Virus record (IMG/VR): IMGVR_UViG_3300002920_000044
Location: 19,344-83,343 of that record
Source of the DNA: a virus
Length of the DNA stretch: 64,000 bases
Reading direction: 5' to 3' (one strand)
Shown: positions 1-64,000 of the stretch, in pieces
Layout: each line of letters opens with the position of its first letter
How positions within the stretch are numbered: position 1 is the first letter of the stretch
Position numbers and translations under genes: made by a program
Notes under the pieces: generated by a model
What the model was told of the DNA's origin: nothing
Databases searched by the model: none
Seen by the model: the letters and a program-made list of their open reading frames with translations, nothing else

Positions 1-1161
1 TTATTCCATACATATTTTGAAATTAATAAAGAAGCATATGATGAAAGAACTAACTTCGGTATATTAGTTAAGCAAGTAAAATTGCCTTCATTCAATTTTA
101 ATACTTATCAAATGAACCAATATAATAGGAAACGTATTGTTCAAACTAAAATAAAATACGATCCAATTGATATCACTTTTCACGATGATAATAGTAACAG
201 CGTTACCAAGATGTGGGAAGCATATTACCGCTATTATTACAATGATGGATCAAAACCGACTAATGTATTAAGAGCAGAACAAGCTTCAAGCAGAAATGTA
301 TTCTTTGATGGGGATAGCCCAGATGATATTTCAAACTTTAATGTCAGAGATATCTACGACACACCTGCTAATGCAAAATATGATTGGGGATTATCTGGAG
401 GACAAAATCCAGTAGAAGGATATAGAGAAACATTAACGGGCGTTAAGGTTCCCTTTTTCAAAAGTATCACAGTATATGGGTTTAATCAACATAATTTCAT
501 AGCTTATGTTTTGATTAATCCTATTATCACAAACTTCTCACATGACACTTATAACTATGACAGCGGTAACGGTACAATGGAAAATAGAATGACCATTGAC
601 TATGAAACTGTTGTATACAGAACAGGCGCGTTAGACGGAAAAGATCCATCTACGATTGTGTCTGGGTTTGGTCTACCACAGAACTACGATACTACACCAA
701 GTCCTAACATTGCTGCCGGGGCAAATAGCTTGATACAAGGACAAGGTGGCCTAAAAGACGCAGCGGGCGGCTTCATCACTCAGCTAAGAAGAGGTAACAT
801 TAGAGGTGCTGTTCAAGGGGTTGAAGCGGTGATAACTCAAACAACTCAAAATTTAGACAGAACAATCAACGGGAGAAACTCTGGGCAGGCTATAGGTATT
901 GCTATCGCCAACACCCTACTTTCTGCTATTACAAATAAACCAGCAAACAGAAACGTCCCCTTCTCTTCTCCGACGGCAGTAGCTACGCCGGGTTTGACCG
1001 GGCTAGCAGGCTCGCCGATAATTGGTGGTGTATCTACTCCTTTAGTTCCGAATGCACCACCCACTGCAGGTACACAGTTTATAGATGATGGAAAAAAGGC
1101 GGGATTTCCAGTAGAAGCACCGTTTAATTCTGGAACTATTAATGCTAATAATATCGCATAA
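1..1161 (+). CDS. Tail tube / tube-initiator-like protein (T4 gp19/gp54-like fold), 5'-truncated by window edge
   Basis: Frame 1 is open from base 1 (LFHTYFEINK...GILVKQVKLPSF), so the TTG at 82 is internal. Motifs YDPIDITFHDD, NPIITNFSHDTYNY and MTIDYE resemble gp19-family tube proteins. Confidence 0.5.
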   Translation, partial: LFHTYFEINKEAYDERTNFGILVKQVKLPSFNFNTYQMNQYNRKRIVQTKIKYDPIDITFHDDNSNSVTKMWEAYYRYYYNDGSKPTNVLRAEQASSRNVFFDGDSPDDISNFNVRDIYDTPANAKYDWGLSGGQNPVEGYRETLTGVKVPFFKSITVYGFNQHNFIAYVLINPIITNFSHDTYNYDSGNGTMENRMTIDYETVVYRTGALDGKDPSTIVSGFGLPQNYDTTPSPNIAAGANSLIQGQGGLKDAAGGFITQLRRGNIRGAVQGVEAVITQTTQNLDRTINGRNSGQAIGIAIANTLLSAITNKPANRNVPFSSPTAVATPGLTGLAGSPIIGGVSTPLVPNAPPTAGTQFIDDGKKAGFPVEAPFNSGTINANNIA

Positions 1162-1164
1162 ATA
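1158..1164 (+). promoter_or_regulatory. T4-late-type promoter core ATAAATA (representative copy)
   Basis: ATAAATA or TATAAATA lies just upstream of ORFs at 1158, 1957, 3405, 6711, 9932, 12590, 17467, 18603, 22381, 23143, 26896, 31195, 32502, 35041, 36011, 48531, 52256 and 61804, and on the - strand at 39077 and 39087. It matches the T4 gp55 late consensus TATAAATA. Confidence 0.75.
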
Positions 1165-1169
1165 ATAGT

Positions 1170-1526
1170 ATGGCTATATTCTCAGTTAATAAAGTTAATC
1201 AAAATGTTAATATACTGGACAATTTCTACAATGAATCTCTTAGTGTAGATGCTTCACAGTGGGAAATTGTTTATTCTTTTTTTGCCAGTAACACACCAAA
1301 TCGTCAAACAGCCGAGACATTTGCTTCGTTGCTTTTCACCATTGCAGACAGGGGCGAGTTTAATGTTTTAGACCTACTAGCCTCAATCAAAGGTTCTAAT
1401 AATCGTTTAGAAATGAATCAAATAATCTGTTTCTACCTGAACTCTTTTAGAACAAGAACAGCTTTATATGGCATAGGTACCGTCCCCCCTCCTAATGAAA
1501 CTGTTCAGCGTAATGTGGTGTTGTAA
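1170..1526 (+). CDS. Hypothetical protein, probably virion-associated
   Basis: 118 aa ORF after a late motif, coupled to the next gene. Confidence 0.55.
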   Translation: MAIFSVNKVNQNVNILDNFYNESLSVDASQWEIVYSFFASNTPNRQTAETFASLLFTIADRGEFNVLDLLASIKGSNNRLEMNQIICFYLNSFRTRTALYGIGTVPPPNETVQRNVVL

Positions 1527-1960
1527 TGACAAAATTTGCTCAAGGAATATATACACCCAAGAACCCCCAGAAATACATTGGCAATCATCAGCCCAGGTAT
1601 CGTTCAAGCTGGGAATTGGTGTTTATGACTTTCTGTGACAGTAACGAGAATATTGTTTATTGGGCAAGTGAGGCTTTAAAAATTCCTTACAAGCATCCAG
1701 TTACTGGTAAGCAAACAGTTTACGTGCCAGATTTCTTTGTTGTATATAACAATAAGTTTGGACAGCGAATAGCTGAAGTTGTGGAAATTAAACCCAAGAA
1801 GCAAAGCTTAATTGAAAGTAAAGCTGCTAGTGCGAAAGACAGGCTTATAGTTGCTATTAACCACGCTAAATGGGACGCTGCAACCAAATACTGTAAACGA
1901 AACGGATACGCTTTCCGAGTAATTACGGAAGATCAAATTTTTCACACTAGCAGAAGATAA
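1526..1960 (+). CDS. Head completion protein, T4 gp4-like (TnsA-like PD-(D/E)XK fold)
   Basis: YRSSWE...WASE..IPY...YVPDF...EIKP matches the T4 gp4 pattern YRSxWE/WxSE/IPY/EIKP. Confidence 0.8.
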   Translation: MTKFAQGIYTPKNPQKYIGNHQPRYRSSWELVFMTFCDSNENIVYWASEALKIPYKHPVTGKQTVYVPDFFVVYNNKFGQRIAEVVEIKPKKQSLIESKAASAKDRLIVAINHAKWDAATKYCKRNGYAFRVITEDQIFHTSRR

Positions 1961-1992
1961 ATACTTTACATAATGTTTTAGGAAAACATAAT

Positions 1993-2877
1993 ATGTTTAA
2001 TTGGTTTTGGAGATTGTTAGGTATTCCCACTACTGCTCTTCGTACGGTTAATACCACAGTACCCACTACTGTGAAAAAAGAAGAACCAACTAATGAGCCT
2101 CTAGAATTACCTGTAGAATTGTCCGTTGTAGTTGAAGAAACTACTGAAGAACCTGAAAAAAAGAAATTGGACAAGGAAGTATTCTTCGCAGAGTTGAGAG
2201 TGGGAATGTTTCGTTCAGGTCTTAAAACCACACAAATAAAAGGTATTGAAGCTTTACTAGATGAGATGTATGGTCAGCCAGTAAGCTGGATAGCCTACGC
2301 ACTAGCGACAGCATATCATGAAACCAAAAAAAGCATGAAGCCTAATACCGAGAGCTTGAACTATAGCGTTCAGGGACTTTTGAACACCTTCGGTCGTCAT
2401 CGTATAAGCGTTGAAGATGCCAATAGATTAGGCAGAAAGCCGGGAGAGGGGGCTTTACCTGTAGCAAGACAAAAAGCCATCGCAAATATCATCTACGGCG
2501 GAGAATGGGGTAAAAAAAACCTAGGCAACACTGAAGCTGATGATGGTTGGAAATACCGGGGGCGAGGAATGGACCATTGCACCGGTCGCAGAAATTATGG
2601 GTTAACTGGCAATGATATAGAAGTAGACTTGATTACCAAACCCGAGCTACTGTTACAATTACCAAACGCAGTGAAAGCACTACACTTGGGAATGTCTACT
2701 GGTAGATATGTCCCTGGGCATTTTTTTTCTACATATTTACCTTCAGTTGGCAATGCGACCAGACAGCAGTTCAGAAACGCAAGAAGAATTATCAATGGAA
2801 CTGACAAAGCTGAATTAATTGCTGATTACGCGCTATATTTTCAAGAAGCTTTGAACAAAGCCGGTTATAAAGACTAA
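1993..2877 (+). CDS. Endolysin, glycoside hydrolase family 19, with N-terminal extension
   Basis: AYALATAYHET, ESLNYS, LGNTEADDGWKYRGRG..TGRRNY and ARRIINGTD are GH19 phage lysin motifs. Confidence 0.8.
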   Translation: MFNWFWRLLGIPTTALRTVNTTVPTTVKKEEPTNEPLELPVELSVVVEETTEEPEKKKLDKEVFFAELRVGMFRSGLKTTQIKGIEALLDEMYGQPVSWIAYALATAYHETKKSMKPNTESLNYSVQGLLNTFGRHRISVEDANRLGRKPGEGALPVARQKAIANIIYGGEWGKKNLGNTEADDGWKYRGRGMDHCTGRRNYGLTGNDIEVDLITKPELLLQLPNAVKALHLGMSTGRYVPGHFFSTYLPSVGNATRQQFRNARRIINGTDKAELIADYALYFQEALNKAGYKD

Positions 2878-2890
2878 TAGGAGAAATAGT

Positions 2891-3382
2891 ATTACTAAAA
2901 AATTAACAGAACTCTTTCAGTTACCAGAAGCAAATGATGATAAAGAAGAAACTGTAATTCAGGTTTCTGAACAGGATGAAGTTGCTGAAGATGTTTATGA
3001 CACATTAGAAAAAATTGACAGAGCTTTACCACAAGTTAAGGGACTAGAATTTTCAGACGTTGAGTTCGACGAGATAGCTAGAATGGCTATTGAAAGTTAC
3101 AAAGAGTTGATGGAACTTGGAATGAATGTTGAACCTAGACATGGTCCTGAAATATTTAATAGTGCAAGTAGTATGTTGGGACATGCCATTGCATCAAAAA
3201 CAGCTAAAGTGAACAAGAAACTGAAAATGCTAGAGTTACAAATAAAGAAAGCGCAGATAGATGCTAAGTTAGCCGCTAAGCTTGAACAAGTGGATAGTAC
3301 TCCTGTGGGTGAGGGAAAATTATTGGACCGCAATGAATTATTGAAAATGCTTTCTAGTAGAGGTAAACCAGACAACCCATAA
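2891..3382 (+). CDS. Conserved late protein, possibly terminase small subunit (gp16-like); probable ATT start
   Basis: Frame is open from 2855. AGGAGA (2879-2884) sits 6 nt before ATT-ACT-AAA-AAA-TTA, with no ATG/GTG/TTG until 3083. Helical EPRHGPEIF segment loosely recalls T4 gp16 SPRHMEVF. Confidence 0.4.
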   Translation: MTKKLTELFQLPEANDDKEETVIQVSEQDEVAEDVYDTLEKIDRALPQVKGLEFSDVEFDEIARMAIESYKELMELGMNVEPRHGPEIFNSASSMLGHAIASKTAKVNKKLKMLELQIKKAQIDAKLAAKLEQVDSTPVGEGKLLDRNELLKMLSSRGKPDNP

Positions 3383-3438
3383 AACTAAAATATTTATTGG
3401 AATGATAAATACTTCTATATATTAGAGGTATATACTTA

Positions 3439-4071
3439 ATGAAAAGCCTAAAGCACTTTATACTGGAAAGCATCCACACTTACAACTATAAGATTAAAGT
3501 TGCAGGTGAAATCGACGAAAACAAGATAGAGTTACTAAAGCTTAACTTACAAAAATTCAGCCCAGTTAAGATTACTGGACCAAAGTCAACCCCTATCCAA
3601 AGGCATCCAGCCGGTTTCGTTGGGGTAGAAAATGAGCGCGTAAACATAATTGAAATGGAATGTCGTTATCCTGTTATTGAACCCTACGTAAAGCAAATTG
3701 CGCAGCTTCTTGGAATTGACCCAAATCGTGTCAAAATGGAAGGTACCAATTATTCAGATAGCATTGATACTGAAGCCGACGCATATGCAAAACAAGCTTC
3801 ACACAGTCCTCTTTTAAACCACGAAGAACTTGAAGAGCAGCCTGGAGCTAAGGAAGCAAGCAAACAGTATGCAAATAGCTACTTAGATTATGTTAAGGAA
3901 CAGACCAAAGAAGACAAGATGGAATATGTGTTTGCTGCTGACAAGATTAAAATTGATTTTGATCCTTTTAAACCAGAAACACTACACAAATCAATGGGAA
4001 CAAACAGTCCAATGACTAAAATCAAACTGCCTGAAAGGCCAAAAACGGGAAGAACAGGAACTAAATTATGA
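3439..4071 (+). CDS. Putative head-internal protein with capsid-targeting-like leader
   Basis: Begins MKSLKHFILE|S, similar to T4 IP leader MKTYQEFIAE; late motif at 3405. Confidence 0.5.
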   Translation: MKSLKHFILESIHTYNYKIKVAGEIDENKIELLKLNLQKFSPVKITGPKSTPIQRHPAGFVGVENERVNIIEMECRYPVIEPYVKQIAQLLGIDPNRVKMEGTNYSDSIDTEADAYAKQASHSPLLNHEELEEQPGAKEASKQYANSYLDYVKEQTKEDKMEYVFAADKIKIDFDPFKPETLHKSMGTNSPMTKIKLPERPKTGRTGTKL

Positions 4072-6647
4072 AAGATATTATTAGCAAGCTATCAGATATA
4101 GAAAACACCCCGGACAGACTCGGTAAGGCAACTAAGAAAATCCTTAAGGAAGAAAAGACACCAAAACTTAAAAGTATTTCTAAAAACTCATCTTTCAAAG
4201 ATGTATTTGAAAATATGAGTAATATGAAGCCTCTTCCTGTTGTAAATCAAGCCGGAACAGACAATCAAAAAACAGGTACTACTGGTTTTCTAGACATTGA
4301 CGACAATAGCCCATCGGCTAAAGCAATTCAAGCTGCGGTATCTGATTTGGCTCAACAGAACAAAGCGCAAATTGTATTACCAAAAGCACAAGCAGGTCCA
4401 CCTAACAATAACAGCGCGCAAAATACGCAAACAGTAAACCAAAACCAGCAAAACCAAAACCAACAAAACCAAAACCAGCAACCTCTGAAAGAAGTTGACA
4501 GTATAAAAAAAGTTGCCTCAGTTTATGTAAGCTTAACTGACGATGAATGCGAAGCTGAATATGAATTTGACGAGGATGGTGATATCGAACTAATTGGCGT
4601 CTATGATTCAAACGACAGGAATATAATGGACTTGTTAACTTTTAATGAGCTTGAGTCAGTTAGACAACAGGTTATGGATAGTCTAGAAAATAATGAAGGT
4701 AAAAAAAATCAGGTTGCTCAAGAAGGCAAGAAGGTTGACAGAATGGTATCACATATCAAAAAGTCAGAAGAAAAAGCCGGCAAGAACAAGAAGATTAATG
4801 AGGGCATCAAAGAAAAAATAAAGGGCGCAATTCGCAGAGAGCTTCAAAAAGACGTTCCTTTAGTGCAGACTAGAAAAGATTATGCATGGATGCAAGCTGG
4901 CGATGCCTACAGTAAAGGTGACAAGCGTAAAGGAGATCGATACATGGCTTGGCAAGAAAGAAGTCGCAAAAAATATGATGATACAACAACTAATCTAGAA
5001 GGATCCTATAGAACTAAGACTTCTGACTTTAATGAAAGCAAAAAGCCAGATTTCCTGGACTTGGGTAAAAATGATAATAAGAAAGAACCTATGATGAAAG
5101 CAATGAACAACAAAAAGAAACAGAAGGTAAAAGAATCCATGAAACACAAAATCAATGCAGCCAGACTAGAAGGTAAAACACACGGTTTACGTGGCCATGC
5201 TTATCACGGTAATACTTACGAACATATAGAAGAAAAGAGGGCATATCATGAAGGCTACAAGGAGGGACTTGATGAGTGCTATATGAACGAAAACATGATT
5301 GGCAAGCGCTTTATAAAAGAAGGTGACAACCAGGGCGCGGCAGAAGAACTAGAGTATCTTGCAGAACAAATCATGGAGCTAACTGAACAAGCAATGAGCG
5401 TTGTTCGTGGTACACCAGAAGAGAGAAGAGCAGAAAGATATTGGTATTCCCAAATTTTAGGCGCAATTTCTAGGGATAATAGTTACGGTGCTAGCAGTAT
5501 GGTTACTATTATGGATACTGTTGCAGTACTTAATGACATGGAGTCAGACACCAAGTTTGACGAAATGTTTGAAAGTTGGGACAAGCAACTTAAAAAACTA
5601 ATCAACGAGAACAAAAAACAGTCCAAGAAGCCCCTAAAAGAAGGCTTAAGTGTTTCTATAAACAGGGGCCACAGTATAGGACAAGATTCAGTAAGTATCA
5701 CTGCTACTGACCAAGATGCAGATGAGCTATTGGCACTTATTAAAAACTCAGGTCTAGGAATATTCAGTGACGAGGCAGTGCTAGAACCGTCAAGCGCAAT
5801 GTCTCTCCGACCACAAGAAGCTGGGGTAGGGCTAGAAATTGAAGTTGATGACAACCCAGTTTCAATGATTGGACTAATGCAAAAGCTATCTGGTATAGAA
5901 GATGCCCCGGGCAATGATTATGAAGAAGAATATTATGACTACGAATCTTTTGGTAAAGAAGAAGTTGAAGACGAAGATAGCGGAGAAAGAAAGGTTAAAG
6001 AAAAGTTTAACACTTGTGTGGAATGTGGCAAAATAATGGAAACAGGGCACTCATGTGGTTCTAAAGAAGTAACCGAAGAATCTATCTTCCTTGGTCTAAT
6101 TAACAAGCTCAACAAACTAGCTGAAGGCGAAGAGTTTGATTCTGAGGGAAACCGACTCGCATCAGAGGAATCTTTTGATAGCTTTAAAGAAAAGGTAATA
6201 GCAAGTAACGATCCTTTTGAAATTGTGCACGACGGTCTCAAAGGGTTATACGGTGACGAGGTTCTAGAACAACTTCAGCAATATGAAGATGAAGTAATTC
6301 GGGACAGTGAAGGTATGCTACACCCTGATGATGATCATGAAGAAATTGTTGACCGTATCATTGAAAAGATGAATGAACCAGAAGAAGATAACAGCGATGA
6401 AATGGAAATAGACAGTGATATGGACTTTGATAGCGAAGAACTTCATGAGTGGGCAAACAAGGCCGGTAAAAGAGGTACAGAACACGCCTTTGTTCAGGAT
6501 ACTGAATTCATGACCCAGACTATTGCTGGCGGTCTCAACAAGCCCAAATCAACTGGCCAGACAACTATTCCAGTGATTGCAAGTCAAACTGATAGGCAGG
6601 ATATCGGGCTTAGTGATATAGCAAAACTAGCAGGAATAAAGAAATAA
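4068..6647 (+). CDS. Large acidic low-complexity protein, putative prohead core/internal protein
   Basis: 859 aa, very E/D/K-rich, with many [ILVF]-x-E sites; overlaps the upstream stop; followed by a terminator. Confidence 0.5.
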   Translation: MKDIISKLSDIENTPDRLGKATKKILKEEKTPKLKSISKNSSFKDVFENMSNMKPLPVVNQAGTDNQKTGTTGFLDIDDNSPSAKAIQAAVSDLAQQNKAQIVLPKAQAGPPNNNSAQNTQTVNQNQQNQNQQNQNQQPLKEVDSIKKVASVYVSLTDDECEAEYEFDEDGDIELIGVYDSNDRNIMDLLTFNELESVRQQVMDSLENNEGKKNQVAQEGKKVDRMVSHIKKSEEKAGKNKKINEGIKEKIKGAIRRELQKDVPLVQTRKDYAWMQAGDAYSKGDKRKGDRYMAWQERSRKKYDDTTTNLEGSYRTKTSDFNESKKPDFLDLGKNDNKKEPMMKAMNNKKKQKVKESMKHKINAARLEGKTHGLRGHAYHGNTYEHIEEKRAYHEGYKEGLDECYMNENMIGKRFIKEGDNQGAAEELEYLAEQIMELTEQAMSVVRGTPEERRAERYWYSQILGAISRDNSYGASSMVTIMDTVAVLNDMESDTKFDEMFESWDKQLKKLINENKKQSKKPLKEGLSVSINRGHSIGQDSVSITATDQDADELLALIKNSGLGIFSDEAVLEPSSAMSLRPQEAGVGLEIEVDDNPVSMIGLMQKLSGIEDAPGNDYEEEYYDYESFGKEEVEDEDSGERKVKEKFNTCVECGKIMETGHSCGSKEVTEESIFLGLINKLNKLAEGEEFDSEGNRLASEESFDSFKEKVIASNDPFEIVHDGLKGLYGDEVLEQLQQYEDEVIRDSEGMLHPDDDHEEIVDRIIEKMNEPEEDNSDEMEIDSDMDFDSEELHEWANKAGKRGTEHAFVQDTEFMTQTIAGGLNKPKSTGQTTIPVIASQTDRQDIGLSDIAKLAGIKK
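4437..4481 (+). repeat. 3 x 15 bp in-frame tandem repeat (NQNQQ)3
   Basis: aaccaaaaccagcaa / aaccaaaaccaacaa / aaccaaaaccagcaa read directly from the sequence. Confidence 0.9.
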
Positions 6648-6671
6648 TCAATCCTTACTATCGATAATCAG

Positions 6672-6700
6672 AAACAGGGGCTTTGTGCCCCTGTTTTATT
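6672..6700 (+). terminator. Intrinsic terminator
   Basis: 10 bp stem aaacaggggc-tttgt-gcccctgttt followed by a T-rich tract, just after the 6647 stop. Confidence 0.8.
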
Positions 6701-6751
6701 ATATCTTTTGATAAATATTCTAGACAGCATGGTTATTGAAAGGAATTTACC

Positions 6752-9700
6752 CTGGCACAGAAAAATATAAATTTTGGATCTTTTCCTGACGATCCCAATG
6801 CAGATCAGATTCGTGATGCGTTCGCTAAGGTTCAAGAAAACTTCACTGAATTGTATTCAGGAAAACAAAACAAGGGCGTTCTATCTTTAAACAGGACTCC
6901 CGGGGAAGGTATCACGGTAAGCTCCCCTACAGGAGATGTTATTGTTACTGCCAATATTGCGCAGGTAAGAATCTCAAGTAACACTCTTGCAGTTTCAGCA
7001 GGAGCAGGTATCCCGGGCTCATTGGCTGTTATTACAAATGGCGGAACTCCGTTCGTAATTAATATCCCAGAAACGTTGTCTAACGTGGGCAATATCAACC
7101 TAAGCAATAACCTGACAGCAAATACTTTAACTGTAAACAATACTATCACTGGTAGTAATGCCAACTTTACTGGTAATTTAACAGTCAATACTTTATTAGC
7201 ACAAAACGCGAATATCACTTCATTATCAACTGGAAATGGCAATGTAACCGGAACTTTTATTACTGCCAACCTACAATCATCCAATGCTAATATCAACTCT
7301 TTGAATGTAGATAATATTAACGCAACTGGAAATATAACAGCCAATTTCTTCTCAGGTAACGGAAGTCAACTAACCGGTGTTATTGCAGCCCCTGGCCCAC
7401 TAATTATCAACGGCACAAGTAACGTAAATATCCCTACTTCGGGGGGCAACATCCTAGCAACCGTTAACGGAAATACAATTGTCAATATCAATAATTCTGG
7501 TTTGGTTGTCACTGGAAATATTTCTGCTAACAACTTTAATGGTAGATTAACAAACGGTGGAACAAGCAATGTTAATATCACTGGTGCAACTGGCAACGTT
7601 ATTTTAGCTGTCTCGGGCACAAGTAGAGTTACTGCCACTCCAATAGGTGCAGAAATAAACGGTGAATTGTCAGTTTCTGGAAATGTTACTGCAGGAAATA
7701 TTGCTACTACAACGCTAACATCTGGTGCTAACATAACAGCTAATAGAGTGGTCATAACTAATCCCACGTTACCTCCTCTTGTAGTTTCGTCAAATGCACA
7801 AGTAGCCAACTTGAATGCTTCTTTATTACAGGGTTACTCGGTATCTATTAATACTCCTGATCCTGAAACAATTGTAGCTAGAAACAGCAGCGGGAATATT
7901 GTTGTAACTGGTATTTCAGGTAACGGTGCTGGACTAACTAACTTGCTTGGTGTCAATGTGGTTGGTGCAGTAGCATCAGCAAATGTGGCAACAACAGTGT
8001 CAGCAAATAACCAGCCCAATATCACAAGTGTTGGCACGTTGTCATCGCTAAATGTAACGGGCGCAGTTCAATTAAACGGTCCTACAGTAAACTTAGGCCA
8101 TGTAAGCAATGTTAAGATATTCGGTGGCACAAACTCACAGGTATTAGGCACTGATGGTAACGGTAATTTGTCATGGGTCTCAGCTTTGGCGGCGGAAAGC
8201 GCAATTACAGTTACAGCCAATGCGCAACCTAATATCACATCAGTTGGAACTTTAACATCATTAACTGTATCAGGCAACACATCACTAGCTAATGTTTCCG
8301 CTACAAATATATCTGGCAATGGTACAAACATAACTAATATCAATGCCAATAATATCACAACTGGCACAATATCAACAGCAAGACTTGGTGTAGGTACAGC
8401 GAACAACCAGACATTCTTGAGGGGCGACAATACTTGGCAACCTGGTCCGTTAGGGTATACAGGTAGTCAGGGTAACACTGGCTTTACTGGATCACAGGGT
8501 TTCACTGGCTCGCAGGGCATTCAAGGTATACAGGGAATTCAAGGAGTAACTGGTCCGACCGGTTTTACTGGATCACAAGGTTTCACTGGATCGCAGGGTA
8601 TTCAGGGACCAACCGGCCCAACTGGTCCACAAGGCCCAATTGGCTTTACGGGATCACAAGGCATTCAGGGGGTAACTGGTCCAGCTGGCCCAACTGGTCC
8701 ACAAGGCCCAATTGGTTTCACTGGCTCGCAAGGAGCAACAGGACCAACCGGCCCAACAGGACCAACCGGCCCAACAGGACCAACCGGCTTACGTGGCTTC
8801 ACTGGAAGTCAGGGACCAACTGGCCCAACTGGTCCACAAGGCCCAATTGGCTTTACGGGCTCTCAAGGAGCAACAGGCCCAACTGGCCCACAAGGCCCAA
8901 TTGGTTTCACCGGCTCGCAAGGAGCAACAGGACCAACCGGCCCAACTGGTCCACAAGGCCCAATTGGCTTTACGGGATCACAAGGACCAGCCGGGCCGTC
9001 AACTATTATCAACTCCACTGATGATACGTCTACGATAACTCATTATCCAGTCTTTGTTGCAGGTACAGGAAACCAAACAGCCAAAATAAGAACTACTGAT
9101 TTTTCGTTTAATTATATTCCATCTACAGGGACTCTTAGGACATCTAAATTGAATGTTGGATCTTATGGGGCGGATTATGGAAGGCCATGGTTATTGGTTT
9201 CAAGAGAAGATAAAAACAGTACCACTGATGTTGGAGTTATCAACGGAACAATTGGTCTTTCAGCAGCAGTTAATTTCTCAAGAATTACTGGCACAGGATT
9301 TAGTTATTGCAATTGGAAATTAGCAGATAACAACGGAGCTCCTTTTGATGTATACGATTATGGTTCAGCAGTGACTCATACTGGATGGTTATATAACGGA
9401 ACTGAAAGAATGCGACTTACCTCTGATGGTAAATTAGGTATAGGAATTAGTTCTCCCTCTCAAAGCTTGCATGTTTCTGGCCAAATATTAGCGACTGATA
9501 ATATTACAGCGTATTCAGATAGAAGATTGAAGAAAGATGTAGAAACTATCAAAAATGCGATTGACCTAGTCAACAACATGAGAGGCGTAACTTATACCAG
9601 AATAGACACTGGCTCTCGGGGCGTCGGTGTAATTGCCCAAGAAATTCAAAAAGTATTGCCTGAAGTTGTAACTATCAATGGTGATAAAGATAATACTCTA

Positions 9701-9787
9701 TCAGTGGCATACGGTAACATAATAGGGGTTTTAATTGAGGCTATCAAAGAATTGAAAGCTGAAATTGACTTATTAAGGAAAAAATAA
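6752..9787 (+). CDS. Tail fibre with collagen-like region and C-terminal peptidase S74 intramolecular chaperone; probable CTG start
   Basis: N/T/G-rich beta-repeat region, about 61 Gly-X-Y triplets, then SDRRLKKDV...GVIAQE...[17 protein letters not shown] (S74). The frame extends upstream to an in-frame TGA at 6737; AAGGA precedes CTG-GCA-CAG-AAA ([14 protein letters not shown]). Confidence 0.8.
8444..8998 (+). repeat. Collagen-like Gly-X-Y repeat ([19 protein letters not shown] units)
   Basis: Uninterrupted G-X-Y periodicity over about 185 codons, with DNA-level duplicated blocks such as ggtccacaaggcccaattgg. Confidence 0.95.
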
Positions 9788-10082
9788 TGGAAATCCCGTG
9801 TGGGTATAATTAGAATGACTATATAAAAACTAAAGTTTAGACAACGACTTTAGCACAGGGGATGATATTACACCAAATAAGTTGCATCCCAGTAAAAGAA
9901 AAGTTGAGCAAATTCAAACAGCAAAAATGTGATAAATACATTGTATAGAGAATTCAAATGACCGGACAAATATCTAGAAAGATTTCTTTTTCGAACAAAA
10001 CAAAGGACAAAGCTGTAATGTCTAGGAATAGGTATAGACGTAGAAGCCTCAACGTTTTTAGAGGCCGAGGCAGATAAAACAC

Positions 10083-12590
10083 ATGGTTGCGCCAATATGG
10101 AATACACCTCAGGGAACTATTGGAGCGTTTGTTTCTAATAATGCTGTCAGTCTTCAATTGTCGGCGTCACCAGTTGCGCCATCTAGTTTTATAAGTTATC
10201 AGTTAATAGTTGGTAAACTACCTACAGGGTTATCACTTGACAGTACCGGGCTAATATCAGGAACTACTCCATTTGTAAGTTCAATAGAGACTACATCTTT
10301 TGTTGTAAGAGCCACAGATGAAAACGGTAGTATCAAGGACAGAACTTTTAGCATCACTATTTCGGGTATTGATACCCCTGCATTTACAACACCAGCCGGT
10401 GAGTTATTCAGAATTCCTGATAGCACATGGGTTGAGTATAAAGTTGAATACACAAGCACTGATCCAAATGCCAGAGTTGGTATTATTCAAGGTCAACTAC
10501 CTCCTGGTCTTGAAATAAACCACACTGGGCTTATTCGTGGTTACGCTCAGCCCCCTGTTGTCAACTTTAATCTAGAACCTATCGAAAACTCAGTAATTGC
10601 TATTTCAAACAATTTACTAGTAGGATACAGCACATCAGGTTATAGAACTGGTCGTCCTATTGTATTCTCGGGTAATTTGTTTGGTGGTATAGTAGCTGAG
10701 AAGGTTTATTACATCAAGGAGGTAATTAACTCTACAACTTTTACTATATCAGAGACAGTTGACGGTCCTATTGTAGAGCTTGAAGACAGTAACGGCTACA
10801 TGATTACTAGCCTGTCAGCAGTTACATTAGGGCAGCCCACAGTGCAATCTTATACCTTTTCCCTGCTACTCTTGACAGAGGGTGCGGATAACATTGTAAG
10901 AACCTTTTCAATTACTATTGTAAATCAAAATGCCCCTGTTGCTATCGGTGGACTAGGCAAACCTTTTAACACAAGAGTTCCGACAATTCTTAATACAAGA
11001 CCTAGAACTTACAATATTGAATCTGATCCGGTTAATTTTAGATATTATTTACTTCCTGATGATTCAGGGAAAACTTATACATTCACTCAAGAAGCAGAAC
11101 TTCAACAAACTATCAGTGACAATCAATTTTCTTTTAAGGTGTTGGGGGTTGATTTTGATAATAACGAGTTAGAATATCAATTTTTTGATTTGCCTCTGGG
11201 TCTTCAGGGAGATATAGCAACCGGCTGGATTACAGGAAACCCTGTTATTTCTTCTAATACCATTAATAGGTATGTATTTTCAGTAAGGGCTTATAAAAAG
11301 AACAACCCACTCATTAGTACACCTACAGTTACCTTTGCATTAGTAGTAAGAAATAACTTAACCTCTGATATTACATGGAATACTGACAGTAATTTGGGGA
11401 CAGTGATTAGCGGTACAACCAGCACTTTAGAAATAAGAGCAACGAGCCCAGTGACGTTGAGGTACTTTTTGTCTCAAGGAAGCTTGCCTCCCAATCTAAC
11501 GTTGACCGAAACCGGTGATATTGTAGGGGTAGTATCTTTTCAGCCTAGTGAAAAATTATCAGAACCAAATTCGTTGAAAACTTACACATTTACAGTAAGA
11601 GCATACTCTCCCGAGTATTCGTTAATTTCTTCAGAAAAGACTTTCACTGTCAATGTAAAGCAGTTATTTCCTTTTCCCACAGACACACTTTATGCTACCT
11701 GTACACCAGATATTGAAACCAGAAGACTTATTTCTTCACTATTAGATGATTCGTCGTTAATCCCAACTGAGTTACTATATCGTCCAGCTGATCCAAACTT
11801 TGGCAAGGCTACTAAGGTTATGTATGCGCATTTATACGGTGTATTGGCAAGTGGATTTGAGCAATATATCGATGCAGTTAATCGCAATCATTATAAAAAG
11901 CGTATTACATTGGGTGAGCTAAAAACTGCTGTTGCTAGAAACCAAGAAACTAACGAAATAATATACGAAGTAGTTTACAGCAGGGTTATTGACGAGTTAG
12001 ATAACCCAAATAATGCAAGCATAAGTAAGACAATTAACTGGCCTAGAGATATTATAGTCGCCAACAATGATTTCACTACATCAAGTATAGATATATTGAC
12101 TACATTCCTAGAATATCAAGGACAGGACCTTTTCACAAGTTTAACTCCCGAAAGTATAAACACAGTCTATCCTAACAGTTTAGAGAATATGAGGATTCAG
12201 GTTAGGGATGCACTAGGAGCAGTTAACAATACCAACTTGCTTCCACTATGGATGACTACGCAGCAAGAAAATGGAAGCACACTAGGCTATATTCCAGCCT
12301 GGGTAATATGCTACACTAAACCTGGGTTCTCAGAGATTATAAAGAACAACATAATGACTCGGTGGAAAGACGAGGTTGGAAGAATTAAGAAGCTAAATCA
12401 GGTCAACTTTGTTATCGATAGGTTCTCTGTCAGTAAAGTCAATTCGTTTAACTACGACAATAACCTTGTTCCCGCAGCCTGGACCTCTTTACCTGGCGGA
12501 AGTCCTGTTCCAGAGTCAAAAGACAAATATGATTTTTATGTGATTTTCCCGCAATCTACTATTTTACCTACAACAGGTAATAACAACTGA
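10083..12590 (+). CDS. Virion structural protein with putative Ig (He_PIG-like) domains
   Basis: Repeated G.LP.GL.L..TG.I.G motifs (GKLPTGLSLDSTGLISG, GQLPPGLEINHTGLIRG, GSLPPNLTLTETGDIVG). Confidence 0.65.
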   Translation: MVAPIWNTPQGTIGAFVSNNAVSLQLSASPVAPSSFISYQLIVGKLPTGLSLDSTGLISGTTPFVSSIETTSFVVRATDENGSIKDRTFSITISGIDTPAFTTPAGELFRIPDSTWVEYKVEYTSTDPNARVGIIQGQLPPGLEINHTGLIRGYAQPPVVNFNLEPIENSVIAISNNLLVGYSTSGYRTGRPIVFSGNLFGGIVAEKVYYIKEVINSTTFTISETVDGPIVELEDSNGYMITSLSAVTLGQPTVQSYTFSLLLLTEGADNIVRTFSITIVNQNAPVAIGGLGKPFNTRVPTILNTRPRTYNIESDPVNFRYYLLPDDSGKTYTFTQEAELQQTISDNQFSFKVLGVDFDNNELEYQFFDLPLGLQGDIATGWITGNPVISSNTINRYVFSVRAYKKNNPLISTPTVTFALVVRNNLTSDITWNTDSNLGTVISGTTSTLEIRATSPVTLRYFLSQGSLPPNLTLTETGDIVGVVSFQPSEKLSEPNSLKTYTFTVRAYSPEYSLISSEKTFTVNVKQLFPFPTDTLYATCTPDIETRRLISSLLDDSSLIPTELLYRPADPNFGKATKVMYAHLYGVLASGFEQYIDAVNRNHYKKRITLGELKTAVARNQETNEIIYEVVYSRVIDELDNPNNASISKTINWPRDIIVANNDFTTSSIDILTTFLEYQGQDLFTSLTPESINTVYPNSLENMRIQVRDALGAVNNTNLLPLWMTTQQENGSTLGYIPAWVICYTKPGFSEIIKNNIMTRWKDEVGRIKKLNQVNFVIDRFSVSKVNSFNYDNNLVPAAWTSLPGGSPVPESKDKYDFYVIFPQSTILPTTGNNN

Positions 12591-12619
12591 TAAATACATA
12601 TATTAAAGGGAATAGTAAA

Positions 12620-13378
12620 TTGTCACAGATTAACACCAACGGCATAGATGTAAATTATCCAGTACCGGGACAGAATAATAGCACTCAAGGGTTTAGGGAT
12701 AATTTTGTTCAGATCAAGAATAATTTGGATATCACTGCAATTGAACTTACTGACTTACAGAATAAGGTTGTTCTCAAATCAGCCCTAACAGACACTGTTC
12801 TTGATAACAATATGGCTAATGCTCAGATAAGCAACGTGTCTACAAGAGGTTTCAGGGGAACTACTTATAATCTAGGTAACGCATTAGCTGGTATAGTAAC
12901 TATAGACACTAACAAAGCAGATTTACATTATGGCACAGTTAATGGAAATGTCACTTTACAATTCAAGAACTGGGCTCCAACTGGAACTCACGGTAAAGTG
13001 TCTTTGCGTTTGAATGTCTCCAACGCCAATGCTGTAATAACATTACCAAGTCAAGTAGTATCATCTAACAATAACTTTGGAACTACACTTTTAGAGAATT
13101 TTAAACTAGTCGGTAACGTGGCTACAATTACGGTACCTAATGCTGGAGAAATATTAGAATACACCTTCACAACTGTAGATTGCGGTAACACAGTGACGGT
13201 TACCCCGGTCAACCGCCCCTATAAAGCTACACAAGTTGTATACAGAACACCCACACAAATTGGTTCTGTTGGTGATAAAGCAGGGACTATTGCAGTAGAC
13301 AATAATTATATTTATGTATGCACTGCCGATTATGACGGCGTTTCAAATATTTGGAAGAGAGCAGCCCTGGGTTGGTAA
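12620..13378 (+). CDS. Virion (tail/baseplate-associated) protein
   Basis: Late motif at 12590; beta-rich N/T/V composition; N-terminus QGFRDNF..IKNNL resembles phage fibre-attachment N-termini. Confidence 0.5.
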   Translation: MSQINTNGIDVNYPVPGQNNSTQGFRDNFVQIKNNLDITAIELTDLQNKVVLKSALTDTVLDNNMANAQISNVSTRGFRGTTYNLGNALAGIVTIDTNKADLHYGTVNGNVTLQFKNWAPTGTHGKVSLRLNVSNANAVITLPSQVVSSNNNFGTTLLENFKLVGNVATITVPNAGEILEYTFTTVDCGNTVTVTPVNRPYKATQVVYRTPTQIGSVGDKAGTIAVDNNYIYVCTADYDGVSNIWKRAALGW

Positions 13379-13379
13379 G

Positions 13380-13619
13380 ATGGAGCATTTGTTTTTATCT
13401 TCTGACAATCTCAAAGACAAAACACTTGAAGAACTTCAAGAGGGCATAACTCAAATTATGAACCGTTTGGCTTTTGCTTATAAGACACAGAATGCGCCAA
13501 TAATACATCAGTTGACTATGTTTCTTGAAAGCTACCGTAATCAATATAATAAGAAAATGGATGAGATTTTTGCCAAGCAAAAACTCAATAACCATATCAA
13601 CGTAGAGAATAAAAAATAA
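13380..13619 (+). CDS. Hypothetical protein
   Basis: ATG at 13380 directly after the upstream stop; helical 79 aa product. Confidence 0.55.
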   Translation: MEHLFLSSDNLKDKTLEELQEGITQIMNRLAFAYKTQNAPIIHQLTMFLESYRNQYNKKMDEIFAKQKLNNHINVENKK

Positions 13620-13655
13620 CTTGTGTTTTGAGTAAAGTCGTGTTATAATATAGCA

Positions 13656-14165
13656 ATGAGAACTGATAGATTTGGTAATATTGTTCTTAATAGCAAAGAC
13701 TTAGTAGATCTATATCTAACTAATACAGATTTTTGTCCTCCTAGGGAATTACTAGTTGAGGAAGAAATTGTGTTCCCTAATGTTCTTGAACTTAAGAATG
13801 TTCCTAAGACTAAGAAATATGTAGAGTTAGACTTATCAGTACAAGAATTTGACAAGATACATAGCCAAAACTGGCACATGCCGGCAGACTATAAAAGTCT
13901 TGACATTGCAAAATATGTCCTTGATTTATGCAGTAATGAACAAGAATTGCAACGCGCAGGTGAGGAATTATTGATATTTCAAGAGCGAGACTTGTTTGAC
14001 TTATTGCGCTACCTCAAGTTCTTAGTAGATTTAATGCGAGCCAACAATATCGTCTGGGGAGTGGGAAGAGGATCCAGTGTTAGTAGTTTTGTCTTATATT
14101 TGATCGGGGTACACAAGATTAATCCGATTTTCTATGACCTTTCGATAGAAGAGTTTCTAAGATAA
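13656..14165 (+). CDS. Stand-alone DNA polymerase III alpha (DnaE)-like fragment lacking the catalytic PDxD motif
   Basis: WGVGRGSSVSSFVLYLIGVHKINPIFYDLSIEEFLR aligns with DnaE GPGRGSAAGSLVAYALGIT.IDP..YDLLFERFL, then stops. Confidence 0.7.
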   Translation: MRTDRFGNIVLNSKDLVDLYLTNTDFCPPRELLVEEEIVFPNVLELKNVPKTKKYVELDLSVQEFDKIHSQNWHMPADYKSLDIAKYVLDLCSNEQELQRAGEELLIFQERDLFDLLRYLKFLVDLMRANNIVWGVGRGSSVSSFVLYLIGVHKINPIFYDLSIEEFLR

Positions 14166-14266
14166 TTGTATACATGGTTTATAGAAGAAACAATTTTCCT
14201 ACGTATTAATATGGGAAAAGAAAATAGACTATCACGGTGTCACTAAATAATGCGAAGGAGTAATTT

Positions 14267-14758
14267 ATGAGCATATATAGAACAGCACAGGGGAAGTCAA
14301 TAGATATGTCCCAGCTATCAGCAAAAAACCAAAAAGAGCGCGCAGTTAGCAATATGAATGTTAACGCAAGAGGCGATGTAATTGATTCTACCAATAGAGT
14401 AGTAATTCCTGCTTCTCAAAAGGTCGGCAATCGTTATCAGAAGACAGTGGCAAACAGAGCAGCCAACTTGACTAGACCAGCAGTTGATAATCTTTCTATC
14501 CCGACTGTACTTGATGAAGAAGAATATGTCACAGACGAAATTGAGTTTGGGAATAGCGAAGAGGATGCTGAAATTGCCAAGATAAAGGCCCAGCATGAAG
14601 AGCAGATGGCAGCAGCAAAAGAAAAGCTAGCAAGGAAAGAAGCTATTGCACAAGCAAAGGCATTACAAGCTAAATTAGCAGAAGAAGCCATGGCAAGTAA
14701 GATTAAAGTCAAACCAGCCAGCGAAGCACCTGACACATTTGACCCAACTAAGGATTGA
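14267..14758 (+). CDS. Hypothetical protein
   Basis: 163 aa ORF with GGAG RBS; coiled-coil-like C-terminus. Confidence 0.55.
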   Translation: MSIYRTAQGKSIDMSQLSAKNQKERAVSNMNVNARGDVIDSTNRVVIPASQKVGNRYQKTVANRAANLTRPAVDNLSIPTVLDEEEYVTDEIEFGNSEEDAEIAKIKAQHEEQMAAAKEKLARKEAIAQAKALQAKLAEEAMASKIKVKPASEAPDTFDPTKD

Positions 14759-14760
14759 TA

Positions 14761-15129
14761 ATGGCTAATCAAGTTCATAAAAATATTGTGAAATTTGACA
14801 AATTAACACCGTTGAAAGATACTATATTGGTTTATGGTATGGATTTCAATGAACGCATGTCTTATGGAGGAATAATTATTCCTGACGATGATATGAAAAG
14901 TTCAGGTATCAGACCAAGATGGGCACAGGTATATGCGATTGGTCCAGAAGTTGATTATATCAAGGTCGGGCAGTATATCTTAATCTCTCACGGGCGTTGG
15001 AGCAGGGGCATTACTGTTGTTGACAAAGATGGAAAAAAGACTATTAGAAAGGTCGATCCTAATGACATATTAATGGTGTCAGATACCCCTGTTCATGATC
15101 TTACATTTTCTGATAAAATATCTGGATAA
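14761..15129 (+). CDS. groES: Co-chaperonin GroES-like (T4 gp31 analogue)
   Basis: LTPLKDTILV...GGIIIPDD...AQVYAIGP....IKVGQYIL is the GroES mobile-loop/beta-barrel pattern. Confidence 0.8.
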   Translation: MANQVHKNIVKFDKLTPLKDTILVYGMDFNERMSYGGIIIPDDDMKSSGIRPRWAQVYAIGPEVDYIKVGQYILISHGRWSRGITVVDKDGKKTIRKVDPNDILMVSDTPVHDLTFSDKISG

Positions 15130-15133
15130 TAAT

Positions 15134-15307
15134 ATGAAAACAAGAGATAAAATTATAGCAGCGGCGGTAGTGGGAGTAGTAGCAGCAGTCTCGTTCACTG
15201 CCTTCGCTGCCGTAAAAGCACTTAAGCAATTGGGGGAAATTGCACTTGACCTACCCAACGACCCTCTGCTACAGTCATTTATTGGAACTAATAAGGAAAA
15301 AGAATGA
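15134..15307 (+). CDS. Small membrane protein
   Basis: Hydrophobic segment IIAAAVVGVVAAVSFTAFAAV. Confidence 0.5.
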   Translation: MKTRDKIIAAAVVGVVAAVSFTAFAAVKALKQLGEIALDLPNDPLLQSFIGTNKEKE

Positions 15308-16230
15308 AACACAAGCTTTGGGTTGAAAAATGGAGACCCACTACGGTTGATAACTATGTTTTCGTTAATGAAACGCAGAAAAAGACTGTAGAAAATTGGA
15401 TTGCCAATAAGTCTATCCCCCATTTACTGTTATCTGGTGAACCTGGCACGGGCAAAACAACTCTGGCCAAAGTTCTAATCAATGAACTTGGGGTAGAAGA
15501 GTTTGATGTGCTTGAAGTAAATGCTAGTAGAGAAAATGGTATTGACAATCTAAGAGAAAAGATTAACGGCTTCGTCCAAACTATGCCGTTTGGTATTTTT
15601 AAGGTTGTTTTATTAGACGAGGCTGATTATTTGACTCAATCGGCGCAAGCAGCACTACGCAATGACATGGAAGCATATCACGAAACAGTAAGGTACATAT
15701 TAACTTGCAACTACCAACACAAAATTATTCCTGCGTTAAAGTCTCGTTGCCAAGAATTTCATATTGCTAAACCAGATTTAACAGAGTTCACTGCTAGAAC
15801 AGCTACAATTCTTATTGAAGAAGGTATTGAGTTTGACTTAGATGACCTCGATACTTATGTAAGAGCTTGCTATCCTGACCTTAGAAAATGTTTGAACCAA
15901 TTACAGCAAAATAGTATATCAGGCAAGCTTGAAAAGCCTCAGAATACGGGTAGCGGCGAAGATGAATTGCTACTTGCTGCAACCGATTTCTTCAAGTCTG
16001 GTAAGATTCTTGAGGGTAGACAGCAGATTTTACAGTATATTTCTCTCTATCCAACCAGGGCAGAAGATATTGCTAAATGGGCGTATGACAATCTGGACCT
16101 TTGGGGTAACAGTAATGAAGCTAAAGATGCCGCTATCATTACCATTCGCAACACGTTAGCTAATTTACCACTAGTGGGCATCCCTGAAATTAGCATTGCG
16201 GCTCTAATGTGTGAATTAACTACGATTTAA
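15304..16230 (+). CDS. Clamp loader ATPase subunit (T4 gp44 / RFC small subunit-like)
   Basis: WVEKWRP, HLLLSGEPGTGKTT, EVNAS, LLDEADYLT, AQAALR, CNY and SRC are RFC boxes. Confidence 0.92.
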   Translation: MKHKLWVEKWRPTTVDNYVFVNETQKKTVENWIANKSIPHLLLSGEPGTGKTTLAKVLINELGVEEFDVLEVNASRENGIDNLREKINGFVQTMPFGIFKVVLLDEADYLTQSAQAALRNDMEAYHETVRYILTCNYQHKIIPALKSRCQEFHIAKPDLTEFTARTATILIEEGIEFDLDDLDTYVRACYPDLRKCLNQLQQNSISGKLEKPQNTGSGEDELLLAATDFFKSGKILEGRQQILQYISLYPTRAEDIAKWAYDNLDLWGNSNEAKDAAIITIRNTLANLPLVGIPEISIAALMCELTTI

Positions 16231-16262
16231 CTTTAATACTTACAAGAAGTAAAGGAGTACAT

Positions 16263-16544
16263 GTGAGGTATTTGTTAATTTCATATTTTAGAAAGATGAA
16301 TGGTCAAATAGATGAATTGGTCAATATCTCTAAACGGTTAAAGGCTAGTGACATAGCTAACTCTAATGTGATTCTTGATTTTGCAGACAAGAAGATAATC
16401 AAATGTATCATTGAGGGAAAAGAAGTTCCCATGATTTTTGATAAGGTCAGAGACTATTATCATAGTTTTTACCCTGACATGATTAATCAACTAGAGCGGG
16501 AAGCATTAATCACTAAGCAGTATGAGGAAGGCAGGGGGAAATAA
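16263..16544 (+). CDS. Hypothetical protein
   Basis: 93 aa ORF, GGAG RBS, GTG start. Confidence 0.55.
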   Translation: MRYLLISYFRKMNGQIDELVNISKRLKASDIANSNVILDFADKKIIKCIIEGKEVPMIFDKVRDYYHSFYPDMINQLEREALITKQYEEGRGK

Positions 16545-16556
16545 CTCCCCCTGCCT
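16529..16556. terminator. GC-rich hairpin between convergent genes, probable bidirectional terminator
   Basis: Perfect 11 bp stem aggcaggggga-aataac-tccccctgcct at the junction of 16263..16544(+) and phoH(-). Confidence 0.7.
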
Positions 16557-16557
16557 C

Positions 16558-17316
16558 TTATTCATACAAGTCTAAGACATACTCAATAATTGGATGTCTT
16601 CTAATATCTTTGCAATCAAAATCACAACAGATTAATCCTGGAACTTGTTTTGATTGTAGTTTCTCTTTAAGGTCAAGTAGCCCGTTATCACAATTTTTTC
16701 TATCAGCCTGACGAACATCTCCAGTAATGACAATCTTACTGCCCTCACCAATTCTTGTCATTATCATTTTCATCTGGTTAGGAGTCGCGTTTTGCATTTC
16801 ATCGGCTATTATAAAGGAATTCTTGAAAGTTCTTCCTCTACAAAATGCTAAGGGTGCGATTTCAATGATTTGTTCTTCTACCATCTGATCAATTTCACGA
16901 CTAGAATAGTATTCTCTAAGAACATCAAACAAAGGACGTACCCAGGGTTCCATTTTTTCGTTTAAGTCGCCAGGTAAGAACCCGTGCTTTTCTTCGTCAA
17001 CTGAAACTGCTGGTCTAGTAAGTAAGAGTTTATCATATTCTTTTCTCCTTAATGCTTGAATTGCAGCAAGCATGGCTAGATAGGTCTTTCCAGTACCTGC
17101 AGGGCCGCTTGCTAGAACTATATCAACGTTTGGGTCAGTTAACGCCATGATGTATTTTTCTTGATTTACTGATTGAGGCAAAAGTTGAATAGATTTCTTT
17201 TCTCTTAGTGTTCTATACTGATATTCCTCTTGGTGGCTATCTATTAAGTAGTATACTTTATTGTTGTCGTTACGGGTGTTGCGCTGTTTTGTCGAGCCTG
17301 CTTTTCTTTTGGCCAC
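16558..17316 (-). CDS. phoH: PhoH family ATPase
   Basis: GPAGTGKT, LTRPAV, GFLPGDL.EKMEPW, EIAPLAFCRGRTF, IIADEMQN, TRIGEGSKIVITGD..Q.D and RHPII. Confidence 0.93.
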   Translation of the reverse strand: MAKRKAGSTKQRNTRNDNNKVYYLIDSHQEEYQYRTLREKKSIQLLPQSVNQEKYIMALTDPNVDIVLASGPAGTGKTYLAMLAAIQALRRKEYDKLLLTRPAVSVDEEKHGFLPGDLNEKMEPWVRPLFDVLREYYSSREIDQMVEEQIIEIAPLAFCRGRTFKNSFIIADEMQNATPNQMKMIMTRIGEGSKIVITGDVRQADRKNCDNGLLDLKEKLQSKQVPGLICCDFDCKDIRRHPIIEYVLDLYE

Positions 17317-17478
17317 ATAATTCTCCTAGTTTTAATTGAAGTTGCTAAGTCTTCATGAGTATTTAAAGAGCAGGGTTAAGTAATTTATATGTAAGAGAAA
17401 AAAAACTTCTGATGATAAATATGCTGTTGGACAAAACAAGGTTATCTTGGATATTTAATAACCGAGATAAATAGTTGT

Positions 17479-18045
17479 ATGAAAAACCTAAGAACCGACA
17501 AATTTTTCTCAGATATTAATTTCGACTCTATAGTTGAAACCATTAAGGGTGTATACATGAGCGACGGTGCTATGTCTACACTATTGGATTTTGAAAGATG
17601 TCTGGATGAGGCTGATATTTACGCTTATAAAAACTGGATAATCGGTGAACTAGTAGACGGCCCAGTAATCGGGCGCTATAGCTGTAAATGCACATTTATG
17701 TGGCCCTACAAGCTTATGCCTGATCCTAGAGCTATTTCTAGGCTCACTATAATTGGATGTAAAGTTGCTATTTCTAAGGGCAAGATCAAGGTCCCAGTAG
17801 ATATAAAATCTACTGATGATTTTATTCCGGGAACTCACTACCCCAAACTAGTGCCAAAAAAAGTTTGGTATGTAGAGATCGAAATTCCTTTTGAGTTAAT
17901 GGATGATATTAAACAAGGATCAATTGAACTTGCTGATCAGACTATTGACCTGTCTGAAATTCAAGATGCATATGATGAAGATTTGGATACAGCAATGTCT
18001 GACAAAAACAGTGTTGATACTATGACAGACCGAGCATTAGGTTAA
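17479..18045 (+). CDS. Hypothetical phage protein
   Basis: 188 aa ORF after the late motif at 17467. Confidence 0.6.
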   Translation: MKNLRTDKFFSDINFDSIVETIKGVYMSDGAMSTLLDFERCLDEADIYAYKNWIIGELVDGPVIGRYSCKCTFMWPYKLMPDPRAISRLTIIGCKVAISKGKIKVPVDIKSTDDFIPGTHYPKLVPKKVWYVEIEIPFELMDDIKQGSIELADQTIDLSEIQDAYDEDLDTAMSDKNSVDTMTDRALG

Positions 18046-18067
18046 GGCGGTATGGGGATGATGTAAT

Positions 18068-18607
18068 ATGGCGTTAGATTATATGGATTTTGAAGGTATG
18101 CTGTATAACACCGTAACTATCGATGAATATGCAGCCAAAATGGGAGAGGATGCAGATATCATCACGCTTACATTCAAGATAGGTTCAAAGCTAGCAGCCG
18201 AAGATCTAGTTACTTGGTTAGAAAGAGGATACGAATTTATTCTAGACGCTAGTATTAGTTCAGGTGAAATTGAACCAGGCAAGTGGTTGGTATTTGTCGA
18301 ATTAGAAAGAAGACTGAGAGCACCAAAGCGTATTATACGATTACTTGAAGATCTATATACCTTAACTGGTTACAAACTTGAAGACTGGGAAATTATGTAC
18401 GAAGGTGATAAAATTCCCGCAGACGAGAAAGCATTAAAGTCCCAAATGATTTTAAATCCCCACAAATATCGTATAGAGAAAGAAATGACTGAAGAGGACG
18501 ACCACTTATTAAAGAGATTCAAGACTAATGCAGGTCTTGATCCTGATTCTAAAACAGAGGCATATGACGAAGAATTGGGGCATTTAAAATCTATTGCAGG
18601 CTTATAA
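18068..18607 (+). CDS. Hypothetical phage protein
   Basis: 179 aa ORF co-oriented with the upstream gene. Confidence 0.6.
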   Translation: MALDYMDFEGMLYNTVTIDEYAAKMGEDADIITLTFKIGSKLAAEDLVTWLERGYEFILDASISSGEIEPGKWLVFVELERRLRAPKRIIRLLEDLYTLTGYKLEDWEIMYEGDKIPADEKALKSQMILNPHKYRIEKEMTEEDDHLLKRFKTNAGLDPDSKTEAYDEELGHLKSIAGL

Positions 18608-18612
18608 ATATA

Positions 18613-18641
18613 TTGACAATTGTGAATACTTTTGTTATATA
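18613..18641 (+). promoter_or_regulatory. Sigma70-type promoter upstream of dnaJ-clpA
   Basis: TTGACA-17 nt-TATATA with extended -10 TG; a late TATAAATA lies immediately upstream at 18603. Confidence 0.7.
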
Positions 18642-18647
18642 TAAAGA

Positions 18648-19478
18648 ATGGATTATTACAACATACTAGGCGTTGAAAAAACTGCCACCCCAGACGAAAT
18701 TAAAAAAGCTTACAGAAAGCTTGCAATGCAATACCATCCCGACAAAGGGGGGGATCCTGAACAGTTCCAAGCTATTAACGAAGCCTATGAAACCTTAAAA
18801 GATGCAAACAAGCGCGCCCAATATGACAGATATGGAAATATCTCGTCACAAAACTTTAGATACCAACAGCAGGCTTATTCTGTACAAGACATAGATGATT
18901 TGAATGATATATTCAATCATTTTTTTGGCAGAAACTTTGAACAAACATTCAGAAATTCTGGAATTAATTCTAGGCAAATAATGCGTACTACTGTGGGGGT
19001 TTCTTTGCGCGAAGCTTATACCGGCGCAGAGAAGATAATTCAACTACGCACAATGACAGAGAACAGGACTATAAGTATTAAGGTAGCACCTGGTATTAAA
19101 ACTGGCGACCAAGTTAGATATGACAATGTAATTGAGGGAATAATTTTAATAGTTAGCTTTCATGTCATGGATGATTTGAAGTTTACCAGAAACGGGCACG
19201 ATTTGTATTGTAACTTGCCTATCTCTGTGTTAGATTTAATTGTTGGAAAGACAATTAAATTTACCTCTATTGATGATAAGGAAATTGAAGTTACTATCCC
19301 TCCCTATATGCAGCCAACAAAGACTATCAGAATACCGGGAAAAGGTATGCCAGTTTATGGTAATCCCGGTATATATGGCGATCAATATTTAGTATTAAAG
19401 CCCTTTGTTCCTGTAGAATTACCTAAATTCCTAATTGACGCGATACAAGAATTTACCTCATCTAATAAGGATAATTAA
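18648..19478 (+). CDS. dnaJ: DnaJ/CbpA-type co-chaperone (J domain plus C-terminal domain, no zinc finger)
   Basis: MDYYNILGV...[19 protein letters not shown]...[10 protein letters not shown]; C-terminal [16 protein letters not shown]...IRIPGKGMP. Confidence 0.9.
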
Positions 19479-21746
19479 ATGCATTCATCACCTGAAATTG
19501 AGAATATTGTTTCTAACGCTATTCAGATTGCAAAGGCACACACTCATGAATATGTAGTATTAGAACATTTGCTACTAGCGTTGGTGACTCATTCGTCCTT
19601 CAAGCGTTGTCTAGTCGACTTTGGTGTTGAAGTTGACGACATGATCCAAGACATTGAAAGCTATATCAATAGCTTACAGTCTATTGTATCTGCTAATCCT
19701 GATACCCAGCCTAAAAGAACTGCCGCACTTGAGCGTACTATAAACCGTTGTGTCACGCAGGTTTTATTTACTGGACGCAGGCAAGTTTCGGTATTTGATT
19801 TGTATGCTAGTATCTTTATGGAAAAGAACAGTCAGGCACATTATTTTTTGATGAAGTATGGTGTTACTGCTACCGAATTCATTATGTTTTGCCAGAAGTT
19901 CTACAAGCCATCTGAAACTGATTATACTATTTCAAATGACCAAGCAAATGAAATTCTTGAAGAATATACTACCAATCTTACTAGCTTAGCTAGGAAGGGC
20001 AAGATTGAACCTGTCATTGGACGCACTAAAGAAATTGACAGTATTGTTAATATTCTTGCCAAGAAGTTCAAGAGTAACGTACTAATTGTAGGCGACCCAG
20101 GTGTTGGTAAAACTGCGATTGCTGAGGGAATCGCTATCTCAATTGTCGACAGAACAGTTCCTAAATTCCTTCAAGAACATGAGATATACAGCCTAGAGAT
20201 TGGCTCTTTACTTGCTGGTAGTCGCTATCGCGGCGACTTTGAGGAGAAGGTCAAGCAAGTTCTTGAAGCTTTGTCTGTTAAGAAAAAGGCTATACTCTTT
20301 ATCGACGAAGCACACACTATGCGAGGCGCAGGCAGTTCTTCTACTGGTTCAATTGACTTCTCTAATATGATTAAGCCTGCAATTACTAAGGGAAATCTCA
20401 AAGTCATTGCGTGTACAACCTGGGAAGAGTTCTACGAAAGCTTTGAGAAGGACCGTGCGTTAATGCGCAGATTTTATAAGGTTGCCGTAGACGAACCTGA
20501 CAAGGAATCTACTATTAGAATTTTGAATAATGTGGCCAAGCGTCTTAATGATTTCCACAACGTTGAAGTTCAGGACGAAGCTGTCACTGCCGCAGTCGAA
20601 ATGGCAATTCGTTATATTACTGACCGTAAGAACCCCGACAAGAGCATTGACCTACTTGATGCCGCTTGCGCCAAGCAACGTGTGTTAATGAATGACGGGG
20701 CTATCATCACTAAGGAACTTATCCTTGAGCAGGTTGAAAATTATACTGGTATCCCAGTAGACAAGCTTAGCAGTGATAACATTGGTCGTATTAAGTCACT
20801 TGATGTTAATGTCAAGGAAAAACTTTTTGGTCAGGATGATGTAGTCAACAAAGTTATTGAACGAATTTATGTTTCGTTTGCGGGTTTAGGCAACGAGAAA
20901 AAGCCCATCGCAAGCTTCCTATTCATAGGGCCATCTGGAACTGGCAAAACAGAACTTGCAAAACTTCTTTCTAAAAACCTTGACATGCCCCTTCTTAGAT
21001 ATGATATGAGCGAATACAGCGAGAAGCATAGCGTAAGCAGCTTGATTGGCCCTCCCCCTGGTTATATTGGTTTTGGTGACAGCCAAGTTCAGGGTGGAAG
21101 ACTTATTTCTGACCTCACTAAAAATCCACACTCTATCTTGCTCTTTGACGAGGTTGAAAAGGCTCATCCCGATATATTCAACATCTTTCTACAGATGCTT
21201 GATGAAGGTACATTAACTGGTTCAAACGGTAAACAAGTGTCTATGAAAAATAGCATTATCATTTTGACTAGCAACTTGGGAAGTGCGGACAACGAGAAAA
21301 ACTCTATTGGATTCGGTTCGTTAGAAAGGACTGGTGAAGATGATAAGGCTATAGTTGAGTTCTTCAAACCTGAATTTAGAAATCGTCTTGATTTGGTATG
21401 TAAGTTCAACAAGCTTACAATCAATACCGTCAAGAAAATCGTTAATAAGTTCATCGACGACCTTCGTGTGCCTCTACAGGAAAAGCATGATATTATGTTG
21501 ATTATTGCTGACGAAGTGGTTGAGCACTTGGCTAAGACCGGGTATGATAGCAAAATGGGCGCTCGTCCTATCTCGCGTAAGATCGACGAACTTATTCGTA
21601 TCCCCCTCTCAAAGAAAATCTTGTTTGAGTCTATCAAAAATGCTACAGTAGTAGCTTCAATGAAGGACGGGGAAATAGTTTTTGAAATTATTGGCAAGAA
21701 AAAGGTTAAGGTAAATTCAAATGGACTTATCGAAATTGAAACTTGA
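19479..21746 (+). CDS. clpA: ClpA-like AAA+ unfoldase (Clp N-domain plus two AAA modules)
   Basis: HEYVVLEHLLLAL; GDPGVGKTA / LFIDEAH; GPSGTGKTELAK / LLFDEVEKAHPD; KPEFRNRLD; GARP. Confidence 0.92.
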   Translation: MHSSPEIENIVSNAIQIAKAHTHEYVVLEHLLLALVTHSSFKRCLVDFGVEVDDMIQDIESYINSLQSIVSANPDTQPKRTAALERTINRCVTQVLFTGRRQVSVFDLYASIFMEKNSQAHYFLMKYGVTATEFIMFCQKFYKPSETDYTISNDQANEILEEYTTNLTSLARKGKIEPVIGRTKEIDSIVNILAKKFKSNVLIVGDPGVGKTAIAEGIAISIVDRTVPKFLQEHEIYSLEIGSLLAGSRYRGDFEEKVKQVLEALSVKKKAILFIDEAHTMRGAGSSSTGSIDFSNMIKPAITKGNLKVIACTTWEEFYESFEKDRALMRRFYKVAVDEPDKESTIRILNNVAKRLNDFHNVEVQDEAVTAAVEMAIRYITDRKNPDKSIDLLDAACAKQRVLMNDGAIITKELILEQVENYTGIPVDKLSSDNIGRIKSLDVNVKEKLFGQDDVVNKVIERIYVSFAGLGNEKKPIASFLFIGPSGTGKTELAKLLSKNLDMPLLRYDMSEYSEKHSVSSLIGPPPGYIGFGDSQVQGGRLISDLTKNPHSILLFDEVEKAHPDIFNIFLQMLDEGTLTGSNGKQVSMKNSIIILTSNLGSADNEKNSIGFGSLERTGEDDKAIVEFFKPEFRNRLDLVCKFNKLTINTVKKIVNKFIDDLRVPLQEKHDIMLIIADEVVEHLAKTGYDSKMGARPISRKIDELIRIPLSKKILFESIKNATVVASMKDGEIVFEIIGKKKVKVNSNGLIEIET

Positions 21747-22377
21747 GTATAGAAATACACTCTTTTATAAGAAGTATTTATACAGAGCCAATATGAAGGT
21801 TCCTGGTATATATTGGTTCATACGTAACTCACGTAATTTAGAGAAATATGAACACAATTATCAACTATATAAAAAACAAAATAGTAAAAATCTTCCCTAT
21901 GAGGATAAACAAGTCCAGATAATTATAGACATTGTTCGTAAGAGTAAAAAAGACGACAGCATTGCCATTAGAATAGATAATAGTTCTATTAGCCTTTACT
22001 CTAATAATTTGTCTGAAATTGAAGCTATAGTAAATTCTCTCGGTGTAAAAGCGGAATTTTACAAAGCTGAACTTGTGGGTGAGAGAGTTATTAAGTTTAA
22101 AACTACTCCTCCTGCTAAGTATAGAGTCTTTTTTAAAAATGGAAGGGTAACTAGAGAAGAAAAAAGAATGCTCTGGGAATATATTCAGGCTAACCCTGAA
22201 ATAAAACCGTCGCCGTCGACTAAAACTTGGTTACAGCGTGAATACTCTTGGGCTCCTGAGGTGTGGGTAAGTTCTAATTATCATATAAATTTAGATAGTG
22301 AAAAGATTATGACTTACATGTACCTTAAGTACTCAAATATTCTAGGGGAAAACTACAAATTAGAAAAGTTCGGATAA
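21721..22377 (+). CDS. Hypothetical protein
   Basis: 218 aa ORF overlapping the clpA end. Confidence 0.55.
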   Translation: MDLSKLKLEYRNTLFYKKYLYRANMKVPGIYWFIRNSRNLEKYEHNYQLYKKQNSKNLPYEDKQVQIIIDIVRKSKKDDSIAIRIDNSSISLYSNNLSEIEAIVNSLGVKAEFYKAELVGERVIKFKTTPPAKYRVFFKNGRVTREEKRMLWEYIQANPEIKPSPSTKTWLQREYSWAPEVWVSSNYHINLDSEKIMTYMYLKYSNILGENYKLEKFG

Positions 22378-22407
22378 AAGATAAATACTCATATATGGAG
22401 ATTTATT

Positions 22408-22572
22408 ATGGCCCGAATGCTTTCGGAATCAATAACCATCAAACTTTCTAAGCTTGTCAAAGATGATGATCAAGATGAACCAATACTAAGTGACGAAATT
22501 AAGATAGCTCTTGAAGAAGTTACTAAAGAACTAGCAGGAAGTTCGGTATTAGTTGAGGTTCAAACAGATTAA
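22408..22572 (+). CDS. Small hypothetical protein (54 aa, not in the ORF track)
   Basis: Late motif at 22381, GGAG RBS, MARMLSESITIKLSKLVKDD...VEVQTD; its TAA overlaps the next ATG. Confidence 0.6.
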   Translation: MARMLSESITIKLSKLVKDDDQDEPILSDEIKIALEEVTKELAGSSVLVEVQTD

Positions 22573-22928
22573 TGTCATCGTTGGCTTCACTAGTATTACT
22601 ACCGCAAACAGTTTATGTTAATAATGGAACTTCACAACCTATGCAGGTTGATGGGACTCCTGTTAAAGCAGCCTCCTACTATCTAAGCAACAAATACCTC
22701 CAAACAGTTAGCTACCAGGTTACAAATTTTGTTGGGAACTTAGTAATTCAAGCTACACTAGAAAATGATATTGAAACAACAACTTGGTTTGATATTAGTG
22801 AAGTAGTTTCAGTTTCTCCGTTATCTGAAATCAGCTACCTTAACATTGAAGGCAACTTTGTATATATTAGAGTTATAGTAAGAGACTTTACTAGTGGCGA
22901 AATTAACTATGTAAGATTAGCTTACTGA
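22572..22928 (+). CDS. Hypothetical beta-rich protein, possibly virion
   Basis: 118 aa ORF coupled to the upstream gene. Confidence 0.55.
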   Translation: MSSLASLVLLPQTVYVNNGTSQPMQVDGTPVKAASYYLSNKYLQTVSYQVTNFVGNLVIQATLENDIETTTWFDISEVVSVSPLSEISYLNIEGNFVYIRVIVRDFTSGEINYVRLAY

Positions 22929-23170
22929 GCAAACTTACATTTATTTCAGTATTATCTTTACTATGTATCAATACTGTTTAAGGATTTAGAGATTTAGATA
23001 CAATATTATTATTGCTTTTTAAGTTTTACCATTAAATTAATAGGCATAATATTCCCCGTATATTTGCTGTTATTATTCAATAGAACCAGAGAATTAAGAA
23101 ATGATAGTCTCTGAGTTCCATTTGTCCTTTATTTTACAAAGAATAAATACTTACAAGAGACTTTTATAAT

Positions 23171-23986
23171 ATGGGAAAATTAATCGTAATACAGCCTGGG
23201 GGATACCATCCATTTCATGCAGGTCATTATGCTCTTTATCAGAATATATTGCAAAAATTTCCCGGCGCAGATGTTTATGTAGCCGCTACTAATGACACTT
23301 CTAAGAGACCATTTCCATTTGAGATCAAGAAAAGACTTGCTAAGGTGGCTGGGGTTAAGGATGAACAGTTCGTTCAAGTAAAAAATCCCTTCCAGCCTAA
23401 AGAAATTTTACAACACTACGATCCTGATCAAGATGTCCTAGTATTTGTTCGTAGCGAAAAGGATCAAAACGAACACCCCAAACCGGGTGGCATTAAAAAA
23501 GATGGTTCTCCTGCATATTTCCAACCATATAATCCTAACAACCTGCAACCCTTCGCTAAGCATGGGTATATAGCATATCTGCCAACAGTAGAGTTCGGCC
23601 CTGGTATTAAAAGCGCGTCAGAGATACGCAACATTTGGCCCAGACTTGACAATAGGAAGAAGCTGGCGATGGTTATGAGTTTATACCCGACTACCCAGAA
23701 AAATCAAAAGCTAGCAAACATGGTTATTAAGCTGCTGGATTATGGCTTGGGTGTCGATGAAAAATCTGTAGACGAAAGTATTATACATTCTAAAATGTCA
23801 GCCAAAAAAGTACGAACCCAGCTAAAGGATTATAAATTAGGACCACGTGCTGGCAGGACAGCTGGTTCTTTGATAGACAGTAAGGTGTTAAGCTATACTA
23901 ATGTAAAAACACCCAGCTATATAAAGTCAGTTGTTGAACAGTTTAGACAAAACAATACGGGTAAAGATTACCTTCAAGAAAAATAA
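23171..23986 (+). CDS. HIGH-superfamily nucleotidyltransferase (cytidylyltransferase/NMNAT-like)
   Basis: IQPGGYHPFHAGH (HxGH motif) and KSASEIR (SxSxIR). Confidence 0.75.
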   Translation: MGKLIVIQPGGYHPFHAGHYALYQNILQKFPGADVYVAATNDTSKRPFPFEIKKRLAKVAGVKDEQFVQVKNPFQPKEILQHYDPDQDVLVFVRSEKDQNEHPKPGGIKKDGSPAYFQPYNPNNLQPFAKHGYIAYLPTVEFGPGIKSASEIRNIWPRLDNRKKLAMVMSLYPTTQKNQKLANMVIKLLDYGLGVDEKSVDESIIHSKMSAKKVRTQLKDYKLGPRAGRTAGSLIDSKVLSYTNVKTPSYIKSVVEQFRQNNTGKDYLQEK

Positions 23987-24043
23987 CAACCAAGGTTTCA
24001 CTCTCTAAATATCAGTATCATTTAGAAGAAAGATAATTATTAT

Positions 24044-24904
24044 ATGGAAAATTCACAAGAAACTAATACTGAAGAAGTTACTACTAACGTTGAGCAACCA
24101 GAAGAAGCTATTGAAGAAATTAATGAGCAGCCGCCTCAGGAAAATCAGCTACAAATTGATGTAGATTACCTAAGAACCACTAGAGTGCACTTTGCAATGC
24201 CATGCTACGGCGGCATGTTAACTGAATCAACTTTTACTGGGTTTATCAAGTGGGCCAACGTTGCTAGACAGATCGGCATGGATTGGACTATTGAAACAAT
24301 GGTTAACGAAAGCTTAATTAGCCGAGCTAGAAACACAATGACTGCTAAATTTTTGGCAATGCCCGAAGCAACTCACCTCATGTTCATTGACGCGGACATT
24401 GGCTGGGAACCCTGGCATTTGCTAGCACTATTAATGCGCAAGGTCGATGTAGTAGGTGGTCTCTACCCTATGAAGACTATGCCTATTCAATGGGTAGTCA
24501 ATGGATTAGCAAACGGTGAACAGACTGAAGATGGGTTGATTGAGGTTAGTAAAGCTGGAACTGGGTTTTTGTTAATCAAACGAGAAGTATTTAATAAGCT
24601 TAACAGTCACCCAGCAGTAAAGCCTTACAAGAATGATATTGGGCTAGATCCTATGTATGACCAGTTCTTGAAGACCTACTTTGATACAGCAGTCCGCCAG
24701 CAACGTTATTATTCTGAAGACTGGAAATTTTGTGAAGACTACAGAGATATTGGTGGAAAGATTTATATAGATAAACGAGTTCTTTTGAGACACACAGGTA
24801 CATACACTTTCTGTCAAGAAAATGAAGTCTATTTATCTGACAAATACGGGAATATAAAATTAGAACAATTGTTGAGAGAGGGGAAAGTAAAAAGTGTAAC
24901 ATGA
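24044..24904 (+). CDS. GT-A fold glycosyltransferase with acidic N-terminal extension
   Basis: FAMPCYGG, ESLISRARN, FIDADIGW (DxD), VVGGLYP, GTGFLLIKREVF and SEDW.FC. Confidence 0.75.
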   Translation: MENSQETNTEEVTTNVEQPEEAIEEINEQPPQENQLQIDVDYLRTTRVHFAMPCYGGMLTESTFTGFIKWANVARQIGMDWTIETMVNESLISRARNTMTAKFLAMPEATHLMFIDADIGWEPWHLLALLMRKVDVVGGLYPMKTMPIQWVVNGLANGEQTEDGLIEVSKAGTGFLLIKREVFNKLNSHPAVKPYKNDIGLDPMYDQFLKTYFDTAVRQQRYYSEDWKFCEDYRDIGGKIYIDKRVLLRHTGTYTFCQENEVYLSDKYGNIKLEQLLREGKVKSVT

Positions 24905-26732
24905 GTCTTGATGAAGATTTCATAAATGAGGTACACAGACTTCAATCACGCAAACGAGTTACTATGCGTGATTTGAAGTTATCTATGTATAGTAAACAGT
25001 TTAATAATATACAAAAGCTGTATAATTCAAGAAATGCTAGACATATTTTATATCATGCGTTAAATCCTGATGTTCCCCTGTGTCACTGTGGTAATAAATT
25101 ACAATGGTATCAAACAACTTATCGTAATTTCTGTAGTGTAAAATGCATTAATACATCACCCGAGACAAAAATAAAAATCAGAAAAACTTGCATAGATCGT
25201 TATGGAACATCTTCCCCCGCTAAATCAGAAATTGTAAAGCAAAAAATGGTTTCTACTTGTATAGAACGATATGGTGTATCTCATATAAGCAAATCCGCTG
25301 AAATAATCAATAAGAAAAAAAAATCACTGTTAGACAAATATGGCGTAACTAATAGCTTGCAGATTCCGGAAAATATAAAAAATCACAAGAAACAATGATC
25401 AAGAAATACGGAGTTACACATCCAGTAAAAAGCAAAATAATACAAGAAAAAATTCAAGAAACAAATCAAAATCGGTATGGAGTAAATAACCCATTCCAGA
25501 ATAATGATATTAAAGAAAAAATGAAACAAACTTGGTTAAGCAAATATGGTGTAGATCATCCACAAAAATGTAAAGAGATTTCACAGAAAACTTCAGAAAC
25601 TTGGAAAAAAAGAACCAAAAATCTTGAATTTATTACCGGAATCAATCATAAAAAAATGACAACATATATGAATAAATACGGGGTAGATCATCCCTCTAAA
25701 ACACACTACTCAAAAGATGCTTTGGAATTTTTAACAGATGATGTTCTGTTTGCCAATTTAGTATCCACGCATAGTATGAGTTACTTATCTAATAAATTTG
25801 GAATATCAACATATCCTATATATTGTAAAATGAAAAAATTAGGCTTGTCTCCAGCTAAAAATTCAAGCAGTCAATTTGAAACAGAGGTTCTTGAATTTGT
25901 TAAAACACATTATTCAGACACGGTGATATCAAATGACCGAACACTTATTCCACCTGTTGAAGTTGATATTCACTTGCCGAAAATCAATATAGCAATTGAA
26001 TGCAACGGTACATATTGGCATAGTGAACTTAATGGTAAAAAAAGAGATTACCATTTAAATAAAACATTATTGTGTGCTGAAAAGGGGGTTAAACTATTTC
26101 ATGTTTGGGAACACATATGGGAAACAAAAAAGGAAATAGTTCAATCTATGTTACTAAGTCGTATGGGATTGTCAAACAGAATTTATGCAAGAAAGTGTGA
26201 TGTTGGATTGGTGTCAGTCCAGTCAGCAAATGAGTTTTTCAATAATACTCATATCCAGGGAGCATGCGGAAGTAATGTACGAGTTGGATTAACTTATGAT
26301 AGTGAATTAGTTGCTTGCATGTCATTTGGGAAATCCAGATACAACAAAAAATATGAGTTTGAATTAATTAGATTTTCTACTAAAACAGGATACAATATTG
26401 TCGGGGGAGCTTCTAAAATGTTCAATCATTTTTTAAAAATTTGCTCACCTAATTCAATCATATCATATTCTGATCGCTCTTGTGGAACAGGAGAGGTTTA
26501 TAAGAAGCTCGGGTTTGCCAAAATTGGGTCTTCATCGCCTTCATATTATTATACTTCTGATTATTATAATTTTCATAATAGAGTTCAGTTTCAGAAGCAC
26601 AAACTACAAACTCTTTTGGAAATTTATGACCCTGCATTAACTGAATGGGAAAACATGAAAAACAACGGATATGATAGGATTTGGGACTGTGGAAATGACA
26701 TTTTTGTGTGGAAAGCAAATTTAGAACGGTAA
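24901..26732 (+). mobile_element. Hef-like homing-endonuclease gene split by a -1 frameshift (repeats, PD-(D/E)XK nuclease, GNAT-like tail)
   Basis: K..TC..KYGV repeats continue across ORFs 24901..25398 and 25395..26732. Nuclease core VDIHLPKINIAIECNGTYWHS; C-terminal ELIRF..GGASK...IISYSD...G.VY..LGF. Confidence 0.65.
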
Positions 26733-26926
26733 AAATACTAGGATTTTAATATCACCTTAGTTTTGGCGTTAAAAGTTTGTCAGTTATAAAAAGCCATTAA
26801 AGAAATTTACCTTGTCTTTATGAAAGCAAGTTACTATTAGACTAATGGGGAGTTTAATCTTATCATTGTTTTGGGTTATAAAACACTCGGTAATGATAAA
26901 TAATATTAATACTGCAGGATTCCCTC

Positions 26927-28270
26927 ATGAAGGTCAACGACATTTTCAATGAAACTACTACGTCAGGTTCAATTGCTTCTGTATCAGTACCTATGTCTAT
27001 ACAAAAGCGCAATAAAGTTGGCACAGGGGTATATGACAATACTAAATTTGGAAATTTATTGACTGGTAAAATTTCTAAGAAGAAATATGCCAACTCACTA
27101 AAAGAATACACCGGGGAAACCTTTAGAGTTCAGGTTACTACAAATAATGGTGAAGTATTTACATATTCGGTCAAAGCAGACAACCGAGAACAAGCTTTAA
27201 AGAAAGTTTGGCAACGCGCAAATAAGAGTGGTTATGGCGATTTTCAACTAAAGATTCTTGAAGAAAATATTATAGCCGAAGGCAAGGTAAAAGAATTATC
27301 TAAGGATATAAAGAATAGGAGCAACAATAACATGAAAAAAAAGTATATGAAGTCAAAAGAACAGATAAAATTCAATCTAAAAGCACCCAAGCAAAAGACA
27401 AATGAAAGCACCGAACAAGTTACCATCATGTATGATAGAGACTCTCTTTTTAATGATATTACTGGTGTAATGAAAGATACTGTTGCTAAATTCAAACATT
27501 ATGCATCAAGTAAAACCTTTACAGTCCCTTCCGCTCCAGACACTTCTAAGTTCCTGGCAGTAAAGGACAGCATGATTGACATACAAAGAAAAGTACCTGC
27601 AGGTCCTGTGTGTGAGTATGATATATTTTTGCGAATAGGTGCAGCCCTTCCATTAGAATTGCGCAGAAAAATTAAAGAATACTTCTTAGAGAGATTAGGA
27701 AACAATATTGGAATAGACTTACCCAGGGTATTTATAACTAATGACGGGTATGAAATGATGTTCAGCGAAAAGAATGGAACAAGTTGGGGAGGGTTTGGTT
27801 ACATTACTCTAGGCAAGGTCAAGAAATCAAACGAAACTAAGCCAGACGAAGAAGACAAGATTATTTCCCCAGGTAAAGGAAAAAAGCTTAAGACAGGATT
27901 ATATAAGCCCGGACAAAAAAAGAAGCTAAGTTACTTTAAACACCCGTTCAAGAGTTCGGGTGTTCATGTCAGTGATAGCAGGGGCAACAAGGTCTGTGAG
28001 TGCGAAAACGAAGACATAGCCAAAGAAGTCGCCAAAGCACTTAATAAGTATGTCAAGATTGATGAAAATATAAAAAGAGTAGGAGCCTACAACACCAAAG
28101 GTGGGATACTTAAGCTATTAAAAAGTGAACGCGACCCAATGCAATATTTTCTAGTTAACCCAAAAGGTGAGGTAGTTAGGCAGTTCAGGGGCACTGAAGA
28201 CGAAGTTAAAAAACAAGTTCAACAGGATATCAAATCAACTATTATACATGAAAATAAAAGGAAGAAATAA
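26927..28270 (+). CDS. Modular putative head-internal protein with capsid-targeting-like leader
   Basis: MKVNDIFNE|T; internal SLKE, ILEE, IIAE, KTNE, KIDE and IIHE sites; late motif at 26896. Confidence 0.5.
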   Translation: MKVNDIFNETTTSGSIASVSVPMSIQKRNKVGTGVYDNTKFGNLLTGKISKKKYANSLKEYTGETFRVQVTTNNGEVFTYSVKADNREQALKKVWQRANKSGYGDFQLKILEENIIAEGKVKELSKDIKNRSNNNMKKKYMKSKEQIKFNLKAPKQKTNESTEQVTIMYDRDSLFNDITGVMKDTVAKFKHYASSKTFTVPSAPDTSKFLAVKDSMIDIQRKVPAGPVCEYDIFLRIGAALPLELRRKIKEYFLERLGNNIGIDLPRVFITNDGYEMMFSEKNGTSWGGFGYITLGKVKKSNETKPDEEDKIISPGKGKKLKTGLYKPGQKKKLSYFKHPFKSSGVHVSDSRGNKVCECENEDIAKEVAKALNKYVKIDENIKRVGAYNTKGGILKLLKSERDPMQYFLVNPKGEVVRQFRGTEDEVKKQVQQDIKSTIIHENKRKK

Positions 28271-28271
28271 C

Positions 28272-29345
28272 ATGAGTTCAATAATGAAGGGTCTTGTAAG
28301 AGAAGATCCTAGATACACATGGCCCGAAGATAATTTATATTCAGCAAGGCAAGCCCAGATATTCAAGGATTTGGGCGATGGTTATTATCTTGGTGATGAT
28401 AGTTATAAAGATGATGATGGCTTTACCAAGGAAGGGTATACTGTATATCACAAAGAAGGTGAAGACCAGTTTCGTCAAGTAAGCTATGTATCAATGAGCC
28501 CATATGACAATCCTCCAGGGCACATAGAAAGAGAGATTGAAAAAATTATTCAAAAGGATAAGAGCAGGCTAAACGAAAATAAGCGTATTATAGGCCATGA
28601 CGCCAAAGATCCTCAAATTGCAGTCAAGGGGGGCGCTGGCAGTTATACCCTATCTGCATTGAAAAAGAAGGCGTTAGGAGAGATAAAGGCACTTGTTGCT
28701 GATGTTCAAGCAGGCAAGTTTAAAGTTGCAGCATATAACGTCAACCAGCTCAAGAATACATTAGAAACCATCGCCGAAGCTGAAGATGAAATGGAAAAGA
28801 GTTATTTTAACGAAAACTCAAACTGTAAAAACTATAAACAACCTGGCATGAAGAAAAAGAACAGCAAAACAGTTTCTAACTATGTTCCAAAAAAGTCAGT
28901 TCAAGAAGTTGCTGATACTAGAACTACTGCCAACCAAACTGGAGGTTTCATCACTCCTGAATACGATAAAGCATATGCAACTCTTAAGGTCAAAGCACCA
29001 GAGTTATATAATTATATTCGCAACGAGGCGCCTGTTCCATTAGATCCGATAATGACATTACAGGCATTACAGCATATGGGAAGTGAAAGAGCAGTCATGA
29101 ACATGATTAAGCGCGAGCTTGCTAAAGACACTGAGAGAATGTATGATAAGAACCACCCTGCATTAGCTGAGAATATTAGGCGCTTAATGAGAAATATTAT
29201 TAGAGAAGCAAAAAAGAAAGGTATAGACGGCAAAGCATGTTGGGACAGGTATCGTTATGCCGGCACTGAAAAGGGTAAGGATAAGTGCATTCCCGTACGT
29301 AAAAAGACTAAAGAAAGCTCTGTCATAAAAGGAACTAGACGGTAA
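28272..29345 (+). CDS. Modular putative head-internal protein
   Basis: Probable start MSSIMKGLVRE|D at 28272; internal RLNE, YFNE, SVQE, ALAE and IIRE sites. Confidence 0.5.
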   Translation: MSSIMKGLVREDPRYTWPEDNLYSARQAQIFKDLGDGYYLGDDSYKDDDGFTKEGYTVYHKEGEDQFRQVSYVSMSPYDNPPGHIEREIEKIIQKDKSRLNENKRIIGHDAKDPQIAVKGGAGSYTLSALKKKALGEIKALVADVQAGKFKVAAYNVNQLKNTLETIAEAEDEMEKSYFNENSNCKNYKQPGMKKKNSKTVSNYVPKKSVQEVADTRTTANQTGGFITPEYDKAYATLKVKAPELYNYIRNEAPVPLDPIMTLQALQHMGSERAVMNMIKRELAKDTERMYDKNHPALAENIRRLMRNIIREAKKKGIDGKACWDRYRYAGTEKGKDKCIPVRKKTKESSVIKGTRR

Positions 29346-29348
29346 CTA

Positions 29349-31205
29349 ATGAACCTAGGTGACTTTGACACCACAATAACAGAAGCCCCCATGAATCCCA
29401 ACGAGTTTGCCAAGGCAATTGAAGTTGGGCAAAGTGAGGGGGTTTTGGTTGGTTACGAGTTTGAGATAGGTATTCCTGCCGCTTATTCGGGTGGCTACAG
29501 AACAACAAAAAAACTAGCTAGTCAAATAAAAACTACACTCAATACTAAAGTAAAGATTTTTGATGTTACTCATCAACATTCTAAAAAGCTTGACATATGG
29601 TACATTGAACCAGATGAAAGTTTACAAACCCAAGATTCCAAGGACGTAGCTCTTGAAGTAGTTACTACTCCCATGCCTCCCCGAGAAGCAGTGCAAGTGT
29701 TGAAAAGTTTCTATCAGTTAGCTAAGAGTAACAATTTTTATACTGGCAAACAATATTCAACTGGATTACATATCAATGTAAGTATACCGAAAACTCTAGA
29801 TGTATTAAAGTTAGCTTTATTTTTGGGTGACGAATATTTGTTAAAGCTATTTGATAGGGAAGATATTAAATATGTTTGGTCTTTAAAAAAAGAGGTAGAA
29901 GATAACCTAATAAGTGGCGATGACTTTGTAGAGACCAATACCAAGAAAAAAGGAAAAAAGATATTGGCTACGCAGAATGCCATTGATTTGGAAAAACTTA
30001 AAGCCATAGCCAATAAAATATCAGATGATCACTATGCTAGTATTAATTTCAGCGGTAAGTATGTTAGCTTCAGACATGCAGGCGGTGATTATTTGAATGA
30101 CTACGACAATGTGTTGAATGTAGTAGGTAGATTTGTAAGAGCCATGATCATTGCAAGTGATCCTGAACTTTATAAAAATGAGTATATGAAAAAGTTGTCT
30201 TTGTTAGTGTCTAAGACACAAACTCCTAGAATTAAAGACATTGATAAGGCTAAAGAGTATTTGAAGCTATTGCAATTTATAAAAACTAACGGATATCCGG
30301 TAGTAGTAGCTAGTTCGTTGTTTGGTGTAAGCAAACAAGAAGTTTTTAATGGTATACCTGGTGAATTATTGCAAGCACTACATATATTATACAGGACTAA
30401 TAATTATAAACGTGACACTAGTGTTAAAGCCAAAAAGTTTGCTAAACAAAATATTTTGAACTATTATTCATCTATGTTATCAGCAGATTCTAAGTTAATG
30501 AAAATGTATAATGATGCCACGTTATTGGGTGCAAGCCTTACATATATGGTTTGTCCAGCTGACTCTTTAGCACAAACAATCCAAATATTAAATTCTATGG
30601 AGTTTCCTTTTAAAGGCACGTATTATTATAATAATGATTGGGCGCCGATTTACCATGTTGAATATTTTCCTTTGAACCATCCACTAGTTAGCGATAGTTA
30701 TAAAAAAATAACCCGAGACTATAAAGAATATATGGATAAGGCACGCCAGGGCGATTATGTTAATGAAGACAAACAAGCACCAATCTACTACTTTTCTTAC
30801 GGTATGCTAACTGATTCAGACTATTTGCCAGGTGCAGAATTGATGGGTGTAGCAGAATTGAGAAACTTCGAGTTTACTATGTATGCATATGCCAATGTCG
30901 AACCAAAAACGGGAAGCAAGGTATATGGTGCCTTGTGGAAACTAGATAAGAATTTGCTGTCATCACTAGACCAAATTGAAGATTATCCAGAATTATATGA
31001 CCGCAGAACTTACCCAGTTTATATGGATGGGAAAAAATACCCAGCAGAAGTTTATTTGATGACGCCAAGAACGCTTGAATATATCAGTAACACAGTGCCT
31101 ACACAACAGTATATCAACACTGTACTAAAAGGCTATAAAAATGCAGGAATTCCAATTAGCCAGTTGTATGATGCTCTTGATTTCAATACTACGAATAAAT
31201 ATTAA
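29349..31205 (+). CDS. COOH-NH2 amidoligase (Amidoligase_2-like) fused to C-terminal gamma-glutamylcyclotransferase (AIG2/GGCT)
   Basis: Ligase: VGYEFEI, IEPDESL, LEVVTTPM, TGLHINVS, YASIN, VSFRHAGG. GGCT: YFSYG..., VYGALW, LDQIEDYP.LYDR, AEVYLM. Confidence 0.78.
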   Translation: MNLGDFDTTITEAPMNPNEFAKAIEVGQSEGVLVGYEFEIGIPAAYSGGYRTTKKLASQIKTTLNTKVKIFDVTHQHSKKLDIWYIEPDESLQTQDSKDVALEVVTTPMPPREAVQVLKSFYQLAKSNNFYTGKQYSTGLHINVSIPKTLDVLKLALFLGDEYLLKLFDREDIKYVWSLKKEVEDNLISGDDFVETNTKKKGKKILATQNAIDLEKLKAIANKISDDHYASINFSGKYVSFRHAGGDYLNDYDNVLNVVGRFVRAMIIASDPELYKNEYMKKLSLLVSKTQTPRIKDIDKAKEYLKLLQFIKTNGYPVVVASSLFGVSKQEVFNGIPGELLQALHILYRTNNYKRDTSVKAKKFAKQNILNYYSSMLSADSKLMKMYNDATLLGASLTYMVCPADSLAQTIQILNSMEFPFKGTYYYNNDWAPIYHVEYFPLNHPLVSDSYKKITRDYKEYMDKARQGDYVNEDKQAPIYYFSYGMLTDSDYLPGAELMGVAELRNFEFTMYAYANVEPKTGSKVYGALWKLDKNLLSSLDQIEDYPELYDRRTYPVYMDGKKYPAEVYLMTPRTLEYISNTVPTQQYINTVLKGYKNAGIPISQLYDALDFNTTNKY

Positions 31206-31219
31206 TGTAGGATTATATT

Positions 31220-31663
31220 ATGCTAACAGAAACTCTTAAAGTATTATTAGCTACAAGTTATAGCTTTGCTATCAAGGCTCAAAATTTTCATTGGAATTGT
31301 GAGGGCCCAGACTTTCCACAGTATCATAAATTTTTTGGTGATATTTACGAAGAAGTGTTCAACAATTCAATTGACCAGTTAGCCGAGTATGTTAGAATAC
31401 TTGGTAGCTATACTCCGGGAAGCTTTACTAGAATGATAGAGTTGTCCAAAATTGAGGACCAACTTCTTATTCCCAGAGCCGAACTAATGATTGCCGAACT
31501 TTATCAGGATAACCAGATTCTTCTTGAATTGTATAAAGAAGCGTTTCATGTCGCCGAACAAGCAGACGAGCAGGCTATTTGTGATTTTTTTGCTAGCAGA
31601 ATTAACGCACACGGTAAGTGGGGTTGGCAACTTAGAAGTACCTTAAGCAAGTCAAGAGCGTAA
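31220..31663 (+). CDS. dps: Dps/ferritin-like DNA protection protein
   Basis: KAQNFHWNCEGPDFPQYHKFFGDIYEE...DQLAEYVRILG...HGKWGWQLRS. Confidence 0.88.
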   Translation: MLTETLKVLLATSYSFAIKAQNFHWNCEGPDFPQYHKFFGDIYEEVFNNSIDQLAEYVRILGSYTPGSFTRMIELSKIEDQLLIPRAELMIAELYQDNQILLELYKEAFHVAEQADEQAICDFFASRINAHGKWGWQLRSTLSKSRA

Positions 31664-32467
31664 TTATTTTTCTTTTCCGTCTGCTAATCCTTCGTCTGGG
31701 TTAATACAAGTTTGCATTAACATCTCAACTTTAACTAATGCTTTTTTGCGAATTTGCTCACTATCTAAAATATCCCCAAGATAGATATACTGTGGCTTGT
31801 TACTATAGAACTTGGCTACTTCGCTATCATTTGATATACTAACTACGGCATCTGGAGAAAGCTTCATGTCCTTTATACATTCAATATCCCTCATAGTGTC
31901 TGGGTAGTTCTTCAATACCCACCCGTCAAGTGTGATTGTTTCACTTCTAACTAACTCAGCAACTTGATTGTGTTTGCTAGCATCAATCTTTTCTTTCTTG
32001 GCAAGTGTAATTGGGTCAATAAGTTTAATTTCATAGGTCTTTGCTAGATATTCGGCAATACCATGTTTATCGTCTAATACAATAATTTTAGGGGGAACTA
32101 CCCTCTCAGCACTGTCTGATTCGAACCCTATTTCTTCTAAGAAGACAGGCAACTCACTATAACAGTTTGGGCCGCGCACAACTTGAATGTGCAATTTTTC
32201 TTGAAGTTCTTGTTCATCGCCAGTTGTCTTGCCAGGTATTATCAATACATTGACACCTTCTATATCACCAATTTGTTTGTAAATAATTGATACGTCAAGC
32301 CATGCAGCAACCTCTACATCCAAAACTCTAATCTTATATGTAAAATCTTGCGGGTTTATAGCTTCAAGAACTCTTTGTAATCCTTTTGCAGCCAGTTTTC
32401 CTGTAACAAATATTACCTTACTGTTTTTTTCAGGTCTATATTCGTTAATAAGTTCTTCAACTATCAT
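31664..32467 (-). CDS. DUF6513-like domain fused to a degenerate adenylate-kinase-like domain
   Basis: IFVTGKLA...VLEAINPQDFTY.IRVL.V.VAAWL...LIIPGKTTGD...L...VVRGP resembles the N-domain of methanopterin-type DHPS-like proteins. GWVLKNYPDT...PDAVVSI resembles ADK GWILDGFPRT but lacks a P-loop. Confidence 0.55.
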   Translation of the reverse strand: MIVEELINEYRPEKNSKVIFVTGKLAAKGLQRVLEAINPQDFTYKIRVLDVEVAAWLDVSIIYKQIGDIEGVNVLIIPGKTTGDEQELQEKLHIQVVRGPNCYSELPVFLEEIGFESDSAERVVPPKIIVLDDKHGIAEYLAKTYEIKLIDPITLAKKEKIDASKHNQVAELVRSETITLDGWVLKNYPDTMRDIECIKDMKLSPDAVVSISNDSEVAKFYSNKPQYIYLGDILDSEQIRKKALVKVEMLMQTCINPDEGLADGKEK

Positions 32468-32532
32468 AATGATTATTCCTTATTATTATTTAGTTTCAGA
32501 GATAAATACTTAGTATATTTAAAAGGACGATT

Positions 32533-35001
32533 ATGCGAGCAAAAGAGTTTTTATTGTCTACTTCGCCATTAAACTTATTTGAAGTAAAAATGAGTCCTGC
32601 TAATCTTAAAAAACTGACCTCTACTATTGATGCTAAGGTTGGTATTGAATTTGAAATGGCTTTCCCCCAGATAGAAAAATATGATGATGAATACTATGAA
32701 CCTGATTACGATTATGACGCAAGTTTATATTCAATTGAGGATGTCGTAGATTTTTTTAGTCAGGGGGGCGTTAACTCTAGGGATGATATTAATGCACTGA
32801 AGCGCAATCTAATGCAAGAAGTAGATGAAAAACGTCAGGAGCTAATATTAGAACTTTGGGATGATGAAGCTGATGAGTTCTTCCCAGACTGGGTAAGAGA
32901 TAATGTTCCAGAAGAAGTTGTTAGCAAGTTTGTTGGTAAAGAACCAGACTTATTTGGGGAAACAGTTCCTACTAAAGAAGATTGGGATAAATTCATTGAA
33001 CATGAGACGAAGGAACAAGGAGATTACTGGGAAAAGGCTAAAGAAGAATTCATTGAATTACACCAAGATGATCAAGATTATCTAGAAGATAGAATTCTGT
33101 CAAGTCTAGGATATGAGTATATGACAGATATTCATAGTAATTTTGGTATCGAGTGGCCATTCTTAACCACTGTGGCATCTTATTTTGAAGGAATCCTAGA
33201 AGATTTGGCAACATCCTTAGAAGAAGCAGTAGAACGTAAGGTAAGATATTCGTCTGGATATCATGAGTTAACAAAGGATGATAAAAGCTATGTAATTGAA
33301 ACTGACAGTAGTATTAATGGTGAGGGCGGTATAGGCTTAGAAATTGTAAGCCCTCCTATGTCAATTGACGAAATGCTTGAAGATATCAAAAAAATAAAAA
33401 AATGGGCAGATGAACATAATGCTGTTACTAATAAGTCTACTGGGCTTCACATCAATGTAAGTGTTCCTGGATATAAAAAGTCTCAATTAGATTTAACCAA
33501 GCTTACATTACTAGTTGGTGACAAGTATATTCTTAAAAAGTTTGACAGAATTGCCAATGATTATGCTGCATCGGTATTTGATAAGATATTGACAAACACC
33601 ACTGAAGTTGACCAGGAAATATTCTTTAGAAATCTCAAGGGCAAAATGAATGGAATTAGTGCTAAGCTATTCTCAGGTGACGGGTTCGGCAAATATTCAA
33701 GCATTAACCCACGACAAGGATGGGTAGAATTTAGAAGCCCTGGCGGTGACTGGCTTAACAAAAGCAAACAAGAAATTGAAGACACTATTAGACGTTTTGT
33801 TATAGCATTGGATGCTGCTGTTGATCCATCTAAGTACCAAAAAGAATACCTAAAGAAACTAACCAAAGTATTTTTGCCCTCGTCTGGGTCAATTGAAGAA
33901 TTATTTATCCAATATGCAGCTGGCGCAATAACCAAAACTGAGTTGAAGAAAGAATTGCAAAAAGTTAGAGAAAAAACTAGCAATAAAAAATTCCTCGAAA
34001 AAGGAATTATATTTGTTGAGTATAATCAAATAAAAAAAGGTGACTGGATTATTGAACAACCTATTCCTGGTAGTTTCACATATTCTCGTGCATATCTCAG
34101 GAAAACAGCCGAAATTAATTCACCAGAAAAAGCACAAAATGCAGTTCTTGAATCTATGCCAAATTCGTTTGATGCTAAGAGAATTGAAGAAATCACTGTG
34201 ACTGAGTATGATGGGTTTCATATATTTGTTATTCATGAAAGAGGTCTTCCTTTCATATCGAACAAAAAATATCATAGAGCTACCCCTGCACAAGCTCAAG
34301 AATTTTTTTATAGAGAACACCCGGAGTTTAGAAGTTTAGACCTCGTGGCCAGTCGTGATAGAGACCTTAGGCGTCTTGAATCTAACAAAGAGTTGCTTAT
34401 CAAAGGACAAACTGTTTACGTCGTAGTTGATTATTCCGATTCTATTCCATATGCTAATGTTATTAGTGGAGTCTCACCAGAACACGCTGAGTTACGTGCA
34501 AGGTTCTATCTTTTTATTTATGATAAAGACGCTAGTGTGATACCTATTCAAGAATTTAACAAAGATTCTCCTGACAATGATGAAACTAAGTTAAAAATGT
34601 ATAGTATCAGGTATATTAATCACCCTTATTATGTGTATAATGTTTTCGCCACAAGCAAAAAACAAGCCGCCTTAATACACAAACTACTAAATGAGAACAA
34701 AAACGATGTTATGTTCATAATAGAGTTCCCCCAACAAATCATATATAAAATGAAACGTTTTATTGAAGAACAAGTAAAAAACCTCATGGAAGTTGGAGTA
34801 TTCTTTAATCCTGAGAACGGTAATTTGAGTAGGTATGACCCTAACAACCTGATTAGGTTTAGGTCTACTTATCAAGATGGCCCTACCAAACGACAAATAA
34901 ATGTTTTTGCTAACAATATTGAGCAAGCTGAAGTTTTGGCAAGAATAAAATATGATTTAGAGCCCACAGATAAATTAGATATTGAGAGAGTTGATCATTG
35001 A
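32533..35001 (+). CDS. COOH-NH2 amidoligase (Amidoligase_2-like) paralogue with acidic insertion and long C-terminal extension
   Basis: VGIEFEM, IETDSSI, GLEIVSPPM, TNKSTGLHINVS, KYSSINP and VEFRSPGG. Confidence 0.78.
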   Translation: MRAKEFLLSTSPLNLFEVKMSPANLKKLTSTIDAKVGIEFEMAFPQIEKYDDEYYEPDYDYDASLYSIEDVVDFFSQGGVNSRDDINALKRNLMQEVDEKRQELILELWDDEADEFFPDWVRDNVPEEVVSKFVGKEPDLFGETVPTKEDWDKFIEHETKEQGDYWEKAKEEFIELHQDDQDYLEDRILSSLGYEYMTDIHSNFGIEWPFLTTVASYFEGILEDLATSLEEAVERKVRYSSGYHELTKDDKSYVIETDSSINGEGGIGLEIVSPPMSIDEMLEDIKKIKKWADEHNAVTNKSTGLHINVSVPGYKKSQLDLTKLTLLVGDKYILKKFDRIANDYAASVFDKILTNTTEVDQEIFFRNLKGKMNGISAKLFSGDGFGKYSSINPRQGWVEFRSPGGDWLNKSKQEIEDTIRRFVIALDAAVDPSKYQKEYLKKLTKVFLPSSGSIEELFIQYAAGAITKTELKKELQKVREKTSNKKFLEKGIIFVEYNQIKKGDWIIEQPIPGSFTYSRAYLRKTAEINSPEKAQNAVLESMPNSFDAKRIEEITVTEYDGFHIFVIHERGLPFISNKKYHRATPAQAQEFFYREHPEFRSLDLVASRDRDLRRLESNKELLIKGQTVYVVVDYSDSIPYANVISGVSPEHAELRARFYLFIYDKDASVIPIQEFNKDSPDNDETKLKMYSIRYINHPYYVYNVFATSKKQAALIHKLLNENKNDVMFIIEFPQQIIYKMKRFIEEQVKNLMEVGVFFNPENGNLSRYDPNNLIRFRSTYQDGPTKRQINVFANNIEQAEVLARIKYDLEPTDKLDIERVDH

Positions 35002-35065
35002 CAAAACTTTCTATTAAGAGTATAGAAATCTTTCTTGTTAATAAATATACAAAAAGGCAATGAAC

Positions 35066-35368
35066 ATGAAGATTTACGAAATTTTGAATGAAGAACACAG
35101 CACTGATCCAGACTTTGACAAGTTACCAAACATTGTTCTTCAGGTCCGCAAGAGCTTGGACACAGGGGGCAATCGTCCTCTTTCGTTTAGAGACGGAACT
35201 ACCAAAACTGTTCCAGTGAATGCAATGGTCGCCTTCATGAATAAATACGAAACTCTAAAGCCCATAGACCGTGAAAAGATGCAGAAACAAGCTATTGAAA
35301 GCTTTGGAAGCTTCATGGATGTGGTCAAAAGTTTTGTTGGTCAACGCGCACCAAAGAGCATTTATTAA
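35066..35368 (+). CDS. Small putative head-internal protein
   Basis: MKIYEILNE|E leader; late motif at 35041. Confidence 0.55.
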   Translation: MKIYEILNEEHSTDPDFDKLPNIVLQVRKSLDTGGNRPLSFRDGTTKTVPVNAMVAFMNKYETLKPIDREKMQKQAIESFGSFMDVVKSFVGQRAPKSIY

Positions 35369-35462
35369 TTACCCGAAACAATTGATAATTTTTACTATAG
35401 CAGTTATATTAGAAACTCTGACTGATAGTAGTCAGCATTTTAATGAAAGAGGAAATTAATAT

Positions 35463-35951
35463 ATGAAGAACTTTGTATTTGCAGCCGTAGCTGCTACTGT
35501 GGCCTTTGCTGCAACACCTGCAATGGCCGACAACTCAAACTTTACCGGCCCTCGTGTGGGTCTAACTGCTGGTTACGATGATGTAACTGGTTCTTTTGAT
35601 GCCAACGATGTAGTATATGGTGCTGATGTTGGTGTTGATCTTCCGGTTGGTGAAAACGTTGTTGTTGGACTTGAAGGCACTGTAACTAATGTCTTTGAAG
35701 ACACCCGTACTTTTGGTGTTGGTGCTCGTGCTGGCTATACCGTAACTGACAACCTTATGCCTTTCGTTCGTGTTGGTTGGGCAAACTATAGTGATGTTCT
35801 CAATGGTGACCTCAACGGTGTAACTGTTGGTGGTGGTCTTGAGTATGCACTTAACAGCGCAATCTATACCAAGGTTGAATATCGTTACAGCGATTTTGAA
35901 AAGGGCGTTGGTAATCACGGCGCACTTATCGGGGTAGGAATTAGGTTCTGA
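35463..35951 (+). CDS. Outer-membrane 8-stranded beta-barrel (porin/opacity-like) with signal peptide
   Basis: Signal peptide MKNFVFAAVAATVAFAATPAMA; alternating G/hydrophobic strands; C-terminal VGIRF (terminal Phe, BAM signal). Confidence 0.85.
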   Translation: MKNFVFAAVAATVAFAATPAMADNSNFTGPRVGLTAGYDDVTGSFDANDVVYGADVGVDLPVGENVVVGLEGTVTNVFEDTRTFGVGARAGYTVTDNLMPFVRVGWANYSDVLNGDLNGVTVGGGLEYALNSAIYTKVEYRYSDFEKGVGNHGALIGVGIRF

Positions 35952-35980
35952 CTTTTAGTTAGAATTAATTCAAAGATACG

Positions 35981-36010
35981 GGGGAAACTGGCAACAGTTT
36001 CCCCTATTTT
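35981..36010 (+). terminator. Intrinsic terminator after the OMP gene
   Basis: Perfect 10 bp stem ggggaaactg-GCAA-cagtttcccc followed by tattttt. Confidence 0.85.
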
Positions 36011-36038
36011 TATAAATAGATGTATAAGGATAAAAAAT

Positions 36039-36575
36039 ATGTCTATTTTTGCTATATTGTCATTGAGTATATTAATTTTATGGACTGTATACGGTATATT
36101 TGGCCCGAGAGTAAAAAAGAGTTCTAGGGCCAATCATAATGCTATGGGTATAAATTTTCCCATCCCGTATAAAGGAACTAGTTATGGACCTGGAGTTTGG
36201 AAACAAGAAGAGGGCGAATGGAGATTTTCCAAAGTATTGGGTGTGATAGTGGGATACATTTATTGGTTTTTAACCATGTCATATCCTATTGTGGTTATCG
36301 CCCCTATTATTGCTATAGCTGTTGATAGTTTCTCGAGAAAGTTTATTGTTTATGATATAGCGGGTCACGGTGCTGAAATTCTTTATGCAGAAAAAATGGG
36401 ATTTTCTAACTATATGGAAGAGGAAGCAGAAAGAATGAGTAAGGACCGTAACTTTAAAGCAAAGTGGTCAAATGATTCTACTAGAAAAGAAATTATCATA
36501 GAACAGCTTAAGAAATATCGCTGGCTATCAAGAATTGTTCTTTCATTATCTTATAAAAAAATTCCAACAGATTAA
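36039..36575 (+). CDS. Hypothetical membrane protein
   Basis: Two hydrophobic regions (N-terminal, and VLGVIVGYIYWFL...IIAIAV). Confidence 0.55.
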   Translation: MSIFAILSLSILILWTVYGIFGPRVKKSSRANHNAMGINFPIPYKGTSYGPGVWKQEEGEWRFSKVLGVIVGYIYWFLTMSYPIVVIAPIIAIAVDSFSRKFIVYDIAGHGAEILYAEKMGFSNYMEEEAERMSKDRNFKAKWSNDSTRKEIIIEQLKKYRWLSRIVLSLSYKKIPTD

Positions 36576-36583
36576 ATACTATC

Positions 36584-37111
36584 ATGAGAGCAATAGAGTT
36601 TTTAACCGAAAAGAAAAAGCGTAAGCGTAAAAAATCCAAGAAAGCATACGGAGGGTATTTCTACCCTGGGTTTGGATTCTATGGCACTGGTGAAGGAAAC
36701 GCAGATGCAGGCGGCGATGGCGGCGGAGGGGGAGAAAGCATCTATGAAACACAAGAAAACAACCATAAACATGAAGTCGAAAAGTTTGCAAATTGGATGA
36801 TTGAAAAGCTTAAGATCAAGAACCCAGTTAAGATCGAACTAAGCATGGATACTGAAGAGGCACAGACCAATCATCATACTGGCGGTCATATTTTAGGGAC
36901 AGATAAAATATGGGTATATGCCAAAAATAGAAATTTAGTAGATATCCTAAGAACCGTTGCTCATGAACTGGCTCACATTAAACAAGGTGAGCTTGATATG
37001 ATTGAACCAGGCGACAGCTATCCAGGAAGCCCCATTGAGTCACAAGCAGACGTTATAGCTGGTAAGTGGATTAAGATATACGGTAAAGAGAACAATCACA
37101 TATTTGAATAA
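36584..37111 (+). CDS. Zincin-like metallopeptidase (HExxH) with capsid-targeting-like leader
   Basis: RTVAHELAHIKQ plus downstream ESQAD third-ligand motif; leader MRAIEFLTE|K. Confidence 0.65.
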   Translation: MRAIEFLTEKKKRKRKKSKKAYGGYFYPGFGFYGTGEGNADAGGDGGGGGESIYETQENNHKHEVEKFANWMIEKLKIKNPVKIELSMDTEEAQTNHHTGGHILGTDKIWVYAKNRNLVDILRTVAHELAHIKQGELDMIEPGDSYPGSPIESQADVIAGKWIKIYGKENNHIFE

Positions 37112-37224
37112 TATGCTTGTCATACCAATTATTTTTTGCTGTTACTAATCTCATATATTGTTCATGTTCGCTAGGTTCGTCTCTCCCCGAAATTTACAAC
37201 AATGCAATATCAATAATAGCCTTT

Positions 37225-38202
37225 TCAGGTTTTAGGTTCGATCTTTGGTTCTTCACTAGCGTATGATAGAGGGAACTTTTCAGCCAATAATTGGGCCTCT
37301 CGATGAACATCATATCCGCCAGGTTTTATGTCTTGGCTAGCTTTGTTGATGATTTCACTCTTTTCTTTCATGGCTTCAATTATTTTTTTCATTAATCCTG
37401 GGTAGTATTTGGCAAACATGCTATCCTTGCTGTTTTTATGGGCTTGGCTAGCACTTTTTATTTGGTTGGTGGGAGCATGGATTTGGTATTTACTGTAATC
37501 TTCGTTAGGATTTTTGATATTGAAGACGTTTAATATTAGTCCCTGTGGCATATATTTATTAATCCAGGTTTCACCAGAACTTGAACCAGTACAATAAGAA
37601 GCTTTAATGCCAAATCCGTTATTGAAAAAATAACATGCACCATAGTTTAATGGAATAGAAACAAATATTTCACCGTCATTGATAAGAACAATATCTTTCT
37701 TGTTCTTTTTCATCTGTTTTAGCTTTGCTTCGTCTTTAAACTGAGATATTGCTTGTCTATAGGTAGTGTTCAATACCCTAGATAAATGCTGTAAATCTGT
37801 AAAGCGATTAATGTCAGAATACTTAGCATCAAGCACGCGTGACCTTCCCAATACGTGAAATAAAGCAAGAGTGTCAGCTTCACCTACAATATCCTCATAG
37901 TCTACTGCTCCAATCACATATTTTCTGACTAACCACATATCATACTTGTTAATTTTTGATATATCGCCATACTCGGTGTTGCTTAAGGCCGAATCAATTA
38001 CATCGCTTAAAAATTTCGTAGCATGTTCATCGGTAGGGCGCTTACCTAATTTATGAAGCATATTGACGGGTATAGTGTCATCGTTGTGTACGGCTATTCT
38101 GATAGCACGCATTATATTTGGGTCTTTAATTTTAGACGCTACATTAGCTTCAACAAGTTTGGTTTCAACTGTTTTAGTTTTTGTGATATCAGAAATTTTC
38201 AT
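37225..38202 (-). CDS. PcfJ-like domain protein with capsid-targeting-like leader
   Basis: IPLNYGAC...SYCT...QGLI...KYQIH pattern; leader MKISDITKTKTVETKLVE|A. Confidence 0.45.
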   Translation of the reverse strand: MKISDITKTKTVETKLVEANVASKIKDPNIMRAIRIAVHNDDTIPVNMLHKLGKRPTDEHATKFLSDVIDSALSNTEYGDISKINKYDMWLVRKYVIGAVDYEDIVGEADTLALFHVLGRSRVLDAKYSDINRFTDLQHLSRVLNTTYRQAISQFKDEAKLKQMKKNKKDIVLINDGEIFVSIPLNYGACYFFNNGFGIKASYCTGSSSGETWINKYMPQGLILNVFNIKNPNEDYSKYQIHAPTNQIKSASQAHKNSKDSMFAKYYPGLMKKIIEAMKEKSEIINKASQDIKPGGYDVHREAQLLAEKFPLSYASEEPKIEPKT

Positions 38203-39071
38203 ATAGATAACCAGGCTCTTTCTATGAAGTATACGACAGTAGCTATTGTAGCCAAGTCGTTGTTTTTTATCTTATCTATAGTTCCACTTTTGTCTTTAGA
38301 AAAGAAAGTGTTTAAATTTGTGCTATTGAATGAACCATTGTTAGTAATTCTTGAATCAGGGTCGTAATAATTAATAGTAGATATCAATGCGTTCAGTAGA
38401 ACTCTTTTAGCTATATCTTTATTTGTTTTTGGGTCGTCTAAGAAGTCCAGGATATCCTGGCGGCGTCGTAGTTTTCTATTTATCTTACGATTGTTAACAT
38501 TACCTTTGACCATATTGATTATCATGCTATCCAATTCAGCTTTAGCTTTTACTGCATGTTTCATCAAAAATGGGTTCAATCTTTTTAAGAGAGTGTCTCC
38601 TATGTCGCCAGTAGGAACAGTTCTAGTTTTAGGTTTTTTATAAAAGATACGATAAAATTCTTCGGCTTTACCAAGATAGGGTTTAATATATTTTAAAAGG
38701 TTTTTGATTCCACGGTCACCAATTGGAAAAGAATTCATGTCGTTTGTTACCATTACTCCGGCCCACCATTCTTCGTTTCCTACATAATTCGGATGTATAA
38801 CTACTGAACCATTTGTTCCTACGATTGCTATAGCTATTCCTTCTCTAAATTTAGTAGCAGTTAATCCTTTAATATCACCCCAAACTACTTTATCAACTTT
38901 TGTGATATCTCCGGCTTCATGTGAGAATATTTTATTTTGGTGAAGTTCTATGATAGCTTTACGCAATGCAGGATTGATATTGCTCCCAAAGTGACTAATA
39001 ATGTCACTGGATTCTAAAAGAACAGTGAAATATTTAGATAATAATGTACTTTCGTTAAGTTTTTTTCTCAT
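38199..39071 (-). CDS. Hypothetical protein, putative head-internal
   Basis: MRKKLNE|S...VLLE|S; tandem - strand late motifs at 39077 and 39087. Confidence 0.5.
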   Translation of the reverse strand: MRKKLNESTLLSKYFTVLLESSDIISHFGSNINPALRKAIIELHQNKIFSHEAGDITKVDKVVWGDIKGLTATKFREGIAIAIVGTNGSVVIHPNYVGNEEWWAGVMVTNDMNSFPIGDRGIKNLLKYIKPYLGKAEEFYRIFYKKPKTRTVPTGDIGDTLLKRLNPFLMKHAVKAKAELDSMIINMVKGNVNNRKINRKLRRRQDILDFLDDPKTNKDIAKRVLLNALISTINYYDPDSRITNNGSFNSTNLNTFFSKDKSGTIDKIKNNDLATIATVVYFIERAWLSI

Positions 39072-39124
39072 ATATCTATTTATATCTATTTATGCTTTTA
39101 GAAGCAAACAGGGAAACAAAACTA

Positions 39125-39153
39125 TTGAGAAGAGATTGATTATGATATATAAT
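39125..39153 (+). promoter_or_regulatory. Sigma70-type promoter for the replication operon
   Basis: TTGAGA-17 nt-TATAAT. Confidence 0.65.
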
Positions 39154-39176
39154 TGCACAGCAAATAAGGAGAATAT

Positions 39177-39431
39177 ATGTCGAGTAAATTTAACGCAGAA
39201 GCCGCACTAAAGCTTAAGCAAATTTTGAATGAAGGTATTGCTACTCTTCAGGAAGTTGAAACTTTGAATGAGAGTTTGAACGATACCATTAAGAATATTG
39301 CTACTGAATTAGAAATCAAACCCTCTGTCCTAAAGAAGGCCATTAAGATAGCTTATAAGCAGTCACTTGAAACTACCAACGAAGAAAACGCCGAACTTAA
39401 CGAAATTTTGGAAATTGCGGGTAAAGCATAA
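39177..39431 (+). CDS. Small dsDNA-binding protein (T4 DsbA / GapR-like)
   Basis: LNESLNDTIKNIATELEIKPSVLKKAIKIAYK helical pattern; 84 aa. Confidence 0.55.
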   Translation: MSSKFNAEAALKLKQILNEGIATLQEVETLNESLNDTIKNIATELEIKPSVLKKAIKIAYKQSLETTNEENAELNEILEIAGKA

Positions 39432-39436
39432 TATAA

Positions 39437-42145
39437 ATGTCATACGTTGATGCTATTTATGATTCTAGCAAAGAAAGAATCTATGTAGTAGAAAGAACCC
39501 CTGATGGTAAGAGAGAATACAAGGAATATCCAGTAAACTACGTATTTTACTATCCTGATCATAAGGGTAAGTATCGTAGTATTTACGGAGACAAACTTTC
39601 TCGCTTTTCTACTAGGAAAAAGCAAGATTTTGAAAAGGAAAAACGCATTCACGTAGGCAAAAAGCTGTATGAAAGCGATATCAACCCTGTGTTCAGGTGT
39701 TTAAGTGATAACTACTTAGATGTAGAACCCCCAAGACTTCATACATGCTTCTTTGACATTGAAGCGGACTTTGACCTCGAGAGGGGTTATGCTCCCACTG
39801 ACGATCCATTCAATCGTGTTACTGCGATAACTCTATACCTAGACTGGCTTGACCAAATTATAACACTGGCTCTTCCCCCTAGTTCAATGACTATGGAGAC
39901 TGCCAACGACCTTACTAAAGAGTTTGAAAATTGTCTACTCTTTGAGAGTGAGGTTGAAATGTTTGAAATGTTCTTTGCATTAATTGAAGATGCGGATGTT
40001 ATCACAGGCTGGAACAGTGAGGTATATGATATTCCTTACTGTGTCAATCGTGTTACCCGAATAATGAGTAAGGATGACACAAGAAAGTTCTGTTTACTTG
40101 ACCAGCTTCCCAGGATGCGCAAGTATGAACGTTTTGGTAAGGAAGAAACTACATACGACTTAGTAGGTCGAATTCATATGGACTATCTACAATTATACAA
40201 GAAATACAACTACGAAAGCAGACATAGTTATAGCTTAGATTATATTGGTGAAATGGAAGTAGATGAAAAGAAGACTCCATATGAAGGAAGCCTTCATCAG
40301 CTTTACAACCAAGACTTCAAGAAGTTTATTGAATATAATCGCCAAGATACCATGCTTATGGTTAAAATTCACAATAAGTTAAAGTTCCTAGACTTGGCTA
40401 ATGCTCTGGCTCATGAAAATACAGTTCTATTACCTACGGTTATGGGTTCAGTGGCTATGATTGAAATGGCTATTTACAACGAGGCCCATGCACGGGGGTT
40501 TGTTGTTCCTGATAAGAATAGAAGTGCAGAAGAAGAGCAACCAGCAGCTGGTGCTTACGTAGCAACCCCAATAAAAGGAATACACGAATGGGTAGGTGCA
40601 GTTGACATTAACTCACTATATCCATCTACGATCAGAGCATTGAACATGGCCCCTGAAACAATTATTGGTCAGGTTAGGCAAACCCTCACAGACAAATACA
40701 TTCAGGAAAAGGCTGTTAAGTTGGCCAAGAACAAGCGTAAGAAACGTAATAGTGATGACATAGATGTAGTGACCGGCGCAATTCTTTGGGAAGGGTTGTT
40801 TGGTTCGTTAGAATATACCGCCATTATGAACCAAGAACGAGGCACAATTCTCACTATTGACTATGAGGACGGCACAAGTGAAGAAAAGAGTGCGGCTGAA
40901 ATTTGGAAAATGATATTTGATAGCAACAACCCTTGGATGTTGTCTGCTAATGGCACAATCTTTACATATGAAAAAGAGGGAGTAATTCCCGGTTTGTTGA
41001 GTAGGTGGTATACAGAACGTAAGAGTATCCAGAAACAAGCAAAGGAAGCTTATGGAACTGGTATGTATGAATACTATGATAAGCGGCAACTTGTTAGAAA
41101 AATTCTTCTTAACTCAGCGTATGGCGCTCTTTTGAATGCCCACTGTAGATATTATGATAGACGTATTGGGCAGAGTGTTACGTTGACAGGTAGACAAATT
41201 GTAAAGCATATGATGAGTCAAATTAATGAAATCATTACTGATCAATATCAACATGACGGTGATGCTATTATTTATGGAGATACTGACAGTTGTTACTTTA
41301 CAATTTATCCAATGATAAAAGAACAAGTTGAAAAGGGCGAAATAAACTGGTCTAAAGAAGCCTGCATCAAACTCTATGACAATATTGCAGATGAAGTTAA
41401 TGACTCTTTCCCAGCGTTTATGGAACGTGCATTTCACTGTCCAAGAAAAAATGGGGCAATTATTAAGGCTGGAAGAGAACTAATCGGTGATCGTGCGCTG
41501 TTCATTGCCAAGAAACGTTACGCTATCAATATCTTCGATCATGAAGGAAAGCGTCAAGACATTGGTAAGTCTGGTAAGATTAAAGCTATGGGATTGGATC
41601 TCAAGAGAGCAGATACTCCCAAGTATGTTCAGAACTTCTTGATGGAAGTTCTTGGTATGACACTAGCTGGTCATGAAAGGGATGAGATTGTTGAGAAAAT
41701 TAGAAACTTCAAAAAATGGCTAAGCGAACAAGACAGTTGGACAAAAGGCTCTCCAAAAAGTGTCAACAAGCTTACTTATTATCATGAACAAGAAATTAAG
41801 AGCAAAACTGGTAAGGCAAATATGCCTGGCCATGTTAGAGGAGCATTGAACTACAACTATTTACGAAAAATGAATGGAGACAATTACAGCCAAAAAATTG
41901 TTGATGGTATGAAGGTTGTTGTATGTTCATTAAAGCCAAACCCTCTTGGATTTACAAGTATAGCCTACCCAACTGACGAACTAAGACTGCCCGAGTGGTT
42001 CAAAAAACTTCCGTTTGATGATGTCGATATGGAAGAAAAGCTAGTTGATAAAAAGATTGACAATTTGCTTGGTGTGCTTAACTGGCAGATTAATGAAGAT
42101 ATCATGACTAATAGTTCGGTCAACGACTTATTCAGTTTCGGATAA
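39437..42145 (+). CDS. Family B DNA polymerase (T4 gp43-like) with 3'-5' exonuclease
   Basis: FFDIEAD, GWNSEVYDIPY, YNRQD, DINSLYPS, KILLNSAYG, YGDTDS, KKRY and KAMGLDLKRADTP. Confidence 0.96.
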   Translation: MSYVDAIYDSSKERIYVVERTPDGKREYKEYPVNYVFYYPDHKGKYRSIYGDKLSRFSTRKKQDFEKEKRIHVGKKLYESDINPVFRCLSDNYLDVEPPRLHTCFFDIEADFDLERGYAPTDDPFNRVTAITLYLDWLDQIITLALPPSSMTMETANDLTKEFENCLLFESEVEMFEMFFALIEDADVITGWNSEVYDIPYCVNRVTRIMSKDDTRKFCLLDQLPRMRKYERFGKEETTYDLVGRIHMDYLQLYKKYNYESRHSYSLDYIGEMEVDEKKTPYEGSLHQLYNQDFKKFIEYNRQDTMLMVKIHNKLKFLDLANALAHENTVLLPTVMGSVAMIEMAIYNEAHARGFVVPDKNRSAEEEQPAAGAYVATPIKGIHEWVGAVDINSLYPSTIRALNMAPETIIGQVRQTLTDKYIQEKAVKLAKNKRKKRNSDDIDVVTGAILWEGLFGSLEYTAIMNQERGTILTIDYEDGTSEEKSAAEIWKMIFDSNNPWMLSANGTIFTYEKEGVIPGLLSRWYTERKSIQKQAKEAYGTGMYEYYDKRQLVRKILLNSAYGALLNAHCRYYDRRIGQSVTLTGRQIVKHMMSQINEIITDQYQHDGDAIIYGDTDSCYFTIYPMIKEQVEKGEINWSKEACIKLYDNIADEVNDSFPAFMERAFHCPRKNGAIIKAGRELIGDRALFIAKKRYAINIFDHEGKRQDIGKSGKIKAMGLDLKRADTPKYVQNFLMEVLGMTLAGHERDEIVEKIRNFKKWLSEQDSWTKGSPKSVNKLTYYHEQEIKSKTGKANMPGHVRGALNYNYLRKMNGDNYSQKIVDGMKVVVCSLKPNPLGFTSIAYPTDELRLPEWFKKLPFDDVDMEEKLVDKKIDNLLGVLNWQINEDIMTNSSVNDLFSFG

Positions 42146-42153
42146 TAAAAACT

Positions 42154-42182
42154 TTGACTATCCGCAGCAATTTTATTATAAT
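42154..42182 (+). promoter_or_regulatory. Sigma70-type promoter upstream of the clamp and modification genes
   Basis: TTGACT-17 nt-TATAAT. Similar elements at 57340 (TTGATT-17-TATAAT), 59165 (TTGACT-17-TAAAAT) and 62809 (TTGACT-17-TATAAC). Confidence 0.75.
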
Positions 42183-42223
42183 TACATAATAAAAACCTAA
42201 ATAAAGTAATAAAGGAATTTAGA

Positions 42224-42955
42224 ATGAAAGATCACTTATTAGATTTGATACAATACACACATGGCTTGGGCGTAATTGACCTTGTAAAGATTGAAGGAAC
42301 TTTAACTGAGACTAATATATCTGCATATTCTGACGACAAAAGCGTAATAGTGCAGGGTAGGTTCAATGAGGCAATTACTGATTTTGAGGGCACTTTTGGT
42401 ATGCCTAACTTGGCAAAGCTCAGGACAATTGTCAATTTTGATGATTATGATGATAATAGTATAATCACAGTTGTGAAGGAACAGCGAGATGGACAGGATG
42501 TTCCCGCAGCTATTCACTTTGAAACATCAGCTAAGGATTTTATCAATGACTATCGCTTAATGTCTAAAGCAGTGGTTCAAGATAAAGTAAAGAAGGTTTC
42601 CTTTAAGGGAGCAAATTGGAATGTAGAATTTGAGCCAACTATCCCTGGAATTATGCGTCTGAAAAAGCAGGCTCAGGCTAATAGCGAAGAAGATACCTTT
42701 AAGGTCAAGACCGACGGCACAGACTTGAAGGTATATTTTGGTGATCATTCAACACACTCTGGAAACTTTGTTTTTCAAACTAATATCAACGGTACATTGA
42801 CTAAGCCCTGGAAGTGGCCCGTAAAAGTATTCTTGGCTATAATGGACCTTCCTGGTAAAAAGACTGTTCGTTTCAGTGACGATGGAGCAGCCGAAATTGT
42901 AGTTGAGAGTGGTTTTGCAACTTATACTTATCTACTACCGGCGCTTACAAAATGA
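42224..42955 (+). CDS. Sliding clamp (T4 gp45-like)
   Basis: 243 aa, alternating beta/alpha pattern, C-terminal YTYLLPA, directly downstream of PolB; cognate clamp loader present at 15304. Confidence 0.65.
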   Translation: MKDHLLDLIQYTHGLGVIDLVKIEGTLTETNISAYSDDKSVIVQGRFNEAITDFEGTFGMPNLAKLRTIVNFDDYDDNSIITVVKEQRDGQDVPAAIHFETSAKDFINDYRLMSKAVVQDKVKKVSFKGANWNVEFEPTIPGIMRLKKQAQANSEEDTFKVKTDGTDLKVYFGDHSTHSGNFVFQTNINGTLTKPWKWPVKVFLAIMDLPGKKTVRFSDDGAAEIVVESGFATYTYLLPALTK

Positions 42956-43155
42956 TTGCACATGTAGTATCTAAACTATATTGTCACCTAATAGAATGAT
43001 ACAGAAAGTTTCAAGAATAAACTCAGGATGTGCTGAAGTATTTATAGGAAATAGCTGGGTTATACTGTCTAGTGGTAGTATAGGCGTGGGATAAAGTCTA
43101 GAAGCCCAAAGTCTTTTAGGTTGGGTATGTAAAAAGAAACAACAAGAAGAAAAAT

Positions 43156-44718
43156 TTGAAAGAGATGATTAATCAAGTAAATCTTTCTGAAAAACATAAT
43201 TCTGAATGGGCATTATTCTTGCCAGCACTATCTTCTTTTTATATTGCAGGATTGGGCAAACAGAGAGAGGGTGAGGAATATTTTGAAAAAAATCGTATTC
43301 CCCAAGCCTTCCCCAACAACAGTGTAGAATGTTTGAACTTCTTGAATAGCAAAGAAGGGCTGTATACTTATAAGTGGGCACTCTACTCAGCAGGTCACGC
43401 CAATTTAGATATTACCAAAGATGACGCTAATGAAAGCATTATCAGAAAGAGAGAAAAAGGAACCTTTTTGTTGGGGGATTCGGGAGGGTTTCAAATACTT
43501 AAGTGTCAATGGCCGGCTGATTGGAAAGATCCTAACTGCCCCCGTGCAATGAAAAAGCGTCAACAAGTTCTTACTTGGATGGATGAATACATGGACTATG
43601 GCATGTGTTTAGACATTCCTTCACAATCATTAACAACTTATCATATTATAGATAAAAAAACTGGTAGATCTGCGCACGGCATTAAGACAATTCAAGATGC
43701 GATTACTGCTACACATATCAATAATGAATACTTTATTAACAATCGTGACGGTCGTTGTAAGTTTTTAAACGTTTTACAAGGTCGTAATCATAAGCAGTCT
43801 GATGACTGGTATAATGAAATGAAAAAGTATTGCGATAAACGTATATATGGTGATAAAGCATTTAATGGGTGGGCGCTAGGTGGACAAAACAAAATTGACA
43901 TTCACCTAATGCTTAAAAGACTAGTCAACATTATTCATGATGGATTTTTAGAGCCCGGTGAACAGGATTTGATTCACTGCCTAGGTACTAGCATTATGGA
44001 GTATGCTTTACTTTTTACTGATATACAGAAGGCTATCAGGAAATATCACAACCCTAATCTACAAATCACATACGACTGTGCAAGCCCATTCTTTGCGGCT
44101 GCTAAGGGTCTAGCCTATTACAACAACACGTTTGGGCATGATACCAAGTGGACGTATGCTATGGAAAAGACTGCCGAAGATAAGAAGTATGCAAGTGATA
44201 CTAGGAAATTTAGTGACGGATGTTTAGAAGACGGTATTCATGCTAAATTCACTGACAGTCCCGTAACTGATTTACTAATGATGAAGGATATTTGCTATCG
44301 TGGCCATGGCTTTATAGGTCAGCACGGTAAAGAAACTAAAACAAGCTGGGACACATTATCATATACTCTAATACAATCGCATAACGTATACCAGCATATA
44401 TCGGCTGTCTTAGAAGCCCAAAAACGTTATCAACAGGGCGAAAAGCCCTCGATGCTTCATCACAACTATCTTAACTTCAGTGAGATTATTGACGAAATTT
44501 TCTCAATGAAAAATCAACAGAAAAGCCTAGATATGATTGACAAATACGACAGACTTTGGCAACAGTTTAAGGCAGGCCAGGGCTTTAGCGGTAAGAAAGC
44601 AGTCAACGCACATACTCAATTTTCTAACCTGTTTGAGTTCGCAGAAGACGTATCTGATCCAGAATTTGATGAAGAAATTATCGATAGTGATGATTTAATG
44701 ACAGAAGTTATAGATTAA
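43156..44718 (+). CDS. dpdA: TGT-fold DNA guanine transglycosylase, DpdA-like
   Basis: LGDSGGFQ, CLDIP, NVLQG, GWALGG, IHCLG and YDCASP retain the TGT catalytic Asp positions; FolE, QueD and QueE lie nearby. Confidence 0.75.
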   Translation: MKEMINQVNLSEKHNSEWALFLPALSSFYIAGLGKQREGEEYFEKNRIPQAFPNNSVECLNFLNSKEGLYTYKWALYSAGHANLDITKDDANESIIRKREKGTFLLGDSGGFQILKCQWPADWKDPNCPRAMKKRQQVLTWMDEYMDYGMCLDIPSQSLTTYHIIDKKTGRSAHGIKTIQDAITATHINNEYFINNRDGRCKFLNVLQGRNHKQSDDWYNEMKKYCDKRIYGDKAFNGWALGGQNKIDIHLMLKRLVNIIHDGFLEPGEQDLIHCLGTSIMEYALLFTDIQKAIRKYHNPNLQITYDCASPFFAAAKGLAYYNNTFGHDTKWTYAMEKTAEDKKYASDTRKFSDGCLEDGIHAKFTDSPVTDLLMMKDICYRGHGFIGQHGKETKTSWDTLSYTLIQSHNVYQHISAVLEAQKRYQQGEKPSMLHHNYLNFSEIIDEIFSMKNQQKSLDMIDKYDRLWQQFKAGQGFSGKKAVNAHTQFSNLFEFAEDVSDPEFDEEIIDSDDLMTEVID

Positions 44719-44789
44719 CCAAAACAATTGAATAATAACTAAAGAACTATTAAGATAATAATTATCGACAACAACTAAAGTTAGCACAA

Positions 44790-45194
44790 ATGGATAATAC
44801 AAACAGAAACATAAGTAATTGTAAAAGAATGATTTGGGTCACTTTTCAGAAAGAAGGAATACATAAATATCCCGAAGCCATTAATGATCCTTTAATAGCC
44901 ACCGGTGATGAATATGACGTTAGTTTTTTGGGTTACCCACATCGTCATATATTTCATTTCAAAGTAGCTATCCAAGTAGATCACTCTAACAGAGATATAG
45001 AATTTATACAATTTAAACGGTGGTTGGAAAATCTTTATGGCAACAAAATATTAAACCTGGATTTTAAGTCATGTGAGATGATAGCAGAAGATTTATATAG
45101 AATTATTTCTACCAAATATCCTAATAGAGAAATTCAAATATCAGTTAGTGAAGACGGTGAAAATGGTGCTGAGCTAACCTTTACTCTACCATAA
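44790..45194 (+). CDS. QueD/PTPS-like T-fold paralogue (candidate DpdL-type)
   Basis: GIHKYP...YPHRHIFHFKV...RDIEFIQFKRWL...SCEMIAEDL...VSVSEDGENG; has the HxH metal motif but lacks the QueD CxxxHG motif. Confidence 0.65.
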   Translation: MDNTNRNISNCKRMIWVTFQKEGIHKYPEAINDPLIATGDEYDVSFLGYPHRHIFHFKVAIQVDHSNRDIEFIQFKRWLENLYGNKILNLDFKSCEMIAEDLYRIISTKYPNREIQISVSEDGENGAELTFTLP

Positions 45195-45271
45195 AGATGT
45201 TCTATAATAATAGAAAACTTGACCCTTTTAATTAAAATCAAATAATATTAACACATTATGGAGAAAATAAA

Positions 45272-45487
45272 ATGTCAACCGACAAAACAGTAGCACAGAT
45301 TTTTGATGACCTAGATAATCTACGTAAATTTTGTGTAGAATTTGGTTATAAATTCAATGAAAAGGATTTGTATGATAAGAAGTCATATATCTTCAAGCAA
45401 TTTCAGAAATTCCAAACTGGAAAAAAGGTCAAGAATCAGTGGGACATTGACAAAGCCAACTTCAAAGCCAAGCAGTTAGGTATTTAA
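45272..45487 (+). CDS. Small hypothetical protein in the modification cluster
   Basis: 71 aa, GGAG RBS, between the QueD paralogue and a glycosyltransferase. Confidence 0.6.
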   Translation: MSTDKTVAQIFDDLDNLRKFCVEFGYKFNEKDLYDKKSYIFKQFQKFQTGKKVKNQWDIDKANFKAKQLGI

Positions 45488-45488
45488 T

Positions 45489-46670
45489 ATGAGAACGTTG
45501 TTTTATTGCCAACTTGAACCGTATAATTCTCGGTACACTCTTCAACTTACAGAATGGAATCGTAGGGTCTTTGAACGTAGAAATATCAATGTAGTATATG
45601 TTCCGGGCGAAACTCTTGATTCTAGTCAACAGATTAGTGTTGGACAGGTTCTTGATGCTCATGGCAGGTCATACTTTGCTATGAGTCAAATAATGAACTT
45701 GGTAAAGATGATGCGCGAGGGCAAGGTTACTTCTGAGGATGTGATTTTCTTTGAAGATATGTTTCATCCAGGTTTTGAATCCTTACCTTACATTATTAAC
45801 CAAATACCTGAAACAATGCGTCCTAGAATCTATGTACGCTGTCTGGCACAAACCATTGACCCTGATGATTTTATTCATGTATGGAACATGGATCGTTGGA
45901 TGCGACAGTATGAAAAAATGGTTTGTTCCAGTGTAACGGCTATTTTAGCTAGCAATGAAGAAATGGTAGCTAATATGAAGGTTGCTGGTTGGGACGTTCC
46001 CATTTATAATGTAAGTGGTCTTGCGTTCAACATTGATGAGGTTCTTGAGCGAGTTGATAACTACGTAGTTCCCTTTTCTTCTAGAAGGATGAGAGTAGTA
46101 TTTGGTGCAAGATGGGATCAAGAAAAGCAACCTGATTTCTATATGGATTTGATTGAAGCCTGGAACGAAAAGTTCCCAAGCAAAGAAGTTGAGTTTGTGT
46201 TGTGCAGCGGCAGCAAACTCAAGTCTAATAATAGTTCATATATGGAGAGAACACGGTGTATGGCAGAAAGCGGCAAGCTTATCATTTATGATAACCTACA
46301 GAAAAACCAGTACTATGAAATCTTAAATAATTCCAGAGTATTATTTAACTGTGCATTACAGGACTGGACTAGTAATACAGTAAGTGAAGCAGACGCTTTG
46401 GGTTGTAACGTCCTATTTCCGGCATATCGTTCCTTCCCTGAAATATTCGCTAATGACTACGAAAGAATGTATATACCTTGGTCTATAGATGACGCCATCA
46501 ATAAGCTTGACAATCTTTTAAAGAAGCCCCATAAGAACATGGGCAAAATTAGTAATTGGACAAATGGCACTGTTGACCGTATTTGTGATATTCTTGAGGG
46601 AAACGGCGAACAATGGCGAAGAAATACTACTGATTATCGCAAACACATAAGAGAGTATAAATATCAATGA
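45489..46670 (+). CDS. GT-B fold glycosyltransferase
   Basis: VFGARWDQEKQP...LFNCALQDWTSNTVSEADALGCNVLFPAYRSFPE resembles the GT4 nucleotide-sugar-binding E-x7-E region. Confidence 0.7.
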   Translation: MRTLFYCQLEPYNSRYTLQLTEWNRRVFERRNINVVYVPGETLDSSQQISVGQVLDAHGRSYFAMSQIMNLVKMMREGKVTSEDVIFFEDMFHPGFESLPYIINQIPETMRPRIYVRCLAQTIDPDDFIHVWNMDRWMRQYEKMVCSSVTAILASNEEMVANMKVAGWDVPIYNVSGLAFNIDEVLERVDNYVVPFSSRRMRVVFGARWDQEKQPDFYMDLIEAWNEKFPSKEVEFVLCSGSKLKSNNSSYMERTRCMAESGKLIIYDNLQKNQYYEILNNSRVLFNCALQDWTSNTVSEADALGCNVLFPAYRSFPEIFANDYERMYIPWSIDDAINKLDNLLKKPHKNMGKISNWTNGTVDRICDILEGNGEQWRRNTTDYRKHIREYKYQ

Positions 46671-47050
46671 TTACTAGAGAAAACTGGAAAGGCTATGTAG
46701 GTTATCAGCCTGTGTCAAAACCTGATTCACAAAAGGCAATAATCTCATACCTAGATTTTGCTTCTAGTAGCACAAACAGCATGGAATTTCGTATAAATTC
46801 AACCAAAATTCCTGTTGATCAAATTACATTGACAGAGGATGAACTGGTCATAGAAATAAACTCACAGTTAAGAGCTTTTGGCACTGTCAAACTTTCTGAA
46901 GGGCAGTTGAGAGAAAACGAGTTAATTAGAGCAAAGAATAGCTGTGATCAGAAAAACTGCCAGGGTAAGCCAAATATAAACATCAGCAATATCTGGTTTT
47001 ATAAGGGAAAACAAGATATGGATGCTCCTCACATTGTAACCGAGCACTAG
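46667..47050 (+). CDS. Hypothetical protein
   Basis: 127 aa ORF coupled to the GT gene. Confidence 0.5.
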   Translation: MITRENWKGYVGYQPVSKPDSQKAIISYLDFASSSTNSMEFRINSTKIPVDQITLTEDELVIEINSQLRAFGTVKLSEGQLRENELIRAKNSCDQKNCQGKPNINISNIWFYKGKQDMDAPHIVTEH

Positions 47051-47195
47051 AACAAGTTTTATCTATTCAAACATCCAAAGTTTGGTAATTACAGATTCAT
47101 AATAGAAAATGAAACAATATAAGTCAGAGATAATTATTACTGGAGAAACAGATGAATTTTGAGATTCTGTTTCAGATAAGTGTTAGAGAGAAGCA

Positions 47196-48257
47196 ATGAA
47201 GGTTGAAGCAGTTACTAAGTTAGACTTTGGCAATGTTCTTATAAAACCCAGATACTCTACTTTAAAGAGCAGAAAAGACGTTAATTTGAATGTAACTTAT
47301 ACTTTCAAGCACTCAGGAATAACTTGGACAGGCATCCCCATTATAGCAGCAAATATGGACGGTGTGGGGACTGTTGAAATGGCAATAGCCCTTCAAAAAA
47401 TGAATATGCTTACTGCATTAGTAAAAACCACCCAAGAAATACCAATAGAGCTTAACCATAACAATTATGTCATAAGTACTGGAATTAATAAGAACGACTA
47501 CGAAAGACTTAAAGTTTTAATGTCCTCTGCAACAGAACATAGATTTATCTGTATTGATGTTGCTAATGGCTATAGTCAGAATTTTCTCAATTATATTTCT
47601 AAGGTAAGAGAAAAATATAAGACTTTAGTTACTATCATGGCAGGTAACGTAGTCACGCCAGAAATGGCACAGATGGTTATTAATGCTGGAGCTGATATTG
47701 TTAAGATAGGTATTGGTTCGGGGGCGGTATGCACAACTCGTATTCAAACAGGCATAGGATACCCCCAACTTTCGGCTATAATAGAATGTAGAGAAGCAGT
47801 GCACCAACTTAGTGCTCATATCATATCAGACGGCGGTTGTACCTGCCCGGGTGATGTAGCTAAGGCGTTTGGTGCAGGCGCTGATTTCGTTATGCTTGGA
47901 TCGTTGTTCGCAGGGCACAATGAGGGCGGGGGAGAAATAATTTCAAAATCTTTCCGAACAAACCATTATGTAAAGGGAGTACAGCAATGGAACAACGAAG
48001 ATTATGTACAATTTTACGGTATGAGCAGCGAGACAGCTATGAAGAAGCATCACGGGGGCGTAGAAGATTATCGTAGTAGTGAGGGCAGAACAATAGAAGT
48101 TAAGTATAAAGGTCCGGTAGAAAATACAGTTAAAGATTTGCTCGGTGGAATTCGTAGTAGCTGTACTTACGTAGGAGCCAAAAATCTATCAGAGTTGTAT
48201 GATAAGACTACATTTATTAAAGTGAATAAACAATTTAATGAGTTATTTGTCAAATAA
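47196..48257 (+). CDS. guaC: GMP reductase
   Basis: KPRYSTLKSRKDV, PIIAANMDGVG, CIDVANGYS, GIGSGAVCTTR..TGIGYPQLSA, DGGCTCPGDVAKAFG, FYGMSS and YRSSEG. Confidence 0.93.
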   Translation: MKVEAVTKLDFGNVLIKPRYSTLKSRKDVNLNVTYTFKHSGITWTGIPIIAANMDGVGTVEMAIALQKMNMLTALVKTTQEIPIELNHNNYVISTGINKNDYERLKVLMSSATEHRFICIDVANGYSQNFLNYISKVREKYKTLVTIMAGNVVTPEMAQMVINAGADIVKIGIGSGAVCTTRIQTGIGYPQLSAIIECREAVHQLSAHIISDGGCTCPGDVAKAFGAGADFVMLGSLFAGHNEGGGEIISKSFRTNHYVKGVQQWNNEDYVQFYGMSSETAMKKHHGGVEDYRSSEGRTIEVKYKGPVENTVKDLLGGIRSSCTYVGAKNLSELYDKTTFIKVNKQFNELFVK

Positions 48258-48268
48258 AGGAAACTATT

Positions 48269-48538
48269 ATGATGACTATCGACGAAGTATTTGAAGAAAT
48301 AAAAAGAGAAAGAGCATACCAAGAAAACAAGTGGGGCAATTTTGAGCAACATCCTCAGTCTTTGCCCGGGTATCTTTTGATTATGAAAAAAGAATTAGAA
48401 GAGGCCGAAGACGGCTGGATGAAAAACTCAACAGGCAGAAACCATGTATTACACGAAATTTTGCAAGTAGCTACTGTTGCAATTGCCTGCTTAGAGGAAC
48501 ATGGAAATAAAAGTTATTTGGGAAACAGCGATAAATAA
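48269..48538 (+). CDS. MazG-like all-alpha NTP pyrophosphatase
   Basis: ERAYQENKWG...KELEEA...HEILQVATVAIACLE (ExxE...ExxQ pattern). Confidence 0.5.
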   Translation: MMTIDEVFEEIKRERAYQENKWGNFEQHPQSLPGYLLIMKKELEEAEDGWMKNSTGRNHVLHEILQVATVAIACLEEHGNKSYLGNSDK

Positions 48539-48539
48539 A

Positions 48540-48610
48540 GATGTAGCACAAAGGCTACATCCTGAGAGAAATCTCCGTTGAGCGTAAACGTTAGACGCTA
48601 CGAAAGGAAA
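48540..48610 (+). ncRNA. Candidate structured 5' leader of folE
   Basis: 8 bp stem gatgtagc/gctacatc, GAGA-GAAA-TCTC GNRA hairpin and agcgt/acgct stem, packed into about 70 nt before the AAGGA RBS. Confidence 0.5.
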
Positions 48611-48615
48611 CAACA

Positions 48616-49290
48616 ATGAGTTACAATAGAGTTAAAACTGATCCAGAGTTGGGCCAAAGAGTTCATAATTATTTGGTTAAAATGGGTGTTGAAACCCCTG
48701 TCATAGAAAATAATCTAAGCAGAACTACTAAAATTGAAATCATCCAACAAAAATTTGCAGACATTATGGAAACACTGGGCTTGGATCTAAGTGACGATAG
48801 CTTAGCTGACACTCCTAAGCGTGTGGCCAAGATGTATGTGGGTGAGATTTTTTGGGGATTAGATTATGATGCATTCCCCAAGTGTACCACTGTAGATAAC
48901 AAGATGCATTATGATGAAATGGTAATTGAACGCAACATAATTGTTATGAGTAACTGTGAACACCACTTTATTACCATCGATGGGCTAGCAACAGTAGCAT
49001 ACGTTCCAGACAAGAAGGTTCTTGGCTTGTCAAAGATTAACAGAATAGTAGAATATTTTGCAAAAAGACCTCAGATACAGGAACGTTTGACCGAGCAGAT
49101 ATTCCATGCATTGTGTTATATTCTAGAAACTGATAATGTTGCAGTTATGATTGACGCTAAGCATTATTGCGTAGCTAGCAGGGGCGTAGAAGATACTGGT
49201 TCTAGGACTATCACTAGCAAGTTAGGCGGTGGATTTAAGTCTGACCCGGCAGCTAGAGCAGAGTTCTTGAGCATAGCCAAGCAGCGTTAA
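48616..49290 (+). CDS. folE: GTP cyclohydrolase I
   Basis: TPKRVAKMY, SNCEHH, GLSKINRIV..FAKRPQIQERLT and HYCVASRGV. Confidence 0.95.
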   Translation: MSYNRVKTDPELGQRVHNYLVKMGVETPVIENNLSRTTKIEIIQQKFADIMETLGLDLSDDSLADTPKRVAKMYVGEIFWGLDYDAFPKCTTVDNKMHYDEMVIERNIIVMSNCEHHFITIDGLATVAYVPDKKVLGLSKINRIVEYFAKRPQIQERLTEQIFHALCYILETDNVAVMIDAKHYCVASRGVEDTGSRTITSKLGGGFKSDPAARAEFLSIAKQR

Positions 49291-49546
49291 TCTTGGCTTT
49301 TTCAATTTCACCTTGTTATTATTTTTTATGCTTAGAAAGATATTCTGACAAAATGATATATTGACTAACCTGTCTTCAAGATGCCCAAAAAATATTGAAT
49401 TGGATAAAGTAACGTGATAATATAAAATGGGAAAACTAGTAGTAAAGATAAGCTTAATATTGATTTGAGTTGTTGTTTTTTATTTCATGATTTAGAAGAT
49501 GTGTAGTAATTAATCTTAAATTTTAATCTTAAATTAAAGAAGGATA

Positions 49547-49888
49547 TTGAATATGGGAAAGTTTTTTAGTTTTTACGGATTAGCTCAGCGTAGTGAATAC
49601 TGGGCTGTTATGTTAATCTTAATTGTATCTAGTTTCTTTTTAGGTTTCGGCGTTGGCGGGTTATTACTCTCTGACAACACGATAATTTTAGGATTGATAC
49701 TACTCTTGATACTAACAGTTATCTCAGGTTGGGTAATACTGGCAACTACCGCCCGTCGTTGTCGTGACGCAGGCATCAGTCCTTACTGGTGTCTAGCATT
49801 GTTAGTTCCTTATGTTAGCCTCGTTGCCACGATAGTGTTCGGCGTAATCCCTACTAATACTATACAGCATACACAGGATTTTGAATGA
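49547..49888 (+). CDS. DUF805-family membrane protein
   Basis: FSFYG...RSEYW, hydrophobic helices, ARRCRDAGISPYW (compare RRLHD.G.SGW). Confidence 0.7.
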   Translation: MNMGKFFSFYGLAQRSEYWAVMLILIVSSFFLGFGVGGLLLSDNTIILGLILLLILTVISGWVILATTARRCRDAGISPYWCLALLVPYVSLVATIVFGVIPTNTIQHTQDFE

Positions 49889-50100
49889 ACTATGAACTTG
49901 ACTTACACGGAGTAAAGCACCAAGATGCTGACCGAGAAGTAGAGAATTTTGTTTATATTAATCAGCAAAATTTTCCTATCAGGATAATTTGCGGTAATAG
50001 CCATAAAATGGTTGGTATCACACAGTCAGCACTTGAAAGAATTGGTTGTGAATATACAATGTATAGGTATGGTGTAATTACAGTAAGTAAATTTAAATGA
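49885..50100 (+). CDS. Smr-like domain protein
   Basis: LDLHG...A...VENF...IRIICGNS. Confidence 0.6.
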   Translation: MNYELDLHGVKHQDADREVENFVYINQQNFPIRIICGNSHKMVGITQSALERIGCEYTMYRYGVITVSKFK

Positions 50101-50786
50101 CTAAAGAAATCAAATCCAACAGGTCTACAGCAGTAGTTCAAAAAAGAATTGAACCTAAGACAGGTCTTGACGATTTCCCTACTCCTCCTTGGGCTACTAG
50201 GGCGTTATGCGAGTGGCTATTATCGAAAAATATTGCCATTAACACAATGACTGTTAGAGAGCCGGCCGCAAATAGGGGCCATATGGCAAAGCCCTTATCT
50301 GAATTTTTCAAGACAGTTGAAGGCTCAGATGTTTATGATTACGGGTATGGCTTTTCAGTCAAGAACTTTATAACAGAAGAGGATTTTAGTGAAGTTGATT
50401 TTACTATCACTAATCCTCCCTTTATTTTAGCAAAAGACTTCATAGAAAAAGCTCTTAGAACAAGCAAAGTGGGAGTAGCAGTTATTGTTAGGCTTGCTTT
50501 TATTGAGGGTAAAGACCGATATAATTCTTTGTTCAAAGAAAACCCTCCCACATACCTTTTACAACATGTAGAACGTGTAGGAATATGTAAGGGTACAATC
50601 AAGAAAGACGTAGCCGCAGCAACAGCTTATTGTTGGCTAGTGTGGCTAAAAGACCGAAAAAATGAAGAAACCAAGATAAATTGGATTGAACCTTGCAAAG
50701 AACGTCTTGAAAGAGAAGACGACTATCATACAGAAACAGTTTCCCCAGAATTATCAAATTACAGTATTTTGTTTAAAGAAGAATAA
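50097..50786 (+). CDS. DNA N6-adenine methyltransferase-like protein
   Basis: DDFPTPPWAT, REPAANRGHM (motif I variant), ITNPPF (motif IV) and RLAFIEG. Confidence 0.75.
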   Translation: MTKEIKSNRSTAVVQKRIEPKTGLDDFPTPPWATRALCEWLLSKNIAINTMTVREPAANRGHMAKPLSEFFKTVEGSDVYDYGYGFSVKNFITEEDFSEVDFTITNPPFILAKDFIEKALRTSKVGVAVIVRLAFIEGKDRYNSLFKENPPTYLLQHVERVGICKGTIKKDVAAATAYCWLVWLKDRKNEETKINWIEPCKERLEREDDYHTETVSPELSNYSILFKEE

Positions 50787-50841
50787 AAAATGTCTTTATA
50801 TGATACAAATTGTTTGTTATAATTATTCAAAGGATTGATAA

Positions 50842-51339
50842 ATGATAGCAAGAACATATAAATATACATCTACCAAAGAATACCATGATGCTTTCCCTTG
50901 TGCATATAGGCAATGGCGAGCAGATAGTCACTGTAATCTAATACATGGCTATAGTTTCAATTTTAAGTTCTACTTTGGTGCAGATACACTAGACGCTAGA
51001 AATTGGTGCGCAGATTATGGCGGGCTTAGAGATTTGAAAGCAATTCTTGAAGACCAGTTTGATCACACACTCTTAGTAAGTCAGGACGATCCAGAATTAG
51101 AAACCTTCAAGCTTCTCCAAGAAAAGAAAATGGCCAAGCTAACGATAGTTCCTGCAACTGGCTGTGAAGCTATAGCTGATATGCTTTATAGATACGTAAA
51201 CGGTGTTTATATTCCTGATCATTGGGGACAGGGAGAGGCAGATAGGCTTTGGTGTTATAGGGTTGAAGTTCGTGAGACACAAAGTAATATGGCTTTCAGA
51301 GAAGGCCATCGTGAATGGAATGAGTCTTTGTTAGGTTAA
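50842..51339 (+). CDS. queD: 6-carboxytetrahydropterin synthase
   Basis: SHCNLIHGY, DYGGLRDLK..LEDQFDHTLL, GCEAIA and VEVRET. Confidence 0.88.
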   Translation: MIARTYKYTSTKEYHDAFPCAYRQWRADSHCNLIHGYSFNFKFYFGADTLDARNWCADYGGLRDLKAILEDQFDHTLLVSQDDPELETFKLLQEKKMAKLTIVPATGCEAIADMLYRYVNGVYIPDHWGQGEADRLWCYRVEVRETQSNMAFREGHREWNESLLG

Positions 51340-51581
51340 TTTCTGCAATTTTATTAATGTAGAGAAACAACTAAAAAGGTTTTGAAATTTTTCAGTTGAA
51401 TAACTATTCACATAAAAGAACCAACATGAACAATAAACTAGAAAAATTAGACTAGTATTGCAATTAAACTACACTGGGCATTCAGTTTGTCCAGCATAGC
51501 TGAATTAATTGATGTAGTAGAAGAACTTATATGACAAATAAATTGTCCATGAAACGGGGAAGAAAGGTGATAGGGGAAAAT

Positions 51582-52073
51582 ATGCTTAAACAAGTTTTTT
51601 ACACAGATAAAGACATAGACGGAATGGTACATGATATCATTCGTTCTTTGGCCAAAGAAAATTGGAAGCCTGACTATATAGTTGGTATAACTAGGGGTGG
51701 GTTAATTCCTGCTATCTATATTAGTCATTATTGTGACATTAAGATGGAAACATTGAAAGTAAGTATTTTGTCTGACGATTGTGAAAGCAACTGCTGGATG
51801 GCAGAAGATGCATTTAATGGTAAGAACATTCTTATTATTGATGACATAGTTGATAAGGGTAAAACATTTAATTGGATAAAAGAAGATTGGCAATCTATGT
51901 GTTTTCCTGATGACCCAAAGTGGAAAAATATTTGGCACAATAATGTCAAGTTTGCTTCTTTGATTTACAATGAAGCATCTGAATTTCCAGTTGATTTTTA
52001 TTCAGAAAGCATCAATAAAGTAGAGAATCCAGTTTGGATTACCTACCCCTGGGAGAAGTGGTGGCGGGCGTGA
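51582..52073 (+). CDS. Type I purine phosphoribosyltransferase (Gpt/Xpt-like)
   Basis: IVGITRGGLIPA, ILIIDDIVDKGKT (PRPP-binding loop) and WITYPWE; probable ATG at 51582. Confidence 0.85.
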   Translation: MLKQVFYTDKDIDGMVHDIIRSLAKENWKPDYIVGITRGGLIPAIYISHYCDIKMETLKVSILSDDCESNCWMAEDAFNGKNILIIDDIVDKGKTFNWIKEDWQSMCFPDDPKWKNIWHNNVKFASLIYNEASEFPVDFYSESINKVENPVWITYPWEKWWRA

Positions 52074-52245
52074 TATTTCTTGAGGTTAGAAATATCAACC
52101 TTTAGTCTACTCTTAACCCAACCAGAAGAAATTTCCTTAGGTAAGAAACGCTTTTCTTATGTTTCATTTTGTTTCTTGTTAAAATTAGAGTAGTTAGGCT
52201 GTTGTCTTCTGCCTAAATATAAGGTGAAGGTAAAAAGTAAAATAC

Positions 52246-52280
52246 TTTCTCTTTGTATAAATAACACTATACAAGAGAAA
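52246..52280 (+). promoter_or_regulatory. RBS-sequestering hairpin containing a late promoter, upstream of the HNH gene
   Basis: 13 bp stem with one bulge, tttctc(t)ttgtata / tatacaagagaaa; TATAAATA at 52256-52263; ATG at 52283. Confidence 0.7.
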
Positions 52281-52282
52281 TA

Positions 52283-53575
52283 ATGATTAACTTACACTAT
52301 AAAAACAGATACGACAAATTTATTACTTCTATCAAGTCTCAACCAAATAGAGATATTAGCAAAACATATACAGAGTTTCATCATATCCAGCCCAGATGTC
52401 TCAAGGGAAGTGATGATCCTGATAACTTGATTGAGTTAACGTTAAGAGAACATCATTTGGCACATTGGCTATTATGGAAATCATATCCAGACTATTTACC
52501 AATTGCAAGTGCATTTTTGCAAATGAACAACAAGAATTTTAAGAGTAACAAGAAATTCAAGCCTCTTCCAAGCAAAGTGTATGAAACCCTCAAGACAGAG
52601 ACATATAAAATGTTAAGTGAACTCAAGACAGATAAAGTCTATGTAAGAGATAAGGCTGGTAATCTTATAGAAATGTCTAAAAAAGAATATGCTGAACAAG
52701 AAGAGCTAAAATTTCATACTACAGGAAAGCTCGTAGTATTTGACCGTGAGGATAATATATACAAGTCTATTACTACAATAGAATACTATTCTAATAAGCA
52801 TCGCTATGTTACTAACGTAGGAGCGGGAGTAGGAGAAATCAATCCTGAAAAATGCAGATATAAATTTAAGGACATAGAAACAGGTAATATAGTCAAAATA
52901 ACAAAAAAAGACGCAAGAATATACAATAAGCAGGCAGGATACAAGAGATATAAGCAGATAATTAAACAGAAAATACCTGTTATTGATAAAGAAGGTAATA
53001 AATCACTTGTTGAGGTAGACCAATATTATAAAGGAAATTATAAACATTATAATTCAGAAACCGTTACCGTCTATGATAAACACTTACAGCGTAATAGGTC
53101 TATTACAAGAGAAGAATACTACACTGATCCAAATAGGTATGACACTTCTACTAAAGGAAAAGTAGTGGCAAAAAATTCAGTTGGAGAAACTGTTTTGGTA
53201 GATAAGGAAGATTTTGCTTCTGGTAAGTATGTAGGTCATACAAAAGGGCTAAGAACCATGTATGATGTTGATACTGGCAAATATAAACAGATAACAGAAA
53301 AAGAATGGTTGAACAATAAAAACAGATATACAGGCCCAAACAAGGGTAAAATTAATGTTATCAACAAACACACTGGTGTAAGAGAGCAAATTGACAAAAA
53401 AGACTTTGATTCGTCTGTTTATCTTAGTTTAGGTGCACATTCATACTTGTTTAGGGCAAGAAATAAGTTGACTAATAAAGAGAAAAACATTAATATATAT
53501 GAATGGGACTTAGTAAAAAATCAGTATGATATTATTGACATAGAGCAATTTAATAATGCGATGAAGAAAAAATAA
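52283..53575 (+). mobile_element. Free-standing HNH homing endonuclease (Mob-like) with repeated C-terminal DNA-binding modules
   Basis: EFHHIQPRCLKGSDDPDNLIELTLREHHLAHWLLWK, then about 8 repeats like KG.V.V.D..G....I...EY.....Y. Confidence 0.85.
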
Positions 53576-53590
53576 AAGAAAGGTAAATCA

Positions 53591-54469
53591 ATGGCTAATG
53601 GTAATTCGAACCTTATTAAGGTATCGGAACTTTTTTTTTTTTTTTCAATCCAGGGTGAAGGCCGATATATGGGCGTCCCCAGCATTTTTCTAAGAACCTT
53701 TGGTTGTAATTTTAAATGTTTAGGATTCGGGATGCCTAAAGGACAACTGAGTGATGAAGTTGATAAGATCAATCCAGCAGAATATAATTCATATGACCAG
53801 CTTCCTCTCGTTAGTACTGGATGTGACTCGTATGCCGCGCATAATCCTCGCTTTAAGCATCTTTCTCCCAGCAGGGACATTGATACTCTTGTTAGTGATA
53901 TTATGGAATTGTTACCGTTCAAAGAATGGCGAGACGAACACCTCGTTATTACGGGAGGAGAACCACTCTTAGGTTGGCAAAGAGCATATCCTAACTTGTT
54001 AAATCACAATAATATGCATGGACTAAAAGAGTTGACCTTTGAAACTAACGGTACTCAACCCCTACGCAAAGACTTTGCTGAATATCTTACAACATGGGTA
54101 GCGACCGGCGCAGATAATTTTAATATTGAAAGAGAAGTTACCTTCAGCGTAAGTCCCAAACTATCTGTGAGTGGTGAGCTAAGGCAGAATGCCATCAAGC
54201 CTCATGTCGTGGCAGAATACGAGAAGATCGGGTATACCTATCTTAAGTTTGTTATCGCAACAGAAGAAGATGCCAACGAAGCACTTGAGGTAACAAATCT
54301 TTATCGTCAAGCAGGTGTTAAGGGTCCAGTTTATTTCATGCCCGTGGGCGGCGTCGAGGAAGTCTATAACCTTAACAGTCAAAATGTAGCAGAGCTTGCT
54401 ATGAAATATGGCGTTAGGTATAGTGACAGACTGCATATTCCTCTATGGGGCAATCAGTGGGGAACCTGA
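53591..54469 (+). CDS. queE: 7-carboxy-7-deazaguanine synthase (radical SAM)
   Basis: SIQGEG..G.PSIFLRTFGCNFKC...CDS, VITGGEPLL, ETNGT and SVSPK; T15 run near the 5' end. Confidence 0.9.
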   Translation: MANGNSNLIKVSELFFFFSIQGEGRYMGVPSIFLRTFGCNFKCLGFGMPKGQLSDEVDKINPAEYNSYDQLPLVSTGCDSYAAHNPRFKHLSPSRDIDTLVSDIMELLPFKEWRDEHLVITGGEPLLGWQRAYPNLLNHNNMHGLKELTFETNGTQPLRKDFAEYLTTWVATGADNFNIEREVTFSVSPKLSVSGELRQNAIKPHVVAEYEKIGYTYLKFVIATEEDANEALEVTNLYRQAGVKGPVYFMPVGGVEEVYNLNSQNVAELAMKYGVRYSDRLHIPLWGNQWGT

Positions 54470-54472
54470 TAA

Positions 54473-55336
54473 ATGAACCTTGAAAGAATGTATGTTATAT
54501 CCTGGTTCGGTGACGACGAAGTTCGCCAAAAAAGAATTGATTATCATAACAAGCAAATAGACTGGGCTATAAAAAATGGCCTCTCTGTATATGTATTAGC
54601 GCAAGGTTATACGACCCGAGATTATCGTGAGGATGTTACTTACATAGAGTATTCTTCGGAAAAACTGCTTTTACCTGCCGAAGCCAGAAATTATTTGTTG
54701 AGACATTTTTACGCTAGTGATTGCGACTATGCAATTATAGCAGATAACGATAGTGTGTTACATGAAGGCGAACAACACTGTGACAGCAGGGACTTTGTTT
54801 CACTATTCAATACTATCCCATTATCAAGTCTCAGTGAGGTTGATTTCTTTTTTCCATTGAATCCTGCAAAAATTCCTTTCAATAAAACATTTATTGAAAA
54901 CAAGGATTTATATGATAACTTTTTGGTGTTCAAGAGAAATGTGGACAGTAAGGGAAGCTTTTGTGTTGTAAAGAACTTCCAGAAGCACTACAATAATCCA
55001 ATTTTCTACGATGAAGTCAGTTTTATGACAGAGGATAGAAAAATTATTACCCACGAAGATGTAGACTTTGGCCTTAATATCATCGCAAATGGGTATGGAT
55101 GCTACATGCTTACCAATATTGTATTGAAGGAATATGCTTCTTCGGCTAGCACATGGGCCAACAATGAGCGCGGAGAAGTAATGCTTCATGGAAAAGAAAT
55201 CATAAAGAACAAGTATAATCTTGTTCAAAACAAACAGGGACATTTGCAATATAAGTCTCTATATCAAAAATCAACGCGACCAAATAAAGTTCTAGTTCCC
55301 AAGCATTCACATCCATTATTTGAGATAGAGCCGTGA
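54473..55336 (+). CDS. Putative GT-A-like glycosyltransferase
   Basis: PAEARNYLL..FY....DYAIIADND (DxD) and HEDVDF; coupled to a sugar epimerase gene. Confidence 0.5.
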   Translation: MNLERMYVISWFGDDEVRQKRIDYHNKQIDWAIKNGLSVYVLAQGYTTRDYREDVTYIEYSSEKLLLPAEARNYLLRHFYASDCDYAIIADNDSVLHEGEQHCDSRDFVSLFNTIPLSSLSEVDFFFPLNPAKIPFNKTFIENKDLYDNFLVFKRNVDSKGSFCVVKNFQKHYNNPIFYDEVSFMTEDRKIITHEDVDFGLNIIANGYGCYMLTNIVLKEYASSASTWANNERGEVMLHGKEIIKNKYNLVQNKQGHLQYKSLYQKSTRPNKVLVPKHSHPLFEIEP

Positions 55337-56163
55337 AAAAGATATTGGTTACAGGGTGTTCTGGGTATATAGGTTCACATTTATGTGAACTTTTAAAGGA
55401 TAATTACATCGTTTATGGAGTAGATATAGTTGGTCCCCTAAGTGATAGCATAGCACAATTCATTAATTATGACCTTAGAACATTATTTGCCTTCGGGGCG
55501 CAGCCTTATGATGCAGTAGTACATTTGGCGGCATTAGTAAGAGTAGGAGAAAGCGAGCAGAAACCTATACAATATTATTTTACTAATGTCTTAGGCACAG
55601 TTAATGTCCTTGATTTTGTAAAAACAGATCATTTCATATTTGCTAGCACTGGTGCTGCTGAATCTTTAAACAGCCCGTATGCTATTAGTAAAAGAGCGGC
55701 AGAACAGATTATTCAGCAAATTTGCCCAGCATATACTATATTTCGTTTTTATAACGTGATTGGTACTGATGGTTTTCCTCCTACTAACTCTGATGGTTTG
55801 ATGTACAAGCTTATGGAAGCATCTATTACGGGCAAGTTCACTATTTACGGGAATAACTATACAGAAAGTCATGATGGAACGCCTATCAGAGATTATGTCC
55901 ATGTCAACGAGATATGTAACGCCATTGTAGAGGCCATCGAACATGGTCCTACTAACACTATTGAATGTTTGGGGCACGGCAAAGGTTATACTGTTAAGTA
56001 AATAGTTAATATATTTCAAGAAACCAACAACATCAAGTTAGATATTGAGTATGGGCCCAGAAGAAAAGATTATGCTCCCGTAACAGTCCTTAAGGATGTA
56101 TCTAAATTCATGACGCCTCAGTATGATATTATAGATTTGTTGAAGATTGACAATATTTTATAG
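55333..56163 (+). pseudogene. NAD-dependent sugar epimerase (GalE-like SDR) interrupted by one in-frame TAA at 55999-56001
   Basis: VTGCSGYIGSH, HLAA, YAISK, FRFYNVIG and RDYVHV. After the stop the same frame continues IVNIFQETN...YGPRRKD to TAG at 56161-56163, the expected GalE C-terminus. Confidence 0.75.
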
Positions 56164-56273
56164 TTTATAACTGTAACCCAAGTAACCGTCTTCTTGAATG
56201 TTTTGTATATAATACGAAATTTTTTACGAACTTGGGCGCTTGACCCCCCTTTTTTGTTATATGCTATATTCAT

Positions 56274-57320
56274 TTGTCAATCTACTTGCAAAGGATTACC
56301 TTGTTGACTTTTAATCAGACTATAAAACGTTTGGGTTTTGCGTGTAAGCCTTCTTTTATTGACAACGGCGTAATTGCCACTATACCAGAAATGAACTGTA
56401 AGACTACTACGTTAGCTTGGCTTAATCGTCAGACCAAGAAGGTAGCAGAAGAAAAGCTTTGGTCCTTGCTTAAGCACAACATCCAAGCACTAGATAATAG
56501 TTTCAGATTCATTGCCGATAAGCCTGCCGAACTTAGAATGTTTCGCATGTCTTCAGATATCATTCCAGTATATAACCATCATGACTGGCAATACTTCTAT
56601 AAAAGCAGCGAAGTCAAAGCTTACATGGAGAAAAACTTTGCTAAACTAGGTGAGTATGCTAAGCTTAACGATATTCGTATCTCGTTTCACCCTGACCAGT
56701 TTGTTGTTTTGGCATCTGATAAAGAAGATGTAGTTCTAAAAAGTATCCATGAATTCGAGTATCACTGTGATATAGCTAGAATGATGGGCTATGGTCAGAA
56801 ATTTCAGGATATGAAGATTAATGTTCATATCTCGGGTAAGCAAGGTCCTGAAGGCATCAAAAAGGTAATTACAAAGCTAAGCACCGAAGCTAGGAATACT
56901 CTGACAATCGAGAATGACGAAATGACCTGGGGCATTGATGCTAGCCTTGAGCTGGTTGGCACCTGTGCATTAGTTTTGGACATTCATCATCACTTTGTAA
57001 GCACCGGCGAATATATCCAGCCAAACGACGACCGCATCAAAAGAATTATTGATAGTTGGCGAGGAGTCAGGCCGGTTATGCACTACTCATTGACCAAAGA
57101 AGACAATTTGCCGAACCACTGTATAGATACTATGCCATGTCATACTACTTTACTAAAAAATGGTATAAGTAAACAAAAACTTAGGGCTCATAGTAATTAT
57201 ATGTGGAATAACCCATGCAATATGTGGGCTAAAGGACATTGGGAGTGGGCTGACTGTATGGTAGAAGCCAAAGCAAAGAACCTGGCTAGTTTTAAGCTAT
57301 ATGAGTCTTGGAAAGGCTGA
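56274..57320 (+). CDS. uvsE: UV DNA damage endonuclease (UvsE/UVDE)
   Basis: RLGFACK, MFRMSSD, ISFHPDQFVVLAS, NVHISG, LTIENDE, LDIHHH, MHYS and MVEAKAKN. The true start may be the later TTG near 56301. Confidence 0.88.
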   Translation: MSIYLQRITLLTFNQTIKRLGFACKPSFIDNGVIATIPEMNCKTTTLAWLNRQTKKVAEEKLWSLLKHNIQALDNSFRFIADKPAELRMFRMSSDIIPVYNHHDWQYFYKSSEVKAYMEKNFAKLGEYAKLNDIRISFHPDQFVVLASDKEDVVLKSIHEFEYHCDIARMMGYGQKFQDMKINVHISGKQGPEGIKKVITKLSTEARNTLTIENDEMTWGIDASLELVGTCALVLDIHHHFVSTGEYIQPNDDRIKRIIDSWRGVRPVMHYSLTKEDNLPNHCIDTMPCHTTLLKNGISKQKLRAHSNYMWNNPCNMWAKGHWEWADCMVEAKAKNLASFKLYESWKG

Positions 57321-57393
57321 CAAATACAAGCCTTTTTAATTGATTTTTACAATAGTACGACATATAATAATACATACATAAAAGGAAACAACA

Positions 57394-57807
57394 ATGTGGA
57401 AAAACTTATGGAGATGGCTAGTAGGTGAACCCACTAAAGCTAAAAAACAAACTGACGCCCCAAAACTAACTGCTAAAGAAATAGCAACAATGGCAGGAGA
57501 ACCCTACGTATCAATTGTTAGTGTAGAAATTGACCCGAATAATGTCAATAACGGCAGTTTTGAACTAGACTGGAATGACAAGTTTGTGTTGAATTTAATC
57601 AGAGCAGGGTATCGTATCAACGAAAATGACACTGATAATATGATTGTTGATAGATGGTTTACGCAGGTATGTAGGAATATCGTCATGGAGGTCTATGAAC
57701 AAGAAATGGCTGATCCTGAAAAAAGAATGATGGAAGAAATAAAGAATAGAGACTTGAGGATTATTTCTCGTAAAGACTTGGGCGACGGAAGAACAGAGGT
57801 CAGTTAA
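57394..57807 (+). CDS. Hypothetical phage protein
   Basis: 137 aa, AAGGA RBS, sigma70-like promoter at 57340. Confidence 0.6.
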   Translation: MWKNLWRWLVGEPTKAKKQTDAPKLTAKEIATMAGEPYVSIVSVEIDPNNVNNGSFELDWNDKFVLNLIRAGYRINENDTDNMIVDRWFTQVCRNIVMEVYEQEMADPEKRMMEEIKNRDLRIISRKDLGDGRTEVS

Positions 57808-58391
57808 TGGTAAAATTTGGTAAATTAGTGCCATATATCAGAAACCGTTTAACTCAGCATCATGACTTATATACTTCACTGTGTAAAGCAGAATTGTGGG
57901 AAGAATTATTAAGTAAGGCACTTATTGATGCAGGATTTGGTTCAGATTGGAAACCAGACTATAATCACCAAGTTGGTGTAGATCAAGTAACTGATTGCGG
58001 AATCAGAATTAGCAACAAGGGCGGTATATTTTTAAATAACGGTAATGGAATGAAGATATCTGGATCTAGACTTACTTCTCATAAAACACTTGAGGATAAG
58101 CTTAAATTTCTCTCAAACAAAACAGAAGATTATATTTTTTGTCTTGCCTCTGACAAGAGAGATAAAAAAATACATTCTTCCCCAGTTTATTATTTTATTG
58201 TAATTGATTCTGCTAAACTTGATTATCACAATGCAGTATGGACTGTTAACTATAATACTAACGGAAACGTAAAAAGTTATCTAGGAATTGGTAATGGATA
58301 TGAGGCAACTATCAATTGTTCAATGTCAGATCAGATATGGACTAAGATAGAATCTGCATTATTTGAGGAAAAGTACAAAATTATAATATGA
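57807..58391 (+). CDS. Hypothetical protein, possible PD-(D/E)XK restriction-like nuclease
   Basis: ELWEE...VGVDQVTD...ISNKGG could be a D...SxK variant; overlaps the adjacent methyltransferase gene. Confidence 0.35.
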   Translation: MVKFGKLVPYIRNRLTQHHDLYTSLCKAELWEELLSKALIDAGFGSDWKPDYNHQVGVDQVTDCGIRISNKGGIFLNNGNGMKISGSRLTSHKTLEDKLKFLSNKTEDYIFCLASDKRDKKIHSSPVYYFIVIDSAKLDYHNAVWTVNYNTNGNVKSYLGIGNGYEATINCSMSDQIWTKIESALFEEKYKIII

Positions 58392-59134
58392 CAAACATAC
58401 AACTATATCACGGTGATTGTCTAGAATTACTTGGTGATATTCCAAACAACTCAATTGATATGCTATTAGTAGATTTACCTTATGGCACCACAGCATGTAA
58501 GTGGGACAGTGTTATTCCTTTAGAACAATTATGGGAACACTATAACCGAATATGCAAAGAAGAAGCTGCGATGGTTTTTACTGCTGCCCAACCCTTTACT
58601 ACTATTTTGATTAATTCAAATATTGCCAATTTCAAATATGAATGGATATGGGAAAAACCCCAAGGCACTAATCCTATGTGTGCAAAGATAATGCCTTTGA
58701 AGTCACATGAAAATATCCTTGTTTTTGCAAGAAAGAAAACCAAATATTATCCGCAAATGGAACAGGGAACACCTTACAAAGGGTTTCATAGTGACAAAGC
58801 TACAATAGGAAAAGTATACGGGCAAGCAAAGTCAAAGCACCGAGACAATCCAGAAGGAACTCGTTATCCTAAAACTGTTTTACGTTTTAAACAGGAAAAA
58901 GGATTTCATCCTACACAAAAACCTGTTCCTCTCATGGAATATCTAATCAAAACTTACACAGATGAAGGTGACACAGTCTTAGATAATACAATGGGTTCAG
59001 GAACAACTGGTGTAGCTTGTAAGAATTTAGGCAGAAATTTTATCGGTATGGAACAAGATAAAGAATATTTTCGCATTGCAAATGATAGAATATTTTCAAA
59101 AGAATTTAACCACCCCTTATTTGAAGAAGAATAG
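58388..59134 (+). CDS. DNA N4-cytosine/N6-adenine methyltransferase (beta class)
   Basis: IYHGDCLE-like N-terminus, VDLPYG (motif IV), HPTQKP and VLDNTMGSGTTG (motif I). Confidence 0.9.
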   Translation: MTNIQLYHGDCLELLGDIPNNSIDMLLVDLPYGTTACKWDSVIPLEQLWEHYNRICKEEAAMVFTAAQPFTTILINSNIANFKYEWIWEKPQGTNPMCAKIMPLKSHENILVFARKKTKYYPQMEQGTPYKGFHSDKATIGKVYGQAKSKHRDNPEGTRYPKTVLRFKQEKGFHPTQKPVPLMEYLIKTYTDEGDTVLDNTMGSGTTGVACKNLGRNFIGMEQDKEYFRIANDRIFSKEFNHPLFEEE

Positions 59135-59217
59135 TAAAACTTAGAATGAGTATAAATTTTAAGTTTGACTTATCAGCATATTTGTTGTAAAATATATACA
59201 TATTACAGGATATTATA

Positions 59218-60231
59218 ATGAAATATGCATTGGTAGACTTAGCTAATTCTTTTTTCCGAGCACGACATATTGCTTCTCGTAATTCAGATATTTGGGAGAA
59301 GCTGGGTATGGCCATCCATATCACATTAGTTTCGGTTAACTCTATTGCAAGAAATTATAACATCGACCACGTTGTATTCTGTCTTGAGGGCAGGTCATGG
59401 CGTAAAGACATTTATCCCAAATATAAGGCAAATCGCAGATTAGATGAATCTGCCATGACCGAAGCTGAGATTGAAGAGAATCAATTGTTTTGGGACACTT
59501 ACGAAGATTTCACTAAGTTTTTGCGAAATAAAACCAATGCCAGTGTTATCAGGTGCCCCAACGCAGAAGCCGATGACATTATTGCTAGGTTTATTGCCTT
59601 GCATCCTGATGACGAACACTTTATTGTTTCAACTGATAGTGACTTTGTACAGCTTATCAGCAAGAGTGTCAAGCAATACAATGGTGCAACTAACCAGCTT
59701 ATTACTATTGATGGATACTTTGATGACAAGGGCAATCAAGTAGTCGATAAAAAGACTAAAGAGCCAAAAATTCTTGAAGATCCTAAGTACCAATTATTCA
59801 AGAAAATTATTCGTGGTGATGCTACTGACAACATCTTTAGTGCATATCCTGGTGTAAGGGAAAAAGGCACCAAGAACACTGTGGGTATTCGTGAAGCATT
59901 TGACGACCGCAATAAGCAAGGCTTCAAGTGGAACAACTTCATGTTACAGCGTTGGATTGACCATGAACAAAATGAACATATAGTTAAGGATATGTATGAC
60001 TTGAATCGTACTCTTATCGACCTTAATGCTCAACCAGACAAAATTAAACAGGATGTAGATAACTCTATTATAGAACAGCTACAGACTAAACCTCATCCCA
60101 TGGTGGGTGTTCAATTGATGAAATTTGCCGGCAAATATGAATTGGTCAAGATCGGTGAACAGGCTGATACATATAGTAAATGGCTCAATAAGGTCTATCC
60201 TGGTAAACTAAGGGTAAATCAAGATGGATAA
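59218..60231 (+). CDS. rnh: T4 RNase H-like 5'-3' exonuclease (FEN family)
   Basis: LVDLAN, FCLEGRSWRKDIYPKYKANR, EADDIIA, STDSDFVQL and GDATDNI. Confidence 0.88.
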   Translation: MKYALVDLANSFFRARHIASRNSDIWEKLGMAIHITLVSVNSIARNYNIDHVVFCLEGRSWRKDIYPKYKANRRLDESAMTEAEIEENQLFWDTYEDFTKFLRNKTNASVIRCPNAEADDIIARFIALHPDDEHFIVSTDSDFVQLISKSVKQYNGATNQLITIDGYFDDKGNQVVDKKTKEPKILEDPKYQLFKKIIRGDATDNIFSAYPGVREKGTKNTVGIREAFDDRNKQGFKWNNFMLQRWIDHEQNEHIVKDMYDLNRTLIDLNAQPDKIKQDVDNSIIEQLQTKPHPMVGVQLMKFAGKYELVKIGEQADTYSKWLNKVYPGKLRVNQDG

Positions 60232-60462
60232 AGATTTATATAAAACTTACTTTTGAGAGACAAGTAGATGGTTATAGAAGAAGATTATTAACGCTTTTTC
60301 TAATAAACAACACGACTTAAGCAACTAGGGCTATCATGGTTAACGAAAATTCTCATTATTATACCAAGAACTATAACCAAAATATCGGGCCTGTTACTGA
60401 TGATAAACTAGCATGGATTTCATAAGAGAAATAATAGTTATTAGTCACCGAAAAGGATAATT

Positions 60463-60918
60463 ATGAATAAGCTTATTGCAAAACCTATCATTGACGAACA
60501 TTATTGGATTGTAACTGACGGTAATAAAAAGATTGGCAACATAAAGCTATCCAACCATAACATATATGAAGTCACTTTATCTGGTAATAGTCTAAACTTC
60601 CCCACAATGGATAGCTTAACTCAAGCTATTAAAATTTCTTTCCAAAAAAATCCCCTTAAAAAATTGCCAGAAATACCGTATCCTGATTATCCCACCCCAA
60701 AGCAAATATTTAATAGTATGGCAGATATTCAGAGGGGATTGCACTTGTTTACCAAAAACAAGAAAAGCAAGTGCTATTATGCTGCTGGTTACTTTATCAT
60801 AAATTTCGGCAATACCAAAGAGGTTGTGTTCTGCCCCAAGTATATCTTTATACAACGTTATAATTATCAAGGCCCCTTCAAAACAAAAGATGAAGCTTTA
60901 GCTAACATAAATAACTGA
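60463..60918 (+). CDS. Hypothetical phage protein
   Basis: 151 aa ORF with AAGGA RBS. Confidence 0.6.
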   Translation: MNKLIAKPIIDEHYWIVTDGNKKIGNIKLSNHNIYEVTLSGNSLNFPTMDSLTQAIKISFQKNPLKKLPEIPYPDYPTPKQIFNSMADIQRGLHLFTKNKKSKCYYAAGYFIINFGNTKEVVFCPKYIFIQRYNYQGPFKTKDEALANINN

Positions 60919-61121
60919 TGCAGTATATTAGAAAATTTTTAGAAAAAGCAACCATAGCTGAAAAAAAGACTAAGAAAGACTTAGTTCTTTCTATCGACGA
61001 AGTGCGCGGGCTTAAGGATGACATATCTAATCTTTTAGCCGATTTGTACGAAAAAAACAAGAATACACCAGAACAAGAGATTATAGTAGAAATTAAGGGT
61101 AGGTCATTTAAGGATGAGTAA
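60918..61121 (+). CDS. Hypothetical protein
   Basis: 67 aa, overlapping start and stop with its neighbours. Confidence 0.55.
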   Translation: MQYIRKFLEKATIAEKKTKKDLVLSIDEVRGLKDDISNLLADLYEKNKNTPEQEIIVEIKGRSFKDE

Positions 61122-61410
61122 GGTTCAGCCAACAGTTCTTGTAGAATATATAGATAAAACCACTTATAAGGTAGACCAAGTTCTCGTTGCTGCTGGCGTG
61201 TGGTCAGTGTTCTATGATGGACAACCTATTAACTTGAAATCGTTTCACTACCTTTCTAGTGATATTGCTCCCAAATACAAGAAGACAAGCTTTAGTAATC
61301 CTGGACATGCTAGGAACTTGTGTCGTAAGCTTAATACTCAATTCAAGACTGATAAATTTACAGTTGTGTTTATGAATACGGGAAGAGTAATATTTCCTGA
61401 TGAGTCATAA
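61114..61410 (+). CDS. Hypothetical phage protein
   Basis: 98 aa, coupled ORF. Confidence 0.55.
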   Translation: MSKVQPTVLVEYIDKTTYKVDQVLVAAGVWSVFYDGQPINLKSFHYLSSDIAPKYKKTSFSNPGHARNLCRKLNTQFKTDKFTVVFMNTGRVIFPDES

Positions 61411-61777
61411 TAGCAAAGAATATTGGGTAAAATACCTTTTAGACAAAGACACATCTAAGGTTGTTACATTACATGACAATATTGAAAACTACATTAAAGA
61501 TTGGTTTTCTAGCTTGCCTTCTTCCGATAGTTTAAGATTATCTGATAAGGGTAAGTACTATTTTGACCTTATACTGGGTGAGTATTATGATTTCACTGCT
61601 ACCCGAAAAACACGTTCGTATACTAAAGCTTTATATTATGTATTCTTAGGCAAAAAGTTACATGTGCCTTTTCATGTAGAAATAGATAAAGAGACAGTTA
61701 TTATACGACTATATGATAAAAAAACAGCCTTATTGATAATGTTATATGGAGGTATTGAAGATTATTTGGGTAAATGA
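61400..61777 (+). CDS. Hypothetical protein
   Basis: 125 aa, coupled ORF. Confidence 0.5.
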   Translation: MSHNSKEYWVKYLLDKDTSKVVTLHDNIENYIKDWFSSLPSSDSLRLSDKGKYYFDLILGEYYDFTATRKTRSYTKALYYVFLGKKLHVPFHVEIDKETVIIRLYDKKTALLIMLYGGIEDYLGK

Positions 61778-61843
61778 AATATTGTAAATTTATTACTTTA
61801 TAGTATAAATAAATGTCTACACACATACACAAGGAGAATAAAA

Positions 61844-62113
61844 ATGATTGAAACTGTAATTAAAACATCTTTGGATACTATCTGTGCCACCAGCAAAATG
61901 GTTGTAGATACTTTAGTTAAAGATGAAGCTTTGTCAAAGGCATATGTTGCTTTTATTGACACCCAGGGTGAAATTGCAAAGAAATCAGTAGATGCAGCTG
62001 GCGAGTTTGGCAGGGAGTTTTATAAAGCAGTCACTAAGAGAGAATTTTACTCTGACTTAGTTAAGGCTATGCAGGAAGTCCCAAAGAACTTCAATTTCTT
62101 TACAAAAAAGTAA
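61844..62113 (+). CDS. Small amphipathic helical protein, possibly phasin-like
   Basis: AAGGAG RBS, TATAAATA at 61804, A/K-rich amphipathic helices. Confidence 0.35.
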   Translation: MIETVIKTSLDTICATSKMVVDTLVKDEALSKAYVAFIDTQGEIAKKSVDAAGEFGREFYKAVTKREFYSDLVKAMQEVPKNFNFFTKK

Positions 62114-62131
62114 CATAGAAGGGAAATTATA

Positions 62132-62245
62132 ATGAGTTTTGTTAAAAATTACGAACCTACTATTTCAGTTTGGGTACACAGAATTGGTGCAGGTGTCATT
62201 GTTTCATTGTCACTTATACTACTTGGCATGATAGCTGGTATCTAA
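62132..62245 (+). CDS. 37 aa single-pass membrane peptide (not in the ORF track)
   Basis: MSFVKNYEPTISVWVHRIGAGVIVSLSLILLGMIAGI with AAGGGA RBS. Confidence 0.45.
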   Translation: MSFVKNYEPTISVWVHRIGAGVIVSLSLILLGMIAGI

Positions 62246-62261
62246 TTTGGGAAATAGCTAG

Positions 62262-62522
62262 ATGTCCGATAAAAGGTTTGATTTTAAGGTAAATTCAAAC
62301 AAGAACGGCTATGAAATTAGGACTGACATTCTGGGGCTAGCTGAAAAGCTAGTCCTAGAAGAATATAAGGCCAAACTAGCTGGGTGGGAGTTTGAGTGCA
62401 AAAAGAACGGCGGGCAAATTGTTACTAGTGTAACTATGCCAGAATTTCCTGGAATAGAACAAGTTCTTGAAACAGCACAGAAGCTTTATAATTTTGTCTG
62501 CAATCCAACTGACAAGAAATAA
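62262..62522 (+). CDS. Hypothetical protein
   Basis: 86 aa ORF. Confidence 0.55.
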   Translation: MSDKRFDFKVNSNKNGYEIRTDILGLAEKLVLEEYKAKLAGWEFECKKNGGQIVTSVTMPEFPGIEQVLETAQKLYNFVCNPTDKK

Positions 62523-62862
62523 AGTTTGTAAAAGCTTAAAGTAAAATTATAATGCCTGAACACCCAATACCTTCCTGTAACTAAGTTACAGTTGCAACAA
62601 CTTCATATTTTAGATACCGCAAAGATTATTATAATGATATAGACAAAAGATCAAGGTTTAAACATAATCAATTTATATTGGTCTGGCACGTTAGACATTA
62701 ATGTGAATATCAACTGACAACAGAGAAGAACATCTACAAACCTTTTGTAAGTGTTGTCATATATCAGGATAAAGATTACCCTTCTCTTTGTAGAAAACTT
62801 AAAAAGTCTTGACTTAAGTTATACAAACTGTTATAACCAAATTGTAATTAAAGAGGTTTGTT

Positions 62863-63312
62863 ATGCGTGTTTGTGTAACTTATGAAGAAATCTGTACCAA
62901 TTCGTATTATAGTGGCGAACAATACGGTGATTGGTCAGAAAGCTATTTAAGTTCAATCACTGGGGTCTATCGTTTAGATGACGGGGAAGACGGGCCTTGT
63001 CATAGTGAAACTTTCTTGGTTCTTGATGATGCCACTTCAGTATACGTAGTCTATATGATTTATGATACTGGCGATAGTTTCGGTTGTGCTGAGGGAAAAA
63101 TCAGTATCATACACGCCACTGCTAATAAAGAAGCTGCATATTCTTTAGTCAAGAAAATTAATGAAAACCCTGACACTTACACTATCACTATTATTGATGA
63201 TTTTGGAAGAAATACCAGCATCTACAACCCGGGCAATGGACACTTTAAACACATTAGATATGTTAATATTGAGAAGTTTGATATTGACTTTCTGAAAATT
63301 CCACAAACCTAA
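62863..63312 (+). CDS. Hypothetical protein
   Basis: GAGG RBS; sigma70 promoter at 62809. Confidence 0.6.
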   Translation: MRVCVTYEEICTNSYYSGEQYGDWSESYLSSITGVYRLDDGEDGPCHSETFLVLDDATSVYVVYMIYDTGDSFGCAEGKISIIHATANKEAAYSLVKKINENPDTYTITIIDDFGRNTSIYNPGNGHFKHIRYVNIEKFDIDFLKIPQT

Positions 63313-63548
63313 AAGTGTAAATATCTTGTGAAATCAAATAAGTTTTCGTTCTTTATTTTTGGTTGCCTTGCCCATGTTGTAATTTTCCATATTCAATATA
63401 TGAAAAAAGAGCAAATACAAAAAATCGACCTCTTAGTAATTTACTTGGTATAATGTGTTTGCTGTACCGCGTGAATGATAAAAACCAAACATTGAGAAAA
63501 GAAATTTTATATAGGAAGTTTTAAAATAATTATAGGAGTAGTAATATA

Positions 63549-63995
63549 ATGGGTCTAGACATGTACCTATTTGCTAACCGTCATGTTTGGAACTTTGATG
63601 AAGGTGTCGGTGCTAGACTTTCCTCAGAGGTCGGTAAGATCTTGGGTCTTTCTAATGATATCCAGTTAGTCCAACTTAGATTTGAAATTGGATATTGGCG
63701 CAAAGCCAACCATATTCATCGCTGGTTTGTAAAGAATATTCAGCAGGATAAAGATGATTGCGGGTTTTACGATGTTTATGAACATAACCTGTTGAGTCTC
63801 AAAAATGACTGTGAGAAAGTGCTAGCAGATAGAGATTTGGCTAGCAAAATTTTACCTACTCAAGCCGGGTTCTTTTTCGGTAGTAAGGATTATGACGAAT
63901 GGTATTATAACTCGTTGAAAGACACTATTGAAATTATTGATAGGGCCTTAGAGCTTGGTAATCAATTCTTGTTTCAATATCATTCAAGTTGGTAA
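63549..63995 (+). CDS. Conserved phage hypothetical protein (MGLDMY...YWRKAN type)
   Basis: AGGAG RBS; MGLDMYL, IGYWRKANHIHRWFV and GFFFGS..YDEWY motifs. Confidence 0.6.
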   Translation: MGLDMYLFANRHVWNFDEGVGARLSSEVGKILGLSNDIQLVQLRFEIGYWRKANHIHRWFVKNIQQDKDDCGFYDVYEHNLLSLKNDCEKVLADRDLASKILPTQAGFFFGSKDYDEWYYNSLKDTIEIIDRALELGNQFLFQYHSSW

Positions 63996-64000
63996 TAAGA

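Follow-up and report, generated by a model that had tools for sequence, protein, structure and literature searches.

The deazaguanine locus and its genes

We analysed a window of 64,000 nucleotides from a 100-kb fragment of the genome of an uncultured giant (jumbo) phage; the fragment represents about 29% of that genome. All genes of the cluster lie on the plus strand, where the preliminary description had placed them (Table 1). Its gene order, dpdA, a QueD paralogue, a 71-aa ORF and a GT-B glycosyltransferase, followed farther on by queE, a GT-A-like gene and a GalE-like gene, is borne out by the coordinates. The 520-aa gene is separated from dpdL by 71 nt and dpdL from the 71-aa ORF by 77 nt, and the GT-B gene starts 1 nt past this ORF. 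Likewise, the GT-A-like gene starts 3 nt downstream of queE and overlaps the start of the GalE-like gene by 4 nt. A DNA polymerase gene adjoins the module, and the order polB-p243-DpdA-DpdL-p71-GT-B-FolE-QueD-QueE is repeated in the 80 nearest IMG/VR loci.

Table 1. Features of the locus, in window coordinates
Feature	Position	Strand	Basis
Divergent TGT-fold base-exchange enzyme, DpdA-like, 520 aa (predicted)	43156..44718	+	Fold, motifs, context
DpdL, QueD paralogue, 134 aa (T-fold), proposed 7-carboxy-7-deazaguanine decarboxylase	44790..45194	+	Motif, homology
71-aa basic ORF between DpdL and GT-B	45272..45487	+	Conserved; pI 9.4
GT4-type GT-B glycosyltransferase	45489..46670	+	AF2 model, Foldseek, conserved residues, linkage
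127-aa ORF overlapping the GT-B stop	46667..47050	+	No family
GMP reductase, GuaC type, accessory	47196..48257	+	NF003470, 470 bits vs cut-off 397
GTP cyclohydrolase I (FolE)	48616..49290	+	PF01227, 6e-61; NF006824, 325 bits, above cut-off
QueD, 6-carboxytetrahydropterin synthase	50842..51339	+	PF01242, 8e-17
Purine phosphoribosyltransferase (PRT), Gpt/XPRT-like, accessory	51531..52073	+	PF00156, 3.7e-10
HNH homing endonuclease between PRT and QueE	52283..53575	+	phrog_655, 2e-27
QueE, 7-carboxy-7-deazaguanine synthase, radical SAM	53591..54469	+	NCBIfam, BUCT-ZZ01 homology
GT-A-like (GT2-like) glycosyltransferase, 287 aa	54473..55336	+	ESM Atlas model, DND motif
GalE-like SDR epimerase gene, interrupted	55333..56163	+	PF01370, 1.5e-32

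Among the pathway genes, QueD retains the CxxxHGH motif (as CNLIHGY), and QueE matches several QueE NCBIfam models at 1e-8 to 1e-12, each below its cut-off, and shares 44% identity with the QueE annotated in phage BUCT-ZZ01. QueC was found neither on the 100-kb contig nor, as an above-cut-off match, in two near-complete relatives, PA5oct, ACP17 or X1. Since QueC is absent, preQ0 should not be made. The 134-aa protein, previously described simply as a QueD paralogue, is better named DpdL. Its sequence LGYPHRHIF fits the DpdL signature LxxxHRHxF (PMC10516641), it matches phrog_17812, and tblastn relates it to ACP17 (53%, 3e-34) and to CGPG_00067 of phiST (35%, 1e-9).

The dpdA assignment stands on fold and motifs, but not on family membership: the 520-aa protein matched no Pfam or NCBIfam model. 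Its AF2 model (pLDDT 84) gave 187 Foldseek matches (E ≤ 0.001), of which at least the best 50 are tRNA-guanine transglycosylases (TGT; E ~2e-7), and its language-model neighbours are the TGT and DpdA families. The motifs GDSGGFQ and FDCASP are invariant across 25 homologues and show a weak alignment to the TGT annotated in phage X1. A TGT-fold enzyme with these conserved catalytic motifs is found in every related locus that extends that far, and the PA5oct homologue adjoins QueE. Judging from the model, this protein is a very divergent TGT-fold enzyme, recognisable only through its fold and motifs.

The remaining ORFs are less uniform. The 71-aa ORF is present in 75 of the 82 loci searched and has one weak family match, to DUF7615, while the 127-aa ORF had no family match and no tblastn match in related loci. 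PRT, whose nearest NCBIfam model is xanthine PRT (under its cut-off), and GuaC, a canonical enterobacterial-type GMP reductase, each occur in 29 of the 82 loci, those with PRT including PA5oct and BUCT-ZZ01. Both are accessory and plausibly recycle the guanine released in base exchange. The HNH endonuclease, found in only 3 related loci, is a mobile insertion outside the pathway.

Glycosyltransferases of the cluster

The GT-B fold call was confirmed by an AF2 model of high quality (pLDDT 96.2, pTM 0.93). Its best structural matches are the GT4 enzymes BshA, MshA, LmbT, PimA and SPS (Foldseek E ~1e-12, Z 24-27), joined by SenB, a small-acceptor GT4; BGluT, a tetrahydrobiopterin glucosyltransferase, follows slightly lower (Z 23.7-24.4). 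The T4 enzymes AGT and BGT, which the preliminary description had put forward for structural comparison, are not among the 50 best matches listed. Residues R208 and K213, which bind the nucleotide sugar, do not vary, D292 and E300 hardly vary, and the X1 homologue passes PF00534. Clustered at 50% identity, the family still numbers at least 847 clusters. Its members are acidic (median pI 5.8), conserved basic residues are few, and the N-terminal domain is acidic.

The preliminary description had called for examining GT-B neighbourhoods for linkage to dpdA. Indeed, such linkage holds across unrelated phages: besides the clade of this phage, two distant metagenomic contigs and six lineages of cultured phages (PA5oct, ACP17, X1/BUDD, BCSR5, Phosso and BUCT-ZZ01) have a GT-B of this family next to DpdL and DpdA. 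A profile search found one GT-B gene per genome in PA5oct, ACP17, X1, BCSR5, Phosso and BUCT-ZZ01, always adjoining DpdL or DpdA, and likewise one gene beside DpdL or DpdA in the two contigs, where GT-B identity is just 31%. In ACP17, GT-B sits between DpdA and DpdL; in a second subclade, an SDR gene lies directly 3′ of GT-B. Seven DpdL phage lineages, phiST included, had no profile match anywhere in the genome. GT-B is a dedicated sugar-adding enzyme that travels with deazaguanine genes in many unrelated phages.

The slot after QueE is more variable. Here it holds the GT-A-like gene, whose fold is supported by an ESM Atlas model (TM 0.6-0.7 to GT2 clusters and families) and a DND motif, with no Pfam match. 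Fold and spacing are as first described, but the gene is peculiar to this phage: of 30 relatives, 29 fill the slot with a 445-aa second GT-B, and 23 of those 29 have a GalE-like gene as well. Homologues of GT-A in other genomes belong to early regions, with RNA ligase, PNKP, dCMP deaminase and Nudix genes close by, and none is within a deazaguanine cluster. We therefore rejected GT-A as a conserved member of the module.

The GalE-like epimerase was likewise right in family and in its coupling to GT-A, but in this phage an in-frame TAA (55999-56001) breaks up the gene. Homology continues past the stop up to 56160 (58% identity in a 284-residue alignment with an intact orthologue of 283 aa), and both GxxGxxG and YxxxK are present. 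Orthologues have Glu at the stop position in 22 of 23 cases, the codons there being GAA, GAG or CAA.

A candidate sugar-bearing purine and competing readings

Because GT-B sits among the deazaguanine genes and travels with them, the phage DNA may carry a sugar-bearing purine. FolE, QueD and QueE would, by family assignment, convert GTP into 7-carboxy-7-deazaguanine, a chemistry known from the queuosine pathway. DpdL is predicted, following a literature proposal, to turn this into 7-deazaguanine, which the TGT-fold enzyme, given its fold, motifs and context, would exchange for guanine in phage DNA. With a nucleotide sugar as donor, GT-B may glycosylate the deazaguanine, whether already inserted into DNA or still a free base, a step suggested by linkage. 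A second transferase (GT-A here, the second GT-B in nearly all relatives) could add or vary a further sugar, and the GalE-like epimerase, where intact, would supply the donor. Our best explanation, one we hold with about even confidence, is that the locus encodes a DNA-modification module of the DpdL type, based on 7-deazaguanine, to which dedicated glycosyltransferases have been added. That the pathway ends in DNA bearing a glycosylated 7-deazaguanine we consider an evenly balanced prospect; the sugar on the DNA base is what we infer from gene linkage. Our literature search turned up no description of such a base, in agreement with the earlier statement that none had been described.

What survives of the preliminary interpretation is a real GT-B linked to DpdL and DpdA; the case for its GT-A, its epimerase and its acceptor is weaker. 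The 7-substituent of deazaguanine, proposed as that acceptor, clashes with the proposed removal of the 7-carboxyl by DpdL and with the plain dDG of phiST DNA (PMC10516641). Should DpdL take the carboxyl off, N2, O6 or a ring carbon would have to bear the sugar, and as 7-deazaguanine has no hydroxyl to glycosylate, an unusual N- or C-glycosylation would be required. Several observations speak against a glycosylated DNA base: the closest solved structures to GT-B act on small molecules and not on DNA, its family is acidic with few conserved basic residues, the epimerase carries a stop codon here, and GT-A lacks deazaguanine linkage elsewhere. Speaking for it are the second GT-B after QueE, with its frequent GalE-like partner, and the lack of any GT-B profile match in seven DpdL lineages, among them phiST with its plain dDG.

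GT-B might instead act on a small-molecule intermediate, leaving plain dDG in the DNA as in phiST. The enzyme might glycosylate a pterin or a free deazapurine, be it transiently, for protection or for regulation, or it might make a soluble metabolite. The small-acceptor GT4 enzymes BshA, MshA, LmbT and SenB among the best matches, the proximity of BGluT and the acidic N-terminal domain fit this reading, as does the GT4-type HuiG, whose substrate is a free 7-deazapurine base that it glycosylates at N2 (bioRxiv 10.64898/2026.04.15.718813). Yet a transient sugar has no obvious benefit to the phage, phiST-type phages make dDG without such a transferase (PMC10516641), and a second transferase with an epimerase looks like decoration of an end product; we consider the reading unlikely. 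If the TGT-fold enzyme inserts a glycosylated free base, it merges with our best explanation.

A nucleotide-level route, as in tubercidin biosynthesis, appears improbable. PRT would act with PRPP on carboxy-deazaguanine, DpdL would decarboxylate, GuaC may deaminate and the polymerase would incorporate the product, with the glycosyltransferases working on nucleotides or DNA. PRT (PF00156), GMP reductase (PF00478), FolE, QueD and QueE, with no QueC, are the enzyme types of the tubercidin cluster except for the decarboxylase family (bioRxiv 10.64898/2026.04.15.718813), and the adjoining DNA polymerase is in keeping with this. However, PRT and GuaC are too sporadic to be core, GuaC is of canonical type, and the TGT-fold enzyme conserved in every related locus reaching its position indicates base exchange.

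The transferases could also be unrelated to deazaguanine, with a hydroxymethylated pyrimidine, a protein or a host envelope sugar as target, and only share the replication region with its genes. GT-A homologues elsewhere lie away from deazaguanine genes, and the contig covers so little of the genome that a hydroxymethylase could be encoded outside it. The earlier remark that the window has no hydroxymethylase agrees with our search: the entire contig has no ThyA-family gene, nor do the complete GT-B-bearing genomes of BUCT-ZZ01, X1 and ACP17, and two 92%-complete relatives have a single one, above the thymidylate synthase equivalog cut-off. A hydroxymethylase elsewhere, which had been named as an alternative source of an acceptor, was thus not seen in the ThyA-family results. 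The GT-B neighbourhood, moreover, is kept down to 22-31% identity in lineages that otherwise share little, and we think this reading has little to recommend it.

Comparison with known systems

The T4 α- and β-glucosyltransferases are phage GT-B enzymes that move sugar from UDP-sugar onto 5-hydroxymethylcytosine, and T2 and T6 can attach a further sugar by means of a second transferase. Our locus resembles the T-even system in its phage GT-B, here predicted to decorate a modified DNA base, and in its second transferase. It differs in that a ThyA-family hydroxymethylase provides the T-even enzymes with their acceptor, a hydroxymethyl pyrimidine, and in that its own GT-B is GT4-like. In animal tRNA, mannosyl- and galactosyl-queuosine are made by one GT-B and one GT-A enzyme. 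Huimycin biosynthesis uses HuiG to place GlcNAc on the 2-amino group of the free base (bioRxiv 10.64898/2026.04.15.718813). Likened by reaction, HuiG and the queuosine glycosyltransferases are precedents for sugars on 7-deazaguanine derivatives, although the former yields a secondary metabolite and the latter a tRNA nucleoside, neither of them DNA, and queuosine offers hydroxyls on a cyclopentenediol, a group absent from the window's system.

The Cellulophaga phage phiST, whose DNA holds plain dDG, has a DpdL/DpdA3-type system (Cui, Hutinet et al., NAR 2023; PMC10516641). Both have FolE, QueD and QueE without QueC, a DpdL with LxxxHRHxF, a divergent TGT-family enzyme and adjacent replication genes. 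In contrast to the window, phiST has a MazG-like gene and lacks GT-B, and comparison of its short DpdA3 (259 aa) with the 520-aa protein detected no sequence similarity; beyond the shared genes, the window carries two glycosyltransferases, the epimerase, PRT and GuaC. Reconstitution of dDG with ACP17 DpdA and DpdL alone failed (PMC10516641), and the position of GT-B between these two ACP17 genes makes this an observation in favour of a glycosylated base. Another is the modified G in the DNA of the GT-B carrier PA5oct, a Pseudomonas jumbo phage of the genus Wroclawvirus (PMC12191111). PA5oct combines polB, p243, the 520-aa homologue (32%), a GT-B family member (E ~2e-41), DpdL (60%), PRT and QueE in one locus; unlike the window, this locus has no second glycosyltransferase or epimerase, and GT-B directly follows the DpdA-like gene.

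Gene order and deazaguanine pathway

The source contig is 100 kb long with a CheckV completeness of about 29%, which implies a jumbo phage with a genome of about 330 kb. A megablast search of the region against GenBank phages gave no match. Between 39 and 60 kb of the window, all genes lie on the + strand. The preliminary description of this DNA had noted glycosyltransferases within a deazaguanine cluster and read them as possibly making a sugar-hypermodified guanine. The spacings it quoted are correct and the observation is confirmed, with the corrections described below; its interpretation is partly supported.

Genes of the deazaguanine module and its flanks (positions in the window)
Feature	Position	Strand	Remark
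Family-B DNA polymerase	39437-42145	+	
243-aa protein	42224-42955	+	between polymerase and DpdA-like gene
520-aa TGT-fold protein	43156-44718	+	
DpdL, 134 aa	44790-45194	+	
GT-B, 393 aa	45489-46670	+	preceded by 71-aa ORF
GMP reductase (GuaC type)	47196-48257	+	preceded by 127-aa ORF
FolE	48616-49290	+	small ORFs between FolE and QueD
229-aa protein	50097-50786	+	
QueD	50842-51339	+	
Purine phosphoribosyltransferase (PRT)	51531-52073	+	
HNH homing endonuclease, 430 aa, phrog_655	52283-53575	+	between PRT and QueE
QueE	53591-54469	+	
GT-A-like protein, 287 aa	54473-55336	+	
GalE-like SDR	from 55333	+	followed by UvdE

Family searches found FolE, QueD and QueE, which according to the literature lead to 7-carboxy-7-deazaguanine; phages of the DpdL type can have 2'-deoxy-7-deazaguanine (dDG) replacing G. 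QueC (PF06508) went unmatched on the 100-kb contig, and in two 92%-complete relatives nothing exceeded its cut-off. What had been described as a QueD paralogue is, more specifically, DpdL. Its motif, LGYPHRHIF, fits LxxxHRHxF, which in place of CxxxHGH is the signature that sets DpdL apart from QueD (PMC10516641), and the true QueD of the window retains CxxxHGH. Cui et al. studied two DpdL proteins, ACP17 gp125 and phiST CGPG_00067 (PMC10516641), with which it shares 53% and 35% identity, respectively. DpdL is the proposed decarboxylase of 7-carboxy-7-deazaguanine, an activity never shown in vitro, and phiST DNA contains plain dDG for all G (PMC10516641). The window shares FolE, QueD, QueE, DpdL and the absence of QueC with the DpdL-type system (Cui et al. 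2023). Its gene cluster is a DpdL-type deazaguanine module in a new form.

The 520-aa protein, previously named dpdA, is matched by no Pfam, NCBIfam or PHROG model, and the tRNA-guanine transglycosylase (TGT) model finds nothing on the contig. It has no similarity to phiST DpdA3, and its family profile found nothing among PDB sequences; phmmer searches of PDB sequences with this protein and both glycosyltransferases gave nothing meaningful. With 25 homologues we obtained an AF2 model of pLDDT 84. At least the best 50 of its 187 Foldseek matches at E ≤ 0.001 are tRNA-guanine transglycosylases, and a language model places the protein near TGT and DpdA clusters. The motifs GDSGGFQ and FDCASP do not vary within the family and align weakly with DSGGLQ and FD of the annotated TGT of phage X1; we take them to be the two catalytic aspartate motifs of TGT. 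Judging by the predicted structure, this is a very divergent TGT-fold enzyme, and we call it DpdA-like without placing it in a named DpdA subfamily.

The GMP reductase is canonical (470 bits, over the NCBIfam cut-off), occurs in 29 of the 82 loci searched and may drain or recycle the guanine pool. Homologues of the HNH endonuclease are found in only 3 related loci, elsewhere in the locus. For the 229-aa protein, the match is to the central part of phrog_799 ("DNA methyltransferase", 2e-49), and no homologue was seen in related loci; Atlas and Pfam gave nothing for it or for the 127-aa and 89-aa ORFs. The 243-aa protein is kept as far as PA5oct, where its homologue (L002 6930-7676) is annotated as a structural protein and was detected by mass spectrometry. 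The DpdL match is at the C-terminal end of a longer ORF in Vibrio phage Bakedbeans (gp176, 383 aa, L090 8221-9372) and in Chryseobacterium phage MA9V-3 (293 aa, L096 8431-9312), which suggests DpdL fusion proteins.

A glycosyltransferase linked to DpdL

We modeled GT-B with AF2 and assessed its conservation using 102 diverse homologues. The model (pLDDT 96.2, pTM 0.93) has two Rossmann-like domains, and the best solved matches are the GT4 retaining enzymes MshA, BshA, sucrose-phosphate synthase, PimA, PglA, LmbT and SenB (Foldseek E about 1e-12; Z 24-27 over about 320-340 residues). Tetrahydrobiopterin glucosyltransferase is also among the structural matches (Z 23.7-24.4). In a Swiss-Prot structure search, the best 30 matches were generic GT4 enzymes only, with no queuosine mannosyltransferase. 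R208 and K213 are invariant in the 102 sequences, and D292 and E300, eight residues apart, are nearly so. We presume that, in the C-terminal donor-binding domain, the former bind the diphosphate as a pair and the latter belong to the GT4 motif of ExxxxxxxE type. The window protein itself stays below Pfam thresholds (PF13524, 19.4 bits against a cut-off of 25; no Glycos_transf_1 over the gathering score), and its X1 homologue passes PF00534 (45.5 bits against 26.4). From sequence and model, GT-B is a real glycosyltransferase and looks active. As to the comparison with T4 AGT and BGT, which had been put forward for checking, neither is among the best 50 Foldseek or VIA matches. The GT-B family is acidic overall, and since the DpdA-like protein is acidic as well, charge is uninformative on a DNA versus a small-molecule acceptor. 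A complex prediction for the TGT-fold protein and GT-B scored 0.00, which is evidence neither way.

The family is very large, with at least 7,989 clusters at 90% identity, at least 847 at 50% and at least 597 IMG/VR loci. Its linkage, for which the preliminary description had proposed a neighbourhood analysis, is the main result. The order polB-p243-DpdA-DpdL-p71-GT-B-(GuaC)-FolE-QueD-(PRT)-QueE, where p243 and p71 are the 243-aa and 71-aa ORFs, is retained in the 80 nearest IMG/VR loci. Linkage persists at a distance: one contig with a 31%-identical GT-B has DpdL, a 303-aa candidate DpdA, GT-B, QueD, QueE and FolE together, and in another, also at 31%, DpdL overlaps the GT-B start. Six cultured lineages each gave exactly one match to the family profile, in a gene adjoining DpdL or DpdA; these lineages are the PA5oct-like phages, ACP17 (gp124, between the DpdA candidate and DpdL), X1/BUDD, BCSR5, Phosso and cyanophage BUCT-ZZ01. 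The whole genomes of seven other DpdL lineages (phiST, RHph_I1_18, Bakedbeans, Ahp1, D479, MA9V-3 and Roos) gave no match, while positive controls matched in a parallel search. Among 185,579 species genomes, matches occurred in five MAG contigs only; four reach far enough and carry the same phage module, and the fifth ends inside GT-B. GT-B is therefore an optional add-on, confined to DpdL-type clusters. The only GT-free member with analysed DNA is phiST, the phage with plain dDG. MAG contigs L113-L116, labelled Haliscomenobacter, Chitinophagales and Rickettsiales, hold the whole phage module, with polB at one end and QueE at the other; these contigs are probably of phage origin and were binned together with bacteria, a weak host hint at best.

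The second transferase slot

Relatives carry a different glycosyltransferase after QueE. This second GT-B, of 445 aa, lies 0-1.7 kb downstream in 29 of the 30 related loci with enough downstream sequence; its PF00534 matches range from weak to significant, and BUCT-ZZ01 has it too. A GalE-like gene (273-290 aa) follows it in 23 of the 29. Neither the window nor the rest of the contig has a second GT-B. Its slot is occupied by the 287-aa GT-A, which begins 3 nt behind QueE and overlaps the start of the epimerase gene; it looks as if one transferase has been replaced by an unrelated one. GT-A has no Pfam match. Its ESM Atlas model matches GT2 (GT-A) clusters (TM 0.61-0.69 over 217-238 residues), and it carries a DND motif (IIADNDS) as DxD. 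The family has only 16 other clusters, and a pattern scan of IMG/VR found no relative. In the three contexts that could be read, the homologue sits among early genes, those for RNA ligase, PNKP, dCMP deaminase and Nudix proteins, and no deazaguanine genes are close by. Since homologues occur elsewhere without such genes, membership of GT-A in the pathway rests on its position in one genome. The homologues in the phage contigs L108, L110 and L112, with 50-58% identity, lie next to such early genes.

The epimerase retains GxxGxxG and YxxxK and is an extended-SDR nucleotide-sugar enzyme. Its TIGR01179 score of 117 bits falls short of the equivalog cut-off of 262, and its frame is interrupted by a TAA at codon 223 (55999-56001). 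At this position 22 of 23 orthologues have Glu (GAA/GAG) and one has CAA, and homology runs on past the TAA for 53 codons, to 56160. A nonsense mutation or an error of assembly would account for the stop. In some relatives, QueE and the second GT-B are separated by a gene for a class I SAM methyltransferase (PF08242, 1e-20; L040 17184-17960), possibly a further tailoring step.

A possible sugar on 7-deazaguanine

The preliminary description had considered that a hydroxymethylase elsewhere might explain the glycosyltransferases. ThyA searches did not reveal such a pyrimidine acceptor pathway. There is no ThyA-family gene on the contig or in BUCT-ZZ01, X1 and ACP17, complete genomes carrying the same GT-B. 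The two 92%-complete relatives have one each, both over the thymidylate synthase equivalog cut-off, and a single strong ThyA match is found in each of PA5oct and Phosso. A search for the TET/JBP family gave no match, controls included, and is uninformative. An oxygenase that would make a hydroxyl handle finds no room in the compact modules of two relatives (L059 and L037).

The family assignments, folds and linkage on which we build are observed. We propose that the TGT-fold enzyme would insert a deazaguanine base into DNA, GT-B would put a sugar on that base before or after its insertion, the second transferase would extend or vary the sugar, and PRT and GuaC may recycle the released guanine. 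Once the carboxyl is gone, the acceptor candidates left are N2, O6 or a ring carbon. The closest GT-B structures act on small molecules, and there is a precedent in huimycin, where a GT4-type enzyme N2-glycosylates a free 7-deazapurine (bioRxiv 10.64898/2026.04.15.718813). A minor alternative is a nucleotide-level route as in the tubercidin cluster, which PRT and GMP reductase of the window echo (bioRxiv 10.64898/2026.04.15.718813). That pathway uses a PRT specific for 7-carboxy-7-deazaguanine, a UbiD-type decarboxylase and a GMP-reductase-like deaminase. Here GuaC looks canonical, PRT, like GMP reductase, is limited to 29 of the 82 loci, and Pfam scans of the cluster ORFs gave no UbiD match.

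We consider a sugar-bearing base a well-founded prediction. The fuller picture is more tentative, and we regard it as quite possible rather than probable: in an abundant clade of environmental jumbo phages and in cultured phages such as PA5oct and ACP17, G would be replaced by a 7-deazaguanine with one or two sugars, N- or C-glycosidic because DpdL would remove the only oxygen handle, the second slot being swapped between transferases (mostly GT-B, here GT-A). An arms race with nucleases that depend on modification would be expected to produce such swapping. To our knowledge, all described DNA glycosylations are on hydroxymethyl pyrimidines, and all eight described deazaguanine DNA bases have small 7-substituents or none. 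Our search of the literature on deazaguanine and glycosylation, DpdA, DpdL and PA5oct found no glycosylated deazaguanine in DNA. If true, it would give DNA its first known glycosylated purine. Such a base would be novel DNA chemistry, would protect against restriction and CRISPR in a new way and would offer type IV nucleases and DNA glycosylases a new target. Given the size of the GT-B family, one would expect the base to be frequent in viromes from the environment, where it may skew the sequencing of phages that carry it.

The six cultured phage groups allow a direct test of the prediction. PA5oct is reported, from restriction mapping rather than chemical identification, to have a modified G (PMC12191111), and a sugar-bearing base may account for it. 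It may also account for the failure of Cui et al. to reconstitute dDG from ACP17 DpdA and DpdL alone, for which they suggested that unknown enzymes are perhaps needed (PMC10516641). The GT-B encoded between these two ACP17 genes is an obvious candidate for such an enzyme.

Follow-up and report, generated by a model that had tools for sequence, protein, structure and literature searches.

The folE gene of an uncultured phage, which encodes GTP cyclohydrolase I, is preceded by an RNA leader that, on the evidence of sequence comparison, is a genuine and previously uncatalogued RNA family in more than fifty related environmental phages. Since the leader is conserved with compensatory base changes and each genome has a single copy, its probable role is to govern how stable the folE message is and how well it is translated; the product of folE is the first enzyme of 7-deazaguanine DNA modification. 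By analogy with T4-type phages, we tentatively favor a reading in which a 5'-protective hairpin is combined with a protein-bound translational operator, to which we give clearly less than an even chance.

The window, a stretch of 64,000 nucleotides, belongs to a 100 kb record of approximately 37% GC in which T4-type late-promoter motifs are in use; the completeness of this record is estimated at 29%, and the genome is therefore very large. The neighbors of folE encode a GMP-reductase/IMPDH-family protein, QueD and a phosphoribosyltransferase (Pfam assignments), and this gene group is a 7-deazaguanine cluster. Positions 48530-48615 comprise a T4-type late-promoter motif and then a 77-nt leader that extends to the folE ATG. 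The features of the region, in window coordinates, are as follows.

48530..48537, plus strand: T4-type late promoter motif GATAAATA, with ATAAATA at 48531-48537, overlapping the stop codon of an upstream 89-aa open reading frame
48543..48558, plus strand: core of hairpin 1, GUAGC-ACAAAG-GCUAC, with covariation in relatives
48564..48575, plus strand: hairpin 2, GAGA-GAAA-UCUC, a variable spacer hairpin with covariation
48576..48580, plus strand: invariant CGUUG junction, in which CGUU is the proposed 5' strand of helix S1 and G48580 the would-be loop 1
48581..48599, plus strand: hairpin 3, AGCGU/ACGCU, in which 48581-48585 pair with 48595-48599 around a 9-nt loop; the would-be helix S2
48587..48590, plus strand: AACG, the proposed 3' strand of S1, followed by UUAG (48591-48594), the would-be loop 3
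48602..48608, plus strand: ribosome-binding region GAAAGGA, 2-3 nt past hairpin 3 and 7 nt ahead of the ATG
48616..49290, plus strand: folE, GTP cyclohydrolase I, 224 aa, ATG at 48616 (Pfam PF01227, GTP_cyclohydroI, 6.3e-61)
49275..49303, plus strand: AGCCAAG...CUUGGCU and then UUUUU, a predicted terminator-like fold across the stop codon of folE

The last of these features would, tentatively and as a folding model, yield a one-gene late folE transcript; its folding energy has a z-score of -0.7 in the 56-nt stretch that was folded, and its loop of 10 nt was passed over by a terminator scan that allowed loops of 3-8 nt.

The original prediction had described a late motif, three hairpins and the folE ATG within an unusually GC-rich intergenic stretch. 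All of these elements are present at the positions listed above, and the GC content of the leader is indeed high, at 44.2% compared with a mean of 28.9% over 43 gaps free of open reading frames, among which this gap ranks second. The minimum free energy fold of 48539-48618 consists of exactly the three hairpins plus a CGU/ACG extension, and its energy of -21.4 kcal/mol compares with -11.8 +/- 2.6 kcal/mol for 200 shuffled sequences, not one of which folds as well (z = -3.68). A strong hairpin follows a late motif at the folE site only. There are approximately 50 such motifs on the plus strand of the window; the hairpin at folE has an energy of -11.1 kcal/mol, all the others reach -9.5 kcal/mol or are weaker, mostly 0 to -5 kcal/mol, and no second site in the window has a comparable hairpin at +1 or an equally long leader. 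A possible leader peptide, the AUG-UAG start-stop at 48541-48546, was rejected because it is not kept in relatives.

FolE searches of IMG/VR yielded 160 loci, whose upstream regions were compared; relatives with 76-86% identical FolE were found in 80 viral contigs. Most of the upstream regions contain the late motif, a 5-nt spacer and a hairpin of 5-9 bp with a loop of the A-N-R-A-N-G type, mostly ACAAAG or ACAACG, and it is 3' of this first hairpin that the leader types diverge. Type A, to which the window belongs, continues with a variable second hairpin, CGUUG, a 5-bp hairpin with a 9-nt loop, and the ribosome-binding site. Types B/C and D have A/U-rich spacers and other short elements instead of hairpins 2 and 3; these types occur in sister phages with 76-80% identical FolE, and the module is therefore replaceable. 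Pattern scans located type A in 39-44 viral contigs and 34 metagenome contigs, and 54 distinct leader copies from the two sources keep all three stems.

Two alignments reveal covariation in these stems. In 37 distinct leaders aligned by MAFFT alone, 95.9% of the cells assigned to stems are paired, compared with 82% in shuffles and 29-44% when the partners are slid against each other, and 12 of the 18 base pairs change on both sides. The corresponding values from an alignment of 54 leaders that is model-based, and so leans towards the model, are 98.1% and 13 of 18. The conserved structured RNA that had been postulated at folE is thus borne out by both conservation and covariation among homologous leaders. 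Furthermore, the plus-strand stems include G.U pairs, which correspond to C/A mismatches on the other strand, and selection has therefore acted on the plus-strand RNA rather than on the DNA.

The motif is confined to phages in the collections searched. No bacterial or archaeal copy was present in 185,579 genomes, in which the seven pattern matches had only 0-2 of the 5 stem pairs each and are therefore attributed to chance. A megablast search of GenBank phages with the region returned no close relative. In phage KVP40, whose FolE is 63% identical, an unrelated terminator hairpin lies upstream of folE, and in Synechococcus phage BUCT-ZZ01 folE adjoins queD with no leader. Canonical QueC was found in neither the type-A nor the type-D records, so that QueC content does not separate the leader types.

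The sequence TAAATA of the late motif shows no variation in alignments of 37 and of 69 leaders. The GATAAATA form is also located 15-30 nt ahead of many open reading frames in the window, and its function as a promoter is inferred from T4 biology. Most leaders have a spacer of 5 nt between TAAATA and the G that opens hairpin 1, a small number have 4 nt, and the invariant G at 48543 is, by T4 spacing, the predicted +1 of the late transcript; the fixed 5-nt spacing and the geometry of T4 late promoters thus place the stem of hairpin 1 at the predicted +1. Such a position suggests a 5'-terminal protective hairpin. The original prediction had allowed that this first hairpin might simply be a terminator, which is not upheld: there is no U-tract on the plus strand, and the hairpin starts at the predicted +1. 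In the window hairpin 1 has 8 bp (48540-48547 with 48554-48561) and the loop ACAAAG. It is 100% paired in the model-based alignment of 54 leaders, with changes on both sides of all five pairs, and the first A and last G of its loop, which were both pre-selected by the alignment pattern, are fixed in all leaders examined. The promoter and hairpin 1 are also common to leader types B/C and D. Stabilizer stem-loops of the E. coli ompA type, to which hairpin 1 may be compared, are no more than 1 nt away from the 5' end of the mRNA and are free in stem sequence and fixed in position; hairpin 1 differs in that its 5' position and any stabilizing effect are predicted, the position from promoter spacing, and in that its loop is biased.

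Two further roles for hairpin 1 were considered and rejected. It is not a general element of late leaders, as its loop motif is unique in the window and a model of the promoter plus hairpin 1 matches once per record, at folE, in 10 phage records that include five of type D (144-303 kb). Pairing of its loop with CCGUUG is perfect only in the ACAACG variant (-6.8 kcal/mol), and in the commoner ACAAAG variant contains an A.G mismatch (-1.0 kcal/mol); the loop base varies while CCGUUG is fixed.

The near-fixed placement of hairpin 1 at the predicted +1 would also suit a constitutive leader that has no effector, in which packed hairpins protect the 5' end, lack single-stranded A/U-rich entry sites for RNase E, and prevent the ribosome-binding site from pairing over a long range, so that a slow enzyme required in large amounts would have a long-lived and well-translated mRNA. 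Five distant folE leaders (FolE approximately 60-65% identical) likewise have a hairpin 4-6 nt past the late motif, with unrelated sequences, which argues for a sequence-independent need for a 5' hairpin, and the exchange of leader modules among sister phages that retain folE is in keeping with this reading. The invariant bases described below would then be tertiary contacts within a self-contained pseudoknot. We regard a purely constitutive leader as rather unlikely, since a structural helix should drift as hairpins 1-3 do, and neither module is used at other genes in records of 230-330 kb.

Hairpin 2 is a variable spacer. Its sequence and length vary widely among relatives, its loop is frequently a tetraloop of the GNRA or UNCG type, and one leader (L147) lacks it. 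Pairing is nevertheless retained in 94.7% of cells, and all four pairs change on both sides in the 54 leaders.

The region 3' of hairpin 2 has a different character. CGUUG is the same in each of the 54 leaders, and scans in which the CGUUG and loop positions were left free still returned only CGUUG and (A/U)ACG. Hairpin 3 is 99.3% paired across the 54 leaders, and four of its five pairs change on both sides, the closing U-A pair being invariant; the core ACG of its loop and the A equivalent to 48593 are invariant as well. When 34 distinct modules comprising the junction and hairpin 3 were aligned, one G-C pair and a U and a G of the loop were also nearly invariant. CGUU (48576-79) is complementary to AACG (48587-90), and the segments of 48576-48599 follow the order of an H-type pseudoknot, CGUU / G / 5 nt / 1 nt / AACG / 4 nt / 5 nt, with loops of 1, 1 and 4 nt that fit the classical H-type geometry. 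We infer from this model that CGUUG and hairpin 3 form a compact H-type pseudoknot. Three pairs of candidate helix S1 never vary (54/54), and at the fourth, inner pair 49 leaders have U-A and five have U.U. Since neither strand of S1 varies, covariation cannot serve as a test of the candidate pseudoknot. The S1 duplex is weak by itself (-0.9 kcal/mol), as expected because such a helix needs tertiary contacts or a partner. The invariant bases group at the predicted helical junction of the candidate pseudoknot. With three of the four S1 pairs and 4-5 further bases fixed in 54 leaders, sequence-specific recognition is argued, which again counts against the constitutive leader.

One form of such recognition would be by a metabolite. 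In a new, phage-only riboswitch, the knot of CGUUG and hairpin 3 (approximately 25-30 nt, perhaps stacked on hairpin 2) would be an aptamer whose putative ligand is 7-carboxy-7-deazaguanine (CDG), preQ0, a pterin intermediate, or GTP or guanine; binding would stabilize the weak S1 next to the ribosome-binding site and so tune translation of the first committed enzyme. The strict tie to a single metabolic gene with which a pathway starts, the covarying stems around invariant unpaired and junction bases, and the weakness of S1 when alone would all agree with a riboswitch, as would the location of the invariant bases at the predicted junction (the closing U-A pair, the G of loop 1, the A and G of loop 3, and the inner S1 pair). 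The ligand of the preQ1-I riboswitch sits at the equivalent helical junction.

Known riboswitch families do not include this leader. A search of the whole window against Rfam 15 (4227 models) gave no match at the gathering score, and 48400-48750 (351 nt) gave no match even at E <= 10; membership of the leader in the THF-II, THF-I, preQ1-I/II/III and purine-type families is therefore excluded. A loose resemblance to THF-II riboswitches, based on a CCGU...ACG layout, had been pointed out in the original prediction. The THF-II riboswitch (folE motif) likewise sits in the 5' untranslated region of folE, a location that alone does not define the family. It is built as one extended hairpin, with its conserved ligand-binding bases in an internal loop, and is found in Alphaproteobacteria. 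The phage leader has three hairpins instead, its invariant bases are those of a junction and of a terminal loop, the CCGU...ACG likeness goes no further, and the comparison with THF-II is not supported. The preQ1-I riboswitch (RF00522) is closer in form, being a tiny H-type pseudoknot by the ribosome-binding site of 7-deazaguanine pathway genes, with one variable stem and one weak stem that is fixed in sequence, as in the phage candidate. In preQ1-I, the groove of P1 accommodates an A-rich 3' tail, the end of which includes the ribosome-binding site and is base-paired to the loop of P1, and an invariant loop C pairs with the ligand. The phage motif, which occurs in phages only, differs in that it is fixed in its first stem, lacks the A-rich third loop of 6-7 nt and has its ribosome-binding site outside the knot. 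The hairpin 3 loop is complementary to the 5' CGUU alone and not to the 3' tail, and pairing between tail and loop does not covary.

At the ribosome-binding site, RAAAGG is kept in most relatives, and the mean unpaired probability of the site is 0.55 in 52 leaders, as calculated by a folding tool that ignores pseudoknots. The predicted folds of these 52 leaders share no helix that sequesters the site, and their secondary-structure predictions contain no consistent on/off rearrangement there. An extension of the hairpin 3 stem by CGU/ACG and UCC/GGA to cover AAGGA had been proposed; these helices can be drawn in the window sequence and are not conserved in relatives. None of the three leader hairpins is followed by a U-tract, which makes transcription attenuation unlikely, and control by a riboswitch would therefore be translational, as in other small pseudoknot switches. 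The ribosome-binding site, predicted to be mostly accessible, is in agreement with the constitutive leader. Its position in neither helix speaks against the riboswitch, as does the fact that no conserved alternative pairing was found, and the lack of a consistent predicted rearrangement at the site counts against the operator as well. The aptamer core would also be smaller than any natural aptamer known to us. Additionally, there is no invariant loop cytosine to pair with a guanine-like ligand, and the lack of an Rfam family, the absence of copies from the 185,579 bacterial and archaeal genomes, and the existence of close relatives without the module all weigh on the same side. We consider a riboswitch unlikely, and a protein is more likely than a metabolite to bind the operator that we favor.

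The leader is specific to the folE locus. A model of the whole leader found exactly one match per phage record searched, always at folE, and a model of the hairpin 3 module found one match per record, also at folE, and no extra copies at other genes in five records (100-330 kb, 29-77% complete). At this locus the leader is mobile. The gene that follows 52 distinct type-A leaders is folE in 37 cases and a GIY-YIG/NUMOD3 homing-endonuclease gene, which sits directly upstream of folE, in 15; each of the 15 GIY-YIG genes found ahead of folE carries a type-A leader. Locus L008 contains a complete type-B leader, then a type-A promoter, leader and endonuclease gene, and then folE, and L219 has a similar arrangement in which the type-B leader is decayed. 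L081 (type A with endonuclease) and L061 (type D) agree in their upstream gene, in their promoter and in the 5' half of the hairpin 1 stem, and diverge thereafter. These arrangements indicate that leader modules are exchanged by recombination, and the endonuclease cassette probably spreads the type A leader.

The association raises the question of whether the element belongs to the endonuclease, as a homing or cleavage site or as an operator for its autorepression that acts as DNA, is carried with the cassette and is not selected as RNA. Autorepression via an operator has been described for I-TevI. The presence of the leader at all 15 endonuclease genes is in accord with a DNA-level element, as are L008 and L219, where promoter, leader and endonuclease lie downstream of the type-B leader as if inserted together. 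We judge it highly improbable all the same. The invariant bases are the same in the 37 of 52 leaders that have no endonuclease gene, and hence are not a relic of the cassette; a target site in endonuclease-free genomes should be pressed to change, not stay fixed; and the compensatory stem changes, G.U pairs included, point to selection at the RNA level. The occurrence of 15 of 52 leaders at the start of an endonuclease gene and not of folE has a bearing on the other readings as well. It agrees with a constitutive leader, which would be equally well placed ahead of either gene, and it counts against the riboswitch; together with the replaceability of the module in sister phages, it also stands as an observation against the operator. 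Taken with the phage-only distribution and the replacement in sister phages, these leaders favor a protein operator or are neutral.

In the operator mechanism that we tentatively favor, the folE leader would be the 5' untranslated region of a late, folE-specific phage mRNA, acting in cis after transcription through three modules. Hairpin 1, at the predicted first base, would present a base-paired triphosphate end that enzymes of 5'-end-dependent decay (RppH, RNase E) would engage poorly, and hairpin 2 would be a stable spacer of free sequence. The pseudoknot of CGUUG and hairpin 3 (S1, 48576-79 with 48587-90; S2, 48581-85 with 48595-99) would end 2-3 nt ahead of the ribosome-binding site and serve as an operator through which a phage protein acting in trans adjusts the translation of folE, comparable to those of T4 gene 32 and gene 43. 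The fixation of S1 and several loop bases while the other stems drift implies that this module is read by sequence. FolE itself is the simplest candidate binder, since it is the sole product always encoded downstream. We know of no RNA-binding activity of FolE, which counts against an operator of this kind.

The gene 43 hairpin, through which the DNA polymerase is autoregulated, lies just 5' of the ribosome-binding site. The gene 32 and gene 43 operators are, like the folE motif, single-copy, limited to certain lineages and replaceable. T4-type phages offer precedents for protein operators that are pseudoknots or hairpins next to a ribosome-binding site (PMC3014915). The gene 32 pseudoknot of T4, T2 and RB69, which mediates autogenous translational control by gp32, resembles the phage motif in being single-copy, gene-specific and missing from some related phages (PMC3014915). 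It is located approximately 67 nt upstream, where cooperative binding is nucleated and extends over an A/U-rich spacer; the putative folE knot would end 2-3 nt short of the ribosome-binding site, and the two have no sequence similarity. The gene 43 operator of T4 and RB69, which precedes the start of gene 43, includes a hairpin with a short stem, and the sequence -UAAC- in the loop of this hairpin is conserved in the two phages (PMC3014915). UAAC is also present in the hairpin 3 loop of about half of the folE leaders. The folE loop, however, has 9 nt with an invariant ACG and needs the 5' CGUUG, and a link to DNA polymerase is not indicated.

The modification of phage DNA with 7-deazaguanines is a major anti-restriction strategy. 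Our literature searches found no report of a riboswitch or RNA leader for phage folE or for the phage deazaguanine pathway, and phage regulation of this pathway therefore appears to be undescribed. The phage RNA motif reported here is real, has apparently not been described before, and occupies a meaningful position for regulation, the committed step at which GTP is consumed. It is a compact leader of approximately 75 nt that covaries clearly among its more than 50 natural variants. Its tie to a mobile GIY-YIG endonuclease cassette shows how phages can exchange regulatory leaders. If metabolite-bound, it would be the first virus-restricted riboswitch class and the smallest natural aptamer known, and a 7-deazapurine or pterin intermediate, such as CDG or preQ0, would be sensed and would exert feedback on the enzyme with which viral DNA hypermodification begins. 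If protein-bound, as we favor, it would be a new autogenous or pathway-specific translational operator, of which very few are known in T4-type phages.

A free-standing homing-endonuclease gene of the GIY-YIG kind, with NUMOD3, is inserted between the leader and folE in 15 of the 52 distinct type-A leaders, the type found in the window (late promoter, three hairpins and ribosome-binding site). The loci from related contigs that carry it are as follows.

L006:1001-1669, GIY-YIG/NUMOD3 gene before folE
L008:2340-3002, GIY-YIG/NUMOD3 gene before folE
L081, L082, L084, L090, L094, L096, L103, L130, L152, L159, L219, L229 and L247, GIY-YIG/NUMOD3 gene before folE

A type-A leader is present at every GIY-YIG endonuclease gene found 5' of folE. 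Two loci, L008 (2199-2342) and L219 (2044-2193, minus strand), possess tandem late-promoter leaders: the type-A leader and the endonuclease gene come immediately after a type-B leader, which is intact in L008 but has lost its ribosome-binding site to decay in L219. From this arrangement, the promoter, leader and endonuclease gene look like a single mobile cassette.

Type-D leaders, the commonest type, possess a second hairpin approximately 25 nt 5' of the folE ATG (L012, L042, L061, L065 and other type-D loci), with the sequence ACCAUC-ACAAAG-GAAGGU or ACACUC-ACAACG-GAGGGU. This hairpin repeats the loop of hairpin 1, and its 3' arm contains the ribosome-binding site; the two hairpins could represent a pair of sites for one putative binder. 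Both stem variants of the second hairpin contain a single mismatch, and their covariation signal is not clean. In more distant phages (L160, L162, L166, L178 and L182), whose FolE is approximately 60-65% identical, folE is preceded by a late motif, 4-6 nt, a long hairpin and then a second hairpin; despite this shared layout, the leader sequences are unrelated. In L160, L162 and L166, the loop of a GCAA...UUGC hairpin displays the ribosome-binding site.

The 5' arm of hairpin 1 in the window also contains a minimal AUG-UAG start-stop (48541-48546), which is probably incidental, since some relatives have a 6-codon ORF at this position and others have no AUG. Two terminator-like sites are located around folE and hairpin 1.

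49275-49303, terminator-like hairpin (7 bp, 10-nt loop containing the folE stop codon), then UUUUU
48538-48563, minus strand, terminator-like site from a terminator scan

The first, statistically weakly supported, would make folE a self-contained promoter-leader-gene-terminator unit. The second consists of the complements of hairpin 1 and of the late motif, the latter being T-rich. No gene on the minus strand reads into this site, and G.U pairs in relatives favour the plus strand.

Ten large related records (G000-G010, from type-A and type-D phages) yielded no canonical QueC, the family being represented there by weak C-terminal matches only. This result is consistent with a pathway that may stop at, or branch from, 7-carboxy-7-deazaguanine (CDG).
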